A DNA stretch of 64,000 nucleotides from Gemmatimonadales bacterium (GTDB lineage Bacteria > Gemmatimonadota > Gemmatimonadetes > Gemmatimonadales > GWC2-71-9), in contig DASWIX010000079.1 in the NCBI GenBank assembly GCA_036397455.1, forward strand, positions 196,037 to 260,036, written 5' to 3'. The position numbers were made by a program, and so were the translations under genes. The notes under the pieces were generated by a model. That model was given only the letters and a program-made list of their open reading frames with translations, did not search any database and was not told the origin of the DNA. This document shows positions 1 through 64,000 of the stretch, one piece after another (the first letter of the stretch is position 1; every line of letters starts with the position of its first letter).

Positions 1-444
1 GATCGCGCTGGCACCGATCGCCCGGGACTCGTACACCTGCACCGGATCGACGATGAAGTCTTTGCGGAGCACCGGCACCGCGGTGGCGCTCCGCACCGCC
101 ACGAGATCGCCGACCGAGCCGCCAAAATGCGCGGCGTCCGTCAGCACCGAGATCGCCGCGGCGCCGCCCGCCACGTAGTTGGCGGCGTGCACCGCCGGAT
201 CGATATTCGGCGCAATGGCGCCAGCCGACGGCGAGCGACGTTTCACCTCGGCGATCACGGAGACATGCTCCCCGCCGAACGCCGCCGTCCAGGGTGGCGA
301 GATTTCGGCCTGCTCCGCCTGCCGGCGGATGTCACCCAATCGGGCGCGCAACTCGGTGACGCGGCCCTTGGTGGCCGTCAGAATGTCGTGCAGTGACGTG
401 AACGGGGCCTTCTTGCGGTTCGGGGAGTTTTCGGGTATAGTCAC
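1..444 (-). CDS. trpC: Indole-3-glycerol phosphate synthase, N-terminal part (gene runs off the window edge)
   Basis: Not in the ORF track because it is an edge-truncated ORF. Reverse-complement translation from GTG (444-442) reads [34 protein letters not shown]...[19 protein letters not shown]...[16 protein letters not shown]...[25 protein letters not shown]. These are the classic IGPS blocks (E-x-K-R-x-SPS-x-G, ISVLTD, P-x-LRKDFI). Confidence 0.85.
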
Positions 445-486
445 TTCGGCCTATATTCGGTTCTCGACCCAGTTGGGGGCACCGCT

Positions 487-1095
487 ATGCCGCTCACGCG
501 CCGCCAGAAGCAAATACTCGATCACCTCGAAACGTACATCCGGACCAACGGTTACGCGCCATCGTTCGAGGAAATCGCCGAGCAGTTCTCCTTCAGTTCC
601 CTTGCCACCGTCCACGAGCACCTGACCAACCTGGAGCGGAAGGGCTACATCCACCGGACCCACAACGAGAGCCGGGCCATCGAGATGGTGCCAATCCCCG
701 GCCAGGCAGGTGCCACCGAGATCCCGTTGCTGGGGCAGGTGGCGGCAGGCGAACCGATCGAAGCGGTGGCCGAGGCGGAGACGATTGCCGTCCCCAACGA
801 CCTCCTCCCTCGTCGCGGGTCAAGTTATTGCCTGCGCGTGCGCGGCGATTCGATGATCGATGAGCACATCGAAGACGGCGATTTCGTCGTGGTCCACAAC
901 CGCAACACCGCCGATCAGGGCGAAATGGTGATCGCCCTCGTTCAAGGAACATCCGCCACCGTCAAGCGGCTGTACCGAGAAGCGGGCGGCTGGATCCGTC
1001 TCCAACCGGCCAATGACCGAGTCCAACCCATTCGGGTCCATGAAGACGACCTCCTGGTACAGGGCGTCGTGGTTGGCGTCATCCGGAAGTACTAG
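487..1095 (+). CDS. lexA: LexA SOS repressor / S24 autopeptidase
   Basis: 202 aa. N-terminal winged helix LTRRQKQILDHLETYIRTNGYAPSFEEIAEQF...TVHEHLTNLERKGYI. Cleavage-region VAAGEPIEA. Catalytic Ser in RVRGDSMID and Lys in TVKRL. The ATG is at 487. Confidence 0.95.
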   Translation: MPLTRRQKQILDHLETYIRTNGYAPSFEEIAEQFSFSSLATVHEHLTNLERKGYIHRTHNESRAIEMVPIPGQAGATEIPLLGQVAAGEPIEAVAEAETIAVPNDLLPRRGSSYCLRVRGDSMIDEHIEDGDFVVVHNRNTADQGEMVIALVQGTSATVKRLYREAGGWIRLQPANDRVQPIRVHEDDLLVQGVVVGVIRKY

Positions 1096-2146
1096 CCGGC
1101 CCGCCCGCTGCTCGAACCAGCGCATCCAGCGCCCGGGCCGCACTGCCGTCGTCGAGGGCAACGCTGGCCTGCCGCAACCCCTCCGGGTACGAATCGGCCA
1201 AGCCCGCTACATAGATCGCCGCTCCCGCGTTCAGGACGACCACGGCCTTCGCGTCCGGATCGGCATCGGGCTCCCGCAGCAGCGCGGAGAGCCGGGAGGC
1301 GTTCGCTCCCGGTTCCCCCCCGGCGAGCAGGCGAAGGTCGGCGATTGAATGTCCGAACTCCTCCGGGTCAATGGACCAGGTGGTGATCTCGTGCCCCCGG
1401 ATTTCCCACACGTCCGTCCGGCCCACGGGCGACACCTCGTCCATTCCCGCCGTCCCATGGACGACCATGGCGTGTTCGGTGCCGAGACGGGCGAGCGCGG
1501 TGGCGACGATCGGCGCACGGTCGGGGTCGGCAACCCCAATCACCTGTCGTCGAACGCCGGCCGGGTTGGCCAGCGGACCGATCAGGTTCATGACCGTGGG
1601 GACGCCCAACTCGCCCCGGACCGGGCCAACGAACTTCATGGCGGGATGAAATGCGGGCGCAAACAGGAACGCCATGCCAGCCCGTGCAATCATCGCCGCC
1701 GCCGCACCAGCCTCCACGACGACCTCGATACCAAGCGCCTCGAGCACGTCCGCCGATCCGCAACGTGATGTGTACGATCGGTTGCCGTGTTTCGCGACGC
1801 GGGCGCCCGCCCCGACGGCCACGAACGCGGCCGCGGTCGACACGTTAAAGGTCGAGACGACACCGCCCCCCGTCCCGCACGTATCGATTACCGGACCGGC
1901 CATTGCCGGCAGTTCCACCCGACGCATGACCCGCCGAAGCGCACGGACCGCGCCCGCCAGTTCCTCGCCGGACTCGCCCTGCACCCTGAGACCCATCAGC
2001 AGCCCCGCCGATTGTGCCGCGGTGGCCTCCCCCGTCATCAGGACCCCGACGGCCTGCTCCACGAGTGCCTCTCCCAGCCGTTCTCCGGCGGCGAGACGTT
2101 GGAGCGCCAGGATGAGTGGAGCGGTTTGAGGGGACGGCGGGGGCAT
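1079..2146 (-). CDS. trpD: Anthranilate phosphoribosyltransferase
   Basis: 355 aa with DTCGTGGG, KHGNRSYTSRCGSADVLEALG and NLIGPLANPA motifs. Its 3' end overlaps the lexA 3' end convergently by 17 nt (1079-1095). Confidence 0.95.
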   Translation of the reverse strand: MPPPSPQTAPLILALQRLAAGERLGEALVEQAVGVLMTGEATAAQSAGLLMGLRVQGESGEELAGAVRALRRVMRRVELPAMAGPVIDTCGTGGGVVSTFNVSTAAAFVAVGAGARVAKHGNRSYTSRCGSADVLEALGIEVVVEAGAAAAMIARAGMAFLFAPAFHPAMKFVGPVRGELGVPTVMNLIGPLANPAGVRRQVIGVADPDRAPIVATALARLGTEHAMVVHGTAGMDEVSPVGRTDVWEIRGHEITTWSIDPEEFGHSIADLRLLAGGEPGANASRLSALLREPDADPDAKAVVVLNAGAAIYVAGLADSYPEGLRQASVALDDGSAARALDALVRAAGGPASTSG

Positions 2147-2242
2147 GGTCGCGTATCCTACGGACCATCGACGAGGTTGTCAAACTGACGCAACCCCTTG
2201 TCTCACTTGCGACTACGTGGTCGTTGTGTATCTTCACCGCGC

Positions 2243-3019
2243 ATGGCGGAGCACCCTTGGTACGCTGTTTTGCAGTACTGCGGCCGCGACTTCGCCGGCT
2301 GGCAGTCGCAGCCCGCCGCGCGCACGGTGCAGGGCGATCTCGAACAGACCCTCAGCCGACTCGAAGGACAACGCGTGATGACCCATGCCGCGGGTCGCAC
2401 GGACGCGGGAGTGCACGCACTCGGCCAGGTGATCTCGTTCTCGACCCGTCGCGCCTGGGAGGGCCCGGATTTGCGGCGGGCCCTTAACGCCCTCCTGCCC
2501 GACGACATTTGGATCGAACGGGTGTCCGCGGCACCGGCGGGATTCCACGCCCGCAAGAGCGCCATGGCCCGCGTGTATCGCTACGTGGTTGGGTGCGACG
2601 ACGGCTCGCGATCACCGTTTCGGCATCCGTTCGAATGGGCGCTCGGCAGGCCACTGGACCCCTCGGCCCTCGCACACGTTGCAGGCCTGCTGACCGGGGA
2701 ACACGATTTCCGGGCCCTCTCGACGGTTGGGCAGACCAAGCCCCATTATCGCTGCCGCGTGGTGCAGGCAAACTGGCAGGCGCGCGCGGACGGCGAAGGA
2801 TTTATTTTTACCATCGAGGCGGATCGGTTTCTGCACCGGATGGTTCGTTTTCTGGTCGGACTCAGCATCGATGTTGCACTCGGCCGCCGCGGCCACGACG
2901 ACGTTACCCGGCTCTTGACGGCCCACACGAACGCCGACGCGAGCCCGCCGGCACCGCCGGAGGGCCTGTATCTGGTCGCCGTTCGATACCCTCAGTTGGA
3001 GGAGGACCACGCGCAATGA
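2243..3019 (+). CDS. truA: tRNA pseudouridine(38-40) synthase TruA
   Basis: The track ORF starts at 2198. I prefer the ATG at 2243 (MAEHPWYAVLQYCGRDFAGWQSQP). The catalytic Asp motif is AAGRTDAGVHALGQV. The stop overlaps the next start (ATGA at 3016-3019). Confidence 0.9.
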   Translation: MAEHPWYAVLQYCGRDFAGWQSQPAARTVQGDLEQTLSRLEGQRVMTHAAGRTDAGVHALGQVISFSTRRAWEGPDLRRALNALLPDDIWIERVSAAPAGFHARKSAMARVYRYVVGCDDGSRSPFRHPFEWALGRPLDPSALAHVAGLLTGEHDFRALSTVGQTKPHYRCRVVQANWQARADGEGFIFTIEADRFLHRMVRFLVGLSIDVALGRRGHDDVTRLLTAHTNADASPPAPPEGLYLVAVRYPQLEEDHAQ

Positions 3020-3684
3020 AATTCTTCCTGGATACCGCGGAGCTGAGCGAGATTCGCTGGGCCTCACAAGCCGGCCTGATCGACGGCGTCACCACCAATC
3101 CCAGTTTGCTGTCGAAGGTTGCGGGGGACCTCGATCCGCGAGATGTCCTGAAGGAGATCTGTTCGCTCGTGGAGGGGCCCATCAGCGCCGAGGTCATCAC
3201 GATCCAGCCGGACGAGATGTACACCGAGGGCAAGGCGCTCGCCAGGATCGCGGACAACATCGTGGTAAAGATCCCGATGATCGAAGACGGGTTGACCGCG
3301 ATCCGCCGGCTCAGCGCCGAAGGGATCCCGGTCAACGTCACGTTGTGCTTCTCCGCCGCGCAGTGTCTGGTGGCCGCCAAGGCCGGCGCGGCGTACGTCT
3401 CGCCGTTCCTGGGGCGGCTCGACGATGTGGGCCAGGAGGGCATGGAGGTCGTCAGCGAGACGCGGGTGATCTTCGACAACTACGATATCGAGACGGAGAT
3501 CCTCGCCGCGTCGATTCGACATCCGCGCCACATCACCGAAGCCGCGATGCTCGGCGCCGATGTGGCGACCATGCCGACCAGCGTACTCAAGAAGCTGCTG
3601 CTGCATCCCCTCACGGACCGGGGGTTGGATCAATTCCTGAACGATTGGAGCAAGATCGCGCATCGGCCCAAGGTCGAGGTGTGA
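3016..3684 (+). CDS. tal: Transaldolase, short type 3B / fructose-6-phosphate aldolase family
   Basis: 222 aa starting MKFFLDTAELSEIRWASQAGLIDGVTTNPSL. Schiff-base lysine context NIVVKIP. Also VNVTLCFS and YVSPFLGRLDD. It is embedded in the longer track ORF 2509..3684. Confidence 0.9.
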   Translation: MKFFLDTAELSEIRWASQAGLIDGVTTNPSLLSKVAGDLDPRDVLKEICSLVEGPISAEVITIQPDEMYTEGKALARIADNIVVKIPMIEDGLTAIRRLSAEGIPVNVTLCFSAAQCLVAAKAGAAYVSPFLGRLDDVGQEGMEVVSETRVIFDNYDIETEILAASIRHPRHITEAAMLGADVATMPTSVLKKLLLHPLTDRGLDQFLNDWSKIAHRPKVEV

Positions 3685-5066
3685 CCGCGGGCCTTGCGCT
3701 GACGATGATGGTGGCGGCGTGTGGCGCCGCAGCCCGCGACGCCGCGCCGCTCGAGCACGCCGCGGCGGTCCAACAGACCCAGAGCGTCACCGCATCGCGC
3801 AAGTCGGCGATCGTGACCGCCGCCCAACGCGTGGCGCCGTCGGTCGTGAGCGTCAATGTGGTCCGCCGCGAGCGTCAGCGCGCCGGCGACCCGTTCAGTC
3901 TCTTCTTCGTGCCGCGTGGATACGAGCGGACCGTCCAAGGGCTCGGCTCCGGCTTCGTGGTCACGCCGGACGGCCTCATCATCACCAATCAGCACGTCGT
4001 TGAAGGCGCCGAACAGATCGTCGTGACCACCAGCGACGGCTCCGACTACCCCGCCGAACTGCTGGGCGAGGATCCCGTGACCGACGTTGCCGCCCTGCGC
4101 ATTCAGGCCGACGGGCTCCACCCCGCCCCGTTAGGGAGCAGTACGGACTTGCTGATCGGCGAGTGGGTCGTCGCCATCGGCAACCCGTACGGCTATCTCC
4201 TCGGCAATACCGAGCCGACCGTCACCGCCGGAGTCGTGAGCGGCATCGGGCGCAACCTGCTTCCGTCCCCTGATCAGCCCGGGATCTATGTTGGCATGAT
4301 TCAGACCGATGCGCCGATCAACCCCGGCAACAGCGGCGGCCCGCTGGTGAACGCGGATGGCGAGGTCATCGGGGTCAACAGCAGCATCTTCTCGAGTTCG
4401 GGTGGATCGGTCGGAATCGGCTTCGCCATCCCGATCGAGCGAGCGTTGCGCGTCGCGCACCAGTTAGCGGATTCGCACGCGGTGCGACGCGCGTGGGTCG
4501 GCTTGGCCGTGACCGGCGCCGAGGGAATGCGCCAGTGGAAGGAGCGGGGTGGACTCGCGGTGATCGGCGTCACGCCGGGGAGCCCGGCGGAATCGGCGGG
4601 ATTGTCGGCCGGTGACGTGCTCGTGCGCGCGGGCACGCGGCCGCTGCGCACGTTCCTCGATTGGGAAGCGGTCAAGCTCGACGCATCACCGGGCGATACG
4701 GTCGCGCTCGAAGTCAAGGGTTCGCGCGGCAACCGCGTCGTACGGTTGGCGGTCGAGAACCTGCCCACCGAGCGTGCCGAGAAGATCGATGTCATGGGGG
4801 GGATCCGGCTGATCTCGGTCACGCCGGCGGTCCGCCAGGAGCGCGGCATCCAAAGCGAGAAGGGTGCGTTGGTCTACGAGTTGAGTGAGCGTACCCAGCG
4901 GATCACGGGGCTTCGACCCGGGGACGTCATTCGCCAGATCAACCGGAGCGTCATCGAGGCCGCGGACGACGTCGATCCCGCGTTCGAGACGGCGCGTGGG
5001 CGCGGGGTGCGCGTCTTCGTCGAACGCGGAGGTCGTATCAGCTACGTCGAGTTCTACATTCGATGA
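3681..5066 (+). CDS. HtrA/DegP-family periplasmic serine protease with two PDZ-like domains
   Basis: The start is taken at GTG 3681 (GTGA overlap with the tal stop), giving the signal/lipobox-like N-terminus VTAGLALTMMVAACGAAA. Catalytic triad contexts are ITNQHVV, DVAALRI and INPGNSGGPLV. PDZ-like segments are GLAVIGVTPGSPAESAGLSAGDVL and GLRPGDVIRQINR. Confidence 0.9.
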   Translation: MTAGLALTMMVAACGAAARDAAPLEHAAAVQQTQSVTASRKSAIVTAAQRVAPSVVSVNVVRRERQRAGDPFSLFFVPRGYERTVQGLGSGFVVTPDGLIITNQHVVEGAEQIVVTTSDGSDYPAELLGEDPVTDVAALRIQADGLHPAPLGSSTDLLIGEWVVAIGNPYGYLLGNTEPTVTAGVVSGIGRNLLPSPDQPGIYVGMIQTDAPINPGNSGGPLVNADGEVIGVNSSIFSSSGGSVGIGFAIPIERALRVAHQLADSHAVRRAWVGLAVTGAEGMRQWKERGGLAVIGVTPGSPAESAGLSAGDVLVRAGTRPLRTFLDWEAVKLDASPGDTVALEVKGSRGNRVVRLAVENLPTERAEKIDVMGGIRLISVTPAVRQERGIQSEKGALVYELSERTQRITGLRPGDVIRQINRSVIEAADDVDPAFETARGRGVRVFVERGGRISYVEFYIR

Positions 5067-6502
5067 ACGCGCGCGATCGCTACGAATCCCCGCTGGCGAC
5101 GCGCTATGCGTCGCCGACCATGCAACGGTTGTGGGGCGGCGCGCATCGCGCCGGCCTGTGGCGCCGCCTGTGGCTCGCGCTCGCGGAAGAGGAACGCCGG
5201 CTCGGCGTCGACATTCCGGAGCAGGCGATCGCCGACATGCGCGCGCATCTCGACGACGCCGACCTGGCCGCGGTGCGCGACTACGAACACACCCTCCGTC
5301 ACGATGTGATGGCGCACATCCATCATTTCGGCGATCAGGCGCCGGCCGCGCGCCCCTACCTGCACCTGGGCGCTACGAGTTGTTTCGTCACGGACAACGC
5401 CGACCTGATCGTGCTGCGCGAGGCGTTGCGCTTGATGCTGGGGCGGTTGATCGCCCTGCTTCGCGCACTGCGTGACCACGCGCTCGCGTTTCGCCGGCTC
5501 CCCACGGTGGCCTACACTCATTTCCAGCCTGCGCAGCTCACGACGGTGGGCAAACGCGCCGCGCTGTGGTTGCAGGATTTCGCGATCGATGCGGCGTCGC
5601 TGGCGAACGTGATCGAGACGCTGCCGTTCCGCGGCTGCAAGGGGACGACCGGCACGCAGGCGAGCTTTCTCGACCTTCTCGATGGAAACGAAGACGCGGT
5701 GCGTGAACTCGATGCCCGCGTGGCGGCGGCGTTCGGCTTCGCGTCGACCATCCCGGTCTCGGGCCAGACATACACGCGCAAGATCGACGCGCGGATCATG
5801 GACGGCTGGAGCGGCATCGCCCAGTCCTGCGCCAAGTTCGGGAATGACCTCCGGCTGCTGCAGCACGAGGGTGAGGTGCTCGAACCGGCGGAGTCCGCGC
5901 AGGTGGGGTCGAGCGCCATGCCCTATAAGCGTAATCCCATGCGGGCCGAACGGCTCTGCGCCCTGGCGCGGTACGTCATCACGTTGCGGGAGAACTCGGC
6001 CCATACCGCGGCCACGCAATGGCTCGAGCGGACGCTCGACGACAGCGCGAACCGCCGCCTGGTGCTGCCGGACGCGGCCATGGCGGTGGACGCGCTGCTG
6101 ATCCTCGCCACCAACGTTGCCGCCGGCCTGGAAGTGCGGGAGACGTTGATCGGTCACCACGTGGCGCAAGCCATGCCGTTCATGGCGACGGAGCGCTGGC
6201 TCATGCTGGGTGTCGTCGCGGGCGGAGACCGCCAGGCGCTGCACGAGGTGATGCGCCGGCACAGCTGGGCCGCCAAGGACGCCGTGGACGGCGGCGCGGC
6301 CAATGATCTGCTCGATCGCCTCGCGGCCGATCCCGCCTTCGCGGCGGTCGACGTCCGCGCGCTACGCGCCGAGCTGGATCCAGATCGCTACGTCGGCCGT
6401 GCCCCCAATCAGGTGGTCGAATACATCGAACACCACCTCGATCCGCTGCTCGAGCGCCTGACACCTTTCCAGACCACCGACACCACAGGGGTGACCGTCT
6501 GA
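5063..6502 (+). CDS. purB: Adenylosuccinate lyase
   Basis: 479 aa. Fumarate-lyase signature [16 protein letters not shown]-terminus [23 protein letters not shown] overlap with the htrA stop (5063-5066). Confidence 0.95.
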
Positions 6503-6513
6503 CTGATAGCCCA

Positions 6514-7425
6514 ATGGTCGCCAGCGACCTCCCGCTGCCACTCGTGCGCCGTGGTAAAGTCCGCGAGATGTACGCCGTCGACGACGACACGCTGCTGCTC
6601 GTCGCCTCGGACCGGGTGAGCGCGTTCGACATCGTGCTGCCCAATCCGATTCCGAAAAAGGGCGCGGTCCTGACGCAGATCAGCGCCTACTGGTTCCGCG
6701 AACTCGCGGCCGTCGTCCCCAACCACTGTCTCGCGGCCGACGCCGACACGATCGTGGCGCGCGTGCCCGAGCTGGTGGCGCATCGTGACGCGCTGGTGGG
6801 TCGAGCGATGCTGTGTCGGCGCACCGAACCGCTGCCGGTCGAATGTGTGGTGCGGGGTTACCTCGCGGGCTCGGCCTGGGGGGAGTATCGCGAGCACGGC
6901 ACCCTGGCCGGGGAACCGCTGCCGACCGGCCTCAGGGAGAGCAGCCGACTGGACCGGCCGATCTTCTCCCCGGCCACCAAGGCGGAGTCAGGTCACGACG
7001 AGAACATCACCTTCGCACAGATGACCGAGATCGTCGGCCCCGACACCGCGACGCGACTGCGCGACACGAGTGTCGCGCTCTACGAGGCCGGGCGGGATCG
7101 CGCGGCCGGACACGGCATCATCATCGCCGACACGAAGTTCGAGTTCGGGCGCCTGGCCGACGGCGCGCTGCTGCTGATCGATGAGCTGCTGACGCCGGAT
7201 TCCTCCCGGTTCTGGCCCGCGGACCGGTACGAGCCGGGCCGCGGCCAAGCGAGCTTCGACAAACAGCCCCTGCGCGACTACCTCGCCGGGCAGAAGCGGA
7301 GCGGCGCGTGGGACGGTGGATGGGACGTTCCCGCATTACCCGACGAGATCGTGCGTGCCACCAGCATTCGCTATCAGGACGCGTTCCTGCGCATCACCGG
7401 TGCCCCGCTGCCCGAGGGCGGGTGA
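6514..7425 (+). CDS. purC: Phosphoribosylaminoimidazole-succinocarboxamide (SAICAR) synthase
   Basis: 303 aa with [37 protein letters not shown] and [14 protein letters not shown]. Confidence 0.95.
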
Positions 7426-8072
7426 AGGTCGCGCCGGAAGGCATCCCGTTTATCGCGATCGGGCTGGCCATGCTGTTCGCGCTGGTGGCCGTGGCGCAGG
7501 TGGCGGGCGGTGGATGGTGGTACGCCGCGCCGGCGGCCTGGACGCCGGTAGCAGTCTGGGTACCGCTGTTCTTTCGCAACCCGGCACGCCGCGGACCGCG
7601 GGGCGACCGGTTGATCATCGCGCCGGCTGATGGCCTGGTGGTGAGTGTGGCGACGGTTGACGAGTCCGATTTCATCGGGGGACCCGCCGTGCGGGTCTCG
7701 GTGTTCATGAATGTGTTCAACGTGCATGTCAATCGGGCACCGGTCTCCGGCACCGCGGCATACCGGCAGTACCGGCCGGGAGCGTTCCTGAACGCGTCGC
7801 TCGACAAGGCGAGCGAACGGAACGAGCAGATGTCGCTCGGGATCGAAGCGGGGGGACGCCGCGTGCTGCTGCGCCAGATCGCGGGTCTCATCGCGCGACG
7901 CATCGTCACCGACCCGCGCCAGGGGGATCCGGTGAGGCAGGGGGAACGCGTGGGACTGATTCGGTTCGGCTCGCGTGTGGACACGTTCTTTCCCCCAACC
8001 GCCACCGCGCGCGTCACGGTGGGCGAGCGGACGCGTGCCGGGATGACGGTGATCGCGGAGTGGGCCGAATGA
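7422..8072 (+). CDS. psd: Phosphatidylserine decarboxylase proenzyme (short type)
   Basis: The start is taken at GTG 7422 (GTGA overlap with the purC stop). N-terminal TM segments are present. The self-cleavage motif is [13 protein letters not shown]. The track ORF starts upstream at 7308, inside purC. Confidence 0.85.
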
Positions 8073-8839
8073 CGCGCCGACGCGGGCGCGGCGTGCGGCA
8101 GGCCGTGGTGGTCGTTCCCAGCATCTTCACACTGGCGAACCTCTTCTTTGGCATCTGGTCGATCATCCTGGCATCAAGCGGCGAGTTCTATCGCGCGAGC
8201 TGGTACATCGTGATCGCGGGGATTCTGGATACGCTCGACGGCCGCGTCGCGCGCATGAGCCAGACCGGATCGCGGTTCGGCGCCGAGTTGGACTCGCTCG
8301 TCGACATCGTCAGCTTCGGCGTGGCGCCGGCCCTGCTGATCTACTACGTCATGTTCGCCTCGCAAGGCGGCTTCACCTGGGTGTTCTCCTACGCCTTCGT
8401 CGTCTGCGTGGCCCTCCGCCTGGCGCGATACAACGTCGGCGACGTGGGCCACGATCCGGCCGGGGAGTTTCAGGGGCTGCCGTCACCCGCCGCGGGCATG
8501 ACCCTGGCGACCTACTTCCCGTTCACTCAGACCGAGTTCTACCAGGGACAGTTGACGGCCTTTCCCTGGTTGCAGCTTATCATCTTCCTGATCGTCGCGC
8601 TGAGCCTGGCGATGGTATCCGGCGTTCGGTACGCGCGACTCCCGGGGATCGGAGTCCGAACGACCCGCGGATGGATCGGGCTGATGGTGATACTCACGGT
8701 GATTGCCTTCGGCGTTTGGGAACGCGACATATTCTTCTTCCCGCTTGGTCTGGCGTACCTGACCTATGGGTTGGGACGGCAGGTGGTCGTAGGGTTCCTG
8801 GCGCACGGGGATGTCCCGACATACCCGCAAGGAGAGTAG
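8069..8839 (+). CDS. pssA: CDP-diacylglycerol--serine O-phosphatidyltransferase
   Basis: Perfect CDP-alcohol phosphatidyltransferase motif DTLDGRVARMSQTGSRFGAELDSLVD (D-x2-DG-x2-AR-x8-G-x3-D-x3-D). Multi-TM. ATG 8069 forms an ATGA overlap with the psd stop. The track start at 8060 is a GTG. Confidence 0.85.
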   Translation: MTRRRGRGVRQAVVVVPSIFTLANLFFGIWSIILASSGEFYRASWYIVIAGILDTLDGRVARMSQTGSRFGAELDSLVDIVSFGVAPALLIYYVMFASQGGFTWVFSYAFVVCVALRLARYNVGDVGHDPAGEFQGLPSPAAGMTLATYFPFTQTEFYQGQLTAFPWLQLIIFLIVALSLAMVSGVRYARLPGIGVRTTRGWIGLMVILTVIAFGVWERDIFFFPLGLAYLTYGLGRQVVVGFLAHGDVPTYPQGE

Positions 8840-9097
8840 ATGGGACGGTATCTAATCGACGTCCGCGTGATGCCGAGAGAGCGGTTGCTCGATCCGCAGG
8901 GAAACGCGGTACATCATGCCCTGGCGGCACTGGGATTCGACGAGGTCGCGGAGGTGCGCATCGGGAAGTCGCTGTCGCTCGCGGTCGACGCGCCCGATGC
9001 CGCCAGTGCCGCGGAGCGCGCCAACGTCATGTGTGAACGCCTGCTCGCCAACCCGGTGACGGAGGACTACGTCGTCGTGGTGGAGGGCGAAGCGTGA
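8840..9097 (+). CDS. purS: FGAM synthase subunit PurS
   Basis: 85 aa: YLIDVRVMPRERLLDPQGNAVHHALAALGFDEVAEVRIGKSLSLAV. The ATG directly abuts the pssA stop (TAGATG). Confidence 0.9.
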   Translation: MGRYLIDVRVMPRERLLDPQGNAVHHALAALGFDEVAEVRIGKSLSLAVDAPDAASAAERANVMCERLLANPVTEDYVVVVEGEA

Positions 9098-9777
9098 CCC
9101 GCGTGGCTGTCGTGCGGTTCCCCGGATCGAACTGCGATTTCGACGCGCTACGCGCCGCGCAACGCGCCGGCGCCGACGCGTACTTCGTTTGGCACCGGGA
9201 CAACGACCTCGATCGTGCCGATGCGGTGATCCTCCCCGGTGGGTTTGCGTACGGCGACTACTTGCGGGCCGGCGCGATTGCGCGGTTCAGCCCGGTCATG
9301 GATGCGGTCGCGGCGCATGCCGAGGCGGGCGGGCCCGTGCTCGGGATTTGCAACGGGTTCCAGGTTCTGTGCGAGGCCGGTCTCCTGCCGGGGGCGCTGA
9401 TGCGCAACGCGGGCCAACGGTTCGTGTCACGCCCGGTGGACGTGCGCATTGAAGGCGTCGAGACCCCCTTCACGGCATCCTACGAGAAAGGTGCTATTAT
9501 TCGTGTTCCCATTGCCCACGGCGAGGGACGCTATGTGGCAACCGAGGCGGTCGTACGCGAACTCGAAGCCGACCGGCGCGTCATCTTGCGATACCTGGAG
9601 AACCCCAATGGGTCGATCGGGAACATCGCGGGAATCGTGAACCGTGGTGGGAATGTGGTGGGGATGATGCCGCACCCGGAACGCGCGGCGGACCCGCTGG
9701 TTGGAGCCTCCGCCGGCCACGGGGTCTTCGCCTCGATGATGACGAGTCTCGAACGCCTGAAGCAGGGCATCGCATGA
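9094..9777 (+). CDS. purQ: FGAM synthase glutaminase subunit PurQ
   Basis: 227 aa. VAVVRFPGSNCDFD, nucleophile context LGICNGFQVL, and MMPHPER for the His/Glu of the triad. GTGA overlap with the purS stop. Confidence 0.95.
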   Translation: MTRVAVVRFPGSNCDFDALRAAQRAGADAYFVWHRDNDLDRADAVILPGGFAYGDYLRAGAIARFSPVMDAVAAHAEAGGPVLGICNGFQVLCEAGLLPGALMRNAGQRFVSRPVDVRIEGVETPFTASYEKGAIIRVPIAHGEGRYVATEAVVRELEADRRVILRYLENPNGSIGNIAGIVNRGGNVVGMMPHPERAADPLVGASAGHGVFASMMTSLERLKQGIA

Positions 9778-9826
9778 GCAGGGAGATGTCTATCCTCAAC
9801 CGAGCCGCGTGGCGGCGGGGCCTCCG

Positions 9827-10147
9827 ATGACCGACAAGCCCAGTCGTAACGAAGAGGAATATTTCGCGCGCCAGCACGCCGAACAGCTCAAGGCCCGGCG
9901 CGCGGAGGCGGCCGCGGAAGCGGCACGGAAAGAGCGGGCGGCGCACCACATGAAGTGCCCTAAGTGCGGTGCCAACCTCCATGCGGAGGTATACCACACG
10001 ATCCACGTGGACCGCTGCGAAGAGTGCCAAGGGCTCTGGTTCGACGCCGGTGAGGCGGAACTCCTCATCAAGGCAAACGAGGCGCATGGTGTCGGCGGCA
10101 TCTTCCGATCGATCGTGCGGGGCGTCCGGGGGAAGACCGCGGAATGA
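9827..10147 (+). CDS. Small zinc-ribbon protein (TFIIB-type zf, CxxC...CxxC)
   Basis: [39 protein letters not shown] preceded by a charged helical N-terminus. The start is ambiguous (GTG 9809 or ATG 9827). The stop overlaps the purL ATG (ATGA 10144-10147). Confidence 0.6.
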
Positions 10148-12420
10148 CCCGGTCCCGGGTCGAGCCGTTTCCCGGCGATCCGGCTGTCACCCCGGCGATG
10201 GTCTCAGAGCACGGCCTGACCCCAGTGGAGTTCGGCCTGATTCGCCGGATGCTCGGGCGCGATCCCACGTTCACCGAGCTTGGCATCTTCTCGGCACTGT
10301 GGAGCGAGCACTGCTCCTACAAACACTCGAAACCGATCCTCCGGCAGTTCCCCGTCGAAGGCACGCACGTCCTCCAGGGGCCCGGCGAGAACGCGGGCGT
10401 GCTGTCCCTCGGCGACGGGTGGGCGGTGGCCTTCAAGATCGAGTCGCACAATCACCCCTCCGCCGTCGAGCCGTACCAGGGCGCCGCGACCGGCGTGGGC
10501 GGCATTCTCCGCGACGTGTTCACGATGGGCGCGCGACCCGTCGCGCTGCTCAACAGCCTGCGTTTCGGCCGGCTGGACGAGCGCCGCAACCGGTATCTCT
10601 TGGGCGGCGTCGTGCGCGGCATCGGCGACTACGGCAATTGCATGGGCGTCCCGACGGTCGGTGGTGAAATCGCCTTTGCCCCGGCGTACAGCGGCAACCC
10701 GCTGGTCAATGCGATGTGCGTGGGGGTGCTGCGGGAGGAGCAGTTGATCCGAGCCACCGCGTCCGGCGAAGGGAATGTGCTCGTCGCCGTCGGCGCACGG
10801 ACGGGACGGGACGGCATTCATGGCGCCTCGTTCGCCTCGGAGGAACTGACCGCGCAGAGTGAAGCGCGCCGACCGCAGGTGCAGGTTGGCGATCCCTTCA
10901 CCGAAAAACTGCTGCTCGAAGCGAGTCTCGAGCTGATCGCGTCCGGGCACATCGTCGGCATTCAGGACATGGGCGCGGCGGGACTGACGTCATCGTCGGC
11001 GGAGATGGCGGTGCGTGGTGGGGTCGGCGTCGAGATCGACACCGCGCGGGTGCCGACGCGCGAGCCGGGCATGACGCCGTACGAGATCCTGCTCTCGGAG
11101 TCACAGGAGCGGATGCTTGTGGTGGTGCTGCAGGATCGGGTCGATGCGGTCGTCCGCATCGCCGCCACATGGGAACTCGAAGCGGTTCCGATCGGCCACG
11201 TGACCGGCGACGGGATGTACCGGGTGCGGCACGGGACGCGGGTGGTCGCCGAGATTCCCGGCGGGCCGCTGATCGACGACTGCCCGACCTACGCCCCGGA
11301 AGCGACCGAAGCGGCCGAGGCGGTCGTGCGCCGGGGCCTGCCCGCCCCGCGGGCCGCCGTGGCACCGTGCGAGGCGCTGCTCGCGCTGATCGGTACGCCC
11401 GACATCGCATCCAAGTGGTGGATCTACGAGCAGTACGATTCGACCGTCCAGGCGGGCACCGCCCTCGGGCCGGGCGGCGACGCCGCGGTGATCCTCGTGC
11501 CGGGTACCCATCGCGGCATCGCGGTCGCTACCGACTGCAATGCGCGGTTCGTGTTGTTGGATCCGTACGAAGGAGGGAAAGCCGCCGTGGCCGAGGCGGC
11601 CCGCAACGTCGCATGCACCGGCGCCCGACCGATCGGCATCACCAACTGTCTCAATTTCGGGAATCCGGAGCGGCCGGAAATCTTCTTCCAGTTCCGCGAA
11701 GCGTGTCGCGGGATCGGCGATGCGTGCCGGGCGTTCGAGACACCCGTGACCGGCGGCAACGTGTCCTTCTATAATGAAAGTCCGACCGGGGCCGTCGACC
11801 CAACGCCGGTCATCGGGATGGTCGGCCTGCTGCCCGATGTGTCGAAAGCGGTGCCGTCGGCGTTTCAAGCGGAAGGCGACCATGTGCTGTTGCTCGGGAC
11901 CTCCGCGGGACACCTCGGCGGCTCGGCGTACTGGGCGTTGGTGCTGGATCACGTCGGCGGTGCACCCCCTCCCGTGGACCTACCGGCCGAACGACGACTG
12001 ATCGATCTGCTCGTGTACCTGGCCGATGAACGCCTGCTGCGGAGTGCGCACGACCTGTCCGAGGGAGGGTTGGCGACCGCGCTTGTCGAGGCGGCGGTCG
12101 GCTCGGTCTACGGAGAGGATGGATTCGGCGCGACGCTGGACCTGCGCCCGGTAGGGCCGGAGCGGGCCGATGCGATCCTGTTCGGGGAGGACCACGGACG
12201 CGCGCTGATCAGCGTGGCGCCGGCTGCGCGCGACCGCGCCTACGCGCTCGCCGAGGCGGCCGGTGTGCGTGTGGTCGAGTTGGGCCGCGTGACGTCGGCG
12301 AGTGGTGACATCGCATTGACGTTGCCCGACACCACGTGCCGGTACACCGCCCGGGAACTGCGCGACACGTTCTTTGGCGCCCTGCCGGCGGCGATGCAGA
12401 CCCCCGCCATGGGAGGATAG
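10144..12420 (+). CDS. purL: FGAM synthase synthetase subunit PurL
   Basis: 758 aa with [38 protein letters not shown] and VQVGDPF, typical of small-type PurL. Confidence 0.95.
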
Positions 12421-12424
12421 CGAC

Positions 12425-13819
12425 GTGTGCGGCATTTTCGGTGTGTCGGGCGTCCCGGACGCGGCACAGCTCGCCTATCTCGGGCTGTACGCCCTTCAGC
12501 ACCGCGGGCAGGAATCGTCCGGCATCGTCGCGATCGACGAGTCCGGTCGGGCGCATTCGCACCGCGGCATGGGGTTGGTGCATGAGGTGTTCGAACCGGA
12601 ACGTTTGCGCCACTTGCCGGGCGACGTGGCGGTCGCCCACACGCGGTACTCGACGACCGGCAGTTCGGTCCTCGCGAACGCCCAACCGGGTCTGGTCGAA
12701 TACCACGGCGGGCCGCTCGCGCTGGCGCATAACGGCAACCTGACCAATGCGCGGGAGATTCGCGACGATCTGGTGAAACAGGGCTCGATCTTCCAGTCGT
12801 CGTCGGACTCGGAAGTCCTGGTGCACCTGATCGCCCGCTCGGACGCGCGGGTGTTCGAGGACCAGGTGCGCGACGCGCTGGAGCGGGTGGAGGGCGCATA
12901 CACGTTGATCCTCGCCGTCGGGCGCACGCTCCACGCGATCGTCGATCCACGGGGGTTCCGACCGCTGGTGATCGGGAAGCTCGGTGCCGGCCACATTCTC
13001 GCCTCCGAGACGTGCGCGCTCGATATCGTCGGGGCGACGCCGGTACGCGAACTCGAGCCGGGCGCATGGGTCAAGATCGAGGACGGGGAACTGCGCGAGG
13101 TCGCCACGCTCGCGGCCCAACCGGCACGTCGCTGCATCTTCGAACTCGTCTACTTTTCCCGTCCGGACAGCCGGGTGTTCCATCAATCCGTGGACGGCGT
13201 TCGCCGTGAACTCGGACGCCGGCTCGCACGAGAGCACCCCGCGCCCGGCGCCGACTGCGTGTTTTCCGTTCCGGATTCGGCCAACGCGATGGCGCTCGGT
13301 TTCGCCGAGGAAAGCGGACTCAAACTCGAGAACGGCCTCATTCGGAATCACTACGTCGGCCGCACGTTCATCCATCCGGGCCAGGCCACGCGGGTTGCCA
13401 AGGTGCGAATCAAGTTCAACCCGGTCCAGGAAGTCATCGCCGGGAAGAGTTGCGTCGTGGTTGATGATTCGTTGGTCCGTGGCACGACGTCGAAGGAGCT
13501 GGTCAGCATGCTGCGACAGGCCGGCGCACGGCAGGTGCATTTCCGGCTCGCGTCGCCTCCCATCACCGGTCCGTGCTACTACGGAATCGACACACCCACC
13601 CGGAGCGAACTCATCGCGTCGTCCCATTCCGTCGCGGAAATCGCCGCCCACCTGGGCGTCGATTCGCTCGGCTATCTCTCGCTGGACGGCCTCACCGACT
13701 CGGTGTCCAGCCACACCACCTACTGCGATGCGTGTTTTTCCGGGGCGTATCCGACCGGCCGTCCCGGTCCGGCGGGTGCGCATCACGACAGTAGCCCGCA
13801 ACCCGCTGCCGCCACCTGA
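12425..13819 (+). CDS. purF: Amidophosphoribosyltransferase
   Basis: The start is at GTG 12425, so that the Ntn nucleophile Cys is residue 2 (V-CGIFGV). Also LQHRGQESSGI, HTRYSTTG, the PRPP loop VVVDDSLVRGTTS, and the C-terminal Cys ligands CYYGID...CDACFSG. The track ORF starts upstream at 12374. Confidence 0.95.
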   Translation: MCGIFGVSGVPDAAQLAYLGLYALQHRGQESSGIVAIDESGRAHSHRGMGLVHEVFEPERLRHLPGDVAVAHTRYSTTGSSVLANAQPGLVEYHGGPLALAHNGNLTNAREIRDDLVKQGSIFQSSSDSEVLVHLIARSDARVFEDQVRDALERVEGAYTLILAVGRTLHAIVDPRGFRPLVIGKLGAGHILASETCALDIVGATPVRELEPGAWVKIEDGELREVATLAAQPARRCIFELVYFSRPDSRVFHQSVDGVRRELGRRLAREHPAPGADCVFSVPDSANAMALGFAEESGLKLENGLIRNHYVGRTFIHPGQATRVAKVRIKFNPVQEVIAGKSCVVVDDSLVRGTTSKELVSMLRQAGARQVHFRLASPPITGPCYYGIDTPTRSELIASSHSVAEIAAHLGVDSLGYLSLDGLTDSVSSHTTYCDACFSGAYPTGRPGPAGAHHDSSPQPAAAT

Positions 13820-13824
13820 CCACT

Positions 13825-16454
<2,630 letters not shown>

Positions 16455-16458
<4 letters not shown>

Positions 16459-17105
16459 CGCCGGTCACCCGACAGCCACAGCCGCGCCCGGCGGGCCGCC
16501 TGCCACAACGCGGAGTCGGCGCCGGACCCTTCGAGTTCGTCGAGCGGGCACCATCGCCACGGGTGCTCCGACCCGGCAAGCGGCCCCGCCCGCCCGGCCA
16601 CGAACGCGAACATGAGGTCGTGGTGCAGGTGCGCCGGCTCGCGGTCCGACACGGGAATCTCGTGCACGTCCACCCCAACCAGCATCCCCGAACCGTTCGG
16701 CACCACGCCGGTTTCCTCACGCACTTCCCGCTGCGCGGCCGCGAGGATGTCGGCATCTCCGGGCTCGATGTGCCCTCCCGGTTGGAGCCAGCGATCGAGC
16801 GTGGGGTGCAGCACGAGCAGCGCCCGTGCCAGGTCGGGGGCCAGCACCAGGCCGCTCGCGGTCACGTGTCCCGGCGCATAACTCCCGCGGTCGAGCGGCA
16901 TGGGATGCGTCCGCAACAACGTGAGCACGAGGTTACGGCTCCGCCGCCCTCGTCGGTCGAGATCGGGCACAAACCGCTCAACCAGTTGTATCGCATCCGC
17001 TACGCGTTTCGCCATAGCCCCTTCCACACGGGCTTCGAGGGTAACGCGTCCGACGCGAGTCGGGAAGCGGGGTACCACCACTCCCGCCCGTCGCTCAGAT
17101 TTCAT
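16455..17105 (-). CDS. Nudix-family hydrolase
   Basis: Nudix-box-like GGHIEPGDADILAAAQREVREETGV. The start is uncertain (17120 or ATG 17105). Its stop (CTA 16455-16457) overlaps the ppdK stop (TAG 16456-16458) in a CTAG tetranucleotide. Confidence 0.75.
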
Positions 17106-17137
17106 CGCCGTTCCTCTCACGGGATGTGATAAAGGGC

Positions 17138-18232
17138 ATGCTCGAGGTGGTGTTGTGGACCGCGTACGGCATCATGGGCGGGATCCTCGCCGCCAACGTG
17201 CGCTACCTCAACCGGCGCCGCGGCCTCCGAGGCACCTTTCCGGCCGATCGCCTCGTTTCGATTCTGATCCCCGCGCGCAATGAAGAGCGGAACCTCACAC
17301 GCCTGCTTCCCACGATTCTCGATCAGGTTGGGGTCCACTTCGAGGTCATCGTGTACGACGACGACTCGAATGACGGGACCGCTCGGGTCGTCGCGGACTA
17401 CGACGATGCGCGTGTGCGGCTGATTCGCGGTTCCGGACCGCCGGCGGGATGGGTGGGGAAGGTCCATGCGCTGTACCAGGCCAGCCGCATCGCTCGCGGG
17501 CAGACGCTTCTCTTTCTGGACGCGGACACCGCGTTCAAGCACCCGGCCGCGCTCGCCGAAATGCTCGGGCGGTTCGCCGCCCTCCCCCCGCGGGCGGTAC
17601 TCACCGGGCTGCTGGATTTCCGGGGTGGCGGTCGCATCCTGGTCAGCGCCATTCCCCACGCGCTGCTGCTGAGCCTCCCACTCCCCTTGATCGGCCGGAT
17701 CCGGACCCGATTCCTGGGTGCGCTCAATGGCCAGTGCTGGATGACGACCGCTGCGCTGTACCGCGAATGGGAACCACACCGAACCCATCCGGATGAGGTG
17801 CTGGAGGACATCCGGATCGGTCAGTACTTCGCGGCCCACGGGATCGCCACGCACTTTGCCCCGCTCAACCGCGACCTCGAGGTCTGGATGTATCGTGACT
17901 TCAGCGCGGCGTGGAGGGGGTTCCTCAAGAATACGTACCCGCTGATGGGCGGCCGGCCGATCCCGTTTCTTGGATTCAACCTCTGGTTCGCGTTTTGTTG
18001 GGTGGCCGCCCCGTGGCTCGCCTGGCCCTTCCTGGTGCCGATGTACCTGACCAAGTTGGCCGCCGACCGGGTGGCAGGCCTCCCGCTCCACCTGTCCGCG
18101 TTCGCCCCCCTCACCTTCCTGCTGACTTGGTTCCTCCAGCTTCACTCCGCCTTCTGCCATCTCTCCGGTCGCGTCCAATGGAAGGGTCGAAACGTCGCAT
18201 CTGCGCGTCCGAAACTTGCGAGCCCTCGCTAG
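17138..18232 (+). CDS. Family-2 glycosyltransferase, membrane-anchored
   Basis: N-terminal TM, then ILIPARNEERNLTRLLPTIL...VIVYDDDSNDGT...LLFLDADT (GT-A fold DxD), and C-terminal TM helices. The start is either GTG 17126 or ATG 17138. Confidence 0.75.
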   Translation: MLEVVLWTAYGIMGGILAANVRYLNRRRGLRGTFPADRLVSILIPARNEERNLTRLLPTILDQVGVHFEVIVYDDDSNDGTARVVADYDDARVRLIRGSGPPAGWVGKVHALYQASRIARGQTLLFLDADTAFKHPAALAEMLGRFAALPPRAVLTGLLDFRGGGRILVSAIPHALLLSLPLPLIGRIRTRFLGALNGQCWMTTAALYREWEPHRTHPDEVLEDIRIGQYFAAHGIATHFAPLNRDLEVWMYRDFSAAWRGFLKNTYPLMGGRPIPFLGFNLWFAFCWVAAPWLAWPFLVPMYLTKLAADRVAGLPLHLSAFAPLTFLLTWFLQLHSAFCHLSGRVQWKGRNVASARPKLASPR

Positions 18233-18275
18233 ATGTTTTCCACATCGCCGATCACCTTGCGTAGTGGATGACCTG

Positions 18276-18370
18276 TTGAAAACAGATCGCGATCGTCATG
18301 TAACTGCAAGATAATTCAATGAATTAGCAATGTTGATCTAAGGTATGTTGATATGTTGGACTTCAGTATC
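18276..18370 (+). promoter_or_regulatory. AT-rich island with three ATGTTGR direct repeats, a likely promoter/operator region for mtgA-ligA-polX
   Basis: By my count, 18291-18370 is about 34 percent G+C against a roughly two-thirds background. ATGTTGA sits at 18330 and 18345, and ATGTTGG at 18353. A weak sigma-70-like pair TTGAAA (18276-18281) - 17 nt - TGTAAC (18299-18304) is present. No convincing ORF. Confidence 0.3.
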
Positions 18371-18399
18371 CACATCGTGTTCGAGCCGTCTGCGCACCG

Positions 18400-22920
<4,521 letters not shown>

Positions 22921-22930
22921 GCCGGCGGGA

Positions 22931-23542
22931 TCAGCGAAACCGAAAGTCGGGACTGCGACCCTTCAACTGCATCTGCGGCAGCGGGACCACACGCACGAGC
23001 ATGCGGCGGGCGGCGCGCGTGATGAAGCCGGGTCGATGCACCCTGGCGGAATCGCCGCCGGCACCCTTGAGCCAGGCGAATACCTCGTCGACGTCCTCAT
23101 CTGACAGCGTCCGCGCCGATACCACCGCCTCATAGTAGTACGAGCCGGGCTCGTCCGGTTCGAGACCCACGACGTAGACACTGGCAAGGTGTGCGCTCAA
23201 CGCGCGTGGAGTCGGGAGCTCGATCGTCGAATCCGGTTGCTCCACCACAAACACCTCGCGCACCGGATCGTACAGCACCACGTAGTCCCACGCGAAGGTC
23301 CGTACGGTCCGGTCCTTCCAGGAGCGGGACTCGCGCAGCGCCACGCGGTACTCGACGTACAGCGGGAACCCCGATTCCATCGCCCGCGTGACCCGGCCGC
23401 CCGCCAGCAGCGACTGCAGGCTCACCAACGCTTCGGGCACCGCCGCCGCATTGAGTTCGACGGTCACATGGGGCCGATCCTGCGCCCGCGCGACCGCAAC
23501 CGCGGCGCAGCACGTGAACAGGACGGCGGCGCGAATGCGCAA
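22931..23542 (-). CDS. DUF4390-like secreted protein (hypothetical)
   Basis: The start is uncertain. I use TTG 23542 to give the signal-like LRIRAAVLFTCCAAVAVARAQD. The track start at 23692 would overlap the upstream gene. The body (ESGFPLYVEYRVALRESRSW...WDYVVLYDPVREVFVVE...SYYYEAVVSARTL) matches my recollection of the DUF4390 pattern. It lies 5 nt downstream of the OMP gene stop. Confidence 0.5.
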   Translation of the reverse strand: MRIRAAVLFTCCAAVAVARAQDRPHVTVELNAAAVPEALVSLQSLLAGGRVTRAMESGFPLYVEYRVALRESRSWKDRTVRTFAWDYVVLYDPVREVFVVEQPDSTIELPTPRALSAHLASVYVVGLEPDEPGSYYYEAVVSARTLSDEDVDEVFAWLKGAGGDSARVHRPGFITRAARRMLVRVVPLPQMQLKGRSPDFRFR

Positions 23543-23547
23543 CGCGA

Positions 23548-25251
23548 TCAGAACCGCTGATGCAGGCGAAGGCTGAAGCGCACCGGGCCGTCGACGGACA
23601 GCGCCTTGGCCGCGTACACCCCGAAGCTCCCGAACACGATTCCCCCACCGATATCGAATTCGAGATCGCCGGGACCATCGTCTCGCAGCCACGCGGTGCC
23701 GGCGTCCGCGAGTAACACGAGGTCTGGACCGTCAAACCAGAACCAGTCACCCCAGTCCCCATCGAACCAGTCCGCGCGCGTCTCGCGCCGGCGCTCATGG
23801 CGATGACGGCGGTGGTCGAACGCCGACAAGCCGAAGGTGAGGTCACCGCGGTATTCGGCCTGGAACAGCACCATGCGATCACACAATGCCGGGGAGGACA
23901 GGTCGGCAACGCCGTTCTCACACGTGATGGCTCGGAACGGGAATCCCGGCATCGCGCCGGGTCCTCCCAGCGACAGGCGACGTTGCACCGGAAGCGGATC
24001 GTCCCCGATCGTCCCCGCCCCAAGCGCGCGCAGGCGCAGCTGTCCCGACCACCCGATCCGTTCGTACCACCGCAGGTCGATGACCGCACGGTCGTAAACG
24101 TGGTCGGCGGGCAGCGGATCGCGCACGGCCACCGGCAGGACCCGCGGCCGCACGCCATCCCCGATGCCCCGCTCCCACGTGGCGCGCACGTGCAGCCCCG
24201 ATCCGTTGTAGCGGTAGGATTGGCGCGAGTCATACTCGATCGACGCCGAGAGCAGCGTCACGTCGCCTTCGTCCACGGCCGGGTTGGTTCGCCACCGTTC
24301 GTCGTTGCGAAACAGCGTCCACGGATCCCGGGCCGGGATCGACACGTCCTCGTTGCGCGCCACTTCACCGGCGATCGTGAATCCGTCCACCGGCTCGAGC
24401 GCGAGGTAGCCCGCCACACCGCGCCGCAGGAAGTAGTCGCGGTAGTCACGGTGGAACAGGAACGCGCCGAACCCGACCTCATCGTCGTCGAGTTGCCAAT
24501 CTTCGATGGGCGCGACGACGTCGTACGCGCGAGCACCCAGTGTCAGGATGTCATTGCCAAACCGGATGCGGCCGTTCGCCTCGTACCCGAGGCCCGCGCG
24601 GTCGTCACCGAATCCATCGGCGGTCCGGAAGATGGCAACGGCCTGGAACCGGCCGTTCACGTCCCGCCCGCCCCGCGTGATCCGCGGTCCGACGACGAGG
24701 GGCAGTCCTTCGATGCGGTTGTACGTCCCTCCGGTCGACAAGACGATCGACGCGCCGGCCGACGACCCGTAGCGGCGAAACCGCGTCGGCGGCCAGCGTC
24801 GCACCCGTTCCGGCTCCGCTTCGATGACCTCGAGCCGGTCACCCACTCGCCGGATCGCCACGCCCGCACGGTGCGCCTCAACCGATCCGCCGACGCGCGC
24901 ATCGACACTCCGGACCAACCGGCCGCCCACCACCAGGATGTCCCCGCGGACCTCCGCGCCGCGCGCCAGCTCGACGTCCGCGTTCACGGCAACCAGATCA
25001 CCCGCGATCACGCCTTCGACCCGCAGCGGACCATCCAGCACGCCGACGTCATCACGCACGAAACGGTTGGGACCGATGGTGTTCGGTCCGAAAAACCGGG
25101 TGGTCATCCTTCCGTTGAAAACCCATATCGCGCGGCGCGCGGCGCGCACCGGTTCGCTGCCGCGGCGAACGACGACGGTGTCCTGCGCTCGTCCCACCAC
25201 GGCGGTCGCGGCGACCAACAAGCCGGACAGCAGCACGATCCGGGCGGTCAT
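23548..25251 (-). CDS. Outer-membrane beta-barrel protein (surface-antigen/Omp85-like C-terminus) with a bactofilin-like N-terminal region
   Basis: The start is taken at ATG 25251 (MTARIVLLSGLLVAATAVVGRAQD signal peptide). The track ORF extends to 25551. The N-terminal repeats VEGVIAGDLVAVNADVELARGAEVRGDILVVGGRLVRSVDARVGGSVEA resemble polymer-forming (bactofilin/DUF583) beta-helix repeats. The C-terminal half has alternating beta-strand character and ends in an aromatic residue (...FSLRLHQRF), as expected for a BAM substrate. Confidence 0.65.
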   Translation of the reverse strand: MTARIVLLSGLLVAATAVVGRAQDTVVVRRGSEPVRAARRAIWVFNGRMTTRFFGPNTIGPNRFVRDDVGVLDGPLRVEGVIAGDLVAVNADVELARGAEVRGDILVVGGRLVRSVDARVGGSVEAHRAGVAIRRVGDRLEVIEAEPERVRRWPPTRFRRYGSSAGASIVLSTGGTYNRIEGLPLVVGPRITRGGRDVNGRFQAVAIFRTADGFGDDRAGLGYEANGRIRFGNDILTLGARAYDVVAPIEDWQLDDDEVGFGAFLFHRDYRDYFLRRGVAGYLALEPVDGFTIAGEVARNEDVSIPARDPWTLFRNDERWRTNPAVDEGDVTLLSASIEYDSRQSYRYNGSGLHVRATWERGIGDGVRPRVLPVAVRDPLPADHVYDRAVIDLRWYERIGWSGQLRLRALGAGTIGDDPLPVQRRLSLGGPGAMPGFPFRAITCENGVADLSSPALCDRMVLFQAEYRGDLTFGLSAFDHRRHRHERRRETRADWFDGDWGDWFWFDGPDLVLLADAGTAWLRDDGPGDLEFDIGGGIVFGSFGVYAAKALSVDGPVRFSLRLHQRF

Positions 25252-25505
25252 GGCGTGTAGCTCCGCGCGGGCACGACGACGAACACGGTATCCGTCGCCG
25301 AACACCGCGGATCCGGCAATACCGTGGAGCGGCGCCGGAGCGCCACATCGAACACGACGTCGTGACTCAGCACGTTGATTGCATAGGTCATGTGATGCCC
25401 CTGATCTCCTTGCGACGCCGGCCGTGCCGCGGGTCGATCGCGCATCAACACGGGCATCAGCGCGACCACCCCAACCGCCACCACCAACATGGGTCCCAGC
25501 TTCAC
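25248..25505 (-). CDS. Small membrane-anchored hypothetical protein (85 aa)
   Basis: GTG at 25505 sits 8 nt downstream of GGAGG (25518-25514). An alternative ATG is at 25490. One N-terminal TM (MLVVAVGVVALMPVLM). The third codon position is G/C-rich. The stop overlaps the OMP start (ATGA at 25251-25248), which suggests translational coupling. No family recognised. Confidence 0.4.
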   Translation of the reverse strand: MKLGPMLVVAVGVVALMPVLMRDRPAARPASQGDQGHHMTYAINVLSHDVVFDVALRRRSTVLPDPRCSATDTVFVVVPARSYTP

Positions 25506-25539
25506 CGAAGCAGCCTCCGCAAACGTTGCCCGGTGATAA

Positions 25540-25555
25540 GGCAGGACGCATGCCT
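25540..25555 (-). promoter_or_regulatory. Candidate sigma-54 (-24/-12) promoter
   Basis: The minus strand reads cAGGCATgcgtcCTGCc. The GG and GC dinucleotides are at the canonical spacing of TGGCAC-N5-TTGC. The site is about 35-50 nt upstream of the small-ORF start and about 95 nt downstream of the sigma-54 activator gene stop. Confidence 0.35.
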
Positions 25556-25649
25556 GGCGCGCCGCAATGTCCAACCTATTACATCGCAATAAGTTACGAA
25601 CCAAACCCGCCCTATCGATTCGCACACGGACGCGCGTCATTTCGACACG

Positions 25650-27026
25650 TTACGTGTCGTTTCGGTCGATTCCGAGCCGTCGCATGCGGCGATACAGGTT
25701 CGCTCGATCGGTCTCGAGGCGGCGGGCCGCGTCCGCCACGTTGCCGCCGGCCTTGGCGAGGGCGGATCGAATGAGATTCGCCTCGAAGGCGTCGAGCGCG
25801 GAAGCCAACCCCGGCGCCCCATCCGCCTCGGACGGCGAACCCGATTCCGCCGGCCCGGGCGAGCGACCGAGCACGGTATCGACCTCGGCTGCGGAGATGG
25901 GATCGCGCCCACCGATGATCGTGAGCCGTTCGATGAGGTTGGCCAGTTCGCGGACGTTCCCCGGCCATCCATGCTCCTGAAGCCTGGTGAGAGCCGGGCC
26001 AGTGAGCGCCCGCGGCGGCCTGGCACACGTCGCCGCCGCGACCGCCGCGAAGTGCGCGGCCAGGGCCGGCACGTCACTGAGCCGTTCGCGCAGGGCCGGC
26101 ACGCGTATCGGAAAGACGTTCAAGCGGTAGAACAGGTCGGCACGAAATCGTCCGGCGGCGGATGCGCGCTCCAGGTCCCGGTTCGTCGCCGCGACGACGC
26201 GGACGTCGACCGTCCGTTCGTGTTCGGCTCCAACCCGCGCGAACGTTCCCGTCTCGAGCACGCGCAGCAGTTTGGCCTGCGCCCCCTGTTCGAGGTCCCC
26301 GATCTCATCCAGAAACAGCGTGCCGTGGTGCGCCATCTCGAACTTCCCGATCCGGTCGGCGTGGGCGCCGGTGAACGCGCCCCGCTGGTGCCCGAACATC
26401 TCGCTTTCGATGAGGTCGCGTGGCACCGCGGCGCAATTCACCGCCACGAACGGTTTGGCGGCGCGTGGGCTCTGGCGGTGAATGGCGCGCGCCACCAGCT
26501 CCTTGCCGGTTCCCGATTCACCACTGATGAGCACCCGCGACGGCGTGGGGGCCACCCCTGCGATGAGCGAACGCACGTCGGCCATTGGCGGCGCTGAACC
26601 GACGATGGCGTCCTCGGCGGCCGTCTGGGCGCGCAGCGCGCGGTTCTCCGCGCGCACATGCGCCAGTTCGGTCGCCGCGCGCAAAGCCACGAGCACCGAT
26701 TCGGGCGTGAGCGGTTTCTCCAGGAACTGAAACGCGCCAAGCTTGGTGGCGCGGACCGCGTCGTGCAGCGTCGCCTTGCCGCTCATCATGATCACGATCA
26801 ACTCGGGCCGGTCGGTGCGCAGGTGCTCCAGCACCGCGAGCCCGCTGGGGCCCGGCTCCATCACGAGATCCAACAACACGATTTCGGGTTCAAAGCGTTG
26901 GACGGCGCCCGCGACGGCGTGGCCGTCCTCCGCCTCCTGGACCGCATACCCTTCCTGCGCGAGGATCGCCGCCAGCATCTTGCGGATGTTGCGCTCGTCG
27001 TCGACGATCAGCACGCGTGCCGTCAT
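25650..27026 (-). CDS. Sigma-54-dependent response regulator (NtrC/NtrX family)
   Basis: 458 aa. Receiver domain (RVLIVDDERNIRKML...LLDLVM). AAA+ Walker A GESGTGKE. Sigma-54 contact loop GAFTGA (QRGAFTGA). Also FLDEIGDL and a C-terminal Fis-type HTH (NVADAARRLETDRANLYRRMRRLGI). Confidence 0.95.
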   Translation of the reverse strand: MTARVLIVDDERNIRKMLAAILAQEGYAVQEAEDGHAVAGAVQRFEPEIVLLDLVMEPGPSGLAVLEHLRTDRPELIVIMMSGKATLHDAVRATKLGAFQFLEKPLTPESVLVALRAATELAHVRAENRALRAQTAAEDAIVGSAPPMADVRSLIAGVAPTPSRVLISGESGTGKELVARAIHRQSPRAAKPFVAVNCAAVPRDLIESEMFGHQRGAFTGAHADRIGKFEMAHHGTLFLDEIGDLEQGAQAKLLRVLETGTFARVGAEHERTVDVRVVAATNRDLERASAAGRFRADLFYRLNVFPIRVPALRERLSDVPALAAHFAAVAAATCARPPRALTGPALTRLQEHGWPGNVRELANLIERLTIIGGRDPISAAEVDTVLGRSPGPAESGSPSEADGAPGLASALDAFEANLIRSALAKAGGNVADAARRLETDRANLYRRMRRLGIDRNDT

Positions 27027-28222
27027 GCGCCAACCGGAAACTGGATCGTGAATTCGGCGCCGCCGGCGGCGGTTTCGCCGACGACGATGGTTCCGCCGTG
27101 GGCCGACACCGTCTGGCGCACCATGGCCAGACCGAGCCCCGTCCCGAGGTGCTTCGACGTGACGTACGGCTCGAACACCCGGTGGCGATCCTGTTCCGGA
27201 ATCCCGGGGCCGTGATCGCGCACGACGATGCGAACCGCCGTTCCGTCGTCGGCCGGCGCCAGTCCCGACTCGACCTCGATGCCGCGCTGATCGGTGGCGT
27301 CGACGGCGTTCTGTACGACGTTTTGTACCGCGCGCCGGATCGGTTCGTAGCGACCATGGATCGAAAGACCCGGCGTGATGCGCTCGGTCACGGGGCAGCC
27401 CTCGGGCACCGTGGCGCCAATGACGCTCGCCAGCAGCTCCGCCACGTCGATCGGCGCCGCGGGTCCTTCAGGAAGCCGCCCGAACTCCGCAAACTCCTTT
27501 GCCATCCGCTCGAGCCGCTGCGTTTCATCGGCAACGACCTCGATCGCGTGCGATGGCGGCGCGACGGCGGCGAGCTGGCGGATCGCGAGCTGCGTAGCGG
27601 TGAGCGGACCACGCATCTCGTGCGCCACCCGCCGCGCCGTTTCCCGGAACGCGTGCAGCCGCACCTGTTCCAATTCCTGGTGCCGGACCCGGTCGAGCGC
27701 CGCATCCATCTCCCTGAGGGCGTTGCGGAGCGCAGCGAATTCCGGCGCGTGACCGCTCTCCGCGTCGGCCGGGAGGGGCTGGCGGCGTTCGACCAGACGG
27801 ACCCAGCGTACCAGCTCTTCGATGGGCGCCGAGACGTAGCGTGACCAACGCCGCGCCAATCCGAGGGAGGCCGCGATCAACACGACCGCCACGACCAGAA
27901 TCACGAGGCCCAGTGCGCCGGCGGCATAGCGGCTGAGCGTTTCCGCGCGGCGCGCCATCGAGGTTCGACGCGCGATCGTATCGGTATGCGCCCGGATCGC
28001 GTTCCGGCCGGCGGCATCGAGCGCAAGCGTATCGACCGCCGTCATCAGAGCCCTGCCGCTCTCGGCGACCTCATCGAGCGCCGCGCGCGGGCCGGTCGCG
28101 GAGGCGGTCGAACGGACCTGCACCGCCAGCACGAACAGCGCCGCGGCGAGCGGCAGGGTTCCGAGACCGACCAATCCGAGAAACACACGTTGCCGAAACG
28201 CGAGCCGCATCCGTCTAGTCAC
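27023..28222 (-). CDS. Sensor histidine kinase (2 TM, HAMP-like linker, HisKA, HATPase)
   Basis: 399 aa. H-box VAHEMRGPLT. N-box VVQNAVDAT. G1 VRDHGPGIP. G2 GTGLGLAMV. Overlaps the response regulator start (27023-27026) and the upstream M20 gene end. Confidence 0.9.
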   Translation of the reverse strand: MTRRMRLAFRQRVFLGLVGLGTLPLAAALFVLAVQVRSTASATGPRAALDEVAESGRALMTAVDTLALDAAGRNAIRAHTDTIARRTSMARRAETLSRYAAGALGLVILVVAVVLIAASLGLARRWSRYVSAPIEELVRWVRLVERRQPLPADAESGHAPEFAALRNALREMDAALDRVRHQELEQVRLHAFRETARRVAHEMRGPLTATQLAIRQLAAVAPPSHAIEVVADETQRLERMAKEFAEFGRLPEGPAAPIDVAELLASVIGATVPEGCPVTERITPGLSIHGRYEPIRRAVQNVVQNAVDATDQRGIEVESGLAPADDGTAVRIVVRDHGPGIPEQDRHRVFEPYVTSKHLGTGLGLAMVRQTVSAHGGTIVVGETAAGGAEFTIQFPVGA

Positions 28223-29378
28223 GCCCGCAATAGGCGGTCGCCGCCGCCACGAGGATCGCGCTCAGGTTCCGCACGGATTCGAGGTCGACCCATTCCTCGG
28301 CGGCGTGTGCGCCCGCGCCGCTCGCGCCCAGCACGACCGTTTCGATCCCCGCAGCCTGGAGAAAGGCCGCATCCATCCACGGCGTCTGACCGCCGTACGC
28401 GGGCGGCGATCCAAGCACCGCCGTGGCCGCATCGGCGACCGCGCGCACGATGGCGGCATCCTGATCCACGCCAAAAGGATCCCGCCACAACAGCGCGCGC
28501 ACCGCCGCCCTGAAATCCGGATCGACCGCGGCAAGTTGGTGCACCACGTGCTCGATCTCCCGCACGACCTGTTGTTCGGTTTCGCCGGGAATCGTGCGTC
28601 GTTCGATCTCCGCGCGCGAGCGGGCGGCATAGATCGAAGGGCCGGTCCCGCCCGCGAGTAACCCCACGTGCAGCGACGGCGGCCCGACGAGCGGATGGGG
28701 GTCGCGGGCGCGCAGCTCGCGTTCCAGCCCATCGAGCGCGGCGAGAAAGAGCCCCATCCGCATGTTGGCATCGACCCCGAGATCGAACCGGCTGCCATGG
28801 GCGGCGCGCCCGGTCGTCTCGACCTCGACCCAGCAGAACCCCTTGTGCGCCAGACAGATCCCGAGATCCGTGGGCTCGGTGACGATGGCCGCATCGGTGT
28901 GCACGTAGCGCAGCACCTCCTGCATCCCGACGCTCTCCGTCTCCTCGTCGGCGACGGCGACGACGAGCACGTCACCCGCCAGGTCGCGGTCGGCCAGATC
29001 GTGGGCAGCCTGCATGCACGCCGCGAGCCCGCTCTTCATGTCGTACGCGCCGCGTCCGTAGACGCGCCCATCCCGCACCGCGCCCGAAAACGGCTCCGCC
29101 ATCTCCCCAACGCCGACAGTGTCCAGGTGGGCGTACAGCATGAGGCTCTTGCCGGCTCCGGTCCCGGCGCGGCGTCCAACGACGCTCATCCGCCCCGGCT
29201 CCGGCTCGTAACTGGTGACAGCGAGACCGATCCGATCGAGCCATTCCGCCACGAAGGACGCGATCGCCCGTTCGTCGGTTTTGCCGCCGGAGAACGCGGG
29301 ATTGATCGAATTGATCTGCACCAGCTCTGACAGCAATCGCGTGACGCCGTCTGGTGAATCGCTCCGGTGGCTTGCCAT
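28215..29378 (-). CDS. M20-family metallopeptidase (ArgE/DapE/acetylornithine deacetylase-like)
   Basis: ATG 29378 is preceded by AAGGAG. Motifs LMLYAHLDTV, VAVADEETES and GAHAAEEWV are typical of M20 dimetal hydrolases. Substrate unknown. Confidence 0.85.
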   Translation of the reverse strand: MASHRSDSPDGVTRLLSELVQINSINPAFSGGKTDERAIASFVAEWLDRIGLAVTSYEPEPGRMSVVGRRAGTGAGKSLMLYAHLDTVGVGEMAEPFSGAVRDGRVYGRGAYDMKSGLAACMQAAHDLADRDLAGDVLVVAVADEETESVGMQEVLRYVHTDAAIVTEPTDLGICLAHKGFCWVEVETTGRAAHGSRFDLGVDANMRMGLFLAALDGLERELRARDPHPLVGPPSLHVGLLAGGTGPSIYAARSRAEIERRTIPGETEQQVVREIEHVVHQLAAVDPDFRAAVRALLWRDPFGVDQDAAIVRAVADAATAVLGSPPAYGGQTPWMDAAFLQAAGIETVVLGASGAGAHAAEEWVDLESVRNLSAILVAAATAYCGRD

Positions 29379-29431
29379 GTCGGGCTCCTTACATTTCCAT
29401 CCCCTGCCCTGGTTCAATCCACGAGAAGGCG

Positions 29432-29542
29432 ATGGCCGTCAGCGATAGTTACCGTGAATATGCGCTCGAGCAACTGGGCCGGGTCATCCCGGTCACGGCC
29501 TGGGCGATGTTCGGCGGCGTCGGGATCTACGGCGAAGCCCTC
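29432..29542 (+). pseudogene. TfoX_N-like gene fragment (first ~37 codons only)
   Basis: MAVSDSYREYALEQLGRVIPVTAWAMFGGVGIYGEAL matches the TfoX N-terminal domain pattern (L..LG.V....MFGG.G.Y..G). The similarity then stops abruptly and the frame runs into Pro/Gly/Arg-rich sequence. Confidence 0.4.
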
Positions 29543-29554
29543 GACCATCAAGGG

Positions 29555-29709
29555 GCCTTCAATCACGATCATCCTGGACCGGGATGCGACTGTGCCGCAT
29601 CGCTTTCGCCGCGGCGTATGCCGACGGTGGGCCGCGGCCAGCCGCTTGTACTCCTCGTAACGGGCTGGGTTGGTGACCTCGATGTCGACGATGATATATC
29701 CCGGCATGT
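29555..29709 (-). pseudogene. DUF1330 gene remnant (internal deletion plus frameshift)
   Basis: The N-terminus MPGYIIVDIEVTNPARYEEYKRLAAA is canonical DUF1330. About 45 central residues are missing. The C-terminal blocks appear in two different frames (YAAAKAMRHS in one and SRSRMIVIEG in another). Confidence 0.5.
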
Positions 29710-29900
29710 GGGTACCCGTCCTGGTTCGGTTGAATGGTCCCTGAGACATCCGTTGGCGCGGGCGACACGACGCCCCGTCATGCGGGCAGCGCGGTTCCCC
29801 AATAATTGGGGGCTTCAGGGAATCGTGTGGGTTCCTGGTCGGGTTTCCTGGACGAGGTTAAGGAGGGGCACACTCGGCACCGCCCCTCCCCCCGCGTTGG

Positions 29901-30081
29901 ACCGCAGAGAGCGCAGAGGACGCAGAGGGCTTGCGGCACCCGCGACAGGTTCCAGATCGCGCGACCCGAGCATCAGTCCTCGATGGTCCCTTCCACCCCC
30001 AACAACTCCTGACTCAATGGGCACGACGGAGCGGCGGGGAATCACGCGGAAACCCTCTGCGTCCTCCGCGTCCTCTGCGGT
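29901..30081. repeat. 29-bp imperfect inverted repeat (26/29) flanking a 123-bp spacer, a MITE/REP-like element
   Basis: The left arm at 29901-29929 is ACCGCAGAGAGCGCAGAGGACGCAGAGGG. The reverse complement of the right arm at 30053-30081 is ACCGCAGAGGACGCGGAGGACGCAGAGGG. Each arm is itself built from CGCAGAGG(A) units. C-rich and G-rich flanks extend the symmetry imperfectly to about 29875-30110. Confidence 0.7.
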
Positions 30082-30427
30082 AGGCACGGGCGGGGGTGGG
30101 GGCCCCGCTGCGCTCGCAACGGTCTCCGTGAGCGGCCCCTACCCCTCCGCGGGTTGGGTATCGGACCTGTGACAACCCATACGAAACACCGACCCGGCAG
30201 GTACATCGTGTCGATCACCTCGATCGTGAAACCGCCCCCATCTCCCCTCGATCGAGCAGCGCTCGCAGGCGTCGATGCGTTCCATTATGAAGCGCGGCCA
30301 ATCGCGGCGGCCGTGCCCTCGATCGGTCATCGTAACGATGAGATTCGATATCAGAATCTGCAACCTTATTCCCCTGAGGAGCGTCTAAGTCAGTAATCGA
30401 CAGACATCACAGCGCGGAGTGAGAAGC

Positions 30428-33118
30428 ATGGGGCGACAAGCACTGGCGTTGATACTCCTCTCTTGCGGCACCCCGCTCGCGGCGCAAAACGGCCATACGA
30501 TTCCGTCGCCCGAGGTCCGCGCCGTCCGTTTGACCGAGCGGATCACGCTGGACGGCCGACTCGCCGAGTCGGTCTGGCGAACCGCGCCACCCGCCGACGG
30601 GTTTCGTCAGAATCAACCCCGCGAAGGGCAACCAGCCACCCAGCGCACCGAAGTCCGGTTCGCGTATGACGGCGAGGCGGTTTACATCGGGGCGCGCATG
30701 GACGACAGCCTCGGCGCGGCGGGGGTTCAGACTCGCCTCGTCCGCCGGGACGGGGACCTGAGTTCGGACTATCTCACCGTCATCTTCGACCCCTATCACG
30801 ATCATATCGGCCGTTTGTTCTTCACCGTAAACCCCTCCGGCGTCCGCGCGGACGCCGACGGGTTGGGGGGTGGCGAGGACGACTCATGGGACCCTGTATG
30901 GGAAGTGAAGACCGCCATCGACGACGACGGCTGGACCGCGGAGATCCGAATCCCGTTCTCGCAACTCCGCTATCCCGAGACGCGTGACGCCCAAACGTGG
31001 GGCCTGCAGATCTGGCGCGCGGTCAATCGGCTGAACGAAATCCAGATGTGGTCGTTCTGGGGGCTGCAGGAGACCGGCGGGCCGTCGCGATTCGGCCATC
31101 TCAGCGGCTTGGAGATTCAGGCGTCGCCGCAGCGGGCTGAGATCCTGCCGTATGTGGTCGGCCGATCGACCAACGAGCCGGTGATCGACCCCGATGACCC
31201 CTTCGCCAAGGCCCATACGGCCGACGGCCGTTTCGGCGCCGACGCGCGGGTGCTGCTCACCTCGAACTTGACGCTCAACCTCAGCGTCAATCCGGACTTC
31301 GGGCAGGTCGAAGTCGATCCGGCGGTGGTGAACCTCTCGGCGTTCGAGACCTTCTTCTCGGAACGACGACCGTTTTTCGTGGAGGGCGCCGGGTATTTCG
31401 GCTTCGGCGGCTTGAACTGCTACTTCTGCTCCAACGTGTCGAGCCTGTCGATGTTCTACAGCCGGCGCATCGGACGCTATCCCCAGGCAGCCGGCAACGC
31501 GTTCGACGCCGGCTCGTACGCCGACGTGCCGGAGAATACGAATATCCTCGGTGCCGCGAAGCTCACCGGCCGAACGGCAAGCGGATGGTCCGTCGGCGTG
31601 CTCGATGCCGTCACGCGCCGCGAACGCGCGACGGTCCAACGGGCCGATGATTCCCGCACGCAGGTCACCGTCGAACCGTTCACGAACTATTTCGTCGGAC
31701 GCGTCGCGCGGGATCTCCGCGACGGCGCCACCGTGTTACGCGGTATCGTCACGTCCGTGGTTCGGAACTTCGACGATCCGGCGCTGGGCGAGCACATGAG
31801 CCGTCACGCCGAGTCGGTCGGGCTCGGAACGGACTGGTGGTTTGGAAACCGTGATTACCGGTTGATGGCGCAGTTCGCCGGAACGCAGGTGACGGGCGAC
31901 GCGGCCGCGATGCTGCGCCTGCAGCGATCGAGTGCCCGCTACTTTCAGCGGCCCGATCGTGAACACGGACGCAACGGCTTCCTCACCGACGCGTTCGATC
32001 CGTCGCTCACCGTCATGCGCGGGCTTGGGGCCTACGCCCGTTTTGCCCGGGAATCCGGCAGTCTGCTGTGGGAAGTGGCGACCAACGTTCGCACGCCGGG
32101 ATTCGAGAACAACGACATCGCGTTCCTGTCCCGCGCCGACTACTGGTGGATGCACGCCAACGTCTTCCCGCAATTCACCCGACCGACATCCTGGTACCGG
32201 ACCTTGTTCTTCATCGGAGGGGGACAGCAGCAGTACAACTTCGACGGTGACCTCACCGACCGGCAGGCGCAGGTTTTCGGATACTGGCAACTCCTCAACT
32301 ACTGGAACATACAGACCTTCTACATCCATCGCTGGGAACTGGACGACGACCGGCTCACACGGGGCGGGCCGGTCGTCGAGCGCGCGGCGCTCGACTTTTG
32401 GCAGGCGAGCGTCTCGACCGACTCGCGCAAGGCACTGGTACTGTCCGCCAACCCGACCGTCTCCGGGAACGCCGATGGGGCGCGGAGTTGGTCGGCCGAC
32501 CTCGGCGTGACGTGGCGGCCGGCATCGAACATCTCGATCTCGCTGGGACCGAGCTACAACTACGGGGAATCCGCCGCGCAATATGTCACGAGCATCGCCG
32601 ACACCACGGCCGTCGCGTTCTTCGGCCGGCGCTACGTCTTCGCGGGGATCACGCAGCGCACGCTGTCGATGAATACGCGACTCAACATCACGTTTACGCC
32701 GAACCTGACGCTCGAGTTGTTCGCGCAACCGTTCATGGCGAGCGCCGACTACGATGGTTTCCGCGAGTTCGCGGCGCCGCGGCAACTCGAGAAGCTGGTG
32801 TACGGCCTGGACGTGGGCACGGTGAGCAGCAGGCGCGCGAACGGCGTGACGACGTATACCATCGATCCCGATGCCGACGGACCCGCCGACGCGTTCGAAC
32901 TCGACGACCCGAGCTTCACGTTCCGGTCGCTTCGCGGCAACGCCGTCCTGCGGTGGGAGTACATGCCCGGCTCGACGCTCTTCCTCGTCTGGACCCGCCA
33001 GAGCGCGTCGTCGATTGGTGCGGGAGACCTGCGCATCGGCCGCGACGCCGAGGCGCTGTTCGAGGGTCCCGCCGAGAACATCTTCCTGGTGAAGGTCAAC
33101 TACCGGCTTGGCGCCTAG
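30428..33118 (+). CDS. CBM9-like / DUF5916 domain outer-membrane-type protein
   Basis: Signal peptide MGRQALALILLSCGTPLAAQ. The N-terminal block ITLDGRLAESVWRTAPPADGFRQNQPREGQPATQRTEVRFAYDGEAVYIGARMDD is typical of carbohydrate-binding family 9-like domains. A long beta-rich C-terminus (DUF5916-like) follows, ending LVKVNYRLGA. The start is ATG 30428 or GTG 30419. Confidence 0.75.
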   Translation: MGRQALALILLSCGTPLAAQNGHTIPSPEVRAVRLTERITLDGRLAESVWRTAPPADGFRQNQPREGQPATQRTEVRFAYDGEAVYIGARMDDSLGAAGVQTRLVRRDGDLSSDYLTVIFDPYHDHIGRLFFTVNPSGVRADADGLGGGEDDSWDPVWEVKTAIDDDGWTAEIRIPFSQLRYPETRDAQTWGLQIWRAVNRLNEIQMWSFWGLQETGGPSRFGHLSGLEIQASPQRAEILPYVVGRSTNEPVIDPDDPFAKAHTADGRFGADARVLLTSNLTLNLSVNPDFGQVEVDPAVVNLSAFETFFSERRPFFVEGAGYFGFGGLNCYFCSNVSSLSMFYSRRIGRYPQAAGNAFDAGSYADVPENTNILGAAKLTGRTASGWSVGVLDAVTRRERATVQRADDSRTQVTVEPFTNYFVGRVARDLRDGATVLRGIVTSVVRNFDDPALGEHMSRHAESVGLGTDWWFGNRDYRLMAQFAGTQVTGDAAAMLRLQRSSARYFQRPDREHGRNGFLTDAFDPSLTVMRGLGAYARFARESGSLLWEVATNVRTPGFENNDIAFLSRADYWWMHANVFPQFTRPTSWYRTLFFIGGGQQQYNFDGDLTDRQAQVFGYWQLLNYWNIQTFYIHRWELDDDRLTRGGPVVERAALDFWQASVSTDSRKALVLSANPTVSGNADGARSWSADLGVTWRPASNISISLGPSYNYGESAAQYVTSIADTTAVAFFGRRYVFAGITQRTLSMNTRLNITFTPNLTLELFAQPFMASADYDGFREFAAPRQLEKLVYGLDVGTVSSRRANGVTTYTIDPDADGPADAFELDDPSFTFRSLRGNAVLRWEYMPGSTLFLVWTRQSASSIGAGDLRIGRDAEALFEGPAENIFLVKVNYRLGA

Positions 33119-33159
33119 AGAGGCTGTTCCCTGGACCTTCGAGCGCCTGCACAAGACCC

Positions 33160-34044
33160 TCAACGGGGGTCGTCCGCGGCAACCCGTGTAGGGTCACGGC
33201 GTCCCGTCGCCACGATCAGCGCCTGTCCGGGCTCAACCACGTCCACATACTCGACGGACCCGAAGCCGGCCGACTCGAGTTCGGCGATAATCTCCGCCTC
33301 GGTGAAGTGGTGCTCGTAGGTCGGCTCGAGCTTGTCACCCAGCTCGACCGGCGGGCGCCGTCGCAGTCGCCGGAGCGGGTTGGCGATGGCGGCCACCGCC
33401 CGGAAGTAGAACGCGCCCTCCCGCCGTGCGCAGAACCCGAGGACGACCGGGCCGCCGGGAACAACGGCACGTCGCAGCGCCTCGAGGAACTCGATGCGAC
33501 GCGCGCGGGGGATCATGTGGATATACACGCCCCATCCGACGAGCGCGCCGTCCCAGGGCGTGTCCGGTCGCGGGCATTCATCCGGCGGGACGCGCCGAAT
33601 CCGCGCCGCGCTGCCTTCGCGCGTGAGAAACGCGTTGCCGTAGTCGACGAGCACGTCGTTGCACTCAAACCCATCCACCCGATGTCCCATTCCCGAGAGC
33701 GCTAAGACCTCGCGCCCGCCTCCGGCCCCGAGCACGAGGACGGACCGCGCGTCCGCGAGGTGGCGGACGACCGGGACCTCTTCGCGTGGCGTCAGACCGC
33801 GCCGATTGAACGCGTCGTCGGCGTAGGGGGTTGGTCCGGAGTAGAAGGCGTGGTTCACGCGGTCGAGCTGCTGGCGTGACAACAGCCCGAGCCACACGCC
33901 GCCATGAACCGCCTCCACGAAGCGAATGGCGCCGGTGACGACCTTCGTCACGGCCCGCCCTCCTGCTTTGAGCCAGCGATGGGTGCGGATGACGAGCAAC
34001 GCGACCTCCTCCCGGTCGGACCGCCGCCCGCCATCCTCCTCCAA
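33160..34044 (-). CDS. Class I SAM-dependent methyltransferase
   Basis: Motif I VLVLGAGGGREVLAL and post-I acidic residue VDGFECN. The start is uncertain (TTG 34044, 4 nt after the upstream stop). Confidence 0.7.
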   Translation of the reverse strand: MEEDGGRRSDREEVALLVIRTHRWLKAGGRAVTKVVTGAIRFVEAVHGGVWLGLLSRQQLDRVNHAFYSGPTPYADDAFNRRGLTPREEVPVVRHLADARSVLVLGAGGGREVLALSGMGHRVDGFECNDVLVDYGNAFLTREGSAARIRRVPPDECPRPDTPWDGALVGWGVYIHMIPRARRIEFLEALRRAVVPGGPVVLGFCARREGAFYFRAVAAIANPLRRLRRRPPVELGDKLEPTYEHHFTEAEIIAELESAGFGSVEYVDVVEPGQALIVATGRRDPTRVAADDPR

Positions 34045-34048
34045 CGGG

Positions 34049-36433
34049 CTACGGCACGAGGTTCAGCGGCCGATACTTGAGGAAGAACACACCTTCCTGA
34101 CCGCTCGAAACCACGATCGTTCCACTCTCGAAGAACGGGTAGTTGCTCCACGACCCGTCGAACTCGACTTCCTCGCTCCACGGCACGGTGTCGAAGTAGC
34201 CGACCTCAGTGGGATTCTCCGGATCGCTGATGTCCAACACCCGCAGTCCGCTCACATAGTTGGACTGATACATCAGGGTGCCCTTGATGTACAAGTTGTG
34301 GTCGATCGTGAACGTCTCGCCAAAGTGTTCCTTGACCATGATCGGATCATCCAGGTCCTGGATGTCCCAAATGAGCGTGCGCGTCCCCGGCATGGGCTCG
34401 CCCGCCTGCACCGAGTTCGACTCGTCGCCCTCATCGTCCATGAAGAAGTACCGCTGATCCTCGGTGATCCACCCCTGATGGGCGTACCCAACGTTGGGGT
34501 AGTCGGCGGCCGACAGGCGAACGGGATGAGCCTTGTCGGTCACGTCCGCGATCGACAGCGCGGTCTCGTTGGACCCGAAGCAGATTTCCTTGCCGACGTG
34601 TTCGGCGTCGGGCCCGCTATACACGATGCACATCCCGTCGTGGGAGTACCCGGTTCTGGCATTCCCCGTGGTCGTATCGGCGAAGCAGCCCGCAAAGGCC
34701 GGTCGCGTCGGCGCCCGAACATCGATCATGTGCAACCCGCCGCCACACGTCTCCCCGCCGCTATTCACCCCGACCGCGTAGGCGAACCCCGTCTGTTCGT
34801 TGATCACGATGTTGTGCGCCGACGCGATCCCGTCGTAGTGTGCATCTTCCTCGAACGTCACCGGCGGCACGCGCACGTCGCGCAGATGGGTGAGATCGAA
34901 CACCTGCACGCCGTGCGGCCCCGCCCCGTCGGCGACGACGAACGCGTGATTGGCGTACACCTTGATGTCGCGCCAGGCGTTGCCGCGCGAGCCCGCCGTC
35001 TTCGGGAGGTTCCCCAGGTACGTCGGACGGGCCGCATCGGTGACATCGATGAACGCCGTCCCGTCCGTCCGCCCAACGATCGCGTACTCGCGGCCGGACG
35101 CCGGGTCGGTCCACCCCCAGACGTCATTCGTCTTGGCGCCGCGACCGCCGCCGATGCCGCGGACCGGCAGGAACGACACGATGTCCACCTGCTTGCAGTC
35201 GAATTGGTCGGCTTTGCCCTCGGAACACGCAACCTCACCGCCCACGATCGGCGATAGGGCGTCGGGCTCCGGCCCGAGCAGCTTATCCGATGCCCGCCAC
35301 GTGTCGCCGTCCCGCTCCATGATGATCGCGGAGCCGAGTCCGAAATCGTCGCCGGTCGCGCCAATGACCGCGAGGTTGCCGCCCACGGCAATCACGTCGC
35401 CGAAGTTGTCGCCGACGTCAGCCTCTGGACCGGCGAGTGCCGCTATGGGGGTGAATTCCCCTGGGGCCCCGTCGAACCGCAAGCGGTAGACGCGACCGGA
35501 GGCCCCCGCGCCCGGTGCGCCGACCCACAACTCGCCGTTCGCCGCCAGCAGCGTCGACCCAAAACGCGACCCGGATTCGCGCGGATCGGCATTCAGCGTC
35601 GGTCCGGCCTCCCACCCGGCGCTCCCGCGGCGGTAGGTACGGATCTCTCCGGTCCCCTGGTCTCTGCCCGGAACGCCGATCAGGGCCTGCCCATCCATCC
35701 AGGCGACCGACGATCCGAATGTGTCACCAGGCCGCCGGTCTGCTTCGTCGAGCGCGAACCGCTGTTCGAGGGCCCAGTCACCCGTGGCGTTACGGCGAAA
35801 CACGTAGGCGCCGCCGCGCTGCTGCAGCGCCTGGCTCGCCTGTAACGCGCCGGTCAGCAGCCGTTCGCCATCGAACGCGAGCGACCACCCGAGGAACTCC
35901 TGCGGTGGGGCGGAATCGCCCGGCACCAGCTTTGCCTCCTGACTCCATCCGCCCGACGCGTCACGGTGATACACGTAGACCGCGCCACGGCTTTCGTTGT
36001 GGCCCAGCGCGCTGACGAACAGCAGGTCCCCTTGCAGCAGGCCGAACCGTCCAAACGCGTCGCCCTCCCCGACATCGGCCGGTCGCAACATCTCGGCGTA
36101 GGCCCAATCATCGCCGTCGCGCCGATACACGAACGCGGCACCGGTGCTCTGGTCCAGCAGCGTACTGCCGATGATCATCGACCGGTCGTCCATCGCGATG
36201 AATCGCCCGAAGTAGTCGCCGCCTTCGTGTTCCGGGGCCGTGAGGGTACCGCTCCGCTCCCACCCGCCTCCCGCTCGACGATAGATGTAGATCGTCGCGG
36301 GCTCGGACTGCTTCACCGGCTCACTGATGAGAATCTGGCCGTCGCGAATAGCCGCGTAGGCCCCGAACTGCTGCGCCTGCAGCGACGCGGCGGTCAGGAT
36401 CGTGAAGGCAATGGCATAGGGAAGTCCGCGCAT
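34049..36433 (-). CDS. Secreted FG-GAP-like beta-propeller plus choice-of-anchor B / LVIVD-repeat protein
   Basis: Signal peptide MRGLPYAIAFTILTAASLQAQ. About seven ~50-aa repeats follow the pattern G..YVY.R....W......L......GD.FG.S.A..G..L..GA. The C-terminal half (CKQVDIVSFLP...NDVWGWTDPASGREYAIVGRTDGTAFIDVTD...WRDIKVYANHAFVVAD...VQVFDLTHL) matches the choice-of-anchor B family as I recall it. Confidence 0.8.
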   Translation of the reverse strand: MRGLPYAIAFTILTAASLQAQQFGAYAAIRDGQILISEPVKQSEPATIYIYRRAGGGWERSGTLTAPEHEGGDYFGRFIAMDDRSMIIGSTLLDQSTGAAFVYRRDGDDWAYAEMLRPADVGEGDAFGRFGLLQGDLLFVSALGHNESRGAVYVYHRDASGGWSQEAKLVPGDSAPPQEFLGWSLAFDGERLLTGALQASQALQQRGGAYVFRRNATGDWALEQRFALDEADRRPGDTFGSSVAWMDGQALIGVPGRDQGTGEIRTYRRGSAGWEAGPTLNADPRESGSRFGSTLLAANGELWVGAPGAGASGRVYRLRFDGAPGEFTPIAALAGPEADVGDNFGDVIAVGGNLAVIGATGDDFGLGSAIIMERDGDTWRASDKLLGPEPDALSPIVGGEVACSEGKADQFDCKQVDIVSFLPVRGIGGGRGAKTNDVWGWTDPASGREYAIVGRTDGTAFIDVTDAARPTYLGNLPKTAGSRGNAWRDIKVYANHAFVVADGAGPHGVQVFDLTHLRDVRVPPVTFEEDAHYDGIASAHNIVINEQTGFAYAVGVNSGGETCGGGLHMIDVRAPTRPAFAGCFADTTTGNARTGYSHDGMCIVYSGPDAEHVGKEICFGSNETALSIADVTDKAHPVRLSAADYPNVGYAHQGWITEDQRYFFMDDEGDESNSVQAGEPMPGTRTLIWDIQDLDDPIMVKEHFGETFTIDHNLYIKGTLMYQSNYVSGLRVLDISDPENPTEVGYFDTVPWSEEVEFDGSWSNYPFFESGTIVVSSGQEGVFFLKYRPLNLVP

Positions 36434-36637
36434 CCAAACACCTCGCTCGTGTCGTTGACTGTGAACCGGTTGGGCCGGGTTGAGCGGTTGAAGATACCCC
36501 GCCTCCCCCCGCGTGGTTCAGGGGGGGCGAGACGCATCGTCCACCCCGACACCAATGTAGACGCATGTGGCACAAAAAGGGTTTCAGATCGGGCGCAGCG
36601 CTCTCCGGGGATCGGCGTCACGCGACCCGGTCCGAGG

Positions 36638-37177
36638 TCAGGGCTCGTGCGGTGGCAAGAACTCAGGCGGGATCGGGTTGTCCTCCCGTTCGCTATCGAA
36701 GATCCACCCGACGATCCACCAGCGGGTTCCGTCGAAGTAGAGCTGGATACTGTTGATGCCGCGCCCGCGGACCGACCCGTTCGGCGCGTCGCTGGACGCG
36801 TAGGTACTCCAAACGTTCGCCACGTTGCCGAACCGCTGGGTCACACGGTGGATCTCCCATTCGTAGAACGGCCGTTGACGGGGCCCGCCAAACCGGTCGT
36901 GGTATTCCCCCAGCGACATCATGCGGATCGTTGGCCGACCGCCCGCCCCACGCACCGGGATACCAACCCGGGCATCCGGCACGTGGAGCGATGCGTCACG
37001 GACCCGGTCAGCTCGCCCGCCCGCCGGACCCGACACGACGTCGTAGTACGCCTTGAGCATTCCATCTAACGTTCCGACGTCCTCGGCCCGCGCGACGGGA
37101 GTCGAGTCGGTCTGGGCACGTAGCGGCGCCGACAAGGCCAGGCCGGCCATCCCGATGGTAAGCATGATCCGCTTCAT
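36638..37177 (-). CDS. Secreted NTF2-like (SnoaL/DUF4440-type) protein
   Basis: The start is taken at ATG 37177 (MKRIMLTIGMAGLALSAPLRAQ signal). The C-terminal RGRGINSIQLYFDGTRWWIVGWIFDSE is typical of NTF2-fold proteins. The track ORF extends to 37348. Confidence 0.55.
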   Translation of the reverse strand: MKRIMLTIGMAGLALSAPLRAQTDSTPVARAEDVGTLDGMLKAYYDVVSGPAGGRADRVRDASLHVPDARVGIPVRGAGGRPTIRMMSLGEYHDRFGGPRQRPFYEWEIHRVTQRFGNVANVWSTYASSDAPNGSVRGRGINSIQLYFDGTRWWIVGWIFDSEREDNPIPPEFLPPHEP

Positions 37178-37390
37178 GCCGTCTCCAACCGCCTGCCTGC
37201 GACGGCCATAGTACCCACGCGCGCATTCCACAGTCCGAGCCCAACCGTGGTACCACCGGACCACAACGGAGGATCGGGTCGAGGCGTCGTGAAATCGAGC
37301 AGCCAATGGCCGACGTCGACGCCCTGGCGCGAAATGACCTGCGAACATGTTCCTCGTCCTCGATAGAAGTGCCCGATGTTGGGCCGCTGA

Positions 37391-38248
37391 TCAGGAAAGG
37401 TCGACCGGCGCACTGTCGGTCGCCTGGTGGTCGTCGATCAGGAGGAGATTCCCGATCGCGAGCGGGTCCCACCCCGCGTCGTCGGACAACGGCTCCGAGC
37501 TGACGATCAACGACGACAGCTCCGGCTCGCACGCCACCATCTGCGACCGCCGCGCCAGCACCTCATACCGACGACCACGATGGACGTACAGCGTGTCCGC
37601 GTTGCGGGCGGCGTCCGTGGTGAATCGGCACGCGACCGTGTCTCGCCCATCGGTCAGCACCGCGTTGAAATAGACGTGGTCGACGGCTTCCGCCGCCCCG
37701 CGCAACGCCAACACCCGGCGCAGTGCCCGTGTGAGCGCCGCCGCCAACCGGCCCGGACCGCCGCCGGCGGGCTCGGCCTGCAGCTCGTCCACCACCAGCG
37801 CGAACACGTGCTCGGAATCCGTCGTACCGCGAATGGTGTCGAATGCCACGTCCGACAGCGAGCGCAGCAGTGGACGCCGGATCTCGTGGAACCCTCCCAC
37901 GTCGCCGTTATGCATGAAGCAGACGCTACCCCAGCGGAACGGATGGCAGTTGGCTTCCGCGACACCGATCCCCTGAGTGGCCGCCCGCACGTGGGCGAGG
38001 ATTCTCGGCGACCGCGTGACCCGGGCGATTTCGACCAAGTTCATGTTGCTCCACGCGGGTGATACTGAGCGAAACAATGCCGGCGGCTCGCCCGGATCGC
38101 CGTACCAGGCGACGCCGAATCCGTCCCCGTTCAGCGGCTCCTCGCGCTCGTGGGCATGAAAGCTCTGGTGCACCAGGGAATGTTCCGGCTCCGTGACGAG
38201 CGAGGCGAGGGTAATCGGTGGACCTTGATAGTACAGGAAGCGACACAT
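37391..38248 (-). CDS. Class II (Ntn) glutamine amidotransferase, YafJ/EgtC-like
   Basis: The start is at ATG 38248, so that Cys is residue 2 (MCRFLYYQGPP). Also NGDGFGVAWY, ILAHVRAATQG, NCHPF and FMHNGDVGGF. Confidence 0.85.
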   Translation of the reverse strand: MCRFLYYQGPPITLASLVTEPEHSLVHQSFHAHEREEPLNGDGFGVAWYGDPGEPPALFRSVSPAWSNMNLVEIARVTRSPRILAHVRAATQGIGVAEANCHPFRWGSVCFMHNGDVGGFHEIRRPLLRSLSDVAFDTIRGTTDSEHVFALVVDELQAEPAGGGPGRLAAALTRALRRVLALRGAAEAVDHVYFNAVLTDGRDTVACRFTTDAARNADTLYVHRGRRYEVLARRSQMVACEPELSSLIVSSEPLSDDAGWDPLAIGNLLLIDDHQATDSAPVDLS

Positions 38249-38359
38249 GCGCGGTGGCCGCCGATGGAAGATCGTGTCGAAGGTTACATTCGTTGCGATC
38301 CAGCGTCTACGTGGCCTGGCCACGCCCACGAGCACCCGGATGCGAGCAGCGAACGGCCT

Positions 38360-38572
38360 TTACCGCGAGGCGAGGTCGAGGACTCCGGCAACCGCCAACC
38401 CGCCCACCAGGAGAAAGCCCAGGCCGAGCACTACATAGAATACCCTCGTCCCGGTTTGGCCCATGATCTTGATGAAGAACTGCGCCTTGCGGTGCTCCAT
38501 GAAGAACGGCCACCGCATGACCGCACCCGCAATCGCGAACGCACCGATGCCGATCAGAAACCACCCTGCCAT
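38360..38572 (-). CDS. Small two-TM membrane protein (70 aa, hypothetical)
   Basis: MAGWFLIGIGAFAIAGAV...VFYVVLGLGFLLVGGLAVAGVL gives two clear hydrophobic helices. No family recognised. Confidence 0.5.
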   Translation of the reverse strand: MAGWFLIGIGAFAIAGAVMRWPFFMEHRKAQFFIKIMGQTGTRVFYVVLGLGFLLVGGLAVAGVLDLASR

Positions 38573-38806
38573 ACAGACCTCCTGGACATACCGTGAAGCC
38601 GCAAGCGCATCCGAACGAGATGCAGCCGCGGTCGCTCTACGAGGTCGCCCGCAGCATCCTCATCCACGGAAACCCGGCCCCGGGACGCGAACCGCCGCAG
38701 CGTGACGGACACCGAATCGCCTCGCGTGCGGAACGTGGCCAGCATGCGGCGTGACGGCTGGATGCGCAAGGCCGGCCGGTCAGTCACCGCGAGGCGACAG
38801 CGCCGT

Positions 38807-40006
38807 TCACGGCCGATCCGGCGCGCGGTGTCGCACCAGCCGATGCAATCCCCTGCCCACCATCAAGCCCAACGCGAGCCCGGTCAGGTCCCACCCCCCG
38901 GCAACCACGCCCGCAACGCCGATTGCCAACGCGATGCCGCCAACCAGGAGCGCGACCGCAACCAGTGATTCCCGGCGCCGCCTCAACAGGTAGCCGACGG
39001 GCAGCGTCAGGCAGACCGCCCACAACAACGTCGCGACTCCGTTGGCAGCCCACGGCCACGTGTGCCCGCCGATCAACGCGCTCCAGCCGGACGCAAGCGA
39101 CACCCGCATCCCGCATACCCGGCGCGTGTCCACGTCGAGACAGATGCCACCGGCCTCGCGCCAGACGGTCACGGACGCCGTATCCCCCGGCTCCGCATCA
39201 GCGAGGACGCCCCTGGAACGAAAGTCGGGTGTGCCCAGTCCCAACGCCACCGCGCGCGTACGCGGTCGGAACACGAGGTCGGTTTCGTCGATTGCGATAA
39301 GCAACTGTTCATCGTTGGCGTCGTTCACGATACCGAACACCGGCGCCAGCCCCGGGGGTGCGGGGCCGAGGATCACACGAACGCGCACCGGCGCACCGGC
39401 GGCCAACAAGGCTCGCACGGTGTCGGTCGCCTCGATGCGCCGGGACCCAATGGCGCGGTCACCGACGTGGACGTCGATCACGCGACCCTGGTACGTCTCG
39501 AGCGTCTTGCGTTTGGCGGTCCACATCCCGAAGTACCCACCCGGGAGATAGTCAGGCGCAAAGAGCCAGGCCGGGGCGGCGCTCAGGACGGCCGCCAGCA
39601 ACGCCGCCGCGACCGCCAAGCGGCTCGCGAGGCGCGCGCGCAAGACCAGCAGCACATGCAGGCGCGGCGTCACGAAGAATGCGCTGGCGCCTCCGAGCCC
39701 GTTGAGCATCACGTCCGCGACGCTGGCATGACGGCCGGGGATCACCAGTTGCGCGCTCTCGAGGACGATCGAGAACGCGAGCAGCGCCAATACCGCCCTT
39801 GGCGTCCTCCAGTCCAACAGCGCGAGGCCGATGCCGATGGGCGCGAAGAGCAGCAAATTGTTGAACACGTCCGCGACGCCACGGCCGCACGTGACACAAT
39901 CCTGCGCGATATCGGGATTGGGGACGCGAAACGGCATCGCCGTCGCGGTCACGACGGCCACCACGGAAGCAACGAGCACGAAGGTGCCGAGGCGTCGTGC
40001 GGACAA
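38807..40006 (-). CDS. VanZ-like membrane protein with extra periplasmic and C-terminal TM regions
   Basis: VanZ-type core NNLLLFAPIGIGLALL...LAFSIVLESAQLVIPGRHASVADVMLNGLGG. The start is uncertain (TTG 40006 or GTG 39979). The track start at 40204 would overlap the upstream gene by 184 nt. Confidence 0.6.
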   Translation of the reverse strand: MSARRLGTFVLVASVVAVVTATAMPFRVPNPDIAQDCVTCGRGVADVFNNLLLFAPIGIGLALLDWRTPRAVLALLAFSIVLESAQLVIPGRHASVADVMLNGLGGASAFFVTPRLHVLLVLRARLASRLAVAAALLAAVLSAAPAWLFAPDYLPGGYFGMWTAKRKTLETYQGRVIDVHVGDRAIGSRRIEATDTVRALLAAGAPVRVRVILGPAPPGLAPVFGIVNDANDEQLLIAIDETDLVFRPRTRAVALGLGTPDFRSRGVLADAEPGDTASVTVWREAGGICLDVDTRRVCGMRVSLASGWSALIGGHTWPWAANGVATLLWAVCLTLPVGYLLRRRRESLVAVALLVGGIALAIGVAGVVAGGWDLTGLALGLMVGRGLHRLVRHRAPDRP

Positions 40007-40020
40007 CGGCGCGCGCGGGA

Positions 40021-41436
40021 CTATGGCGGCGGCCGAGTGATGCCCACCGGATCGGCCACCGGACCACGCAGTCCCCCGCGCGTGGGCCAGCGTTGCGGTT
40101 CGGGCACCACCGCAGGCGCGGTGCCCACCATTGACGCGTCCTTCCCATCGGGGCGCGTCACCGCCCACAGCATCGTATTCATGATCCAAGTGGTGTAGAA
40201 CCACGGGACCAACAGCGACGCGTAGAAGATGCCCGACAGGACGTTCGCGAGGTTGGCCCCTTCGAGCGCGTAAGCCAGGTAGCGCAGGTTGTATGCGCCG
40301 CCCGTGCGGGCCTTCCAGCGCTCGGCCGCTTCGGGTGTTTGAATCGCTTTGTTACGCCGCACGAAGTCGATCATCAGCAACGTGAATCCGATGACACCCA
40401 CCGCGCCGAGTTCGCTCAGAATCTGAAAATAGGAGTTGTGGAGGTTCTGACCGTACAGCGCCCCCGGAAAGGGGTACTCCTCGATTTGGCCGACGTGGAA
40501 GAAGGTGGACGCGAACGCGCCGAAGTTGCCCGCCCCCACCCCAAAGATCGGGTGCTCCTTGAAGACGTCGATCGCCGCCATCCACAGCGCCCACCGCAGG
40601 CCGCCCGTTCCCTCCTCGGTCCCTTCGGAGAAGGCGCTGGCCATTTCCGACCAAAACGCCCCACCGGGAAACAGCACGCCGGCCGCTCCGATGACCAGGA
40701 CCACCCCCACGATCCCCCACATGGCCGTGAGGACCTTCCGCGGTGAGCGGTACCAGAGGTAACCGGCAACCACCACGAGCGAGAGGAACGCGCCGCGTGC
40801 AAACGAGATCATCACGCCGATGACGCAGTAGGCGGCGAGCCCCAGCAACAGGCGCCGGAGCCATGGCGAGCGCGTCGCCATACCGCACCAGACGGACACG
40901 GCCACCCCCTGCACCATCAACCCGCCGAAGCCGTCGTAGTTGCGCAGGCCGGGGTGCCACGGCACCAGACCCATGTTTCGCGCGTGAAGCGCCCACCAGA
41001 TGAACTGCACGAACAACATCGCCACGATCGGCACCGCCTGGCGCGCGGTGCGGACGAACACCGCGGTCGCCACCCCCAGCACGTAGTAGATCACGAAGAA
41101 TTGCGTCGCCGCTCGCGCGTACAGTTGATTCGCCGCCGAAGGGAAGGTCACGAAAGCACTGAGCAGCAGCAGCAGAAACGGAGGGTACCACACCCAACCT
41201 TTGGCCCAGCCCAGGATACCGGGTGCGTTCACGGCGATCATGACGAGCAGTGGGACGAAGACCAGCGACGCGAGACGCCCCAGCGGCCCGAACACCACCG
41301 TCCCCAGGAAGAAATGCACGTCGAACAGCACGACGACCCACACGACGTACAGGTACATGACGGCGAAGGAGATCTCTCCCCCGGCGCCGGCGGGATTGGT
41401 GCGGGCGGCTCGGATGTACCCCTCCTCCTGCGTCAT
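40021..41436 (-). CDS. O-antigen ligase / polymerase-like (Wzy_C) membrane protein
   Basis: 471 aa with about 10-12 TM helices. The periplasmic loop block FARGAFLSLVVVAGYL...LWMAAIDVFKEHPIFGVGAGNFG is typical of the Wzy_C/O-antigen ligase family. Confidence 0.8.
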   Translation of the reverse strand: MTQEEGYIRAARTNPAGAGGEISFAVMYLYVVWVVVLFDVHFFLGTVVFGPLGRLASLVFVPLLVMIAVNAPGILGWAKGWVWYPPFLLLLLSAFVTFPSAANQLYARAATQFFVIYYVLGVATAVFVRTARQAVPIVAMLFVQFIWWALHARNMGLVPWHPGLRNYDGFGGLMVQGVAVSVWCGMATRSPWLRRLLLGLAAYCVIGVMISFARGAFLSLVVVAGYLWYRSPRKVLTAMWGIVGVVLVIGAAGVLFPGGAFWSEMASAFSEGTEEGTGGLRWALWMAAIDVFKEHPIFGVGAGNFGAFASTFFHVGQIEEYPFPGALYGQNLHNSYFQILSELGAVGVIGFTLLMIDFVRRNKAIQTPEAAERWKARTGGAYNLRYLAYALEGANLANVLSGIFYASLLVPWFYTTWIMNTMLWAVTRPDGKDASMVGTAPAVVPEPQRWPTRGGLRGPVADPVGITRPPP

Positions 41437-41553
41437 GCGGTGCGCGCGGCGCTTCGGTGGAGCGCAACCATCATACCAGCAGGCGGCGCGCCTCCCCGTG
41501 TCGCGGGTTGTTGCATCGATGCAACAGTGTACCGGATGCCCGGTGAGCGGTCA

Positions 41554-42888
41554 ATGGGCATACATTGTGCGCTCCGCCTGCGTGGTGCGGACGGCCGTTT
41601 GTTCCGACGTTTCTCTGGGGGTGGCGTGGCGGGTCGACTGAAGCGGGTGGCGGGCAGTGCGGTCGTGTACGTGGGAATCGTCCTGGGCACGCTGGTGCTG
41701 CTCGATCTGACGCTGATCGTATTCGGTTTGTTCCCGCCGACCCACGATTATGGCGATCCCGAGGTGGGGTGGGTGGCAGCGCGGCCGTCGGGCGAGATGC
41801 GTGAAGACCGGTGCATGGAGTTCTCCACGCGCGAGATCTTCCGGATTTCGCGGAACGAGGACGCACTGCGCACCTCCCGCTCGGCCGAACGGCTGCGCCA
41901 GGACGACGACCTGTTCAAGGTCGCCGTCACGGGCGACTCGCAGACGGAACTGTGCGCTCCCAATCCGCTGACCCACTTCGGCGTTCTGGAACGTGAACTG
42001 ACGGCCTCGGGTATGCCGAGCGCGGCGTACGCCTACGGCGCCGGCAAGTACGCGCCACTGCAGGCGTACCTGGCGGTCATGCGTGCGTCGCGCGGTTACG
42101 CGACGGACGCGCTCGTGTTGAACTTCTATACCGGCAACGATTTCCTCGACATGCTCCGGGTCGACGATCGACCGCACTTCGCGCCCGCGGGCGACGGCTA
42201 CACGATCGCCGCGCCCGTCTGGTTTCAACTTGACGACCCGACGGTGCGGCGTCGCAGCCGCGTACTCTATGCCCTCCGGACGGTCCTGAAGCGCACGGGG
42301 CTGCACACGGTGTTGGTGCGCGTGCGGTATCATCGCGCCACGGCCGCGGCGCAGGGGAAAGGGCTGCGCTCGGTGCTGGCGTACATGAACGACCTGAGGA
42401 AGTCGGCGTCGCCGGAGGTGGGGTATGCCGCGGCACTCACGGCGCAGATGCTCAACCAGCAACTCTTCTTTCATCGGTTTCCGGACAGCAAGGCCGAGAG
42501 CCTGCGGCGCGTCAGGGCGTTGTTCGAACTCGTGCGGCGCGAACATCCCGAGATGGTCTTGGTACTGAGTCCGCTGCCATCATACCAACTCGTGCGGGAA
42601 CAACCCGTCGACGACATCCTGCTCCGTACCATCGAACGGCTCCCGATCACCTACGAATCGGGCGTCCGGGAGGAAGGCGAGTTGTATGAAGCGCTCCGCG
42701 TCCTGGCCGCCCAAACCGGCTGGCGGTTCGCCGACAATCTGGCGCCGCTCCGGGCCTACGCGGGAACCGAACGGTTGTTCAACGACTTTGATTATCATTA
42801 CCTGCCGCCGGCCAGCGATATCATCGGTCGGGCCCAGGCCGCGGCCTTCGCGACACCGTCCGACACGCCGCCCGACCCCTCCCGCTGA
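41554..42888 (+). CDS. Membrane-anchored SGNH/GDSL-like (AlgJ/DltD-like) protein
   Basis: The start is trimmed to ATG 41554 (or 41536). The first 200 codons of the track ORF are antisense to the Wzy_C gene. One TM (AVVYVGIVLGTLVLLDLTLIVFGL). Block I is VAVTGDSQTE, followed by LNFYTGNDFLDM. The C-terminus is ERLFNDFDYHYLPPA, aligned by eye to the fusion's SPFDHHPNARGH. Confidence 0.6.
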   Translation: MGIHCALRLRGADGRLFRRFSGGGVAGRLKRVAGSAVVYVGIVLGTLVLLDLTLIVFGLFPPTHDYGDPEVGWVAARPSGEMREDRCMEFSTREIFRISRNEDALRTSRSAERLRQDDDLFKVAVTGDSQTELCAPNPLTHFGVLERELTASGMPSAAYAYGAGKYAPLQAYLAVMRASRGYATDALVLNFYTGNDFLDMLRVDDRPHFAPAGDGYTIAAPVWFQLDDPTVRRRSRVLYALRTVLKRTGLHTVLVRVRYHRATAAAQGKGLRSVLAYMNDLRKSASPEVGYAAALTAQMLNQQLFFHRFPDSKAESLRRVRALFELVRREHPEMVLVLSPLPSYQLVREQPVDDILLRTIERLPITYESGVREEGELYEALRVLAAQTGWRFADNLAPLRAYAGTERLFNDFDYHYLPPASDIIGRAQAAAFATPSDTPPDPSR

Positions 42889-42995
42889 CGGCGTGAGCCG
42901 TCCCATCGGCCACCACCGTTTGCGGCTTCCCCGCCGCACCGGCATATTTCGTCGGACGTCGGTATTCCAACGTCCGGGCATTCAGCTGTGAGGCA

Positions 42996-44537
42996 ATGAC
43001 GATGTCGAAGCGAGTCGAGCAGGTCACGGATCACGAACCACCGGAACGCGCTGGCGCGGTCGATCGGCGCGCGTTCGTCAAGACGGCTGGTGGTGTCGTT
43101 GCAACCATCGCGTTCGGGACCGCCTGTGGCGACGACACGCCAAACGGACCCAACGGCGATACGGGCACGCTCTCCGTGATCATCTCCGGTCTCGCCGGTG
43201 CAACCGCGGGATCGGTGACCGTCACGCTACCCGATTCCACCGATCCGGGTATCACGGTCACACTGCAGGATGCCAACAGCTCCGGCGTCAGCGTCGGAAC
43301 CGCGACGGGTGTCCCCGTCGGAACGTACCGGATCACCTACGATCCGCCGGCGGGGCACGTGATCACGAGCGGCGGCGACTTCCAGGACGTGACCGTCGTC
43401 GCCAATCAGGCCGCGAGCGCCGAATTCACCGTGTCGGCGTCGGGCACGCTTGAGGTGGAGGTCACGGGAATCGATGCGAGCGCGACGACCGCCGGCACGG
43501 TGGAGCTGACCGACACCGACGGAATCCCCACCGGAGTAGCCGTGCCGCTGCCCGCGCCGGCCGCAGGCGAGAGTCTCGCGTCCGTGAGTCACCCCGCCGG
43601 GACGGTTCGCGTCACGGTCATACCACCGCCGGGCCACATTCACGGCGGCGCGGCGTTTCAGGATATCGTCGTGACCGCGGGCGGTACGGTACGCGCGTCG
43701 TTCGCGGTGCAGGTCGTTGTCCAGCCGGGCCTCATCTTTGCCTCGGCCTGGGCAACCGCGCTGGGTACATCGAACGCGGCCCGTCTCGATACGGACAGCG
43801 CGACACCGTGGGCCGCGGCGGGCGGCAACGGCGACGCCGAGATTATCGATGCGACCGGACGGGATTTCCCGACCGCCAACTGTCTCCGCTCGGCGTACGA
43901 GGCGGACGCAACCAATACCAGCGTCAAGGCGTTTTCGATCGCGGCCGACGGCATTCTCCATGACAGTCCGTTCTGGCCCGACTTGGCGGTGGGCGGCCAC
44001 CTCTATCACCGCGCGTATCTCCGCAACGAACTTCCGAATTATGTCGCGGGGTTTGGTGCCAACCACCCGTGGAACGGCGAGACGACGTGGAACTGGAAAT
44101 TCGACAACCGTAATGATGGGATGTTCGAACTGATCTTCAACATCCAGGACAAAACGGTATCGCCCAACGTCGTGGCAAACTTCGCCTGCCAGACGTTGCT
44201 CACCAAGAACACGACGTACCGCTTGGAACACCACGTCGTCCGGATCGCGGATGTCGGGGGCGAGGAGCACTGCAACATCGACCTGCGCGTCTATGACGCG
44301 GCCGGCGTCCTGCTGTTCGACAACGACGATTTCCGAAACCAGCTTGGCGCGAACGAACTCCTCAGTACGGTCCCGGCGCTGCGCTTCTCGGTCGCACAGT
44401 CCAGCAACATGAAGATCGGCTGCAACGGACCGGGCGGGAGTGGGTGGCCGGGACCAAGCGGGAACATCTTCTGGGCTGGAGTCGCCGCGTCACTGGCTGA
44501 CTGGTGCGGCCCCTATGTGCCCGGGGAAAGCGCCTGA
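42996..44537 (+). CDS. Tat-signal lipoprotein with two tandem Ig-like domains and a jelly-roll-like C-terminal domain (hypothetical)
   Basis: Twin-arginine motif DRRAFVKTAGG followed by the lipobox-like FGTACG. Internal duplication (GTLSVIISG...GTYRITYDPPAGHVITSGGDFQDVTVVANQAASAEFTV versus GTLEVEVTG...GTVRVTVIPPPGHIHGGAAFQDIVVTAGGTVRASFAV). The family of the C-terminal ~270 aa is not recognised. Confidence 0.6.
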   Translation: MTMSKRVEQVTDHEPPERAGAVDRRAFVKTAGGVVATIAFGTACGDDTPNGPNGDTGTLSVIISGLAGATAGSVTVTLPDSTDPGITVTLQDANSSGVSVGTATGVPVGTYRITYDPPAGHVITSGGDFQDVTVVANQAASAEFTVSASGTLEVEVTGIDASATTAGTVELTDTDGIPTGVAVPLPAPAAGESLASVSHPAGTVRVTVIPPPGHIHGGAAFQDIVVTAGGTVRASFAVQVVVQPGLIFASAWATALGTSNAARLDTDSATPWAAAGGNGDAEIIDATGRDFPTANCLRSAYEADATNTSVKAFSIAADGILHDSPFWPDLAVGGHLYHRAYLRNELPNYVAGFGANHPWNGETTWNWKFDNRNDGMFELIFNIQDKTVSPNVVANFACQTLLTKNTTYRLEHHVVRIADVGGEEHCNIDLRVYDAAGVLLFDNDDFRNQLGANELLSTVPALRFSVAQSSNMKIGCNGPGGSGWPGPSGNIFWAGVAASLADWCGPYVPGESA

Positions 44538-44628
44538 GTTAGCCGGGCGCCGTTCCCATCGATCGTCGGCCACGGGCGACGGCGTACCGCCGCGCCTCGG
44601 CGGCCGCAGCACGATCTTGTGAGCCGTG

Positions 44629-45267
44629 CTACGCCGCGTACCCGATGACGGCGAAGAAGTGGCATACCGAGCCGGTCAGCACGCACAGATGCCAAAGGAA
44701 ATGCGCGTACCGCACACGCTTCATGCCGTAGAACCCCACGCCGCCCGTGTAGGCGAGGCCACCGGCCGCCAGCCACGTCAGGCCCGCCGGCGCCATGCGC
44801 TGCCAAAGCGGCTGCACAGCCACGACCACGAGCCACCCCATCGCCACGTAGACAACGGTGGAGACGACCGGGTAGCGCACGCCGCGCAGCACCTTGAAGA
44901 TGATCCCGACCGCAGCGAGGCCCCATACCGTCCCGAACAGCGACCACCCCCACGCGCCGCGTAACACCCCGAGCGTGAACGGCGTGTAGGTGCCGGCGAT
45001 GAGCAGGAAGATCGCCCCGTGATCGATGACACGGAGTACGTGCTTGGTGCGGGATTCCGGAAAGGCGTGGTAGAGCGTGGAAGCGAGGTACAATACCGCC
45101 ATCGATGCGGCAAAGATGCTGACGCCCACGATGTTCGCTGCTCCGTGCGGGATCGCGGCGAGAATCAGAAACGGCGCCGCCACCACCGCCGCCACGACGC
45201 CCACGCCGTGGCTGACGCTGTTCGCGATTTCCTCGCCTACCGACTGCCGCGATGCGTGCACCGACAC
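44629..45267 (-). CDS. Hemolysin III / PAQR-family membrane protein
   Basis: 212 aa with 7 TM. EEIANSVSHGVG, STLYH, DHGAIFLLIAGTYTPF and HLCVLTGSVCHF are characteristic of the family. Confidence 0.9.
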   Translation of the reverse strand: MSVHASRQSVGEEIANSVSHGVGVVAAVVAAPFLILAAIPHGAANIVGVSIFAASMAVLYLASTLYHAFPESRTKHVLRVIDHGAIFLLIAGTYTPFTLGVLRGAWGWSLFGTVWGLAAVGIIFKVLRGVRYPVVSTVVYVAMGWLVVVAVQPLWQRMAPAGLTWLAAGGLAYTGGVGFYGMKRVRYAHFLWHLCVLTGSVCHFFAVIGYAA

Positions 45268-45547
45268 CCCGCTGACCTGTGGCTCGCACGGACCATTCTC
45301 CCGTGGGATTCACTCAATCTAACGCACCGCCGGACCGTGAACCGCCTTCATCTCGCCGCGCTGGTTGAACGCGGTGCCGCCGCACGATCACGATGCCTGG
45401 TCGATCACGCCGGCGCCACCCGAGGGCGGCCCCAGACCGGGGCCGCCCGACGCCTATTGCGGAATCGCGATCGGCATGGAAATTGCTGCCATTGGCGTGG
45501 CGCCCCGGCTGCGGGGTCGGATCGAGTGGACTTGTTGGAGTCACGAC

Positions 45548-46903
45548 ATGCACAGCGAAGAAGCCGATTTCGACGTCGGGATCATCGGAGGCGGACCCGC
45601 AGGCGCGAGCATGGCGGCCTACTTGGCCAAGGCGGGTGCCAAATGCGTCGTCTTCGAGCGTGACCTCTTCCCGCGGCCCCATGTAGGCGAGTCCCTGGTT
45701 CCCTCCTCGACGCGGGTCTTCAAGGATCTGGATTTTCTCGCGGTCATGGAGCGGGAGAGGTTCCCGCACAAGTTCGGCGCGGTGTGGACGGCCGCGGGTG
45801 GGCGCCGTGAATTCGACCACGATTGGCTGGGTATGGCGCCCGACGTGCGCGCCGATATCCGGTTCGAGGAACGCGACCAGCCGGGCGTGGATCAGAACTA
45901 CACGTACCACGTCGATCGCGGCAAGTTCGACAACCTGCTGCTGCAACACGCCAACGGATTCGGAGCCGAGGTCTTCCAAGGCGTCGCCGTACGCGACGTG
46001 CGACTGGAGGCGGGCGAGCTGCCGCAAATCTGTTTCGCGTTGGGCCAGCGCCAGGTCCACTGCAAGGTCCGGGTGGTCGTCGACTGCAGCGGGCGCCGCA
46101 CCTTCCTGGGCAATCGACTGAAACTCCGAATCAAGGATCCGGTCTTCGATCAGTACGCGATCCACGCGTGGTTCGAAGGGTACGACCGCACGGCCGCCAT
46201 GAAGAAAGGGTCCGGGAAGGGCGACTATATCTACGTGCACTTCCTGCCGATCACGAACAGCTGGATCTGGCAGATCCCGATCACCGATTCGGTGACGAGC
46301 ATCGGCGTCGTCACCCAGCGGAAGCACTTCGCCAAGCGGCGCGAGGCGCGCGAAGGGTTCTTCTGGGAGAGCATCGCCAGCCGACCCGAGCTGCACGATG
46401 CCCTCCGCAAGGCCGAACAGGTTCGGCCCTTCACCGAAGAGGGCGACTACAGCTACGCCATGCAGCAGATCACGGGCGACGCCTGGTTGATGGTCGGCGA
46501 CTCCGGGCGCTTCGTCGACCCCATCTTCTCCACTGGCGTCAGCATCGCGCTCAACAGCTCCCGCTTCGCGCATAAGGATATCCTGCGCGCACTCGAGACG
46601 GGCGACACCAGCCGGACCTCGTTCCGCGAGTACGAGGGAACGCTACGGCGTGGCACCAGGAACTGGTACAACTTCATTTCGGTCTACTACCGCCTGAACG
46701 TGCTGTTCACGGCGTTCATCACCGACCCGCGTTATCGGCTGGACGTGCTCAAACTGTTACAGGGCGACGTCTACGAGGAGCAGGAACCGGAAGTGCTCGC
46801 GCGGATGCGGGAAATCGTGACCACGGTCGAGAACACACCCAGTCACCCGTGGCATCAGCTTCTGGGCGACATGACGGCGAACGCGTTCAATCCGGCCTTC
46901 TGA
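45548..46903 (+). CDS. Flavin-dependent halogenase-like FAD enzyme (non-tryptophan, CndH/PltA-like type)
   Basis: The start is at ATG 45548. The track ORF starts at 45365. FAD fold DVGIIGGGPAGASMAAYLAKAG. FPRPHVGESLVP. Lys candidate in FPHKFGAVW. Halogenase signature W-x-W-x-IP (NSWIWQIPI) and F-x-D-P-x-F-S-x-G (RFVDPIFSTGVS). Confidence 0.7.
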   Translation: MHSEEADFDVGIIGGGPAGASMAAYLAKAGAKCVVFERDLFPRPHVGESLVPSSTRVFKDLDFLAVMERERFPHKFGAVWTAAGGRREFDHDWLGMAPDVRADIRFEERDQPGVDQNYTYHVDRGKFDNLLLQHANGFGAEVFQGVAVRDVRLEAGELPQICFALGQRQVHCKVRVVVDCSGRRTFLGNRLKLRIKDPVFDQYAIHAWFEGYDRTAAMKKGSGKGDYIYVHFLPITNSWIWQIPITDSVTSIGVVTQRKHFAKRREAREGFFWESIASRPELHDALRKAEQVRPFTEEGDYSYAMQQITGDAWLMVGDSGRFVDPIFSTGVSIALNSSRFAHKDILRALETGDTSRTSFREYEGTLRRGTRNWYNFISVYYRLNVLFTAFITDPRYRLDVLKLLQGDVYEEQEPEVLARMREIVTTVENTPSHPWHQLLGDMTANAFNPAF

Positions 46904-47176
46904 CCGGCCCGCGCAGGATCGAGGAATTCCACGAGATCCAGTCTGGCGGCCGCGTAGCCCGCCGCCCCGCTCGGCATCGTCGCGCGTCCGCAACATCGGG
47001 GTGGCTTGGGTGGCCGCAATCGCATAGGGGACAACCGGACGAGTGTCGTCCTCTTGCGGGCATGGGTCTTGAGGGGATTGTGCGGCCGTCACAGCAGCAG
47101 CCGGATCCGCCTCGGAAGGTAGCGAGCCCGATGCGCGTGGTCCACATCCTCGCACGGCAAATCCCGACCGGAGACT

Positions 47177-49972
47177 ATGCCAGCCCCTGACACACCAGAA
47201 ACCGCACCCGGACTCGAGGGAGTCACAGCCCGTTCGGTCCGCCTTCTCCCATGGCAACGCGCGCTCGCAATCTGCCTGGTGCTCGGGGGCAGCGCGGCAA
47301 TCCTCGTTGCCGCCGCCGGCGACGTAATCGGCCTCGGCGGCAGTCCGGGCATCGGCACATTCCAGGTGATGCTCGGGCTGCTGGGGCTTGCGGTGGTGTG
47401 GCAGGGGCTCGCCTTCCCCTCGGCGCCGGAAGAGGTGGTCGGGCACTGGCAATCGCTCCTGCTGCGAATCGATGCCGGCCGGATGCGCCGCTTCGCCGTC
47501 ATCTTCACGCAACTCGTGCTGCTGGTCGTGGCGGTCCGAGTCTTCCAAATCGAGAGTCCGGCATTCTATCAGCAGATCATCCCGCTCGCCGCCTTCGGTT
47601 TCATCGTTCACCATCTGCTGCCGCAGCGCCACCGGCTGCCGTTCTTCGCCGCCCTGTCGATGGGCGGGGTGCTCATCGTCGCCGGGACGGCCAACACCCT
47701 CTGGATACTCGGCCTCGCGATCGTGCTCATCGCCATCTGCCATCTCCCCATCCCGTTCTCGCTCCGCCTTGCGGGACTGGTGGTGATCGGCGTAACGCTG
47801 GGCCTTATGCGTTCCGGCGTGATCCTGACGCCGTGGTCGACGGCCGTATGGCCCATCCTGGCGTCGCTCATGATGTTCCGCCTCGTGCTCTACGTGTACC
47901 ACATCCGGCACACCGCGGAAAAGCCGGCGCTCGCCTGGACGCTGTCGTATTTCTTCCTCCTACCCAACGTGGTCTTCCCGCTCTTTCCGGTCGTCGATTT
48001 CAGCACGTTCCGCCGCACCTACTACGACCACGACCCGTATCTGATCTACCAGCGTGGGTTCGACTGGATTCTGCGTGGTTGTACGCACCTGCTGCTCTAC
48101 CGCGTGATCTACCAGTATTTCACGATCGCGCCGGAGGACGTCGAAACGCTCGGACAGCTCGTCCACTACATGGTCACGACGTTTCTGCTGTATTTGAAGG
48201 TCTCCGGACAGTTTCACGTCATCGTGGGTCTGCTGCACCTGTTCGGATTCCGATTACCCGAAACCAACCACCTGTACTACCTGGCCTCGAGCTTCTCGGA
48301 TGCGTGGCGCCGGATCAACATCTATTGGAAAGACTTCATGACGAAGGTGGTGTTCTACCCCACGTATCTGCGCTTGAAGGGCAGGGGCGATCGCGTGGCA
48401 TTGGTCGGGGCGACGACGGCGGTGTTCGCCGTCACGTGGTTCCTCCACGCGTACCAATGGTATTGGCTGCTGGGCAGCTGGCTCATCGCGTCCACGGACA
48501 TCATGTTCTGGGTGGTGTTGGGGGCCTTCCTCGCCATCAACGCGCTACGGGAGTCCAAACGGGGACGCACGAGGATCATCGGGACGTGGTCCGGCACGCC
48601 GCGTGAGGTGATCGCGCTGGGGCTCCGAACGACCTTGACGTTCCTCACTATCGCGCTCCTCTGGTCGTTGTGGAACAGCGCGACGCTTGGCGACTGGTTC
48701 AACTTGCTGACCGTCCGCATCGGAGGCCCGGGTGATTTCGCGCTCCTCGCGGCGGTCGTGGTGCTGATCGGCGGAGCGGCGGTACACGCCGCGCGCCGCG
48801 GGCGCGCGCCCGGAGCCACCGAGCGCGCCTGGGCGGCGGGGAACGCACCGGCGATGCGTGCCTGGCCGTCGGTCGGCGGGCTCGCCGCGCTGTGCCTCGC
48901 GGGGATCCCCGGCATCGGCCCCTTCGCTGGTCCGGAGGCGGAACGGTTCTTGAGCATGCTGCGTGCACCGGAGCTCAGCACGCGGGACGTCGCCCTCATG
49001 GAGCGCGGCTATTACGAAAACCTCAACGGCGTCGTCGTGCGGAACAGCGAACTCTGGGAGTTGTACGCGCAGCGGGCGGCCCGGGGCGCGACCATCTGGA
49101 CCACCGACCTCGTGCGCCAGCGCGACGACTTCCTCGGCACGGAGCTGCGTCCGCTGCATACGGAGTTCCAGCCCGGCATCGTCTTCAGTACCAACCGATG
49201 GGGCATGCGGGACAAGGACTACGAGCCGGCGCGACCGGCCAATGCCTACCGAATCGCGTTGCTGGGCGCGTCCCATGTGGCCGGCGACGGCGTGAGTGAC
49301 GGTCAGACCTTCGAGACACTCGTCGAGAACCGGCTGAACCAGGAGTACGGCCCCCGCGTCGGACGCCTGTTTGAGATCCTCAACTTCGGTGTCGGGGCGT
49401 ACAGCATCCCGCAGCAACTCTTGACACTCGACCGCGTGTTCTCGTTCGACCCCGATGCCCTGTACTTCGTCGCGACGCCCGGCGACGGCGACCAGGCGGC
49501 GCTCCACCTCGTGAAGCAGATCAGGCGGGACGTTCGCCCGCCGTTCCCCTACCTCGACAGCCTGCTCACCGGTTCCGGAGTGACGCCCCACATGGCGGAG
49601 ACCGAAGCGCTGCAACGCCTCGCGCCATACCAGGACGACATCGTCCGCTGGGGGCTGTCCGCGCTGGCCGCCGCATGCGCCGCGCGAGACGTGAAGGCCG
49701 TGTGGGTCTACCTGTACCTGCCCGAAAGCCGGGACGACGCGGCCGACGCGGCGCGGCTCGAGACGATGGCCCGCGCGGCGGGATTCACCACGCTCAACCT
49801 GCGCGACGTCTACGGCGACGGAGACCTCTCCGCGTTCTGGGCGTCACCCTTCGACCACCACCCGAACGCGCGGGGCCACCAGGTGATCGCCGAGCGATTG
49901 TTCGCCGAGCTCACCGCGCGCGACAACCTGGACCTGCCGGTAGGCGCGGTCCCGGAGACACCCACTCGATGA
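47177..49972 (+). CDS. MBOAT-family membrane O-acyltransferase (DltB/AlgI-like) fused to a C-terminal DltD/AlgJ-like SGNH domain
   Basis: 931 aa. MBOAT blocks LSYFFLLPNVVFPLFPVVDF, SGQFHVIVGLLHLFGFRLPETNHLYYLASSFSDAWRRINIYWKDFM and AVTWFLHAYQWYWLLGSW. After further TM helices comes a ~370-aa domain with RIALLGASHVAGDG, LNFGVGAYS and SPFDHHPNARGH (SGNH-like blocks I, II and V). The stop overlaps the carrier-protein ATG. Confidence 0.8.
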   Translation: MPAPDTPETAPGLEGVTARSVRLLPWQRALAICLVLGGSAAILVAAAGDVIGLGGSPGIGTFQVMLGLLGLAVVWQGLAFPSAPEEVVGHWQSLLLRIDAGRMRRFAVIFTQLVLLVVAVRVFQIESPAFYQQIIPLAAFGFIVHHLLPQRHRLPFFAALSMGGVLIVAGTANTLWILGLAIVLIAICHLPIPFSLRLAGLVVIGVTLGLMRSGVILTPWSTAVWPILASLMMFRLVLYVYHIRHTAEKPALAWTLSYFFLLPNVVFPLFPVVDFSTFRRTYYDHDPYLIYQRGFDWILRGCTHLLLYRVIYQYFTIAPEDVETLGQLVHYMVTTFLLYLKVSGQFHVIVGLLHLFGFRLPETNHLYYLASSFSDAWRRINIYWKDFMTKVVFYPTYLRLKGRGDRVALVGATTAVFAVTWFLHAYQWYWLLGSWLIASTDIMFWVVLGAFLAINALRESKRGRTRIIGTWSGTPREVIALGLRTTLTFLTIALLWSLWNSATLGDWFNLLTVRIGGPGDFALLAAVVVLIGGAAVHAARRGRAPGATERAWAAGNAPAMRAWPSVGGLAALCLAGIPGIGPFAGPEAERFLSMLRAPELSTRDVALMERGYYENLNGVVVRNSELWELYAQRAARGATIWTTDLVRQRDDFLGTELRPLHTEFQPGIVFSTNRWGMRDKDYEPARPANAYRIALLGASHVAGDGVSDGQTFETLVENRLNQEYGPRVGRLFEILNFGVGAYSIPQQLLTLDRVFSFDPDALYFVATPGDGDQAALHLVKQIRRDVRPPFPYLDSLLTGSGVTPHMAETEALQRLAPYQDDIVRWGLSALAAACAARDVKAVWVYLYLPESRDDAADAARLETMARAAGFTTLNLRDVYGDGDLSAFWASPFDHHPNARGHQVIAERLFAELTARDNLDLPVGAVPETPTR

Positions 49973-50223
49973 CCACCGACCAGATCATGCAGACCGTGCG
50001 GAACTACGTCGCGCAGGAGTTCCTCCGGCCCGAAGACCGCGCTGGCCTGGCAGCGGATACGCCACTCGTCACCGGCGGCATCCTCGATTCGCTCGCCTCG
50101 CTGAACCTGGTGGGGTTCCTCGAGAACGAATACGGGATCGAGATTCCGGCGCACGAGGTGACCATCGACAACCTCGACACCCTGGCGACTATCGTGGCGC
50201 TGGTCGAATCCAAGCGGCCATGA
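49969..50223 (+). CDS. Acyl/peptidyl carrier protein, DltC-like
   Basis: 84 aa, embedded in the track ORF 49675..50223. Phosphopantetheine site GGILDSLASLNLVGFLENEYGIEIP...DTLATIV, which parallels the DltC pattern G-LDS....L...EN.F.I..P. ATGA overlaps on both sides (49969-49972 and 50220-50223). Confidence 0.85.
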   Translation: MTTDQIMQTVRNYVAQEFLRPEDRAGLAADTPLVTGGILDSLASLNLVGFLENEYGIEIPAHEVTIDNLDTLATIVALVESKRP

Positions 50224-51938
50224 GCCGCCAACCGACGGGAGCCACCGTGACCCCGCAACGCGGCGATTCGCTCCAAACCCGGTTCATGAAACAACTGGCC
50301 GACCGGCCCGGCCCGGCGGTCGCGTTCATGTCAGGAAGAGGCGAGTTGTCCTGGCGCACCCGCGAGGAGTTCTTCGCGCAGGCGTCCGGATCGGCACGGG
50401 TGCTTCAGGAACAAGGGCTGCGCCCGGGTGACGCATGCCTACTCGTGCTCCACAGCGATGAAACTTGCGCCACCGCGCTCGCGGCGACACTGCTGGCCGG
50501 CGCTCTTCCGCTCCTGATCGCGCCGCCGACGCTCCAGGGGACACGCACGAGTCTCACGGATATCCTGGTGCGCACCGCGCGACGGACCCGCGCGCGCATG
50601 GCGGTGCTGGACGAGTCCATTCCGGCAATGCACGACGGCCTGCCGGGCGCGTCGGCGCGGATCGTGCCGGGACGAACGATCCTTCAGGCGAAACCGGCGG
50701 ACATTGCGCCCGTGCTCCCCGCGTCGGACTCGCTCGCGGCACTGCAACTCACGTCCGGCACGACCGGATTCCCACGCGTCTGTGTTTGGAAGCAGCGGGG
50801 CGTGCTGGCTGCGCTCGACGGCATGGCGGAGGCGATGGGGCTCAGGGATGACGACGTGTGCTTCAACTGGACGCCGCTGTATCACGACATGGGATTGGTG
50901 AACAACTTCCTCTTGTGCATGGTGACCGGCGTCCCGATGGTGATGCTGATGCCGCAAGACTTCGTCAAGCGGCCGGCGCTCTGGCTTCAGGGACTCCACG
51001 CATCCGGCGCCACCACCACCTGGTCACCGAACTTCGGATACGCGCTCGCCGCCAAAGTGGTCAAGGATGAGGAACTGGAGGGTGTGCGATTGGACGGCGT
51101 GCGCACGTTCTGGAACGCCGCCGAGCGGATTCACCTGGAGACCGTGCTGGCGTTCCGCGACCGCTTCATCGCGCACGGGCTCCGTCCGGGCGCGTTGAAG
51201 ACGAACTTCGGCTGCGCCGAGAATGTCGGTGGCGCAACGTTCACCGAGCTAGACGGCGAGATCCGTTATGAGGTGGTCGACCGGGAGGCGATGCAGCGGC
51301 GTCGGATGGCGATCCCCCTGGCGGCCGGAACGGACACCACGGACGCGGTTACGTTGGTCGGTGCCGGTCAGGCGGCGCCCGGATTATCGATCGCCATCCT
51401 ATCCCGCACCGGCAAAGAGCTGGGCGACGGACATGTCGGCGAGGTCGCATTGAAGACCCCGTCGCGTATGGTGGGATATCTCAAGGACGCCGCCGCGACG
51501 CGCCGGGCTGTCTACGGGCCGTATCTCCGCACCGGCGACATGGGCTACCGCCGGGACGGCGAGCTGTACTGGGTGGGGCGCGTGCGCGAACGGATCACGG
51601 TTCGGGGCAAGAAGATAGACCCGAGCGATCTCGAGCCGACGCTGTTCAAGATCCCCGAGCTCCGACCGGGCTGCTTCGCCGCGTTCGGAGTGGACAATAC
51701 AGAGCAAGGGACGCAGCACATCGTGGTGGTGAGCGAGCTCAGGGACGCAACCGCCGTGAACGCCGACGACGTGCGCCGCCGCGTGCGCGCGATGGTCACG
51801 CTGGACCTCGCGGTGCCGGTCGGGGATGTCGTGCTGGTACCCAAGGGCACCCTGACCAAGACGTCGAGCGGCAAACGACGCCACCGGCACTTCCGCAACC
51901 TCTACGTCGATGGACAGCTGGACGCGCTGGCGGTCTAG
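50220..51938 (+). CDS. Fatty acyl-AMP ligase (FAAL-type adenylating enzyme)
   Basis: 572 aa. A3 motif LQLTSGTTGFPRV. FAAL-typical NWTPLYHDMGLVN and WSPNFGYALA. Also YLRTGDMGY, GRVRERITVRGKKIDPSDLE and GTLTKTSSGKRRH. Confidence 0.9.
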   Translation: MSRQPTGATVTPQRGDSLQTRFMKQLADRPGPAVAFMSGRGELSWRTREEFFAQASGSARVLQEQGLRPGDACLLVLHSDETCATALAATLLAGALPLLIAPPTLQGTRTSLTDILVRTARRTRARMAVLDESIPAMHDGLPGASARIVPGRTILQAKPADIAPVLPASDSLAALQLTSGTTGFPRVCVWKQRGVLAALDGMAEAMGLRDDDVCFNWTPLYHDMGLVNNFLLCMVTGVPMVMLMPQDFVKRPALWLQGLHASGATTTWSPNFGYALAAKVVKDEELEGVRLDGVRTFWNAAERIHLETVLAFRDRFIAHGLRPGALKTNFGCAENVGGATFTELDGEIRYEVVDREAMQRRRMAIPLAAGTDTTDAVTLVGAGQAAPGLSIAILSRTGKELGDGHVGEVALKTPSRMVGYLKDAAATRRAVYGPYLRTGDMGYRRDGELYWVGRVRERITVRGKKIDPSDLEPTLFKIPELRPGCFAAFGVDNTEQGTQHIVVVSELRDATAVNADDVRRRVRAMVTLDLAVPVGDVVLVPKGTLTKTSSGKRRHRHFRNLYVDGQLDALAV

Positions 51939-52108
51939 TCGGCGTCACCTCCCGGCACGACGAGGGCCATCGCGAGCCCGGCACCCCGCAACACGTCGAC
52001 CATACGTTGAGTGCCTTGAGGGCTCGGATTGTATGCCTGCCCCCGCCGATCGGCCTACTTCACGTCCGCGGTTTCCGTTATCTTCGGGCGTTCAACTTCA
52101 CCGAGTGA

Positions 52109-52906
52109 TTGCACTTGCCGGCCAATCTCAGGAAGACCTACGAGCAATCGAGCATCCACGACGGATGGGAATCGGTCTACCGCGGTAACCCCCGGCAAGA
52201 TCGGCTCAACGACGCCCTCATGGACCGCATTGTCGCCGAGGTGGGCGCACCGCCCGATGGCCTGTTCCTTGACGCGGGGTGCGGCGTGGGCGACCAGGCC
52301 ATCCGCATCGCCAAACGCGGCTACCGCTGCATGGGCGTCGACATCTCCTCCACGATCCTCGCCGACGCCCGGCGCCGCGTCGATGAGCTGCACCTCGACG
52401 ATCGCGTGTCGTTCTCCTGCCAGGGCCTGGAAGATCTCGGGTTCGACGCGGTGTTCGACGCGGTGCACTGCCGCGGCGTGCTGATGCACATCCCCGACTG
52501 GGAACGCGCCCTCGCGTCGCTCTGCCGCGCGGTGAAACCGGGCGGCGCCCTGGTCATCGTGGAAACCAATACCCAAGGCCTCGAGCTGGCCCTGGTGAAG
52601 TTGGTGCGCACCGTACAGCACCGGAAATCGGAAATGCGGGAAACACCGGGCGGCGTGGAGTTCTGGTCCACCCACAACGACGAACCGTTCGTCGTGCGCG
52701 TGACTCGCCAGAGCCGCATCGTCGAGCTGATGCGCGACAACGGCGTACGCGCCGAACGCCGCCTCCCCACCGAGTTCATCGATCCCCACCGCTTCGGTGG
52801 CGGGTTCCTGCGGAATACGATGATCCAAGTCAACAGGCTCTACCTTGGCCTGGGACTCCCGGCCCGCTTCACCTCCAGCAACCTGGTCATCGGCCGCAAG
52901 GCATAG
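52109..52906 (+). CDS. Class I SAM-dependent methyltransferase
   Basis: Motif I LFLDAGCGVGDQAIRIAKRG. Post-I MGVDIS. Also FDAVHCRGVLMHIPD and VKPGGALVIVE. TTG start at 52109, 170 nt after the FAAL stop. Confidence 0.8.
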   Translation: MHLPANLRKTYEQSSIHDGWESVYRGNPRQDRLNDALMDRIVAEVGAPPDGLFLDAGCGVGDQAIRIAKRGYRCMGVDISSTILADARRRVDELHLDDRVSFSCQGLEDLGFDAVFDAVHCRGVLMHIPDWERALASLCRAVKPGGALVIVETNTQGLELALVKLVRTVQHRKSEMRETPGGVEFWSTHNDEPFVVRVTRQSRIVELMRDNGVRAERRLPTEFIDPHRFGGGFLRNTMIQVNRLYLGLGLPARFTSSNLVIGRKA

Positions 52907-53196
52907 CCACCGTCGTGACCGTCCCGCCGCCGGTCGCTCCTCCTCCGCGGTCTTCGTGGCTCCGCGTGAGCAAACCGTCCCGCACTCCCGACCATACGCA
53001 GTACCTGGCGGAGGAGCACAACCATTCGGTTGCTGATGTCGTATGGTGACGCCGACGACGTTTGAAGCTCCGATTCACCCGCTCGAAATCCCGAAGACCC
53101 CCCATGGCCGCCTCGTCCCCGGTGCCGATTACTCGGCTGGGGCGGAGGTGCGGGCGGAGCGTTCGGTGGGGGAGCGGTGAGCTGAGCAGGGGGGAG

Positions 53197-56100
53197 CTAC
53201 CCGAGTACGACGTGGATCCGGTGTTCGAGACCGTCGTCGGACAGCGGCACGAGTGTGCCCACCGACAGGGGGATCCCGTCGAGACTGATGCTGGACACCC
53301 CGCGACAGACGCCATGCGGATTCTCGACCGCAATCCGATGGACCGTGCGGCCATGACGGTAGACGATCTCGAAGCTCCGCCACGCGCGCGGGATGCACGG
53401 ATCGATGGCGAGCGTTGAGCCGCGCTTGCGGAAGCCGAGGATGGATTCGAGCCCCGCCCGGTAGAGCCACCCCGCCGCACCGGTGTACCAGGTCCAGCCG
53501 CCCCGCCCGACGTGCTCGGGCGCGGAGTAGATGTCTGCGGCGACCACGTAGGGCTCCACCTTGTATCGGTGGGCGCTTGCGCGACGGCTTGCATGATGAA
53601 TGGGATTGAGCAGGCCGAAGAGATTGAAGCTCGTGTCGCCCTCGCCCAACTGCGCCCAGGCGATGACCGACCAGACGGCGGCGTGGGTGTACTGCCCGCC
53701 GTTCTCCCGGATACCGGGCAGGTATCCCTTGATGTAGCCGGGATCCTGCGCCGTGTCGTCGAACGGTGGGGAGAGCAGCAGCACCAGCCGGTCGTCCTGC
53801 CGGACGAGCCGCCGGTTCACCGATTCCATGGCCTGGCGCGCGCGGTCCGGGTCACCCACGCCGGACAGCACCGCCCAGGACTGGGCGATCGAGTCGATCT
53901 GGCACTCGTCGTTCTGCGCCGATCCGAGCGGCGTGCCGTCGTCGCAGAAGGCCCGCTTGTACCATGCCCCGTCCCAGCCTTCCTGCTCCAGCGCCGTCCG
54001 CAGGGCCGTGGCCGCCTGCCGCCAACGCGCCGCGCGTGCTGCTTCCGCGCGGCCATCCGCGAGTCCGGCAAACGCGGTCAGATTCGCGTGGAGAAACCAG
54101 CCCAGCCACACGCTTTCGCCGCGACCCTCCCGGCCGACGCGGTTCATCCCGTCGTTCCAGTCGCCCGCGCCGATCAAGGGGAGTCCATGAGTGCCCACGT
54201 CGAGACTTCGGTCGAGTGCCCGCGCGCAATGCTCGAACAGGGTCGCGCGGTCCTCGGAGACCCGGGGCTCGAAGTAGGATTCCTGCTCGTGCGCCGCGAG
54301 GGTCGGACCGCGCAGCCAGGGGAGCGTTTCGTCGAGCACGCTCCGGTCCCCCGTCACCGACATGTACTGCCCCACCGCGTACGGCAGCCACAGGAGGTCG
54401 TCGGAGATCCGCGTCCGTACCCCCCGGCCGGTGGGGGGATGCCACCAATGCTGGACGTCTCCCTCCGGGAACTGCCGGGCGGCCGCCCGCAGGATGTGCG
54501 CGCGCGCAATGTCGGGTCGCGCCACCGTCAGCGCGATGACATCCTGGAGCTGGTCGCGGAAGCCATAGGCCCCGCCGGACTGGTAGAAGGCGGAGCGGGA
54601 CCACAGGCGACAGGAGAGCGTCTGATAGAGCAGCCAGCGATTGAGCAGCAGATCCATCGCCGCGTCCGGCGTCCGGACCTGCACCGTGCCGAGCACGGCG
54701 TCCCAGCCCTCCTGGACCTGCCGAAGCAGCGCGTCGCAATCCTCCCGGCGAAAGCGCTCGATCAGCGCGCGCGCCTGGGCGGGACTCTCTTCCTGTCCGA
54801 GCAGGAACAGCACGTCGGCGCGCTGCCCGGGCCGCAGCTCCACTTCCGTCTGCAGCGCGGCACAGGGGTCCAGGGTGGCGCCGGTCTTTCCCGAGAGCTG
54901 AGCGCCCCGCTCGAGCGAGGCGGGGTGGTCGAGGCTCGCATTCCGGCCCAGAAACTCCAGGCGGTCACAGGTCCAGGACGTGGGGCGCCTCCCCAGGTCA
55001 GCGAAGGCGACTCGACTCGCGAACACGCCGTTCCAGGCGTTGCGCGCGAACGTCGCGCCCGTGTCGTCATCGATCTCGGTGACCACGTACGGCGCGGCGT
55101 CGCTGCGCGTGACGCCCAGCACCCACTCCACATAGGCCGTGACCGACAGGCGACGGCTGCGACCGGACCGATTCACGAGCGTGAGGCGCGACACCTTGAC
55201 CGGAGCGTCCGGCGCCACGAACTGCACCAGGTCCAGGGCGATGCCGTGCGACGAGTGCTCGAAGCGACTGTATCCCTGACCGTGCCGGACGACATAGGGC
55301 GGGCCTTCCTCGCGGATCGGCAGACAGGTGGGCCCCCAGATCAGGCCGCTGTCCAGATCGCGTACGTAAAACGTCTCGCCCGGCGTGTCGCTGACCGGGT
55401 CGTTCGACCACGGTGTCAGCCGGTTCTCCCGGCTGTTGACGGACCAGGTGTAGCCGGAGCCCGATTCCGACACCTGGAATCCGAAATCCGGATTCGCCAC
55501 GACGTTGATCCAGGGTGCCGGGGTCCACTGTCCCCGGCCCAGCACGGTGACATACTCGCGTCCGTCCCGCGAGAATCCTCCCAAGCCGTTGAAGTAGTCG
55601 AGATCGAGGGTCGGGGGGGACCCCGGGTCCGCGTCCTCGCGCGGCGCGCGGACCGGGCGCGGCACCGGGCCCGGCCGCGAGCGGTCCACACGAATCACCT
55701 GCTCGGATAGGGTGCCCTTGCCCGCCACAATCACCACGCGCGCCGCCGAACGCAGCAGGACCAGGTCCTCGGGAGGCAGCAGGTCCTCCCGCAGCACGAA
55801 GGCGCTCCCGCGTACCCCGTCCCCGCCGGTACTGAGCACGGACTGCGTCGCCCGCACCATGCCTTCAAAGGCGTTCTGGAGATCCTGAGCGTAGGAGGCG
55901 CCCTTCGCATTCAGGATCACCAGGTCGCAGGGAATGCCCTTGAGGTGCCAGTACTCGTGCGCCCGGAGGAGCTGTCTCGCGACGGTCCGTTCCTCGTCAC
56001 GCTCCACCCGCACGACGGCGATCGGGAGATCACCGGAGATGCCGTGGGCCCAGAGGCCGGACGCCCCCCGACGATTGGCGGCCAGCTCCGCGGGATGGGT

Positions 56101-59100
56101 GCGCAACGTGCGATCGCTGTAGAGCAGACGATTGGCCAGGCGCTGGAAGAGATGCGCCTCGTCCTGCGTGATCTGGAGGTGATGCAGCTGGACCTGGGCG
56201 TACATCCAGGCCAGGGCGCTCTCCCGCTCGAACGTGTCCGACTGGCGGTACTTCTCCGCGATCTCGAGGGCTGCCTCGCGCGACGGCGCCACCAGCGTCG
56301 TGAAGACGAGACGAATCGTCCCGCCGGCCGGGATCGCCACGCGGTACCGGAGACTCACGATGGGGTCCAGCACCGTCCCCACGGTGTTCGTAAGGGGCCG
56401 GTCCTCGATCACCGAGACCGGTGTCCGCACGCCCCGGCCCCGGCCCAGAAAGCGGGCGCGGTCGCTCTCGTACTGACAGGTGCCGACACGCTCGCCTTCG
56501 ATCGCGGCGACGTGCGCCAGCCACGGCTGTTGTTCCTCGGCGGAGCGCGGGCGTCGGGTCGCCAGCAGGGTCTCCAGCTCGGGAACGAATTCGGTTTCCA
56601 CGAAGAGGTTCGAAAAGGCAGGATGCGCCTCGTCCGCGGCCTGCGGCGCCAGGGCGACTTCCGCATAGCTCGTGAAATCGATCGTCCGATCACGGGCTTC
56701 GAGGTTGGTCACGGTCAATTGGCGCAGCTCGGCGTCGTCTTCGGGGGAGACCACGATCTCGAGCGTGACGGCCAGGGACCGGTCGCGCTGCATGATCTTG
56801 GCCCGGTCCTCGGCATACACCACGTTGTACCGGTCCGTCTCGGTGCCGCTGGGCTGGAACCCGGCCGACCAGACGTCGCCGGTCTTCGCGTCCCGCAGGA
56901 ACACGAAGGTGCCCCAGCAGTCCCGGGTCGTGTCCTCACGCCACCGGGTGACGGCGAGGTTGCGCCACCGGCTGAAGCCGGCCCCCGCCGCCGTCACCAT
57001 GACGTGGTACCGGCCGTTCGAGAGGAGATGGGTGCGCGGCGGGATGTCGTGCGGCGACTCGAACCGTCGCAGGGTCGGGGGCACGAGGTCACGAACGTGG
57101 GCCGCCTGGACTTCCTCGCCGCGTGGTCGCGTCACGGCGACCGCGCGAGGTGTACGCTCCTGCAGCAACAGTTCCGCCGCCTGGATCATCGGGTGCGCGT
57201 GAAAGCGTCGCTGGGTGCGGCCGCCGTGCACGACGTTGCCGAGGGAGACGATCGTCATCCCCTGGTGGTGCGCCATGTAGGCCCGGATCACCGCGACCCG
57301 TTCATCTTCGGGCAGTCGCGTCGGCGTGAAGTCCAGCGCCTCGTAGAGCCCGTAGGCGCCGCGTGCCCCGGCGGCGCGGAGGCGGGCGAGGTTGATGACG
57401 GCGGCTTTGGGGTCCAGCATGGCCGCGAGCGCGGTGGCGTAGGGAGCCACCACCACGTCCTCGAAGAGCCCGCGCTTGAGGCCCAGGCCGGGCACGCCGA
57501 AATCCGAGTACTGATACGTGAGGTGGACATCGCGGACGTTGTAGGCGGACTCCGACACGCCCCAGGGAACTCCGCGCTCGGCTCCATAGCGTACCTGGCG
57601 ACCCACCACGAGCCGGCAGGTGAGATCCAGCAGGCCGCCCGTGGGCTGCCGCATCACCAGCAGCGGCATCAGGTATTCGAACATCGATCCCGACCAGGAC
57701 ACCAGCGCCGCCCCGCGCCCCACCGGCGTGAGGGACCGGCCGAGCAGGAACCAGTGGCGTGGCGAGACATCGCCCTTGGCGATGGCAAAGAAACTCGCCA
57801 GCCGCGCCTCCGAGGCCAGCAGGTCATAGCAACTGGGGTCGAGGGTGTTGTCGGCCATCCGGAAGCCGATCGCAAACAGCTTGCGCGAGGAATCGAAGAG
57901 GAATCGGAAATCCATGGCCTGGGCCATCTGCTCGGCCCGGAGGGCGACGGCCGCGAGGCGATGCTCGAGCGTCGTCGTCCCAACCGCCGCCCCGTCCTCG
58001 GCCTGGAGCATCGCCTGGTCTCGCGCGTGACTCCGGACAGTGTCCCGGACGGCGGTTGCCCAGGCCAGGACTTCCGGGCCGGATTCGTGCTCCGCGGGGT
58101 GTGACAGCGTGCGGACGATGTCCAGCAGGTTCTCCGCACGACCTTCCATCTGCGCGAGGCGGGATCCCCATTCGGGCGTCGAGGAAGGGGGGGCCTCCAG
58201 CCCAGCCGCCATCGCGTCCAGGGCCTCCCGCACCTGCGCCTCCGTGACCATCTCGCTGCGCGTGCCGACCTGCGATCGCTCGACCGCATCGCGCACCGGA
58301 TCGAGCGCATCGCGGATCCCATCCAGGACCCGGGATCCCCACAGCGGCTCCCGGGCGAGCTGGCGGCATCCCTGCGCCAGGGCGATGAGATGACCCGCGA
58401 GATTCCCGCCGTCCACGGTGGAGATGTAGAGCGGCTCCAGCGGCCGGAGGTCCCGGGTGTCGTACCAGTTGAAGAAGTGACCATGGAACCGACGCAGGGC
58501 GGTCATCGTCTTCAGCGTGGCTTCGAGCCGCTGCAGCATGTCCGCGGTCCCGATCCACCCGAAGTCGCGGGCGACCATGGTACTCAGGAGGTACAGCCCC
58601 ATGTTGGTGGGTGAGGTGCGGTGGGCGACCGTCGGCTCGGGATCCTCCTGGAAGTTGTCGGGTGGGAGGTCGTGCTCCTCCTCGGTCACGAAGGTCTCGA
58701 AGAACCGCCAGGTGTGCCGGGCGATGCGCCGCAACGCGCGCGTCTCCGCGGGCGACAGGCGTCGTCGTTCGTCGAACGGCCGCGGGACACTCAGCCGCCA
58801 CGCCAGGAGGGGCGCCAGGCCCCAGAGGGCGATCAGCGGTGCCGCCACCGGCCACGCCCCCGGCCTGATCGCGACGACCCCGGCGCCGATGCCCGCGGTG
58901 AGCACGAGGCTCCACCGAAAGTGCCAGTAGAAGGCACGCAGCGTCAGATCCACGCCGTATCCGGCCTGCGCGGCGGGGACCCACTCGAGCAGATGTCGCC
59001 TGGTGACGTACAGTCGTCCGAGTGTACGCACGACGGCATCCGCCATGAGCTGGGCCCGCTGCGCCAGCGTCGCGACGGCCAGCAGCACCTGCAGCCACGC

Positions 59101-61932
59101 GAACTGGAGATCCCGCCCCGTGGCCCCCAGGTGATTCCGCTTGGAGAATCCGTGCCGCCGCGGGATCACGCCCTGGAGCGCCGGCAGAAACGCAGGGAAG
59201 GCGATGGTGACAAGGACCAGCCCCGTCCAGATCGCCGGCAGCACGGCGGGCAGCGTCCACGCGGCGGCCATCAGCAGGAACGACGACGGCGCGGAGAGGC
59301 TGCGCCGGAGGTTGTCCAGCATCTTCCATTTGCCGTGCACGGGGATCGGCGCCCGGCGCCCCGTCCGAGGCTCCCTGGGGGCGTGGCCCAGGATCCAGGG
59401 GAGGAGCTGCCAGTCGCCCCGCACCCATCGGTGGCTCTGCCGGACACCCACTTCGTAATTGCTGGGGAACTCCTCGAACAGGTCGATATCGGTGACGAGT
59501 CCGGCGCGGGCGAACAGGCCCTCGAAGAGGTCGTGACTCAGCAGCGCGTTGTCCGGCACCCGTCCCGCCAGCGCGGCCTCGAAGGCGGTGACGTCGTAGA
59601 TCCCCTTGCCCGTGTAGGACCCCTCGCCGAACAGGTCCTGATAGACGTCGGAGACCGCGGCCGCGTACGGGTCCACGCCTCCCGGCCCCGATACGATCCG
59701 CTGGTAGATCGTGCTTCCGGGTCCCGTCGGCAGGGACGGGGTGATCCGTGGCTGGAGGATCCCGTATCCCGCGACCACCCGGCCCACCGCGGCGTCGAAG
59801 CGCGGGCGATTCAGCGGGTGGGCCATGGCCCCGACGAGGCGGGAGGCGGCTCGCCCGGGAAGTCGGGTGTCGGCATCCAGGGTGATCACGTACCGCACCC
59901 CGTCGGGCACCGTCGGCGGTTGGCCCCCGACCGGAATGAACGTGGTATCGGTCGCTCCGCGCAGCAGCCGATTCAGCTCGTGCAGTTTCCCGCGCTTGCG
60001 TTCCCATCCCATCCACCGGCCCTCGGATCCGTTCCAGAGGCGCCGCCGATGCAGCAGGACGAACCGGTCCCCGCCGTCCTGCAGACGTCCGTATCGGGCG
60101 TTGAGCCCCGCGATGCCCTCGGCCAGCTCCGCGAGCAGCTCCTCGTCGCCCGGCATGTGTTCGTGGGCGGCGTCCTTCCAGTCGGTGAGCAGGGCGAAAT
60201 GGAGATGGCCCCCGGGATTCGCCAGGTAGTGCACGTGGAGCCGCTCGATGGACTCTTCGATGCCCTCGTGGCTGGTGAGCAGCCATGGAACGACGACCAT
60301 GGTACGCATGTCGGCCGGCACGCCGCGCGCGAGATCGAGCTTGCAGAGCAGCCGGGGGGGAACGACCACCGTGACCAGACGATGGACCAGGGCCACGGCG
60401 GTATCGGAGGCGGGGACCAGGGCGAGAATGCCCAGCAGCACGAGGATCGGTGCGCCGACGCCCGCGCTCCAGGTCACGAACAGCGGGGCAGCGAGCAGGA
60501 GCGCCGTGAGACCGGCGATCAGCCCGAAATAGCCGGCGGTGGCATGGGCGCGCCACGCGCGTCGCGTGCGGACGCGCAGCGAGGGCCGATAGGTCAGCCG
60601 AGCTTCGAACGCCCGCCGGCCGGCCGACACCAGGTAGTATCCCGGGTCCTCCTCGCGGCGCTCCGGAACGGCGGGGGCGGCGGGGGCGGCGGGGGCGGCG
60701 GTCAGTGCGTCCGAGGGAGCGCGCGCCGTGGTGGCACTCGTGGGCGGCACGGCGCGCTCGCGTTCGAGCCGAGCCGTGCCGGCCTGCGCCACGGCTTCGC
60801 GTGCCACGTCCAGCTCCGACCACGTGGACCCCCGGGACAGCTCTTCGACCGCGGTCCGGTACTTGTCGCGCGTGCCGAAATCCATGGCGCCGAACCCCGG
60901 AACCGCGCGGAAGATCTCGTCCACCAGGCTCACGGCCTCGAAGAACTCGGGCCAGCTGATGGAGGACATCCACCGCATGCTGGTGATGATGTTCCGGACC
61001 GAGATGTTCGCCGCGGCCTGCGCCTGATGGACGTGCGCCACCATTTCGCCGGGGGAGGTCCCCCCGGCGGCCAGGGTCTCGTTCAGCCAGTCGAGAGCCG
61101 GGGTGACGGACTGCGGCTGGTCGCGGAGGCGCTGCAGCAGCTGGACGGCGAACGAGCTGGACAGGGGAGCCGTCGCAAGACCGCCCAACACCTCGTCGAC
61201 GCGCTCCGGCGGCCGGCCACTGAGGCCCAGCAGGCGATCCGCCACCTCGTCGGCGCGTGCGCGCCCCTGGCGGGCGCGGATGACCAGGTCCGACAGCCGG
61301 CGCAGGTTCTCCAGGAGGGCGACGCGCAGGTGGATCGCGACCGCCCAGAGTTCGCCGATGCCGAGCGGCTGGACGTGCTGGTACGCCCGGACGAATGCCT
61401 TCAGCGTCTCGAGATCGAAGCGACTGTCGGTGTGGGCCACGTAGGCCCATGCCAACCCATAGACGCGCGGATACCCGCCGAGGTGATGGCCCTCGGCGAT
61501 CTTCGGCAGGAGGCGGTAAAAGCTGAGGGGGAGGTGGTCCCGCACCTCCCGGAGCTGCCCGTCCACGACGTGAAAGTTGTCGAGGATCCACTCCTCGGCC
61601 GGCGTGATGTGTTCCTTCTGGCGCACCGCCTCGATGATGTTCCGGTACCCCGCGAGCAGCACCTTCCCGTTCTCGTGGACACGGGGGAGGAGGCGGCGTT
61701 CCCGGGCGTGCCTGTCGGCGGTGGGCTGAGCCGCGGCGAGGCTCTCGGCGTGCTGCGCGAGGCGCTCGATGCCGAATACTTCGGCACGGATCGGCTGCTC
61801 GACGTCAGCGAGGGCCGTGACTGCCGCGCTGCGGGTGTTCACTCCGTGGTCCGCGCCCGGAGGCCCGACCGGGCGCCAAAGCCACCCCGATGGGTCTGTC
61901 GTCTGGTGGGAAGTGAAGGCATGGTCGGCCAC
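53197..61932 (-). CDS. cgs: Cyclic beta-1,2-glucan synthase (NdvB/ChvB/Cgs-type; GT84 plus GH94-like domains)
   Basis: 2911 aa. The size and architecture fit Cgs. The N-terminal region has TM segments and the GT-A motif YVITLDADTRLP. The middle and C-terminal GH94 (cellobiose/cellodextrin phosphorylase-like) modules carry YGFRDQLQD, GGQYTHAAVW and GGWTWYTGAAGW. Confidence 0.92.
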   Translation of the reverse strand: MADHAFTSHQTTDPSGWLWRPVGPPGADHGVNTRSAAVTALADVEQPIRAEVFGIERLAQHAESLAAAQPTADRHARERRLLPRVHENGKVLLAGYRNIIEAVRQKEHITPAEEWILDNFHVVDGQLREVRDHLPLSFYRLLPKIAEGHHLGGYPRVYGLAWAYVAHTDSRFDLETLKAFVRAYQHVQPLGIGELWAVAIHLRVALLENLRRLSDLVIRARQGRARADEVADRLLGLSGRPPERVDEVLGGLATAPLSSSFAVQLLQRLRDQPQSVTPALDWLNETLAAGGTSPGEMVAHVHQAQAAANISVRNIITSMRWMSSISWPEFFEAVSLVDEIFRAVPGFGAMDFGTRDKYRTAVEELSRGSTWSELDVAREAVAQAGTARLERERAVPPTSATTARAPSDALTAAPAAPAAPAVPERREEDPGYYLVSAGRRAFEARLTYRPSLRVRTRRAWRAHATAGYFGLIAGLTALLLAAPLFVTWSAGVGAPILVLLGILALVPASDTAVALVHRLVTVVVPPRLLCKLDLARGVPADMRTMVVVPWLLTSHEGIEESIERLHVHYLANPGGHLHFALLTDWKDAAHEHMPGDEELLAELAEGIAGLNARYGRLQDGGDRFVLLHRRRLWNGSEGRWMGWERKRGKLHELNRLLRGATDTTFIPVGGQPPTVPDGVRYVITLDADTRLPGRAASRLVGAMAHPLNRPRFDAAVGRVVAGYGILQPRITPSLPTGPGSTIYQRIVSGPGGVDPYAAAVSDVYQDLFGEGSYTGKGIYDVTAFEAALAGRVPDNALLSHDLFEGLFARAGLVTDIDLFEEFPSNYEVGVRQSHRWVRGDWQLLPWILGHAPREPRTGRRAPIPVHGKWKMLDNLRRSLSAPSSFLLMAAAWTLPAVLPAIWTGLVLVTIAFPAFLPALQGVIPRRHGFSKRNHLGATGRDLQFAWLQVLLAVATLAQRAQLMADAVVRTLGRLYVTRRHLLEWVPAAQAGYGVDLTLRAFYWHFRWSLVLTAGIGAGVVAIRPGAWPVAAPLIALWGLAPLLAWRLSVPRPFDERRRLSPAETRALRRIARHTWRFFETFVTEEEHDLPPDNFQEDPEPTVAHRTSPTNMGLYLLSTMVARDFGWIGTADMLQRLEATLKTMTALRRFHGHFFNWYDTRDLRPLEPLYISTVDGGNLAGHLIALAQGCRQLAREPLWGSRVLDGIRDALDPVRDAVERSQVGTRSEMVTEAQVREALDAMAAGLEAPPSSTPEWGSRLAQMEGRAENLLDIVRTLSHPAEHESGPEVLAWATAVRDTVRSHARDQAMLQAEDGAAVGTTTLEHRLAAVALRAEQMAQAMDFRFLFDSSRKLFAIGFRMADNTLDPSCYDLLASEARLASFFAIAKGDVSPRHWFLLGRSLTPVGRGAALVSWSGSMFEYLMPLLVMRQPTGGLLDLTCRLVVGRQVRYGAERGVPWGVSESAYNVRDVHLTYQYSDFGVPGLGLKRGLFEDVVVAPYATALAAMLDPKAAVINLARLRAAGARGAYGLYEALDFTPTRLPEDERVAVIRAYMAHHQGMTIVSLGNVVHGGRTQRRFHAHPMIQAAELLLQERTPRAVAVTRPRGEEVQAAHVRDLVPPTLRRFESPHDIPPRTHLLSNGRYHVMVTAAGAGFSRWRNLAVTRWREDTTRDCWGTFVFLRDAKTGDVWSAGFQPSGTETDRYNVVYAEDRAKIMQRDRSLAVTLEIVVSPEDDAELRQLTVTNLEARDRTIDFTSYAEVALAPQAADEAHPAFSNLFVETEFVPELETLLATRRPRSAEEQQPWLAHVAAIEGERVGTCQYESDRARFLGRGRGVRTPVSVIEDRPLTNTVGTVLDPIVSLRYRVAIPAGGTIRLVFTTLVAPSREAALEIAEKYRQSDTFERESALAWMYAQVQLHHLQITQDEAHLFQRLANRLLYSDRTLRTHPAELAANRRGASGLWAHGISGDLPIAVVRVERDEERTVARQLLRAHEYWHLKGIPCDLVILNAKGASYAQDLQNAFEGMVRATQSVLSTGGDGVRGSAFVLREDLLPPEDLVLLRSAARVVIVAGKGTLSEQVIRVDRSRPGPVPRPVRAPREDADPGSPPTLDLDYFNGLGGFSRDGREYVTVLGRGQWTPAPWINVVANPDFGFQVSESGSGYTWSVNSRENRLTPWSNDPVSDTPGETFYVRDLDSGLIWGPTCLPIREEGPPYVVRHGQGYSRFEHSSHGIALDLVQFVAPDAPVKVSRLTLVNRSGRSRRLSVTAYVEWVLGVTRSDAAPYVVTEIDDDTGATFARNAWNGVFASRVAFADLGRRPTSWTCDRLEFLGRNASLDHPASLERGAQLSGKTGATLDPCAALQTEVELRPGQRADVLFLLGQEESPAQARALIERFRREDCDALLRQVQEGWDAVLGTVQVRTPDAAMDLLLNRWLLYQTLSCRLWSRSAFYQSGGAYGFRDQLQDVIALTVARPDIARAHILRAAARQFPEGDVQHWWHPPTGRGVRTRISDDLLWLPYAVGQYMSVTGDRSVLDETLPWLRGPTLAAHEQESYFEPRVSEDRATLFEHCARALDRSLDVGTHGLPLIGAGDWNDGMNRVGREGRGESVWLGWFLHANLTAFAGLADGRAEAARAARWRQAATALRTALEQEGWDGAWYKRAFCDDGTPLGSAQNDECQIDSIAQSWAVLSGVGDPDRARQAMESVNRRLVRQDDRLVLLLSPPFDDTAQDPGYIKGYLPGIRENGGQYTHAAVWSVIAWAQLGEGDTSFNLFGLLNPIHHASRRASAHRYKVEPYVVAADIYSAPEHVGRGGWTWYTGAAGWLYRAGLESILGFRKRGSTLAIDPCIPRAWRSFEIVYRHGRTVHRIAVENPHGVCRGVSSISLDGIPLSVGTLVPLSDDGLEHRIHVVLG

Positions 61933-62414
61933 ACAATCATAACACGGTGTGCCGAGGCGACCGCGTCAGGTCGGCTCGCCTTCACCTCGGAGCGTGTTGA
62001 AGACCGGGTCGGTGCCTCGTGTCCCGCACTCAGCCGCCCTCGGAGCCGGTCGGCGGTGGCGCGCTCGCGGGCGCGCATCACCGCGTGCCGCTGACTGCAG
62101 CGCGGCCAGGATGGCCTGACTCGTCAGTTCCTGCTGCCGATCGCGGTCAACGGTGGCGAATCGGTCGTCGGGCTGGAACCCGTACCGGCCGAACTGGGAG
62201 CGGTTGCCCCCCTCGATACGTCGACTTGACAGCGGAGGCCTTACAGGTGTTATGCAGCCCCGCGTAATGCAGCTACTGGGCCAGGTCATAGTTCAGTGAA
62301 CGACGCTGCAGGAAAAATCCTCGGTGATCTTGGTGCGCCGCGCGTGGCGACGCAACCTCTGGCCGGCGCCGACGCGCAGTCCAGACCGGTGGGTAGGTGG
62401 AAACCGCCATCGCC

Positions 62415-62903
62415 TCACGCGAGCGCAAGATAGGTCACCACGCCGTGCAGGAGCACGCCGGCCAGCACGGCGCCGAACACCTGCGCTCGAGGCAGCCGCG
62501 CTACCGACGCTCGGAGAACAACGACGCTCAGCGGGAGCGACAGGAGTAAGCCGGTCGTGGTTCCGGGGGAATACCGACCGAGCAGCGCGCTCGCGAGCGC
62601 GTGCAAGACTCCATTGAGGCCCAGGAGCGTCGCTACAGAGGCGACGATCCAGGCCATCTGCGGCTCCCGGAACGCAGCTAACGTCCAGAATGTGATCAGC
62701 AACAGGCCGACCGCGTTGATGAGGAGGAACCGCTCAGCGCTCACTCCGTTGCCCACAACGAAACGGGTCCACTCTGGAAACCCGCCAAACCACTCCTCCA
62801 TCTGGTGGAGAAGGAGCACGACGGGAAGCAGCAAGGCTACTCGCGGCGGAAAAGAGTCTGTATCGGCGGGCAAAGCCGGCATCCGCTCCTCGTGTGCGCT
62901 CAA
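62415..62903 (-). CDS. HXXEE-domain membrane protein
   Basis: 162 aa with 4-5 TM. Eponymous motif LLLHQMEEWFGGFPEW. Confidence 0.7.
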   Translation of the reverse strand: MSAHEERMPALPADTDSFPPRVALLLPVVLLLHQMEEWFGGFPEWTRFVVGNGVSAERFLLINAVGLLLITFWTLAAFREPQMAWIVASVATLLGLNGVLHALASALLGRYSPGTTTGLLLSLPLSVVVLRASVARLPRAQVFGAVLAGVLLHGVVTYLALA

Positions 62904-63066
62904 CGCCTGCGCTCAGCGGCGTGGTAAAAGTGGCGCGGCGGAGGCCGAACTTCCCACATCCTCCCTCTTGAGTCCAGCTCCCGACTTCTCCTACATCCTC
63001 ACCGCTCACGTTCACCCGCGGCCGGCGCAGCCGGCCGTCGGGTGCAACGCGTTGTTGGGCAGCCGG

Positions 63067-63579
63067 TCATGCCGGTTCGTACTCAAGTGACACGGTCCCG
63101 GTCTTCGGGTATAACCGATGATGGGCGAGCTTGAGCTTGACCTGCTTGGCGGGATGGGCCAGAAGCGGGATCCCGCCCCCGAGCAACACGGGAATGACAG
63201 CCACTTCGACAGAATCGACGAGCCGCAATGCGAGCATGCTGCGAAGGAGTTCCCCGCCTCCGAAGAGCCAGATGTCCTTTCCGGGCGCTCTCCGCAGGGC
63301 TGTTACCGTCTCCTCGGGACTGGAAGAGAGACGTACTCCGGGGCAGTCGTCCTCCCGGAGCGTGCGAGAAAAAACCGTGGCTTGCATGCCGGGCATTCCG
63401 CCTCCGCCGTGCTCGCGCGTAGCCTCATAGGTCTTTCGACCGAGCAAGACCGTATCGAACGCGCCCATGAGCGCGCCGAAGTCGATGTCCGGATCCACGA
63501 CGATCCAGTCGTTCTCGCCGTTCGGCCCGGCGATGTATCCGTCCAGGCTTATGGCCACGGAGAAACGAACTCTCCTCAT
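63067..63579 (-). CDS. Dihydrofolate reductase-family protein (RibD C-terminal domain)
   Basis: The start is taken at ATG 63579 (MRRVRFSVAISLDGYIAGPNGENDWIV). Also LLGRKTYE and DIWLFGGGELL. Confidence 0.85.
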   Translation of the reverse strand: MRRVRFSVAISLDGYIAGPNGENDWIVVDPDIDFGALMGAFDTVLLGRKTYEATREHGGGGMPGMQATVFSRTLREDDCPGVRLSSSPEETVTALRRAPGKDIWLFGGGELLRSMLALRLVDSVEVAVIPVLLGGGIPLLAHPAKQVKLKLAHHRLYPKTGTVSLEYEPA

Positions 63580-63683
63580 GTGCAACTCCTCTTGTCGGCC
63601 CAACGGCGTGCGGCTCACCTGCGGGCGACTTGGTCGCGGGTACCGCGATGCCGAACCTACCCCTCAACCGGCCAGCGCACAGA

Positions 63684-64000
63684 TCAACGCTTCCTTAGCA
63701 AACGTGAGCGCGCGGCGAATGCGGCCCGGAGTCGTCTCGGCCTCGCGCCGCAGCCAATTGGTGAGTGACTCTGGTCGACAAACCGATGTGACCGCGCCGC
63801 CTCGCTGGGCGACCTGCCCCCTACGCTCAGTGCGCGCACCGCTTCCGCCAGCCGCACTCGCCGGACGAATCCGCCAGGTGTCAGGCCGAACCGCTCGCGG
63901 AACGAGCGCGCCAACGTAACACGGTGGACCCGGCTTCCTCCGCTCTCAGACAACTGAACGGCTCCGACGATGTTCTGCCCCTCACCCGCGCCTGGACCTG
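63684..64000 (-). pseudogene. AraC-family transcriptional regulator, C-terminal HTH part (N-terminus outside the window), apparent 1-nt frameshift near the end
   Basis: The open frame continues to the window edge. HTH-1/2 pattern LARSFRERFGLTPGGFVRRVRLAEAVRAL...FVDQSH. The expected continuation (F)TNWLRREAETTPGRIRRAL appears only after a frame shift at about 63762-63766. In that frame the stop is at 63664-63666 instead of 63684. Confidence 0.65.

Follow-up and report, generated by a model that had tools for sequence, protein, structure and literature searches.

Locus organization

The window is a 64,000-nucleotide stretch of a soil-type Gemmatimonadales genome (GenBank assembly GCA_036397455.1, contig DASWIX010000079.1), and all of the genes considered here lie on its minus strand. 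In the direction of transcription the cassette encodes a sensor histidine kinase, a sigma-54 activator, a small protein, an outer-membrane protein (OMP) and a DUF4390 protein, with a gap separating the first two genes from the last three (Table 1). The gene identities and junctions proposed in an earlier sequence-only reading of this DNA were borne out at the positions in Table 1. The kinase gene overlaps an M20 peptidase gene by 8 nt, the activator gene overlaps the kinase gene by 4 nt, the stop codon of the small gene and the start codon of the OMP gene share an ATGA (25248-25251), and the DUF4390 gene starts with TTG after a 5-nt gap. The M20 gene, which had been listed with the cassette, falls outside the conserved unit, being the upstream neighbor of the kinase gene only in a genome of the same genus.

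Table 1. Positions of the genes and control elements in the window
Feature	Position	Strand	Basis
M20/M25/M40 peptidase	28215-29417	minus	Pfam PF01546 and PF07687
Sensor histidine kinase, 399 aa	27023-28222	minus	Pfam HisKA and HATPase_c
NtrC-family sigma-54 activator, 458 aa	25650-27026	minus	PF00072, PF00158, PF25601, PF02954
Half-sites, probable upstream activator sequence	25634-25658	minus	Sequence reading and relatives
Non-coding gap between activator gene and 85-aa ORF, ~145 nt	25506-25649	minus	
IHF-like core TAATAGGTTG	25572-25581	minus	Conserved block in 22 aligned loci
Predicted sigma-54 (-24/-12) promoter AGGCATGCGTCCTGC	25541-25555	minus	Exact GG-N10-GC spacing
Small exported/membrane-anchored protein, 85 aa	25248-25505	minus	GTG start, GGAGG 7 nt upstream
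Outer-membrane protein (OMP), 567 aa	23548-25251	minus	AlphaFold2 model, Foldseek, Pfam in relatives
DUF4390 (PlrP-like) protein, 203 aa	22931-23542	minus	PF14334

Sensor kinase and activator

The kinase has a first transmembrane segment at about residues 13-35, a 63-residue periplasmic loop and a second transmembrane segment at about residues 99-121, followed by a HAMP-like linker, an H-box (AHEMRGPLT) and an ATPase domain. The protein had been described as a HAMP histidine kinase; the kinase part of this description stands, with Pfam matches to HisKA and HATPase_c only, while no HAMP domain was matched at E <= 0.1, and no PAS, PDC or Cache domain. A weak HAMP match was found in one distant kinase homologue. 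The periplasmic loop, with a conservation of 0.61-0.76 among 59 orthologues, is the sensor loop and at 63 residues is too small for a PDC or Cache domain. The best NCBIfam matches of the kinase were AtoS and ZraS, both far below their cut-offs.

The activator contains a REC domain, an AAA+ domain with a GAFTGA motif (PF00158, 235 bits, E = 5e-70) and a Fis-type helix-turn-helix whose recognition helix, TDRANLYRRMRRLG, is common to all orthologues; by its domain content it is a sigma-54 enhancer-binding response regulator of the NtrC family. It scored 433 bits on the NtrC model, below the cut-off. The pair had been likened to NtrY-NtrX, a family to which neither protein belongs. NtrY proteins carry a multi-transmembrane N-terminus, a periplasmic domain, HAMP, PAS, HisKA and HATPase, and this identity was rejected for a kinase of 399 residues with two transmembrane segments and neither PAS nor PDC domain. 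The NtrX identity was likewise rejected for the regulator: the NtrX equivalog model NF051870 has a cut-off of 600 bits and the regulator reaches 409, second in the genome to a more NtrX-like protein that is encoded elsewhere and scores 443 bits. Their pairing in one operon suggests that the kinase presumably phosphorylates the activator.

Sigma-54 control region

The gap of about 145 nt between the activator gene and the small gene is, as predicted from its sequence elements, a sigma-54 control region comprising half-sites, an IHF-like core and a -24/-12 promoter, in a layout that relatives keep. Three half-sites, read from the sequence as GACAC-N5-GTGTC-N5-GACGC, straddle the TAA stop codon of the activator gene. 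With at most one mismatch allowed, GTGTC-N5-GACAC coincides with the activator stop in the majority of the 28 loci that have a long spacer, and it recurs there in loci from a second family (consensus across relatives GACAC...cGTGTC.aA.TGACACg). In 22 aligned loci a block 'Aa.a..Tta' lies about 20 nt upstream of the -24 element; it reads CAA-N4-TTA in relatives, and its assignment to IHF is suggested by the WATCAANNNNTTR consensus. The promoter has GG at 25554-25553 and GC at 25542-25541, its equivalent in the aligned loci has the consensus GGcACg...c.TGC, and the distance from palindrome to promoter is 81-94 nt, mostly 90-93, among those loci and about 91-93 nt in the window. The genome contains rpoN, and its only credible pairing of these half-sites with a sigma-54 promoter is the one at the cassette; no promoter of the GG-N10-GC type was found upstream of the kinase gene in 58 loci.

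Classical NtrC-type sigma-54 promoters such as glnAp2 and nifH share with this region dyad sites about 100 bp upstream, an IHF-type bend site, a GG-N10-GC promoter and a GAFTGA activator, whereas here the half-site is GTGTC-N5-GACAC and overlaps the 3' end of the activator's own gene. We infer, from the sequence and its strong comparative conservation, that the activator would bind the GACAC/GTGTC half-sites over its own stop codon and, with an IHF-type bend, drive the sigma-54 promoter, which would transcribe the small gene, the OMP gene and the DUF4390 gene as one translationally coupled unit. A dedicated sigma-54 promoter before the OMP and DUF4390 genes is equally expected if the three products are purely a regulated effector, with some other signal being sensed and no feedback on the kinase. 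That the genome's only such site lies directly upstream of these three genes in the sub-clade speaks for this alternative, which we consider less likely than not.

Small protein and outer-membrane protein

The features of the small protein are a hydrophobic segment at the N-terminus, a hairpin motif ('h-L-G/S-H/Y-x-L-x-V') and a DTVFVVV strand at the C-terminus; it matched no Pfam or NCBIfam model. Of the 28 long-spacer loci, 24 have an equivalent ORF of 29-115 residues that overlaps the OMP start. Metagenomic contigs add more such ORFs, and their core can be aligned across loci; they are absent from short-spacer loci. On this comparison of sequences the small gene is real, fast-evolving and limited to this sub-clade.

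The AlphaFold2 model of the OMP (overall pLDDT 75, pTM 0.62) shows a helix (residues 34-45) after a signal peptide ending (A)QD. A bactofilin-like beta-helix spans residues 51-142 (window 24826-25101, pLDDT about 90) and is followed by a disordered linker (residues 145-161) and a 16-strand barrel (residues 164-563, window 23563-24762). As modelled, the barrel has the Omp85 fold: the best Foldseek matches in the PDB were Toc75, BamA, TamA and Sam50 (E from 6e-9), and the top 50 were all Omp85 proteins (TM up to 0.66 on the target). With the superfamily (BamA, TamA, Toc75, Sam50, TpsB and 'noNterm' Omp85) it shares the 16 strands, an L6-type loop of the form GG...G(F/Y), a C-terminal aromatic residue (F) and a periplasmic N-terminal extension. 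It differs in carrying a beta-helix of roughly 90 residues instead of POTRA domains, in replacing the L6 arginine (MPGF instead of VRGF; family consensus SLGGPxPMPG(F/Y)xFR, with Pro at the Arg position) and in being encoded within a two-component operon. Two cysteines are invariant.

The sequence-only reading had held the OMP N-terminus to be bactofilin-like rather than POTRA, and the model agrees, the N-terminus being neither POTRA nor disordered. The beta-helix has a period of 17-19 residues, against the right-handed turns of about 18 residues expected of a bactofilin, and no POTRA domain was matched. Of the three Pfam families named in that reading, PF14334 was matched by the window's DUF4390 protein, whereas Bactofilin (PF04519; 26 of 38 relatives, best E = 4e-7) and Omp85 (PF01103; 17/38) were matched by relatives of the OMP and not by the OMP itself, which had no PF04519 match at E <= 0.1 and no match to any Pfam family at E <= 0.01. 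Compared by profile with the PDB bactofilin 2n3d it gave E = 4.7, and comparison with the genome's own bactofilin by hhalign gave a probability of 44%. Bactofilins are cytoplasmic, polymer-forming scaffolds; this domain lies between a signal peptide and an outer-membrane barrel, and should therefore be periplasmic. A survey of ten Omp85 sub-families makes no mention of bactofilin or Gemmatimonadetes (Heinz and Lithgow 2014, PMC4104836), and our literature search found no paper describing the OMP, its architecture or the cassette.

The barrel bears on the reading of the three products as an effector, which would then be an insertase or translocase of Omp85 type, specialised for some task in the envelope and served by the DUF4390 protein as periplasmic chaperone or adaptor. 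The matches to BamA, TamA, Toc75 and Sam50 are consistent with this, and since the genome encodes eight other Omp85 paralogues the cassette OMP could be a specialised machine; against it, the VRGF motif typical of active insertases is altered and the substrate-handling POTRA domains are absent. Export resembling two-partner secretion, in which the barrel would send the DUF4390 protein or the small protein to the surface and the beta-helix would replace POTRA as docking site, is improbable. In its favor, the genes of the would-be transporter and cargo are adjacent and translationally coupled, the mature OMP N-terminus is similar to the DTVFVVV strand of the small protein, and similarity to the ShlB/FhaC family is weakly present (E = 0.057 in the window OMP; E <= 0.01 in 3/38 relatives). 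Foldseek, however, ranks BamA, TamA and Toc75 above TpsB transporters (CdiB only at rank 46), neither candidate cargo carries a TPS domain, most of the phylum has no such small protein, and in Proteobacteria DUF4390 proteins act in the periplasm with no dedicated barrel (PMC13001219).

DUF4390 protein

The product of 22931-23542 scored 27.0-27.5 bits on PF14334 against a cut-off of 27, over profile positions 32-96 only. Its proposed DUF4390 identity nevertheless holds: nearly all of 179 homologues carry the match and are named 'DUF4390 domain-containing protein' by their sources, and 53 of 68 diverse relatives match PF14334 (best E = 2e-12). The signal peptide ends ARA-QD and is conserved in the alignment, as judged by eye. 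The model (pLDDT 82.5) is an Ig-like sandwich with helices and had no PDB match at E < 0.008.

The link between DUF4390 and ntrYX in Betaproteobacteria, to which the sequence-only reading had pointed, is real and published; the accompanying statement that DUF4390 has no known function is superseded, PlrP being the genetically defined third component of PlrSR (PMC13001219). In Bordetella, PlrP is a periplasmic DUF4390 protein that tunes the NtrYX-family kinase PlrS by restraining its phosphatase activity, proposedly through the periplasmic PDC domain of the kinase, and its gene lies within 5 kb of the kinase gene in 437 of 441 genomes (Wolber et al., J Bacteriol 2026, PMC13001219). This first function of the DUF4390-kinase partnership dates from 2026, and the partnership was analysed only in Proteobacteria (PMC13001219). 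The present locus resembles PlrP-PlrS-PlrR in its signal-peptide DUF4390 protein of about 200 residues, whose gene lies no more than 5 kb from those of a membrane histidine kinase and an NtrC-family regulator, and in the obligate linkage of these genes across many genomes. It differs in that the DUF4390 gene is last, whereas plrP is upstream of the kinase gene in Bordetella; an Omp85-type OMP is always beside DUF4390 here and never in Proteobacteria; the kinase, unlike PlrS, lacks PDC and PAS domains and has only two transmembrane segments; the regulator, compared with the PlrR system, has GAFTGA and an identifiable sigma-54 promoter; rsmB is unlinked; and similarity to the PF14334 model is marginal at 27 bits. 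The analogy with PlrP may not transfer, because the kinase presents a 63-residue loop with no PDC, Cache or PAS match and the pair is not NtrYX by architecture or score.

Conservation of the cassette

Synteny was counted in 80 species-level loci, with loci that had enough flank as denominators. The activator gene was upstream of the OMP gene in 69/69 loci, the kinase gene upstream in 60/60 and the DUF4390 gene downstream of the OMP gene in 76/76, and the same four-gene order was found in all 20 relatives from three families; all loci come from one phylum and the counts are not independent. The DUF4390 gene was within 5 kb of a histidine kinase gene and an NtrC-family regulator gene in 76/76 loci and in 95/95 cases in a sample of 201 genomes of the phylum, where every Pfam DUF4390 match (95/95) also lay within 1 kb of a gene for this OMP. 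The module is one of four conserved genes, with the small gene as a fifth in this sub-clade. In some lineages the cassette is kept and the beta-helix is lost.

In most of the distant relatives there is a 4-nt overlap between the activator and OMP genes, or a distance of 2-3 nt, and the accessory genes then share an operon with the two-component system. The orthologous activator is likewise missing from four relatives that have no OMP, their best match having 46-48% identity, which is the level of paralogues (orthologues, 53-65%). The conserved functional link proposed earlier is strongly backed by the obligate synteny, the 4-nt overlaps in many relatives and this joint loss. The restriction to one phylum, with its non-independent counts, would be compatible with genes that are neighbors by shared ancestry alone. 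That explanation is already contradicted by synteny that at least eight families maintain amid flanking genes that all differ, by the start/stop codon overlaps, by the linkage in the phylum sample and by the joint loss; an independent DUF4390/two-component link in Proteobacteria also speaks against it, and we regard it as extremely improbable.

Proposed function

Of the readings considered, an envelope-spanning signalling module with feedback fits the cassette best, with in our judgment about an even chance of being right. Upon the gene set, folds, promoter elements and conservation described above we place a chain of protein contacts and a direction of signalling that are put forward conditionally. 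The small protein, the OMP and the DUF4390 protein would all be exported, the OMP with its barrel in the outer membrane and its beta-helix in the periplasm, where the DUF4390 protein would also reside. By analogy with PlrP and PlrS of Bordetella, the DUF4390 protein may act back on the kinase and set its kinase/phosphatase balance, and the OMP may be the outer-membrane partner that tethers or gates it, so that the state of the outer membrane would reach the kinase.

WalKR-YycHI, MtrAB-LpqB, LiaFSR, CpxAR-CpxP and PhoQP-MgrB are two-component systems with co-encoded extracytoplasmic accessory proteins that modulate a kinase with a small sensor domain, and they resemble the cassette in having accessory envelope genes in or beside the two-component operon. 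CpxP, MgrB and LiaF are also targets of their regulators, which gives feedback, and the sigma-54 promoter would likewise make the accessory parts both output and feedback arm, as with cpxP, mgrB and liaF. To our knowledge, none of these systems includes an Omp85 barrel or DUF4390 or is sigma-54 dependent. Outer-membrane state is relayed to an inner-membrane phosphorelay by a barrel and a small periplasm-facing partner in the Rcs stress pathway, in which RcsF is threaded through outer-membrane proteins by BamA, and the BamA-RcsF structure 6t1w was among the Foldseek matches of the OMP. The likeness is to the proposed relay; there is no sequence relationship, RcsF is a lipoprotein, and the Rcs genes are scattered and form no cassette. 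Omp85 proteins are known to us as insertases and translocases, not as sensors. The further step, in which a two-component system would have taken over an Omp85 barrel as its sensing arm in the outer membrane and a physical chain of barrel with rod, DUF4390 protein and kinase would cross the whole envelope, is a speculative one that we think more probably wrong than right.

For the three products as effector alone, the gene arrangement is awkward: most relatives have a 4-nt overlap between the OMP gene and the activator gene and lack an internal promoter, and such co-expression with the regulator is unusual for a pure target. Genetic evidence also gives DUF4390 a signalling role elsewhere (PMC13001219).

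Conclusions

With its beta-helix where POTRA domains would otherwise sit, the OMP of this locus defines a sub-family of Omp85 proteins. The locus also shows the DUF4390-kinase partnership fixed in a distant phylum, with a kinase that has no PDC domain and an obligatory outer-membrane partner. It widens the question of what DUF4390 binds and gives a second and simpler system in which to address it, with a compact control region that is fully predictable from sequence and from which a reporter for a laboratory strain could be built. If the proposed signalling function is true, the OMP would be the first Omp85 protein with a signalling job rather than one in insertion or translocation, and DUF4390/PlrP would be an ancient adaptor for such kinases in distant phyla.

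Gene organisation and conservation

The source genome is a metagenome-assembled genome of the order Gemmatimonadales (3.9 Mb in 90 contigs, 89.8 % complete), and the window has a G+C content of about 67 %. Listing the ORFs and reading the minus strand directly reproduced every coordinate of an earlier, sequence-only reading of this DNA; the genes and control elements are listed in the table. The ends of the DUF4390 gene and of the convergent polX gene are 10 nt apart (22921-22930), which leaves no space for separate terminators.

Genes and control elements of the cassette locus, in window coordinates
Feature	Position	Strand	Remarks
M20 peptidase	28215-29417	minus	Pfam Peptidase_M20
Histidine kinase	27023-28222	minus	8-nt overlap with M20 gene; Pfam HisKA and HATPase_c
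Sigma-54 activator	25650-27026	minus	4-nt overlap with kinase gene; Response_reg, Sigma54_activat, AAA_lid_14, HTH_8
Half-sites	25658-25634	minus	read in window
CAA-N4-TTA-type block	25581-25572	minus	read in window
Predicted sigma-54 site	25555-25541	minus	spacing in window 93 nt
Gap between activator gene and small ORF	25506-25649	minus	
Small ORF, 85 aa	25248-25505	minus	GTG start, GGAGG 7 nt upstream; no Pfam match
OMP, 567 aa	23548-25251	minus	ATGA junction with small ORF at 25248-25251; weak Pfam ShlB match only
DUF4390 gene, 203 aa	22931-23542	minus	TTG start, 5-nt gap after OMP gene; PF14334, 27.0 bits

The gene order kinase, activator, OMP and DUF4390 is kept in 20 relatives from three families, among which the M20 gene stays beside this cassette only in the genus of the window; the genes flanking the cassette vary between genomes. 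At 80 species-level loci, all from Gemmatimonadota, and counting only loci with sufficient flank, the activator gene was found upstream of the OMP gene in 69 of 69 cases, the kinase gene in 60 of 60, and the DUF4390 gene downstream in 76 of 76; all compared genomes come from one phylum and hence are not independent. A sample of 201 genomes of the phylum contained a strong OMP match in 123 genomes, and all 95 DUF4390 genes detectable by Pfam in this sample were located within 1 kb of the OMP gene. Four relatives without the OMP also had no orthologous activator (the best match was 46-48 % identical, which is the level of a paralogue), and missing assembly may account for this. Distant relatives, whose OMP is no more than 40 % identical, usually have a 4-nt overlap or an interval of 2-3 nt between the activator and OMP genes, which makes a single operon of all four genes.

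Kinase and activator

The kinase had been described as a HAMP histidine kinase, of which the histidine kinase part stood (HisKA and HATPase_c); the HAMP part was not supported by Pfam, which matched neither a HAMP nor a PAS domain. It has two transmembrane segments and a 63-aa loop, residues 36-98, that is moderately conserved. The activator carries the GAFTGA motif, and its score falls under the cut-off of both the NtrX and the NtrC model; on these scores and on the build of the kinase, the pair is not NtrYX. The recognition helix of the activator HTH is identical across both junction types. At one locus from another family (L133, 2537-3697), three paralogous single-pass membrane proteins of 97, 94 and 194 aa, without a Pfam match, are encoded between the kinase and activator genes and share the motif RLxRIEQAIDAIAIEVERxSEGQRF.

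Control region

A spacer of 135-500 nt with a fixed layout separates the activator and OMP genes in a second family and in the sub-clade of the window, the latter comprising 28 loci with an OMP identity of 44 % or more. A GACAC-N4/5-GTGTC-N5-GACAC element spans the stop codon of the activator gene, the second element is a CAA-N4-TTA block, and a predicted sigma-54 site, GG(C/T)AC-N5-TGC, follows downstream of the palindrome at a distance of 81-94 nt, mostly 90-93 nt, in 22 alignable loci. A few distant relatives have a 50-120-nt spacer carrying a CGGCAC-N6-TGCA site. The genome of the window encodes RpoN and 12 activators. The GACAC/GTGTC half-sites are conserved; ATTGCG repeats, considered as alternative activator sites, are not and were rejected. 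Autoregulation was likewise dismissed: a search of 58 loci for a sigma-54 promoter ahead of the kinase gene gave, at a score of at least 9, two poor matches and nothing else.

A scan of the window's genome returned 84 palindromes with at most one mismatch, three of them perfect, and only the cassette locus paired a palindrome credibly with a promoter; a candidate second regulon site, C67, sits inside coding DNA and was discarded. Five genomes that lack the internal promoter had 0-2 copies of the palindrome each, equal to a reversed-pattern control. Three genomes of the second family (L138 1500-1900 in G026, L137 in G034 and L139 in G032) have another copy of the half-sites and sigma-54 promoter at a distance of 16-19 kb from the cassette. 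As in the cassette, this site extends across the stop codon of the gene upstream of it, and it is likely a second target for the activator. Behind it, in the two genomes whose sequences align, come a conserved 49-aa ORF that has an acidic tail (MTTAVLAANEPVGIVIRDGG...WFWANEEEANDEEEWRERT) and a hairpin with a T-run; no homologue of this ORF was found in the window's genome. At locus L033 (genome G018), the spacer of about 550 nt is filled by tandem units of about 23 nt (GACGCCGGGGTGACGGCAATGTG), and it contains neither palindrome nor promoter.

Small ORF

Of the 28 long-spacer loci, 24 carry an equivalent ORF, 29-115 aa long, between promoter and OMP gene. Each of these has an N-terminal hydrophobic segment, a common hairpin motif and a stop codon overlapping the OMP start, and such ORFs are also present, and called by gene callers, in several metagenomic contigs. 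The small ORF is genuine, a fifth gene that evolves fast and is specific to its lineage; its origin as a degenerate duplicate of the 5' end of the OMP gene was rejected once longer homologues turned up that share a conserved motif of their own. The C-terminal strand of the small protein (DTVFVVV, 25248-25300; GTLVFVV and DTLIVAS in relatives) resembles the mature OMP N-terminus (QDTVVVRR, 25170-25190; family consensus AQDTVxVxR), and the two might compete for a single docking site. The small ORF of one close relative (L043, about 370-450) changes frame at a tandem duplication of roughly 40 nt, and in the near-identical contig L044 it appears to read through; the shift is an assembly artefact or else real.

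Outer membrane protein

A structure model built from an alignment of 38 relatives (pLDDT 75) predicts a helix at residues 34-45, a beta-helix at 51-142 with a period of 17-19 residues (pLDDT about 90), a disordered linker and 16 barrel strands. The top Foldseek matches of the model in the PDB were Omp85 proteins only (Toc75, BamA, TamA and Sam50), and Pfam detected Bactofilin in 26 and Omp85 in 17 of the 38 relatives. The expectation that the N-terminus is a bactofilin-like beta-helix, neither POTRA nor disordered, thus agrees with both the model and the Pfam matches, and no POTRA domain was found in the OMP. Because its direct sequence links to bactofilins, solved or genomic, are weak, and those to solved ones not significant, this domain is called bactofilin-like and not a proven member. 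The alignment also shows two invariant cysteines and an L6 motif of MPGF where VRGF is expected. Besides this OMP, the window's genome encodes eight Omp85 proteins and two bactofilins of the ordinary kind. The beta-helix-plus-barrel architecture is not mentioned in a 2014 survey of Omp85 proteins (PMC4104836), and a literature search found no paper joining bactofilin and Omp85.

Some lineages keep the cassette without the beta-helix, so the rod can be dispensed with or replaced. The OMP is a barrel only, in ORFs of about 480 aa, in four genomes (G031, G035, G079 and G186); four others (G095, G097, G111 and G202) have OMP ORFs of 909-987 aa with a much longer and different N-terminal region. 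At locus L041 the barrel begins directly after the signal peptide.

DUF4390 protein

The assignment of the last gene product to DUF4390 was confirmed: its PF14334 score is marginal, exactly at the cut-off, and is backed by 179 homologues, nearly all of which carry PF14334 in precomputed annotation and are named DUF4390 proteins by their sources, and by matches in 53 of 68 far more divergent relatives (19-35 % identity; best E = 2e-12). The public gene call, of 178 aa, takes an internal GTG as its start and loses the signal peptide (23468-23542); the homologue alignment fits the TTG at 23542, with a signal peptide, better. Export signals are present on three products of the cassette, signal peptides being judged by eye. 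The model (pLDDT 82.5) predicts an Ig-like sandwich with helices, for which the PDB offered only generic Ig-like sandwiches, none better than E = 0.008 and TM = 0.25. To look at DUF4390 neighbourhoods outside Proteobacteria and Gemmatimonadota, a representative search was run, which gave 440 clusters, and a profile-seeded homologue search returned only more copies of the Gemmatimonadota cassette. In Bordetella, the DUF4390 protein PlrP probably restrains the phosphatase activity of the NtrYX-family kinase PlrS via its PDC domain, and a distribution analysis of Proteobacteria placed plrP no more than 5 kb from the kinase gene in 437 of 441 genomes (PMC13001219).

Proposed role of the cassette

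The activator would drive the predicted sigma-54 promoter. The genes behind it could be a pure output operon, which is a serious rival reading if a somewhat unlikely one. A signalling role is favoured because the genes are co-operonic in most relatives and are lost together, because the sensor loop of the kinase is tiny, and because PlrP provides a precedent. We consider this signalling role about evenly balanced between true and false; the cassette would then be an envelope-spanning module in which the DUF4390 protein acts back on the kinase, perhaps together with the OMP rod and the small protein.

Follow-up and report, generated by a model that had tools for sequence, protein, structure and literature searches.

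Gene organization of the locus

The window analyzed here is a 64-kb stretch of a Gemmatimonadales metagenome-assembled genome, and its gene calls come from a public assembly of this contig that was made independently (Table 1). Three genes, encoding a predicted MBOAT::SGNH fusion, a small carrier protein and an adenylating enzyme of the fatty acyl-AMP ligase (FAAL) type, are joined by two ATGA overlaps located exactly where the first-pass annotation had placed them (49969-49972 for fusion and carrier, 50220-50223 for carrier and FAAL), and the same fusion/carrier overlap is present in a related locus (L093). A halogenase gene precedes the fusion on the same strand, separated from it by 273 nt in which no terminator was predicted, and a methyltransferase gene lies 170-176 nt downstream of the FAAL gene. 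The start of this methyltransferase differs between the public assembly (52115) and the first-pass call (TTG at 52109). A cyclic-glucan-synthase-like gene of family GH94 (cgs) is convergent with the group.

Pfam profiles recognize the halogenase (Trp_halogenase, 99.6 bits), the carrier (PP-binding, 27.7 bits for a cut-off of 20.8), the ligase (AMP-binding, 125 bits) and the methyltransferase (Methyltransf_11, 75.5 bits). The ligase motifs quoted earlier were located at residues 175 (LQLTSGTTG), 218 (TPLYHDMGL) and 269 (SPNFGYA), and the serine motif of the carrier is DSL with Ser41. The genes, overlaps and motifs of the initial description are thus all present.

Table 1. Features of the locus, with positions counted from the first nucleotide of the window (residue numbers where indicated).
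Feature	Position	Strand	Basis
Wzy_C gene adjoining the gene of the 444-aa protein	40021-41436	-	
444-aa membrane-anchored protein with SGNH-like motifs VTGDSQ, YTGND and DYH	41554..42888	+	motifs read from translation
PltA-type FADH2-dependent halogenase, 451 aa	45548..46903	+	PDB matches, motifs
Predicted MBOAT::SGNH fusion acyltransferase, 931 aa	47177..49972	+	AlphaFold2 model, Foldseek, family alignments
Predicted domains of the fusion: MBOAT core; extra TM helices; flexible linker; periplasmic SGNH	residues ~100-500; ~519-541 and ~559-576; linker; ~640-915		
His424 codon (TWFLHAYQW), presumed catalytic MBOAT histidine	48446..48448	+	alignment
GYYE motif (Gly611-Tyr612-Tyr613-Glu614), periplasmic linker	49007..49018	+	alignment
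Ser699 codon (LLGAS), SGNH block I nucleophile	49271..49273	+	alignment
SGNH partner codons Asn736; Asp893; His895	49382-49384; 49853-49855; 49859-49861	+	
Type II carrier protein, 84 aa	49969..50223	+	PP-binding match
Ser41 codon, phosphopantetheine site of the carrier	50089-50091	+	
FAAL-type AMP-binding adenylating enzyme, 572 aa	50220..51938	+	NCBIfam and PDB matches
Class I SAM methyltransferase, 263 aa	52115..52906	+	Methyltransf_11 match
GH94 cyclic-glucan-synthase-like gene (cgs), convergent	from 53197	-	

The MBOAT::SGNH fusion

In its AlphaFold2 model (pLDDT 79.5), the 931-aa protein has the folds of an MBOAT::SGNH fusion, and its MBOAT half is visible through structure alone. The best Foldseek match of the model is DltB (8jem_A; E 2.8e-6, target-normalised TM 0.66), followed for the same half by 6bug_C, HHAT, PORCN and LPCAT3, and the C-terminal half matches the SGNH esterases 5jd3, 5tic and 3rjt. 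The fusion proposed in the first-pass annotation therefore stands by fold, but its two halves fare poorly with sequence profiles: the MBOAT half has no Pfam or NCBIfam match at E<=0.01, PF03062 included, and the SGNH half reaches 24.3 bits with the Pfam model Lipase_GDSL_2 (residues 696-903), under the cut-off of 32.9. Run against PDB sequences, the family profile of the fusion matched nothing for the MBOAT half, DltB included. Many homologues carry the JGI label "DltB (MBOAT superfamily)", and the MBOAT assignment thus draws on the predicted structure and on such COG-type labels.

Residue conservation was read from a family alignment of 90 sequences. His424, Gln427 and Trp430 are invariant in all 90, and His424 is the presumed catalytic histidine, a putative counterpart of DltB His336. 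Family alignment also shows an invariant WRRINIYWKDF block upstream. In the SGNH half, Ser699 and Asn736 are conserved in 90/90 sequences and Asp893 and His895 in 87/87, block V reading D-x-H and not D-x-x-H; together with the fold, these catalytic Ser, Asn and Asp/His residues place the C-terminal half in the SGNH superfamily. Two positively charged loops (463-474 and 542-556) and the hydropathy profile point to a linker and an SGNH domain situated outside the cytoplasm. Over the whole alignment, 75 positions are shared by at least 97% of the 90 sequences, and the protein of the window has the family residue at every one of them.

No FxYxxF acyl-shuttle motif occurs anywhere in the 931 residues, and the site where PatA and AlgI have it reads LWSLW here, with no conserved nucleophile. 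A GYYE motif, invariant in 90/90 sequences, sits in a low-confidence and probably flexible segment of the model (607-638). Our guess, from this conservation, is that one of its tyrosines is a candidate acyl shuttle standing in for FxYxxF.

Carrier protein and ligase

The small protein is the only carrier-like ORF of the 64-kb window. Its best PDB matches are the carrier chain of 6cxt (6cxt_A, 40.5 bits), PigG (32.2), a DltC (32.1) and PltL (30.1), and it scores 31.3 bits on the NCBIfam DltC model, for a cut-off of 68. The label "DltC-like" that it first received could not be maintained, as the prolyl carriers PigG and PltL are just as near to it as DltC is, and its top match is the 6cxt chain.

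The FAAL identity of the ligase held better. All its top NCBIfam models are FAAL- or FadD32-like (PRK09192, PRK07768, PRK12476, PRK05850, MbtM and FadD32) and its best PDB match is the FAAL 3pbk (183.7 bits), followed by 7r7g, 6ulw, 3kxw and FadD23/32, although none of the models reaches its curated cut-off (298 bits for PRK09192, for a cut-off of 600). In the Pfam AMP-binding match, 394 residues cover 378 model positions, which is compatible with an insertion. Stand-alone FAALs normally adjoin their cognate ACP, and some take aromatic acids (PMC11837247). A fatty cargo, one option of the original proposal, follows from FAAL homology, but fits uneasily with a functional PltA-type halogenase.

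Halogenase and methyltransferase

The halogenase is a close homologue of PltA, ChlB4 and Mpy16, its best PDB matches being PltA (5dbj, 572.9 bits, E 4e-171), ChlB4 (7fco, 564.6 bits) and 5buk (553.4 bits). Its motifs are intact (GGGPAG, the Lys of FPHKFG, WIWQIP and GDSGRFVDPIFSTG), so that the GxGxxG and FAD motifs, the catalytic Lys, WxWxIP and the close homology all designate a PltA-type (variant B) enzyme. PltA-type halogenases need carrier-tethered substrates, and the earlier assignment to a type acting on such substrates is borne out by the 573 bits to PltA. Aliphatic fatty acids, which the FAAL is expected by homology to load, are not substrates of PltA-type halogenases.

WxWxIP halogenases occur within 10 kb of the fusion in 9 of 45 related loci, and in L092 halogenases lie beside the fusion and dehydrogenase genes, one of them 74% identical to the enzyme of the window. 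Because of this recurrence, a tailoring role is plausible though not obligate, and we regard the halogenase of the window as a probable on-carrier tailoring enzyme. Its closest homologues (76-81% identity) often have neither carrier nor module within 9 kb (L089-L091), and L001 has a FAAL triad without halogenase.

The methyltransferase falls in no specific NCBIfam family. Only weak, scattered methyltransferase matches were found near relatives of the fusion, and none in L001 and L086; its suggested role as a tailoring enzyme of the module is not upheld, since it is not co-conserved with the fusion.

Distribution and usual partners of the fusion

The large and so far uncharacterised family of the fusion was traced in at least 511 species-level genomes of at least 10 phyla, nearly all loci coming from metagenome-assembled genomes. 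Co-conservation was counted in 45 relatives' loci with good flanks. A carrier gene lies within 5 kb of the fusion in 44 of them, usually adjacent, and 35 have it on the strand of the fusion with less than 100 bp between the two. Such recurrence over many phyla indicates that the pairing exceeds chance, and fits a carrier-fed, Dlt-like acyl export; with the ATGA coupling seen here and in L093, it supports the linkage of fusion and carrier on which the initial interpretation depended.

The loader is nearly always present and varies in type, being either an adenylation (A) domain or a FAAL. The prevailing order is fusion-carrier-A-dehydrogenase, and carrier, A domain and prolyl-carrier dehydrogenase occur together in 33/45 loci. 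The best single-domain PDB match of these A domains is the prolyl ligase PltF (331.5 bits, other A domains reaching at most 255), whereas with DltA models, for cut-offs of 476 and 560, they reach about 300 bits. The dehydrogenase matches the prolyl-ACP dehydrogenase AnaB (468 bits), PigA (440-450 bits) and RedW (409-421 bits). Both enzymes score under their equivalog cut-offs. Since the partners are a PltF-like ligase, a PltL/PigG-type carrier and a PigA/RedW/AnaB-like dehydrogenase, the cargo of most relatives is probably a proline-derived pyrrole-2-carboxyl (or dehydroprolyl) group, halogenated in some loci.

The FAAL was seen only in the window, L001 and L086, and in the last two its orthologues (70-73% identity) come after the fusion and carrier genes as they do here; the contig of L093 stops just past the carrier, before the position of the ligase. 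Taken at first as the loader of the system, the FAAL is thus a minor, clade-specific solution, the usual one being a PltF-like A enzyme with a dehydrogenase. No ORF for a prolyl-AMP ligase or a prolyl-carrier dehydrogenase was found anywhere in the 64 kb. The system of the window is more aptly regarded as derived from pyrrolyl/prolyl-carrier export than as a Dlt pathway rebuilt with a FAAL. The literature that could be searched yielded no paper on a system of this kind, in agreement with the earlier statement that no characterised equivalent was known.

Possible acceptors

The Gemmatimonadales host is a diderm bacterium, in which teichoic acids are not known. Cyclic beta-1,2-glucan, one of the acceptors first put forward, lost its footing, as cgs lies beside none of the homologues examined. 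Neighbourhood censuses revealed no universal glycan partner and no obligatory polysaccharide genes, and recurring immediate neighbours in relatives include genes for glycosyltransferases, PMT_2, extra SGNH proteins, Wzy_C, exosortases and an alginate-export porin. Extra SGNH genes are the commonest of these (5/53). In the window, the 444-aa SGNH-like protein encoded next to Wzy_C, which matches nothing in Pfam even at E<=1, could serve as an accessory protein or as a second transferase.

Proposed mechanism and alternative explanations

We consider it fairly probable that the three overlapping genes form a carrier-dependent acyl-exporting system, in which an acyl group passes from FAAL to carrier, to MBOAT::SGNH and to an envelope acceptor, on-carrier halogenation included. 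From the observed gene structure, folds, conserved residues and co-conservation, we infer all chemical steps, the cargo and the acceptor, with the Dlt/PatA mechanism as template for the relay (PMC12148441). The FAAL would activate a carboxylic acid with ATP and load it as a thioester on the Ser41-phosphopantetheine of the carrier. The acyl group would then be halogenated on the carrier before export, which is the least secure step. The loaded carrier would dock at the cytoplasmic face of the MBOAT half, where His424 would catalyse transfer to the outer face. There, the first acceptor would most likely be a GYYE tyrosine (Tyr612 or Tyr613) of the flexible periplasmic linker, in the role of the FxYxxF tyrosine of DltX and PatA. 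Ser699, with Asn736, Asp893 and His895, would accept the acyl group in turn and attach it in ester linkage to an envelope molecule outside the cytoplasm, most likely to a hydroxyl of a glycan. In a small Gemmatimonadota subclade, that of the window, the FAAL would have replaced the adenylation and dehydrogenase pair.

A simpler lipidation would dispense with tailoring: the FAAL would load a medium- or long-chain fatty acid that the fusion would O-acylate onto an envelope polymer or lipid, the halogenase and methyltransferase being unrelated. Eukaryotic MBOATs such as HHAT and PORCN, both structural matches of the fusion, carry fatty acyl groups; the best matches of the ligase are all genuine fatty acyl-AMP ligases, the L001 triad has neither halogenase nor methyltransferase, and the nearest halogenase homologues often stand alone. 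We nevertheless judge this scenario rather unlikely, as coincidence is an improbable explanation for a PltA-type halogenase 273 nt upstream on the same strand with a recurrent family association, as the 75/75 near-invariant positions kept in the fusion speak against a radically larger cargo, and as the carrier is of the prolyl/pyrrolyl type. Delivery of the possibly halogenated acyl group to a diffusible or lipid-linked small molecule, in a secondary-metabolite cluster, appears improbable. PltA-, PltF- and PltE-like enzymes and FAALs are classic natural-product enzymes, and the censuses lack obligatory polysaccharide genes, but in the window and the relatives' loci examined the cassette has no PKS, NRPS condensation or thioesterase genes and glycan- or envelope-type genes recur as its immediate neighbours. 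Moreover, all characterised bacterial MBOAT/SGNH pairs acylate an extracytoplasmic polymer (2025 JBC, PMC12148441).

Non-Dlt bacterial MBOAT/SGNH systems all use acyl-CoA (PMC12148441), and the fusion could likewise do so in the manner of PatA and AlgI, with carrier and FAAL serving elsewhere and their adjacency incidental. This explanation was already disfavoured and has hardly any credit left in our view: over at least 10 phyla, all but one of the 45 loci have kept a carrier beside the fusion (35 loci with the two on one strand and within 100 bp of each other), ATGA overlaps join the genes both here and in L093, and a loader is almost always present though its type switches.

Beyond carrier-dependent export at this locus, we tentatively put forward, as a possibility that we hold with less than even confidence, a second widespread carrier-dependent envelope acylation besides Dlt. 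Its cargo would be proline-derived pyrrole-2-carboxyl, made on a type II carrier by PltF/PltE-like enzymes and sometimes chlorinated by a PltA-like one; the MBOAT::SGNH fusion would by itself export it, relay it through the GYYE shuttle and esterify it to an extracytoplasmic glycan, with the window as a FAAL-loaded, halogenase-associated variant. If true, bacterial surfaces would be subject to a "pyrrolylation" or halo-acylation that has gone unrecognized so far, and the system would be present in hundreds of environmental species, among them Accumulibacter and members of the Gemmatimonadota and Chloroflexota.

Comparison with known systems

The Dlt system (DltA, DltC, DltB, DltD and DltX) resembles the module in its ATP-dependent adenylating loader, small carrier, MBOAT and SGNH-type final transfer, and the N-terminal half of the fusion finds its best structural match in DltB. 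On the contrary, the loader is a FAAL here (a PltF-like A domain in relatives) and not DltA, the cargo would not be D-alanine, MBOAT and SGNH form one polypeptide, there is neither DltX nor FxYxxF, and the resemblance of the SGNH domain to DltD is slight (6pfx, E 0.19). Judged by sequence, the module of the window has neither a DltA-type D-alanine ligase nor a DltC equivalog. As far as we know, the host also differs in being a diderm of the Gemmatimonadales without teichoic acids.

PatA/PatB (peptidoglycan), AlgI/AlgJ/AlgX (alginate) and WssH/WssI (cellulose) similarly pair an MBOAT and an SGNH transferase, the latter acting in the periplasm of diderms on an envelope glycan, and they share with the fusion two extra transmembrane helices past the DltB-like core. 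These systems use acetyl-CoA as donor, without carrier, and are made of separate proteins with an MBOAT ending in FxYxxF (PMC12148441), whereas the present system has a co-conserved carrier and fused domains, with LWSLW at the FxYxxF position. The AT3-SGNH fusions OatA and OafA couple membrane acyl-translocating and extracytoplasmic SGNH domains, with an acyl-Tyr then acyl-Ser relay (PMC12148441). The 931-aa fusion has the same overall design, with an MBOAT fold instead of AT3 and a carrier protein instead of acetyl-CoA as likely donor.

The cassettes that build pyrrolyl-S-carriers for pyoluteorin (PltF/PltL/PltE/PltA), prodigiosin (PigI/PigG/PigA), undecylprodigiosin (RedM/RedO/RedW) and bromopyrroles (Bmp) are related through the PltA-like halogenase of the window, through a carrier that lies closest to PigG, PltL and the carrier chain of 6cxt, and through the ligase and dehydrogenase of 33 of the 45 relatives' loci, which match PltF and PigA/RedW/AnaB best. 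In these cassettes the pyrrolyl group goes to a cytoplasmic PKS or condensation enzyme, whereas the only downstream enzyme here is a membrane MBOAT::SGNH, and the window itself has no prolyl ligase or dehydrogenase. In clorobiocin and coumermycin (CloN/CouN) and chlorothricin (ChlB2-ChlB6) biosynthesis, a small aromatic acyl group, aryl or pyrrolyl, is assembled on a discrete carrier, undergoes halogenation, methylation or both while bound to it, and ends up as an ester on a hydroxyl of a sugar. These transfers are cytoplasmic, with soluble acyltransferases and a small-molecule glycoside as target, in contrast with the extracytoplasmic acceptor proposed here; ChlB4 is among the three best matches of the halogenase. 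Finally, jamaicamide JamA and its ACP are an example of a stand-alone FAAL beside a cognate carrier on which the acyl group is modified while tethered (PMC11837247). The product of JamA enters a PKS/NRPS line, whereas that of the present module would be handed to the MBOAT::SGNH fusion.

Organization of the module

The MBOAT::SGNH fusion protein of the window belongs to a family whose main partner is a prolyl/pyrrolyl-carrier cassette; the window holds a rare, FAAL-loaded variant. A first-pass annotation, made from the sequence alone, had described a Dlt-like, carrier-dependent MBOAT::SGNH module with a FAAL at its center; co-conservation and structure strengthen the module itself, but not the FAAL-centered picture. 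Gene coordinates were obtained from independent calls on the public version of the contig, which is that of a Gemmatimonadales MAG and matches the window exactly (offset +37176). Both ATGA overlaps and the ligase and carrier motifs of that annotation were recovered, the former at their positions and the latter in the translations.

Features of the module and of its surroundings in the window
Feature	Position	Strand	Remarks
70-aa Imm17-family ORF	38360-38572	-	putative immunity protein; near Wzy_C gene
390-aa VanZ-domain protein	38807-39979	-	near Wzy_C gene
Wzy_C gene	40021-41436		
444-aa protein	41554-42888	+	N-terminal membrane anchor; SGNH-like motifs (VTGDSQ, YTGND, DYH); between Wzy_C and module
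511-aa secreted protein	43002-44537	+	twin-arginine-like (Tat) signal RRAFVKTAGG
Halogenase	45548-46903	+	
931-aa fusion protein	47177-49972	+	NCBI name "SGNH/GDSL hydrolase family protein" (100% match, P0001)
84-aa PP-binding protein (carrier)	49969-50223	+	
572-aa AMP-binding protein (ligase)	50220-51938	+	
Methyltransferase	52115-52906	+	
GH94 + glycoamylase + GH94 beta-supersandwich gene, cyclic-glucan-synthase-like	53197-61932	-	~2,881-2,911 aa; convergent with methyltransferase

The GC content is about 67% in the window and 0.647-0.671 over 44-54 kb, as in the remaining window, which gives no signal of recent horizontal transfer. No sigma-70-like promoter, plus-strand terminator between genes or credible Rfam match was found, a result that is uninformative at 67% GC in a non-model phylum. 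The sole Rfam match at E≤0.1 in 44-54 kb, mir-1538 at 47330-47388 (+), falls in a coding sequence, has 26.9 bits where the gathering score is 78, and was attributed to chance.

Fold and topology of the fusion protein

The MBOAT half of the fusion protein escapes sequence-based detection. Pfam returned only a sub-threshold Lipase_GDSL_2 match (residues 696-903), NCBIfam gave zero matches, a family model for the fusion is missing at NCBI, and a 24-sequence family profile recovered no MBOAT among PDB sequences. After these failures, the MBOAT identity is visible by predicted structure only. The model, built on an alignment of 24 homologues (A1; pLDDT 79.5, pTM 0.66), has DltB as its top Foldseek match in the PDB (8jem_A, E 2.8e-6, target-normalised TM 0.66), followed by 6bug_C, HHAT, PORCN and LPCAT3, and its C-terminal third matches many SGNH esterases. 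The MBOAT::SGNH assignment of the first-pass annotation is therefore supported by predicted structure, although not by the sequence models for its first half. Many homologues bear the COG-based JGI label "DltB (MBOAT superfamily)".

In an alignment of 90 sequences, His424 (TWFLHAYQW), presumed to be the MBOAT catalytic His, is invariant, as are Q427 and W430, the tetrad Gly611-Tyr612-Tyr613-Glu614 (GYYE) and the SGNH residues Ser699, Asn736, Asp893 and His895; SGNH block V reads D-x-H in this family, not D-x-x-H. The block WRRINIYWKDF is invariant across the 24 sequences of A1. Longer members, mainly of about 970 aa (P0044, P0049, P0053 and others), possess an extra copy of an N-terminal "AADLL..GxPGxGxxQ" transmembrane hairpin (A1 columns ~97-150), so that the N-terminal element is duplicated there.

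In combination with the modelled helices, two positively charged loops (463-474, KRGRTR..., and 542-556, RRGRAP...) would place the outer face at the end of helix 475-499. Further transmembrane helices span residues ~519-541 and ~559-576, and the linker and SGNH domain that follow the latter are predicted to lie in the extracytoplasmic space. The acyl-shuttle hexapeptide FxYxxF is located at the outer end of two extra helices in PatA and AlgI and at the C-terminus in DltX (PMC12148441). It is absent from the whole fusion protein of the window, where the site equivalent to that of PatA/AlgI reads L-W-S-L-W, with a Ser kept in 74/90 sequences. GYYE is found 35 residues past the last helix, within the sole long segment that the model predicts with low confidence (607-638). 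Because FxYxxF is missing and this invariant motif occupies such a position, Tyr612 or Tyr613 is proposed as a candidate shuttle residue.

Size and spread of the family

The family is large, with 1,888 relatives among the scored candidates of a 90%-clustered protein set. With clustering at 50% identity, 1,579 representatives pass E≤1e-30, and most of the best 150 are full-length (~830-960 aa). At least 511 GTDB species-level genomes encode a relative, and Burkholderiales, with the wastewater organism Accumulibacter, are among the groups represented. The 80 retrieved loci come from Gemmatimonadota, Gamma-/Betaproteobacteria (Accumulibacter, Rubrivivax, Ideonella, Limnobacter, Woeseia), Alphaproteobacteria, Chloroflexota, Acidobacteriota, Planctomycetota, Verrucomicrobiota, Calditrichota, Bacteroidota, Binatia and Eisenbacteria. 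The single cultured strain among them, Pseudothauera rhizosphaerae CC-YHH848 (L054), exhibits the canonical cassette. Several loci (L006, L007, L011, L039, L043, L057, L063, L083) harbor two to three tandem MBOAT::SGNH paralogues with one common carrier, adenylation enzyme and dehydrogenase set, and one donor may serve several acceptors there.

Partner genes and the probable pyrrolyl cassette

Co-conservation was counted in the 45 loci presenting at least 4 kb on both flanks of the fusion gene. A carrier-protein gene occurs within 5 kb in 44 of them, and within 100 bp on the same strand in 35. An adenylation enzyme of about 520 aa is encoded close to the fusion gene in 34 loci and a member of the acyl-CoA dehydrogenase family in 36, all three partners being present in 33, whereas a FAAL is found close by in a single locus (L001). 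The co-conservation expected by the first-pass annotation thus holds for the carrier and for an adenylating enzyme, but not for the FAAL. Fusion-carrier-adenylation enzyme-dehydrogenase is the most frequent gene order (18/48 loci).

With 370-386 bits, the adenylation enzyme of the relatives exceeds the cut-off (317) of TIGR01733, the model for amino-acid adenylation domains; it reaches about 300 bits on DltA models, under their cut-offs. Its best single-domain match in the PDB is the prolyl-carrier ligase PltF (6o6e, 331.5 bits), other single adenylation domains scoring at most 255 bits and DltA about 220. Matches of the dehydrogenase are AnaB, which acts on prolyl-ACP (4irn, 468 bits), 6cxt_B at 329.5 bits and 5zw0, an L-prolyl-PCP dehydrogenase, at 323 bits. 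Among NCBIfam models, it scores highest on PigA, with 440-450 bits (cut-off 500), and on RedW, with 409-421 bits (cut-off 650), followed by acryloyl-CoA reductase at about 310 bits. The carriers, that of the window included, have as closest PDB entries the carrier chain of 6cxt, PigG, one DltC and PltL. We take 6cxt to be a complex of Bmp3 with the carrier domain of Bmp1, from the bromopyrrole pathway. Since three independent proteins best match the cassette leading from proline to pyrrole-2-carboxyl-S-carrier, the canonical cargo of the family is probably a pyrrolyl or, as with AnaB, a dehydroprolyl group. Proline specificity rests on the whole-protein similarity of adenylation domain, carrier and dehydrogenase, and as the adenylation enzyme and dehydrogenase score under the equivalog cut-offs, this is similarity and not membership.

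The best NCBIfam model of the carrier, "ACP_for_OlsHI" (88.7 bits, cut-off 130), was rejected as its identity and read as generic type II carrier similarity; the OlsH/OlsI paper deals with a GH3-like enzyme and an alpha/beta hydrolase, reports OlsH to be ACP-independent and does not mention an MBOAT. Some Chloroflexota loci (L018, 13971-17179; L019; L056, 14511-15150) encode a second adenylation enzyme, to which TIGR03098, a model of exosortase-associated ligases, gives 375 bits, and one to two extra carriers downstream of the cassette, adjoining a halogenase, which suggests two carrier systems per locus.

The FAAL variant of the window

The entire 64-kb window lacks an adenylation domain or dehydrogenase of the canonical kinds and contains exactly one carrier-like ORF. 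The FAAL nature of its ligase, already recognized in the first-pass annotation, agrees with the top NCBIfam models, all FAAL or FadD32-like, even if PRK09192 stays under its cut-off (298 bits, cut-off 600), and with the top PDB matches, which are FAALs (3pbk, 183.7 bits). FAALs with 52-62% identity to that of the window form a broad family of varied contexts (L087, L088). Orthologues at 70-75% identity are few, and the fusion-carrier pair precedes them wherever the context is visible. Thus, L001, within an exosortase/EPS locus, encodes a fusion 64% and a FAAL 70% identical to those of the window, and L086 a fusion C-terminus (63%), a carrier (72%) and a FAAL (73%); in L093, a fusion (71%) is overlapped by the gene of an 84-aa carrier, right after which the contig ends. 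The nearest non-FAAL relatives of the fusion share at most about 54% identity and are canonical. As the FAAL orthologues are tied to this fusion-carrier pair and its closest other relatives are canonical, we infer that a small Gemmatimonadota subclade swapped the adenylation enzyme and dehydrogenase for a FAAL.

In L086, the FAAL gene is followed by Mo-enzyme genes; considered as a hint of aromatic chemistry, they proved CoxL/CODH-like and uninformative. A FAAL 57% identical to that of the window is found in Candidatus Rokubacteria (L088, GCA_016200085.1) in a type II FAS/PKS-like cluster with three ketosynthases, two carriers, a transglutaminase-core protein, two phosphodiesterase-family proteins, a halogenase-like flavoprotein and sulfate-activation genes; its product may be a halogenated or sulfated lipid.

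Halogenase and methyltransferase

PltA-type halogenases act on carrier-tethered pyrrolyl or aryl groups. The halogenase of the window is close to PltA (572.9 bits, E 4e-171), ChlB4 (564.6 bits) and 5buk (553.4 bits), the next PDB match scoring 137 bits, and its GxGxxG, WIWQIP and FAD motifs are intact, as is the Lys of FPHKFG, aligned to the lysine of PltA FPKKFG. We slightly favor a functional link of this enzyme with the module. It is encoded on the same strand as the fusion gene across a 273-nt gap with no predicted terminator, and the sole carrier of the window belongs to the module and is of the prolyl/pyrrolyl type. In 9/45 canonical loci, halogenases with a WxWxIP motif are encoded at most 10 kb away from the fusion gene, and in another Gemmatimonadales MAG (L092) a 74%-identical halogenase and a second one directly adjoin a dehydrogenase and a fusion gene. 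On the contrary, homologues 76-81% identical are encoded in L089-L091 with no carrier or module within 9 kb, L001 is devoid of a halogenase, and the expected load of a FAAL is an aliphatic acid, although aromatic acids are substrates of some FAALs and there are known cases of tailoring on the carrier of a FAAL-ACP pair (PMC11837247).

Of the tailoring by both flanking enzymes envisaged in the first-pass annotation, that by the halogenase is hence plausible, while that by the methyltransferase finds no support: this enzyme is generic and not co-conserved, just weak (20-38 bit), scattered methyltransferase matches being present in the vicinity of relatives of the module. Metagenomes of soil and sediment (Gemmatimonadota, Acidobacteriota, Myxococcota, Dormibacteraeota) are very rich in PltA-like halogenases 66-82% identical to that of the window, often paired with a second, more distant halogenase type and frequently with no carrier gene close by (L089/L090, 7608-10350 in L089; L091; L092, 3962-6660).

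Acceptor and surrounding genes

Our best guess for the acceptor is a glycan. In L001-L003, the module is surrounded by glycosyltransferases, Wzy_C, exosortase EpsH/EpsI, Wzz/GNVR, ABC/Wzt and extra SGNH/AlgX-like genes. Enrichment is modest among the 53 immediate same-strand neighbors in 48 loci (five extra SGNH, four GT4, three PMT_2, three BNR and one alginate-export porin), and 115 ORFs drawn at random from the 9 kb on either side are for the most part housekeeping genes of no relation. Neither census contained a partner universal to all loci, and the four genes of the cassette behave like an autonomous unit. The domains of the convergent gene are consistent with a cyclic beta-1,2-glucan synthase (cgs), whose product had been put forward as acceptor; this proposal falters, cgs being beside none of the homologues examined.

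The 444-aa protein has no Pfam match even at E≤1; extra SGNH/AlgX-like genes likewise recur beside the cassette elsewhere (L001, L003). In the 511-aa secreted protein, for which no family was detected, repetitive segments of Ig-like type with much Thr, Gly and Val precede a C-terminal domain. The Imm17-family ORF and the VanZ-domain protein have no obvious relation to the module.

Comparison with known systems

No description of such a system was found in the full-text literature searched, a passing mention in a 2023 paper on the Dlt mechanism being possible, and the carrier-dependent MBOAT::SGNH module is apparently uncharacterised so far. If the predicted chemistry is true, the cell surface would be decorated with acyl groups that serve as building blocks of natural products, be they pyrrolyl, halogenated or FAAL-activated, which would represent a new class of envelope modification with possible effects on surface charge and hydrophobicity, biofilm or floc properties, recognition by phages and predators, and environmental organohalogen formation. 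The predicted catalytic residues H424, Y612/Y613 and S699 are open to test.

The module shares with Dlt the order adenylation, carrier, MBOAT and SGNH, but departs from it in the ligase, the carrier equivalog, the separate DltD, DltX with its FxYxxF, and the acceptor. Its carrier, its fusion and the lack of FxYxxF set it apart from PatA/PatB, AlgI/J/X and WssH/I, and an MBOAT in place of the AT3 domain distinguishes it from OatA-type fusions. According to a 2025 JBC study of PatAB, bacterial MBOATs and their SGNH partners are separate proteins, and a carrier protein is used in Dlt only, all other pathways using acyl-CoA (PMC12148441). The fusion family breaks both rules, and does so without FxYxxF.
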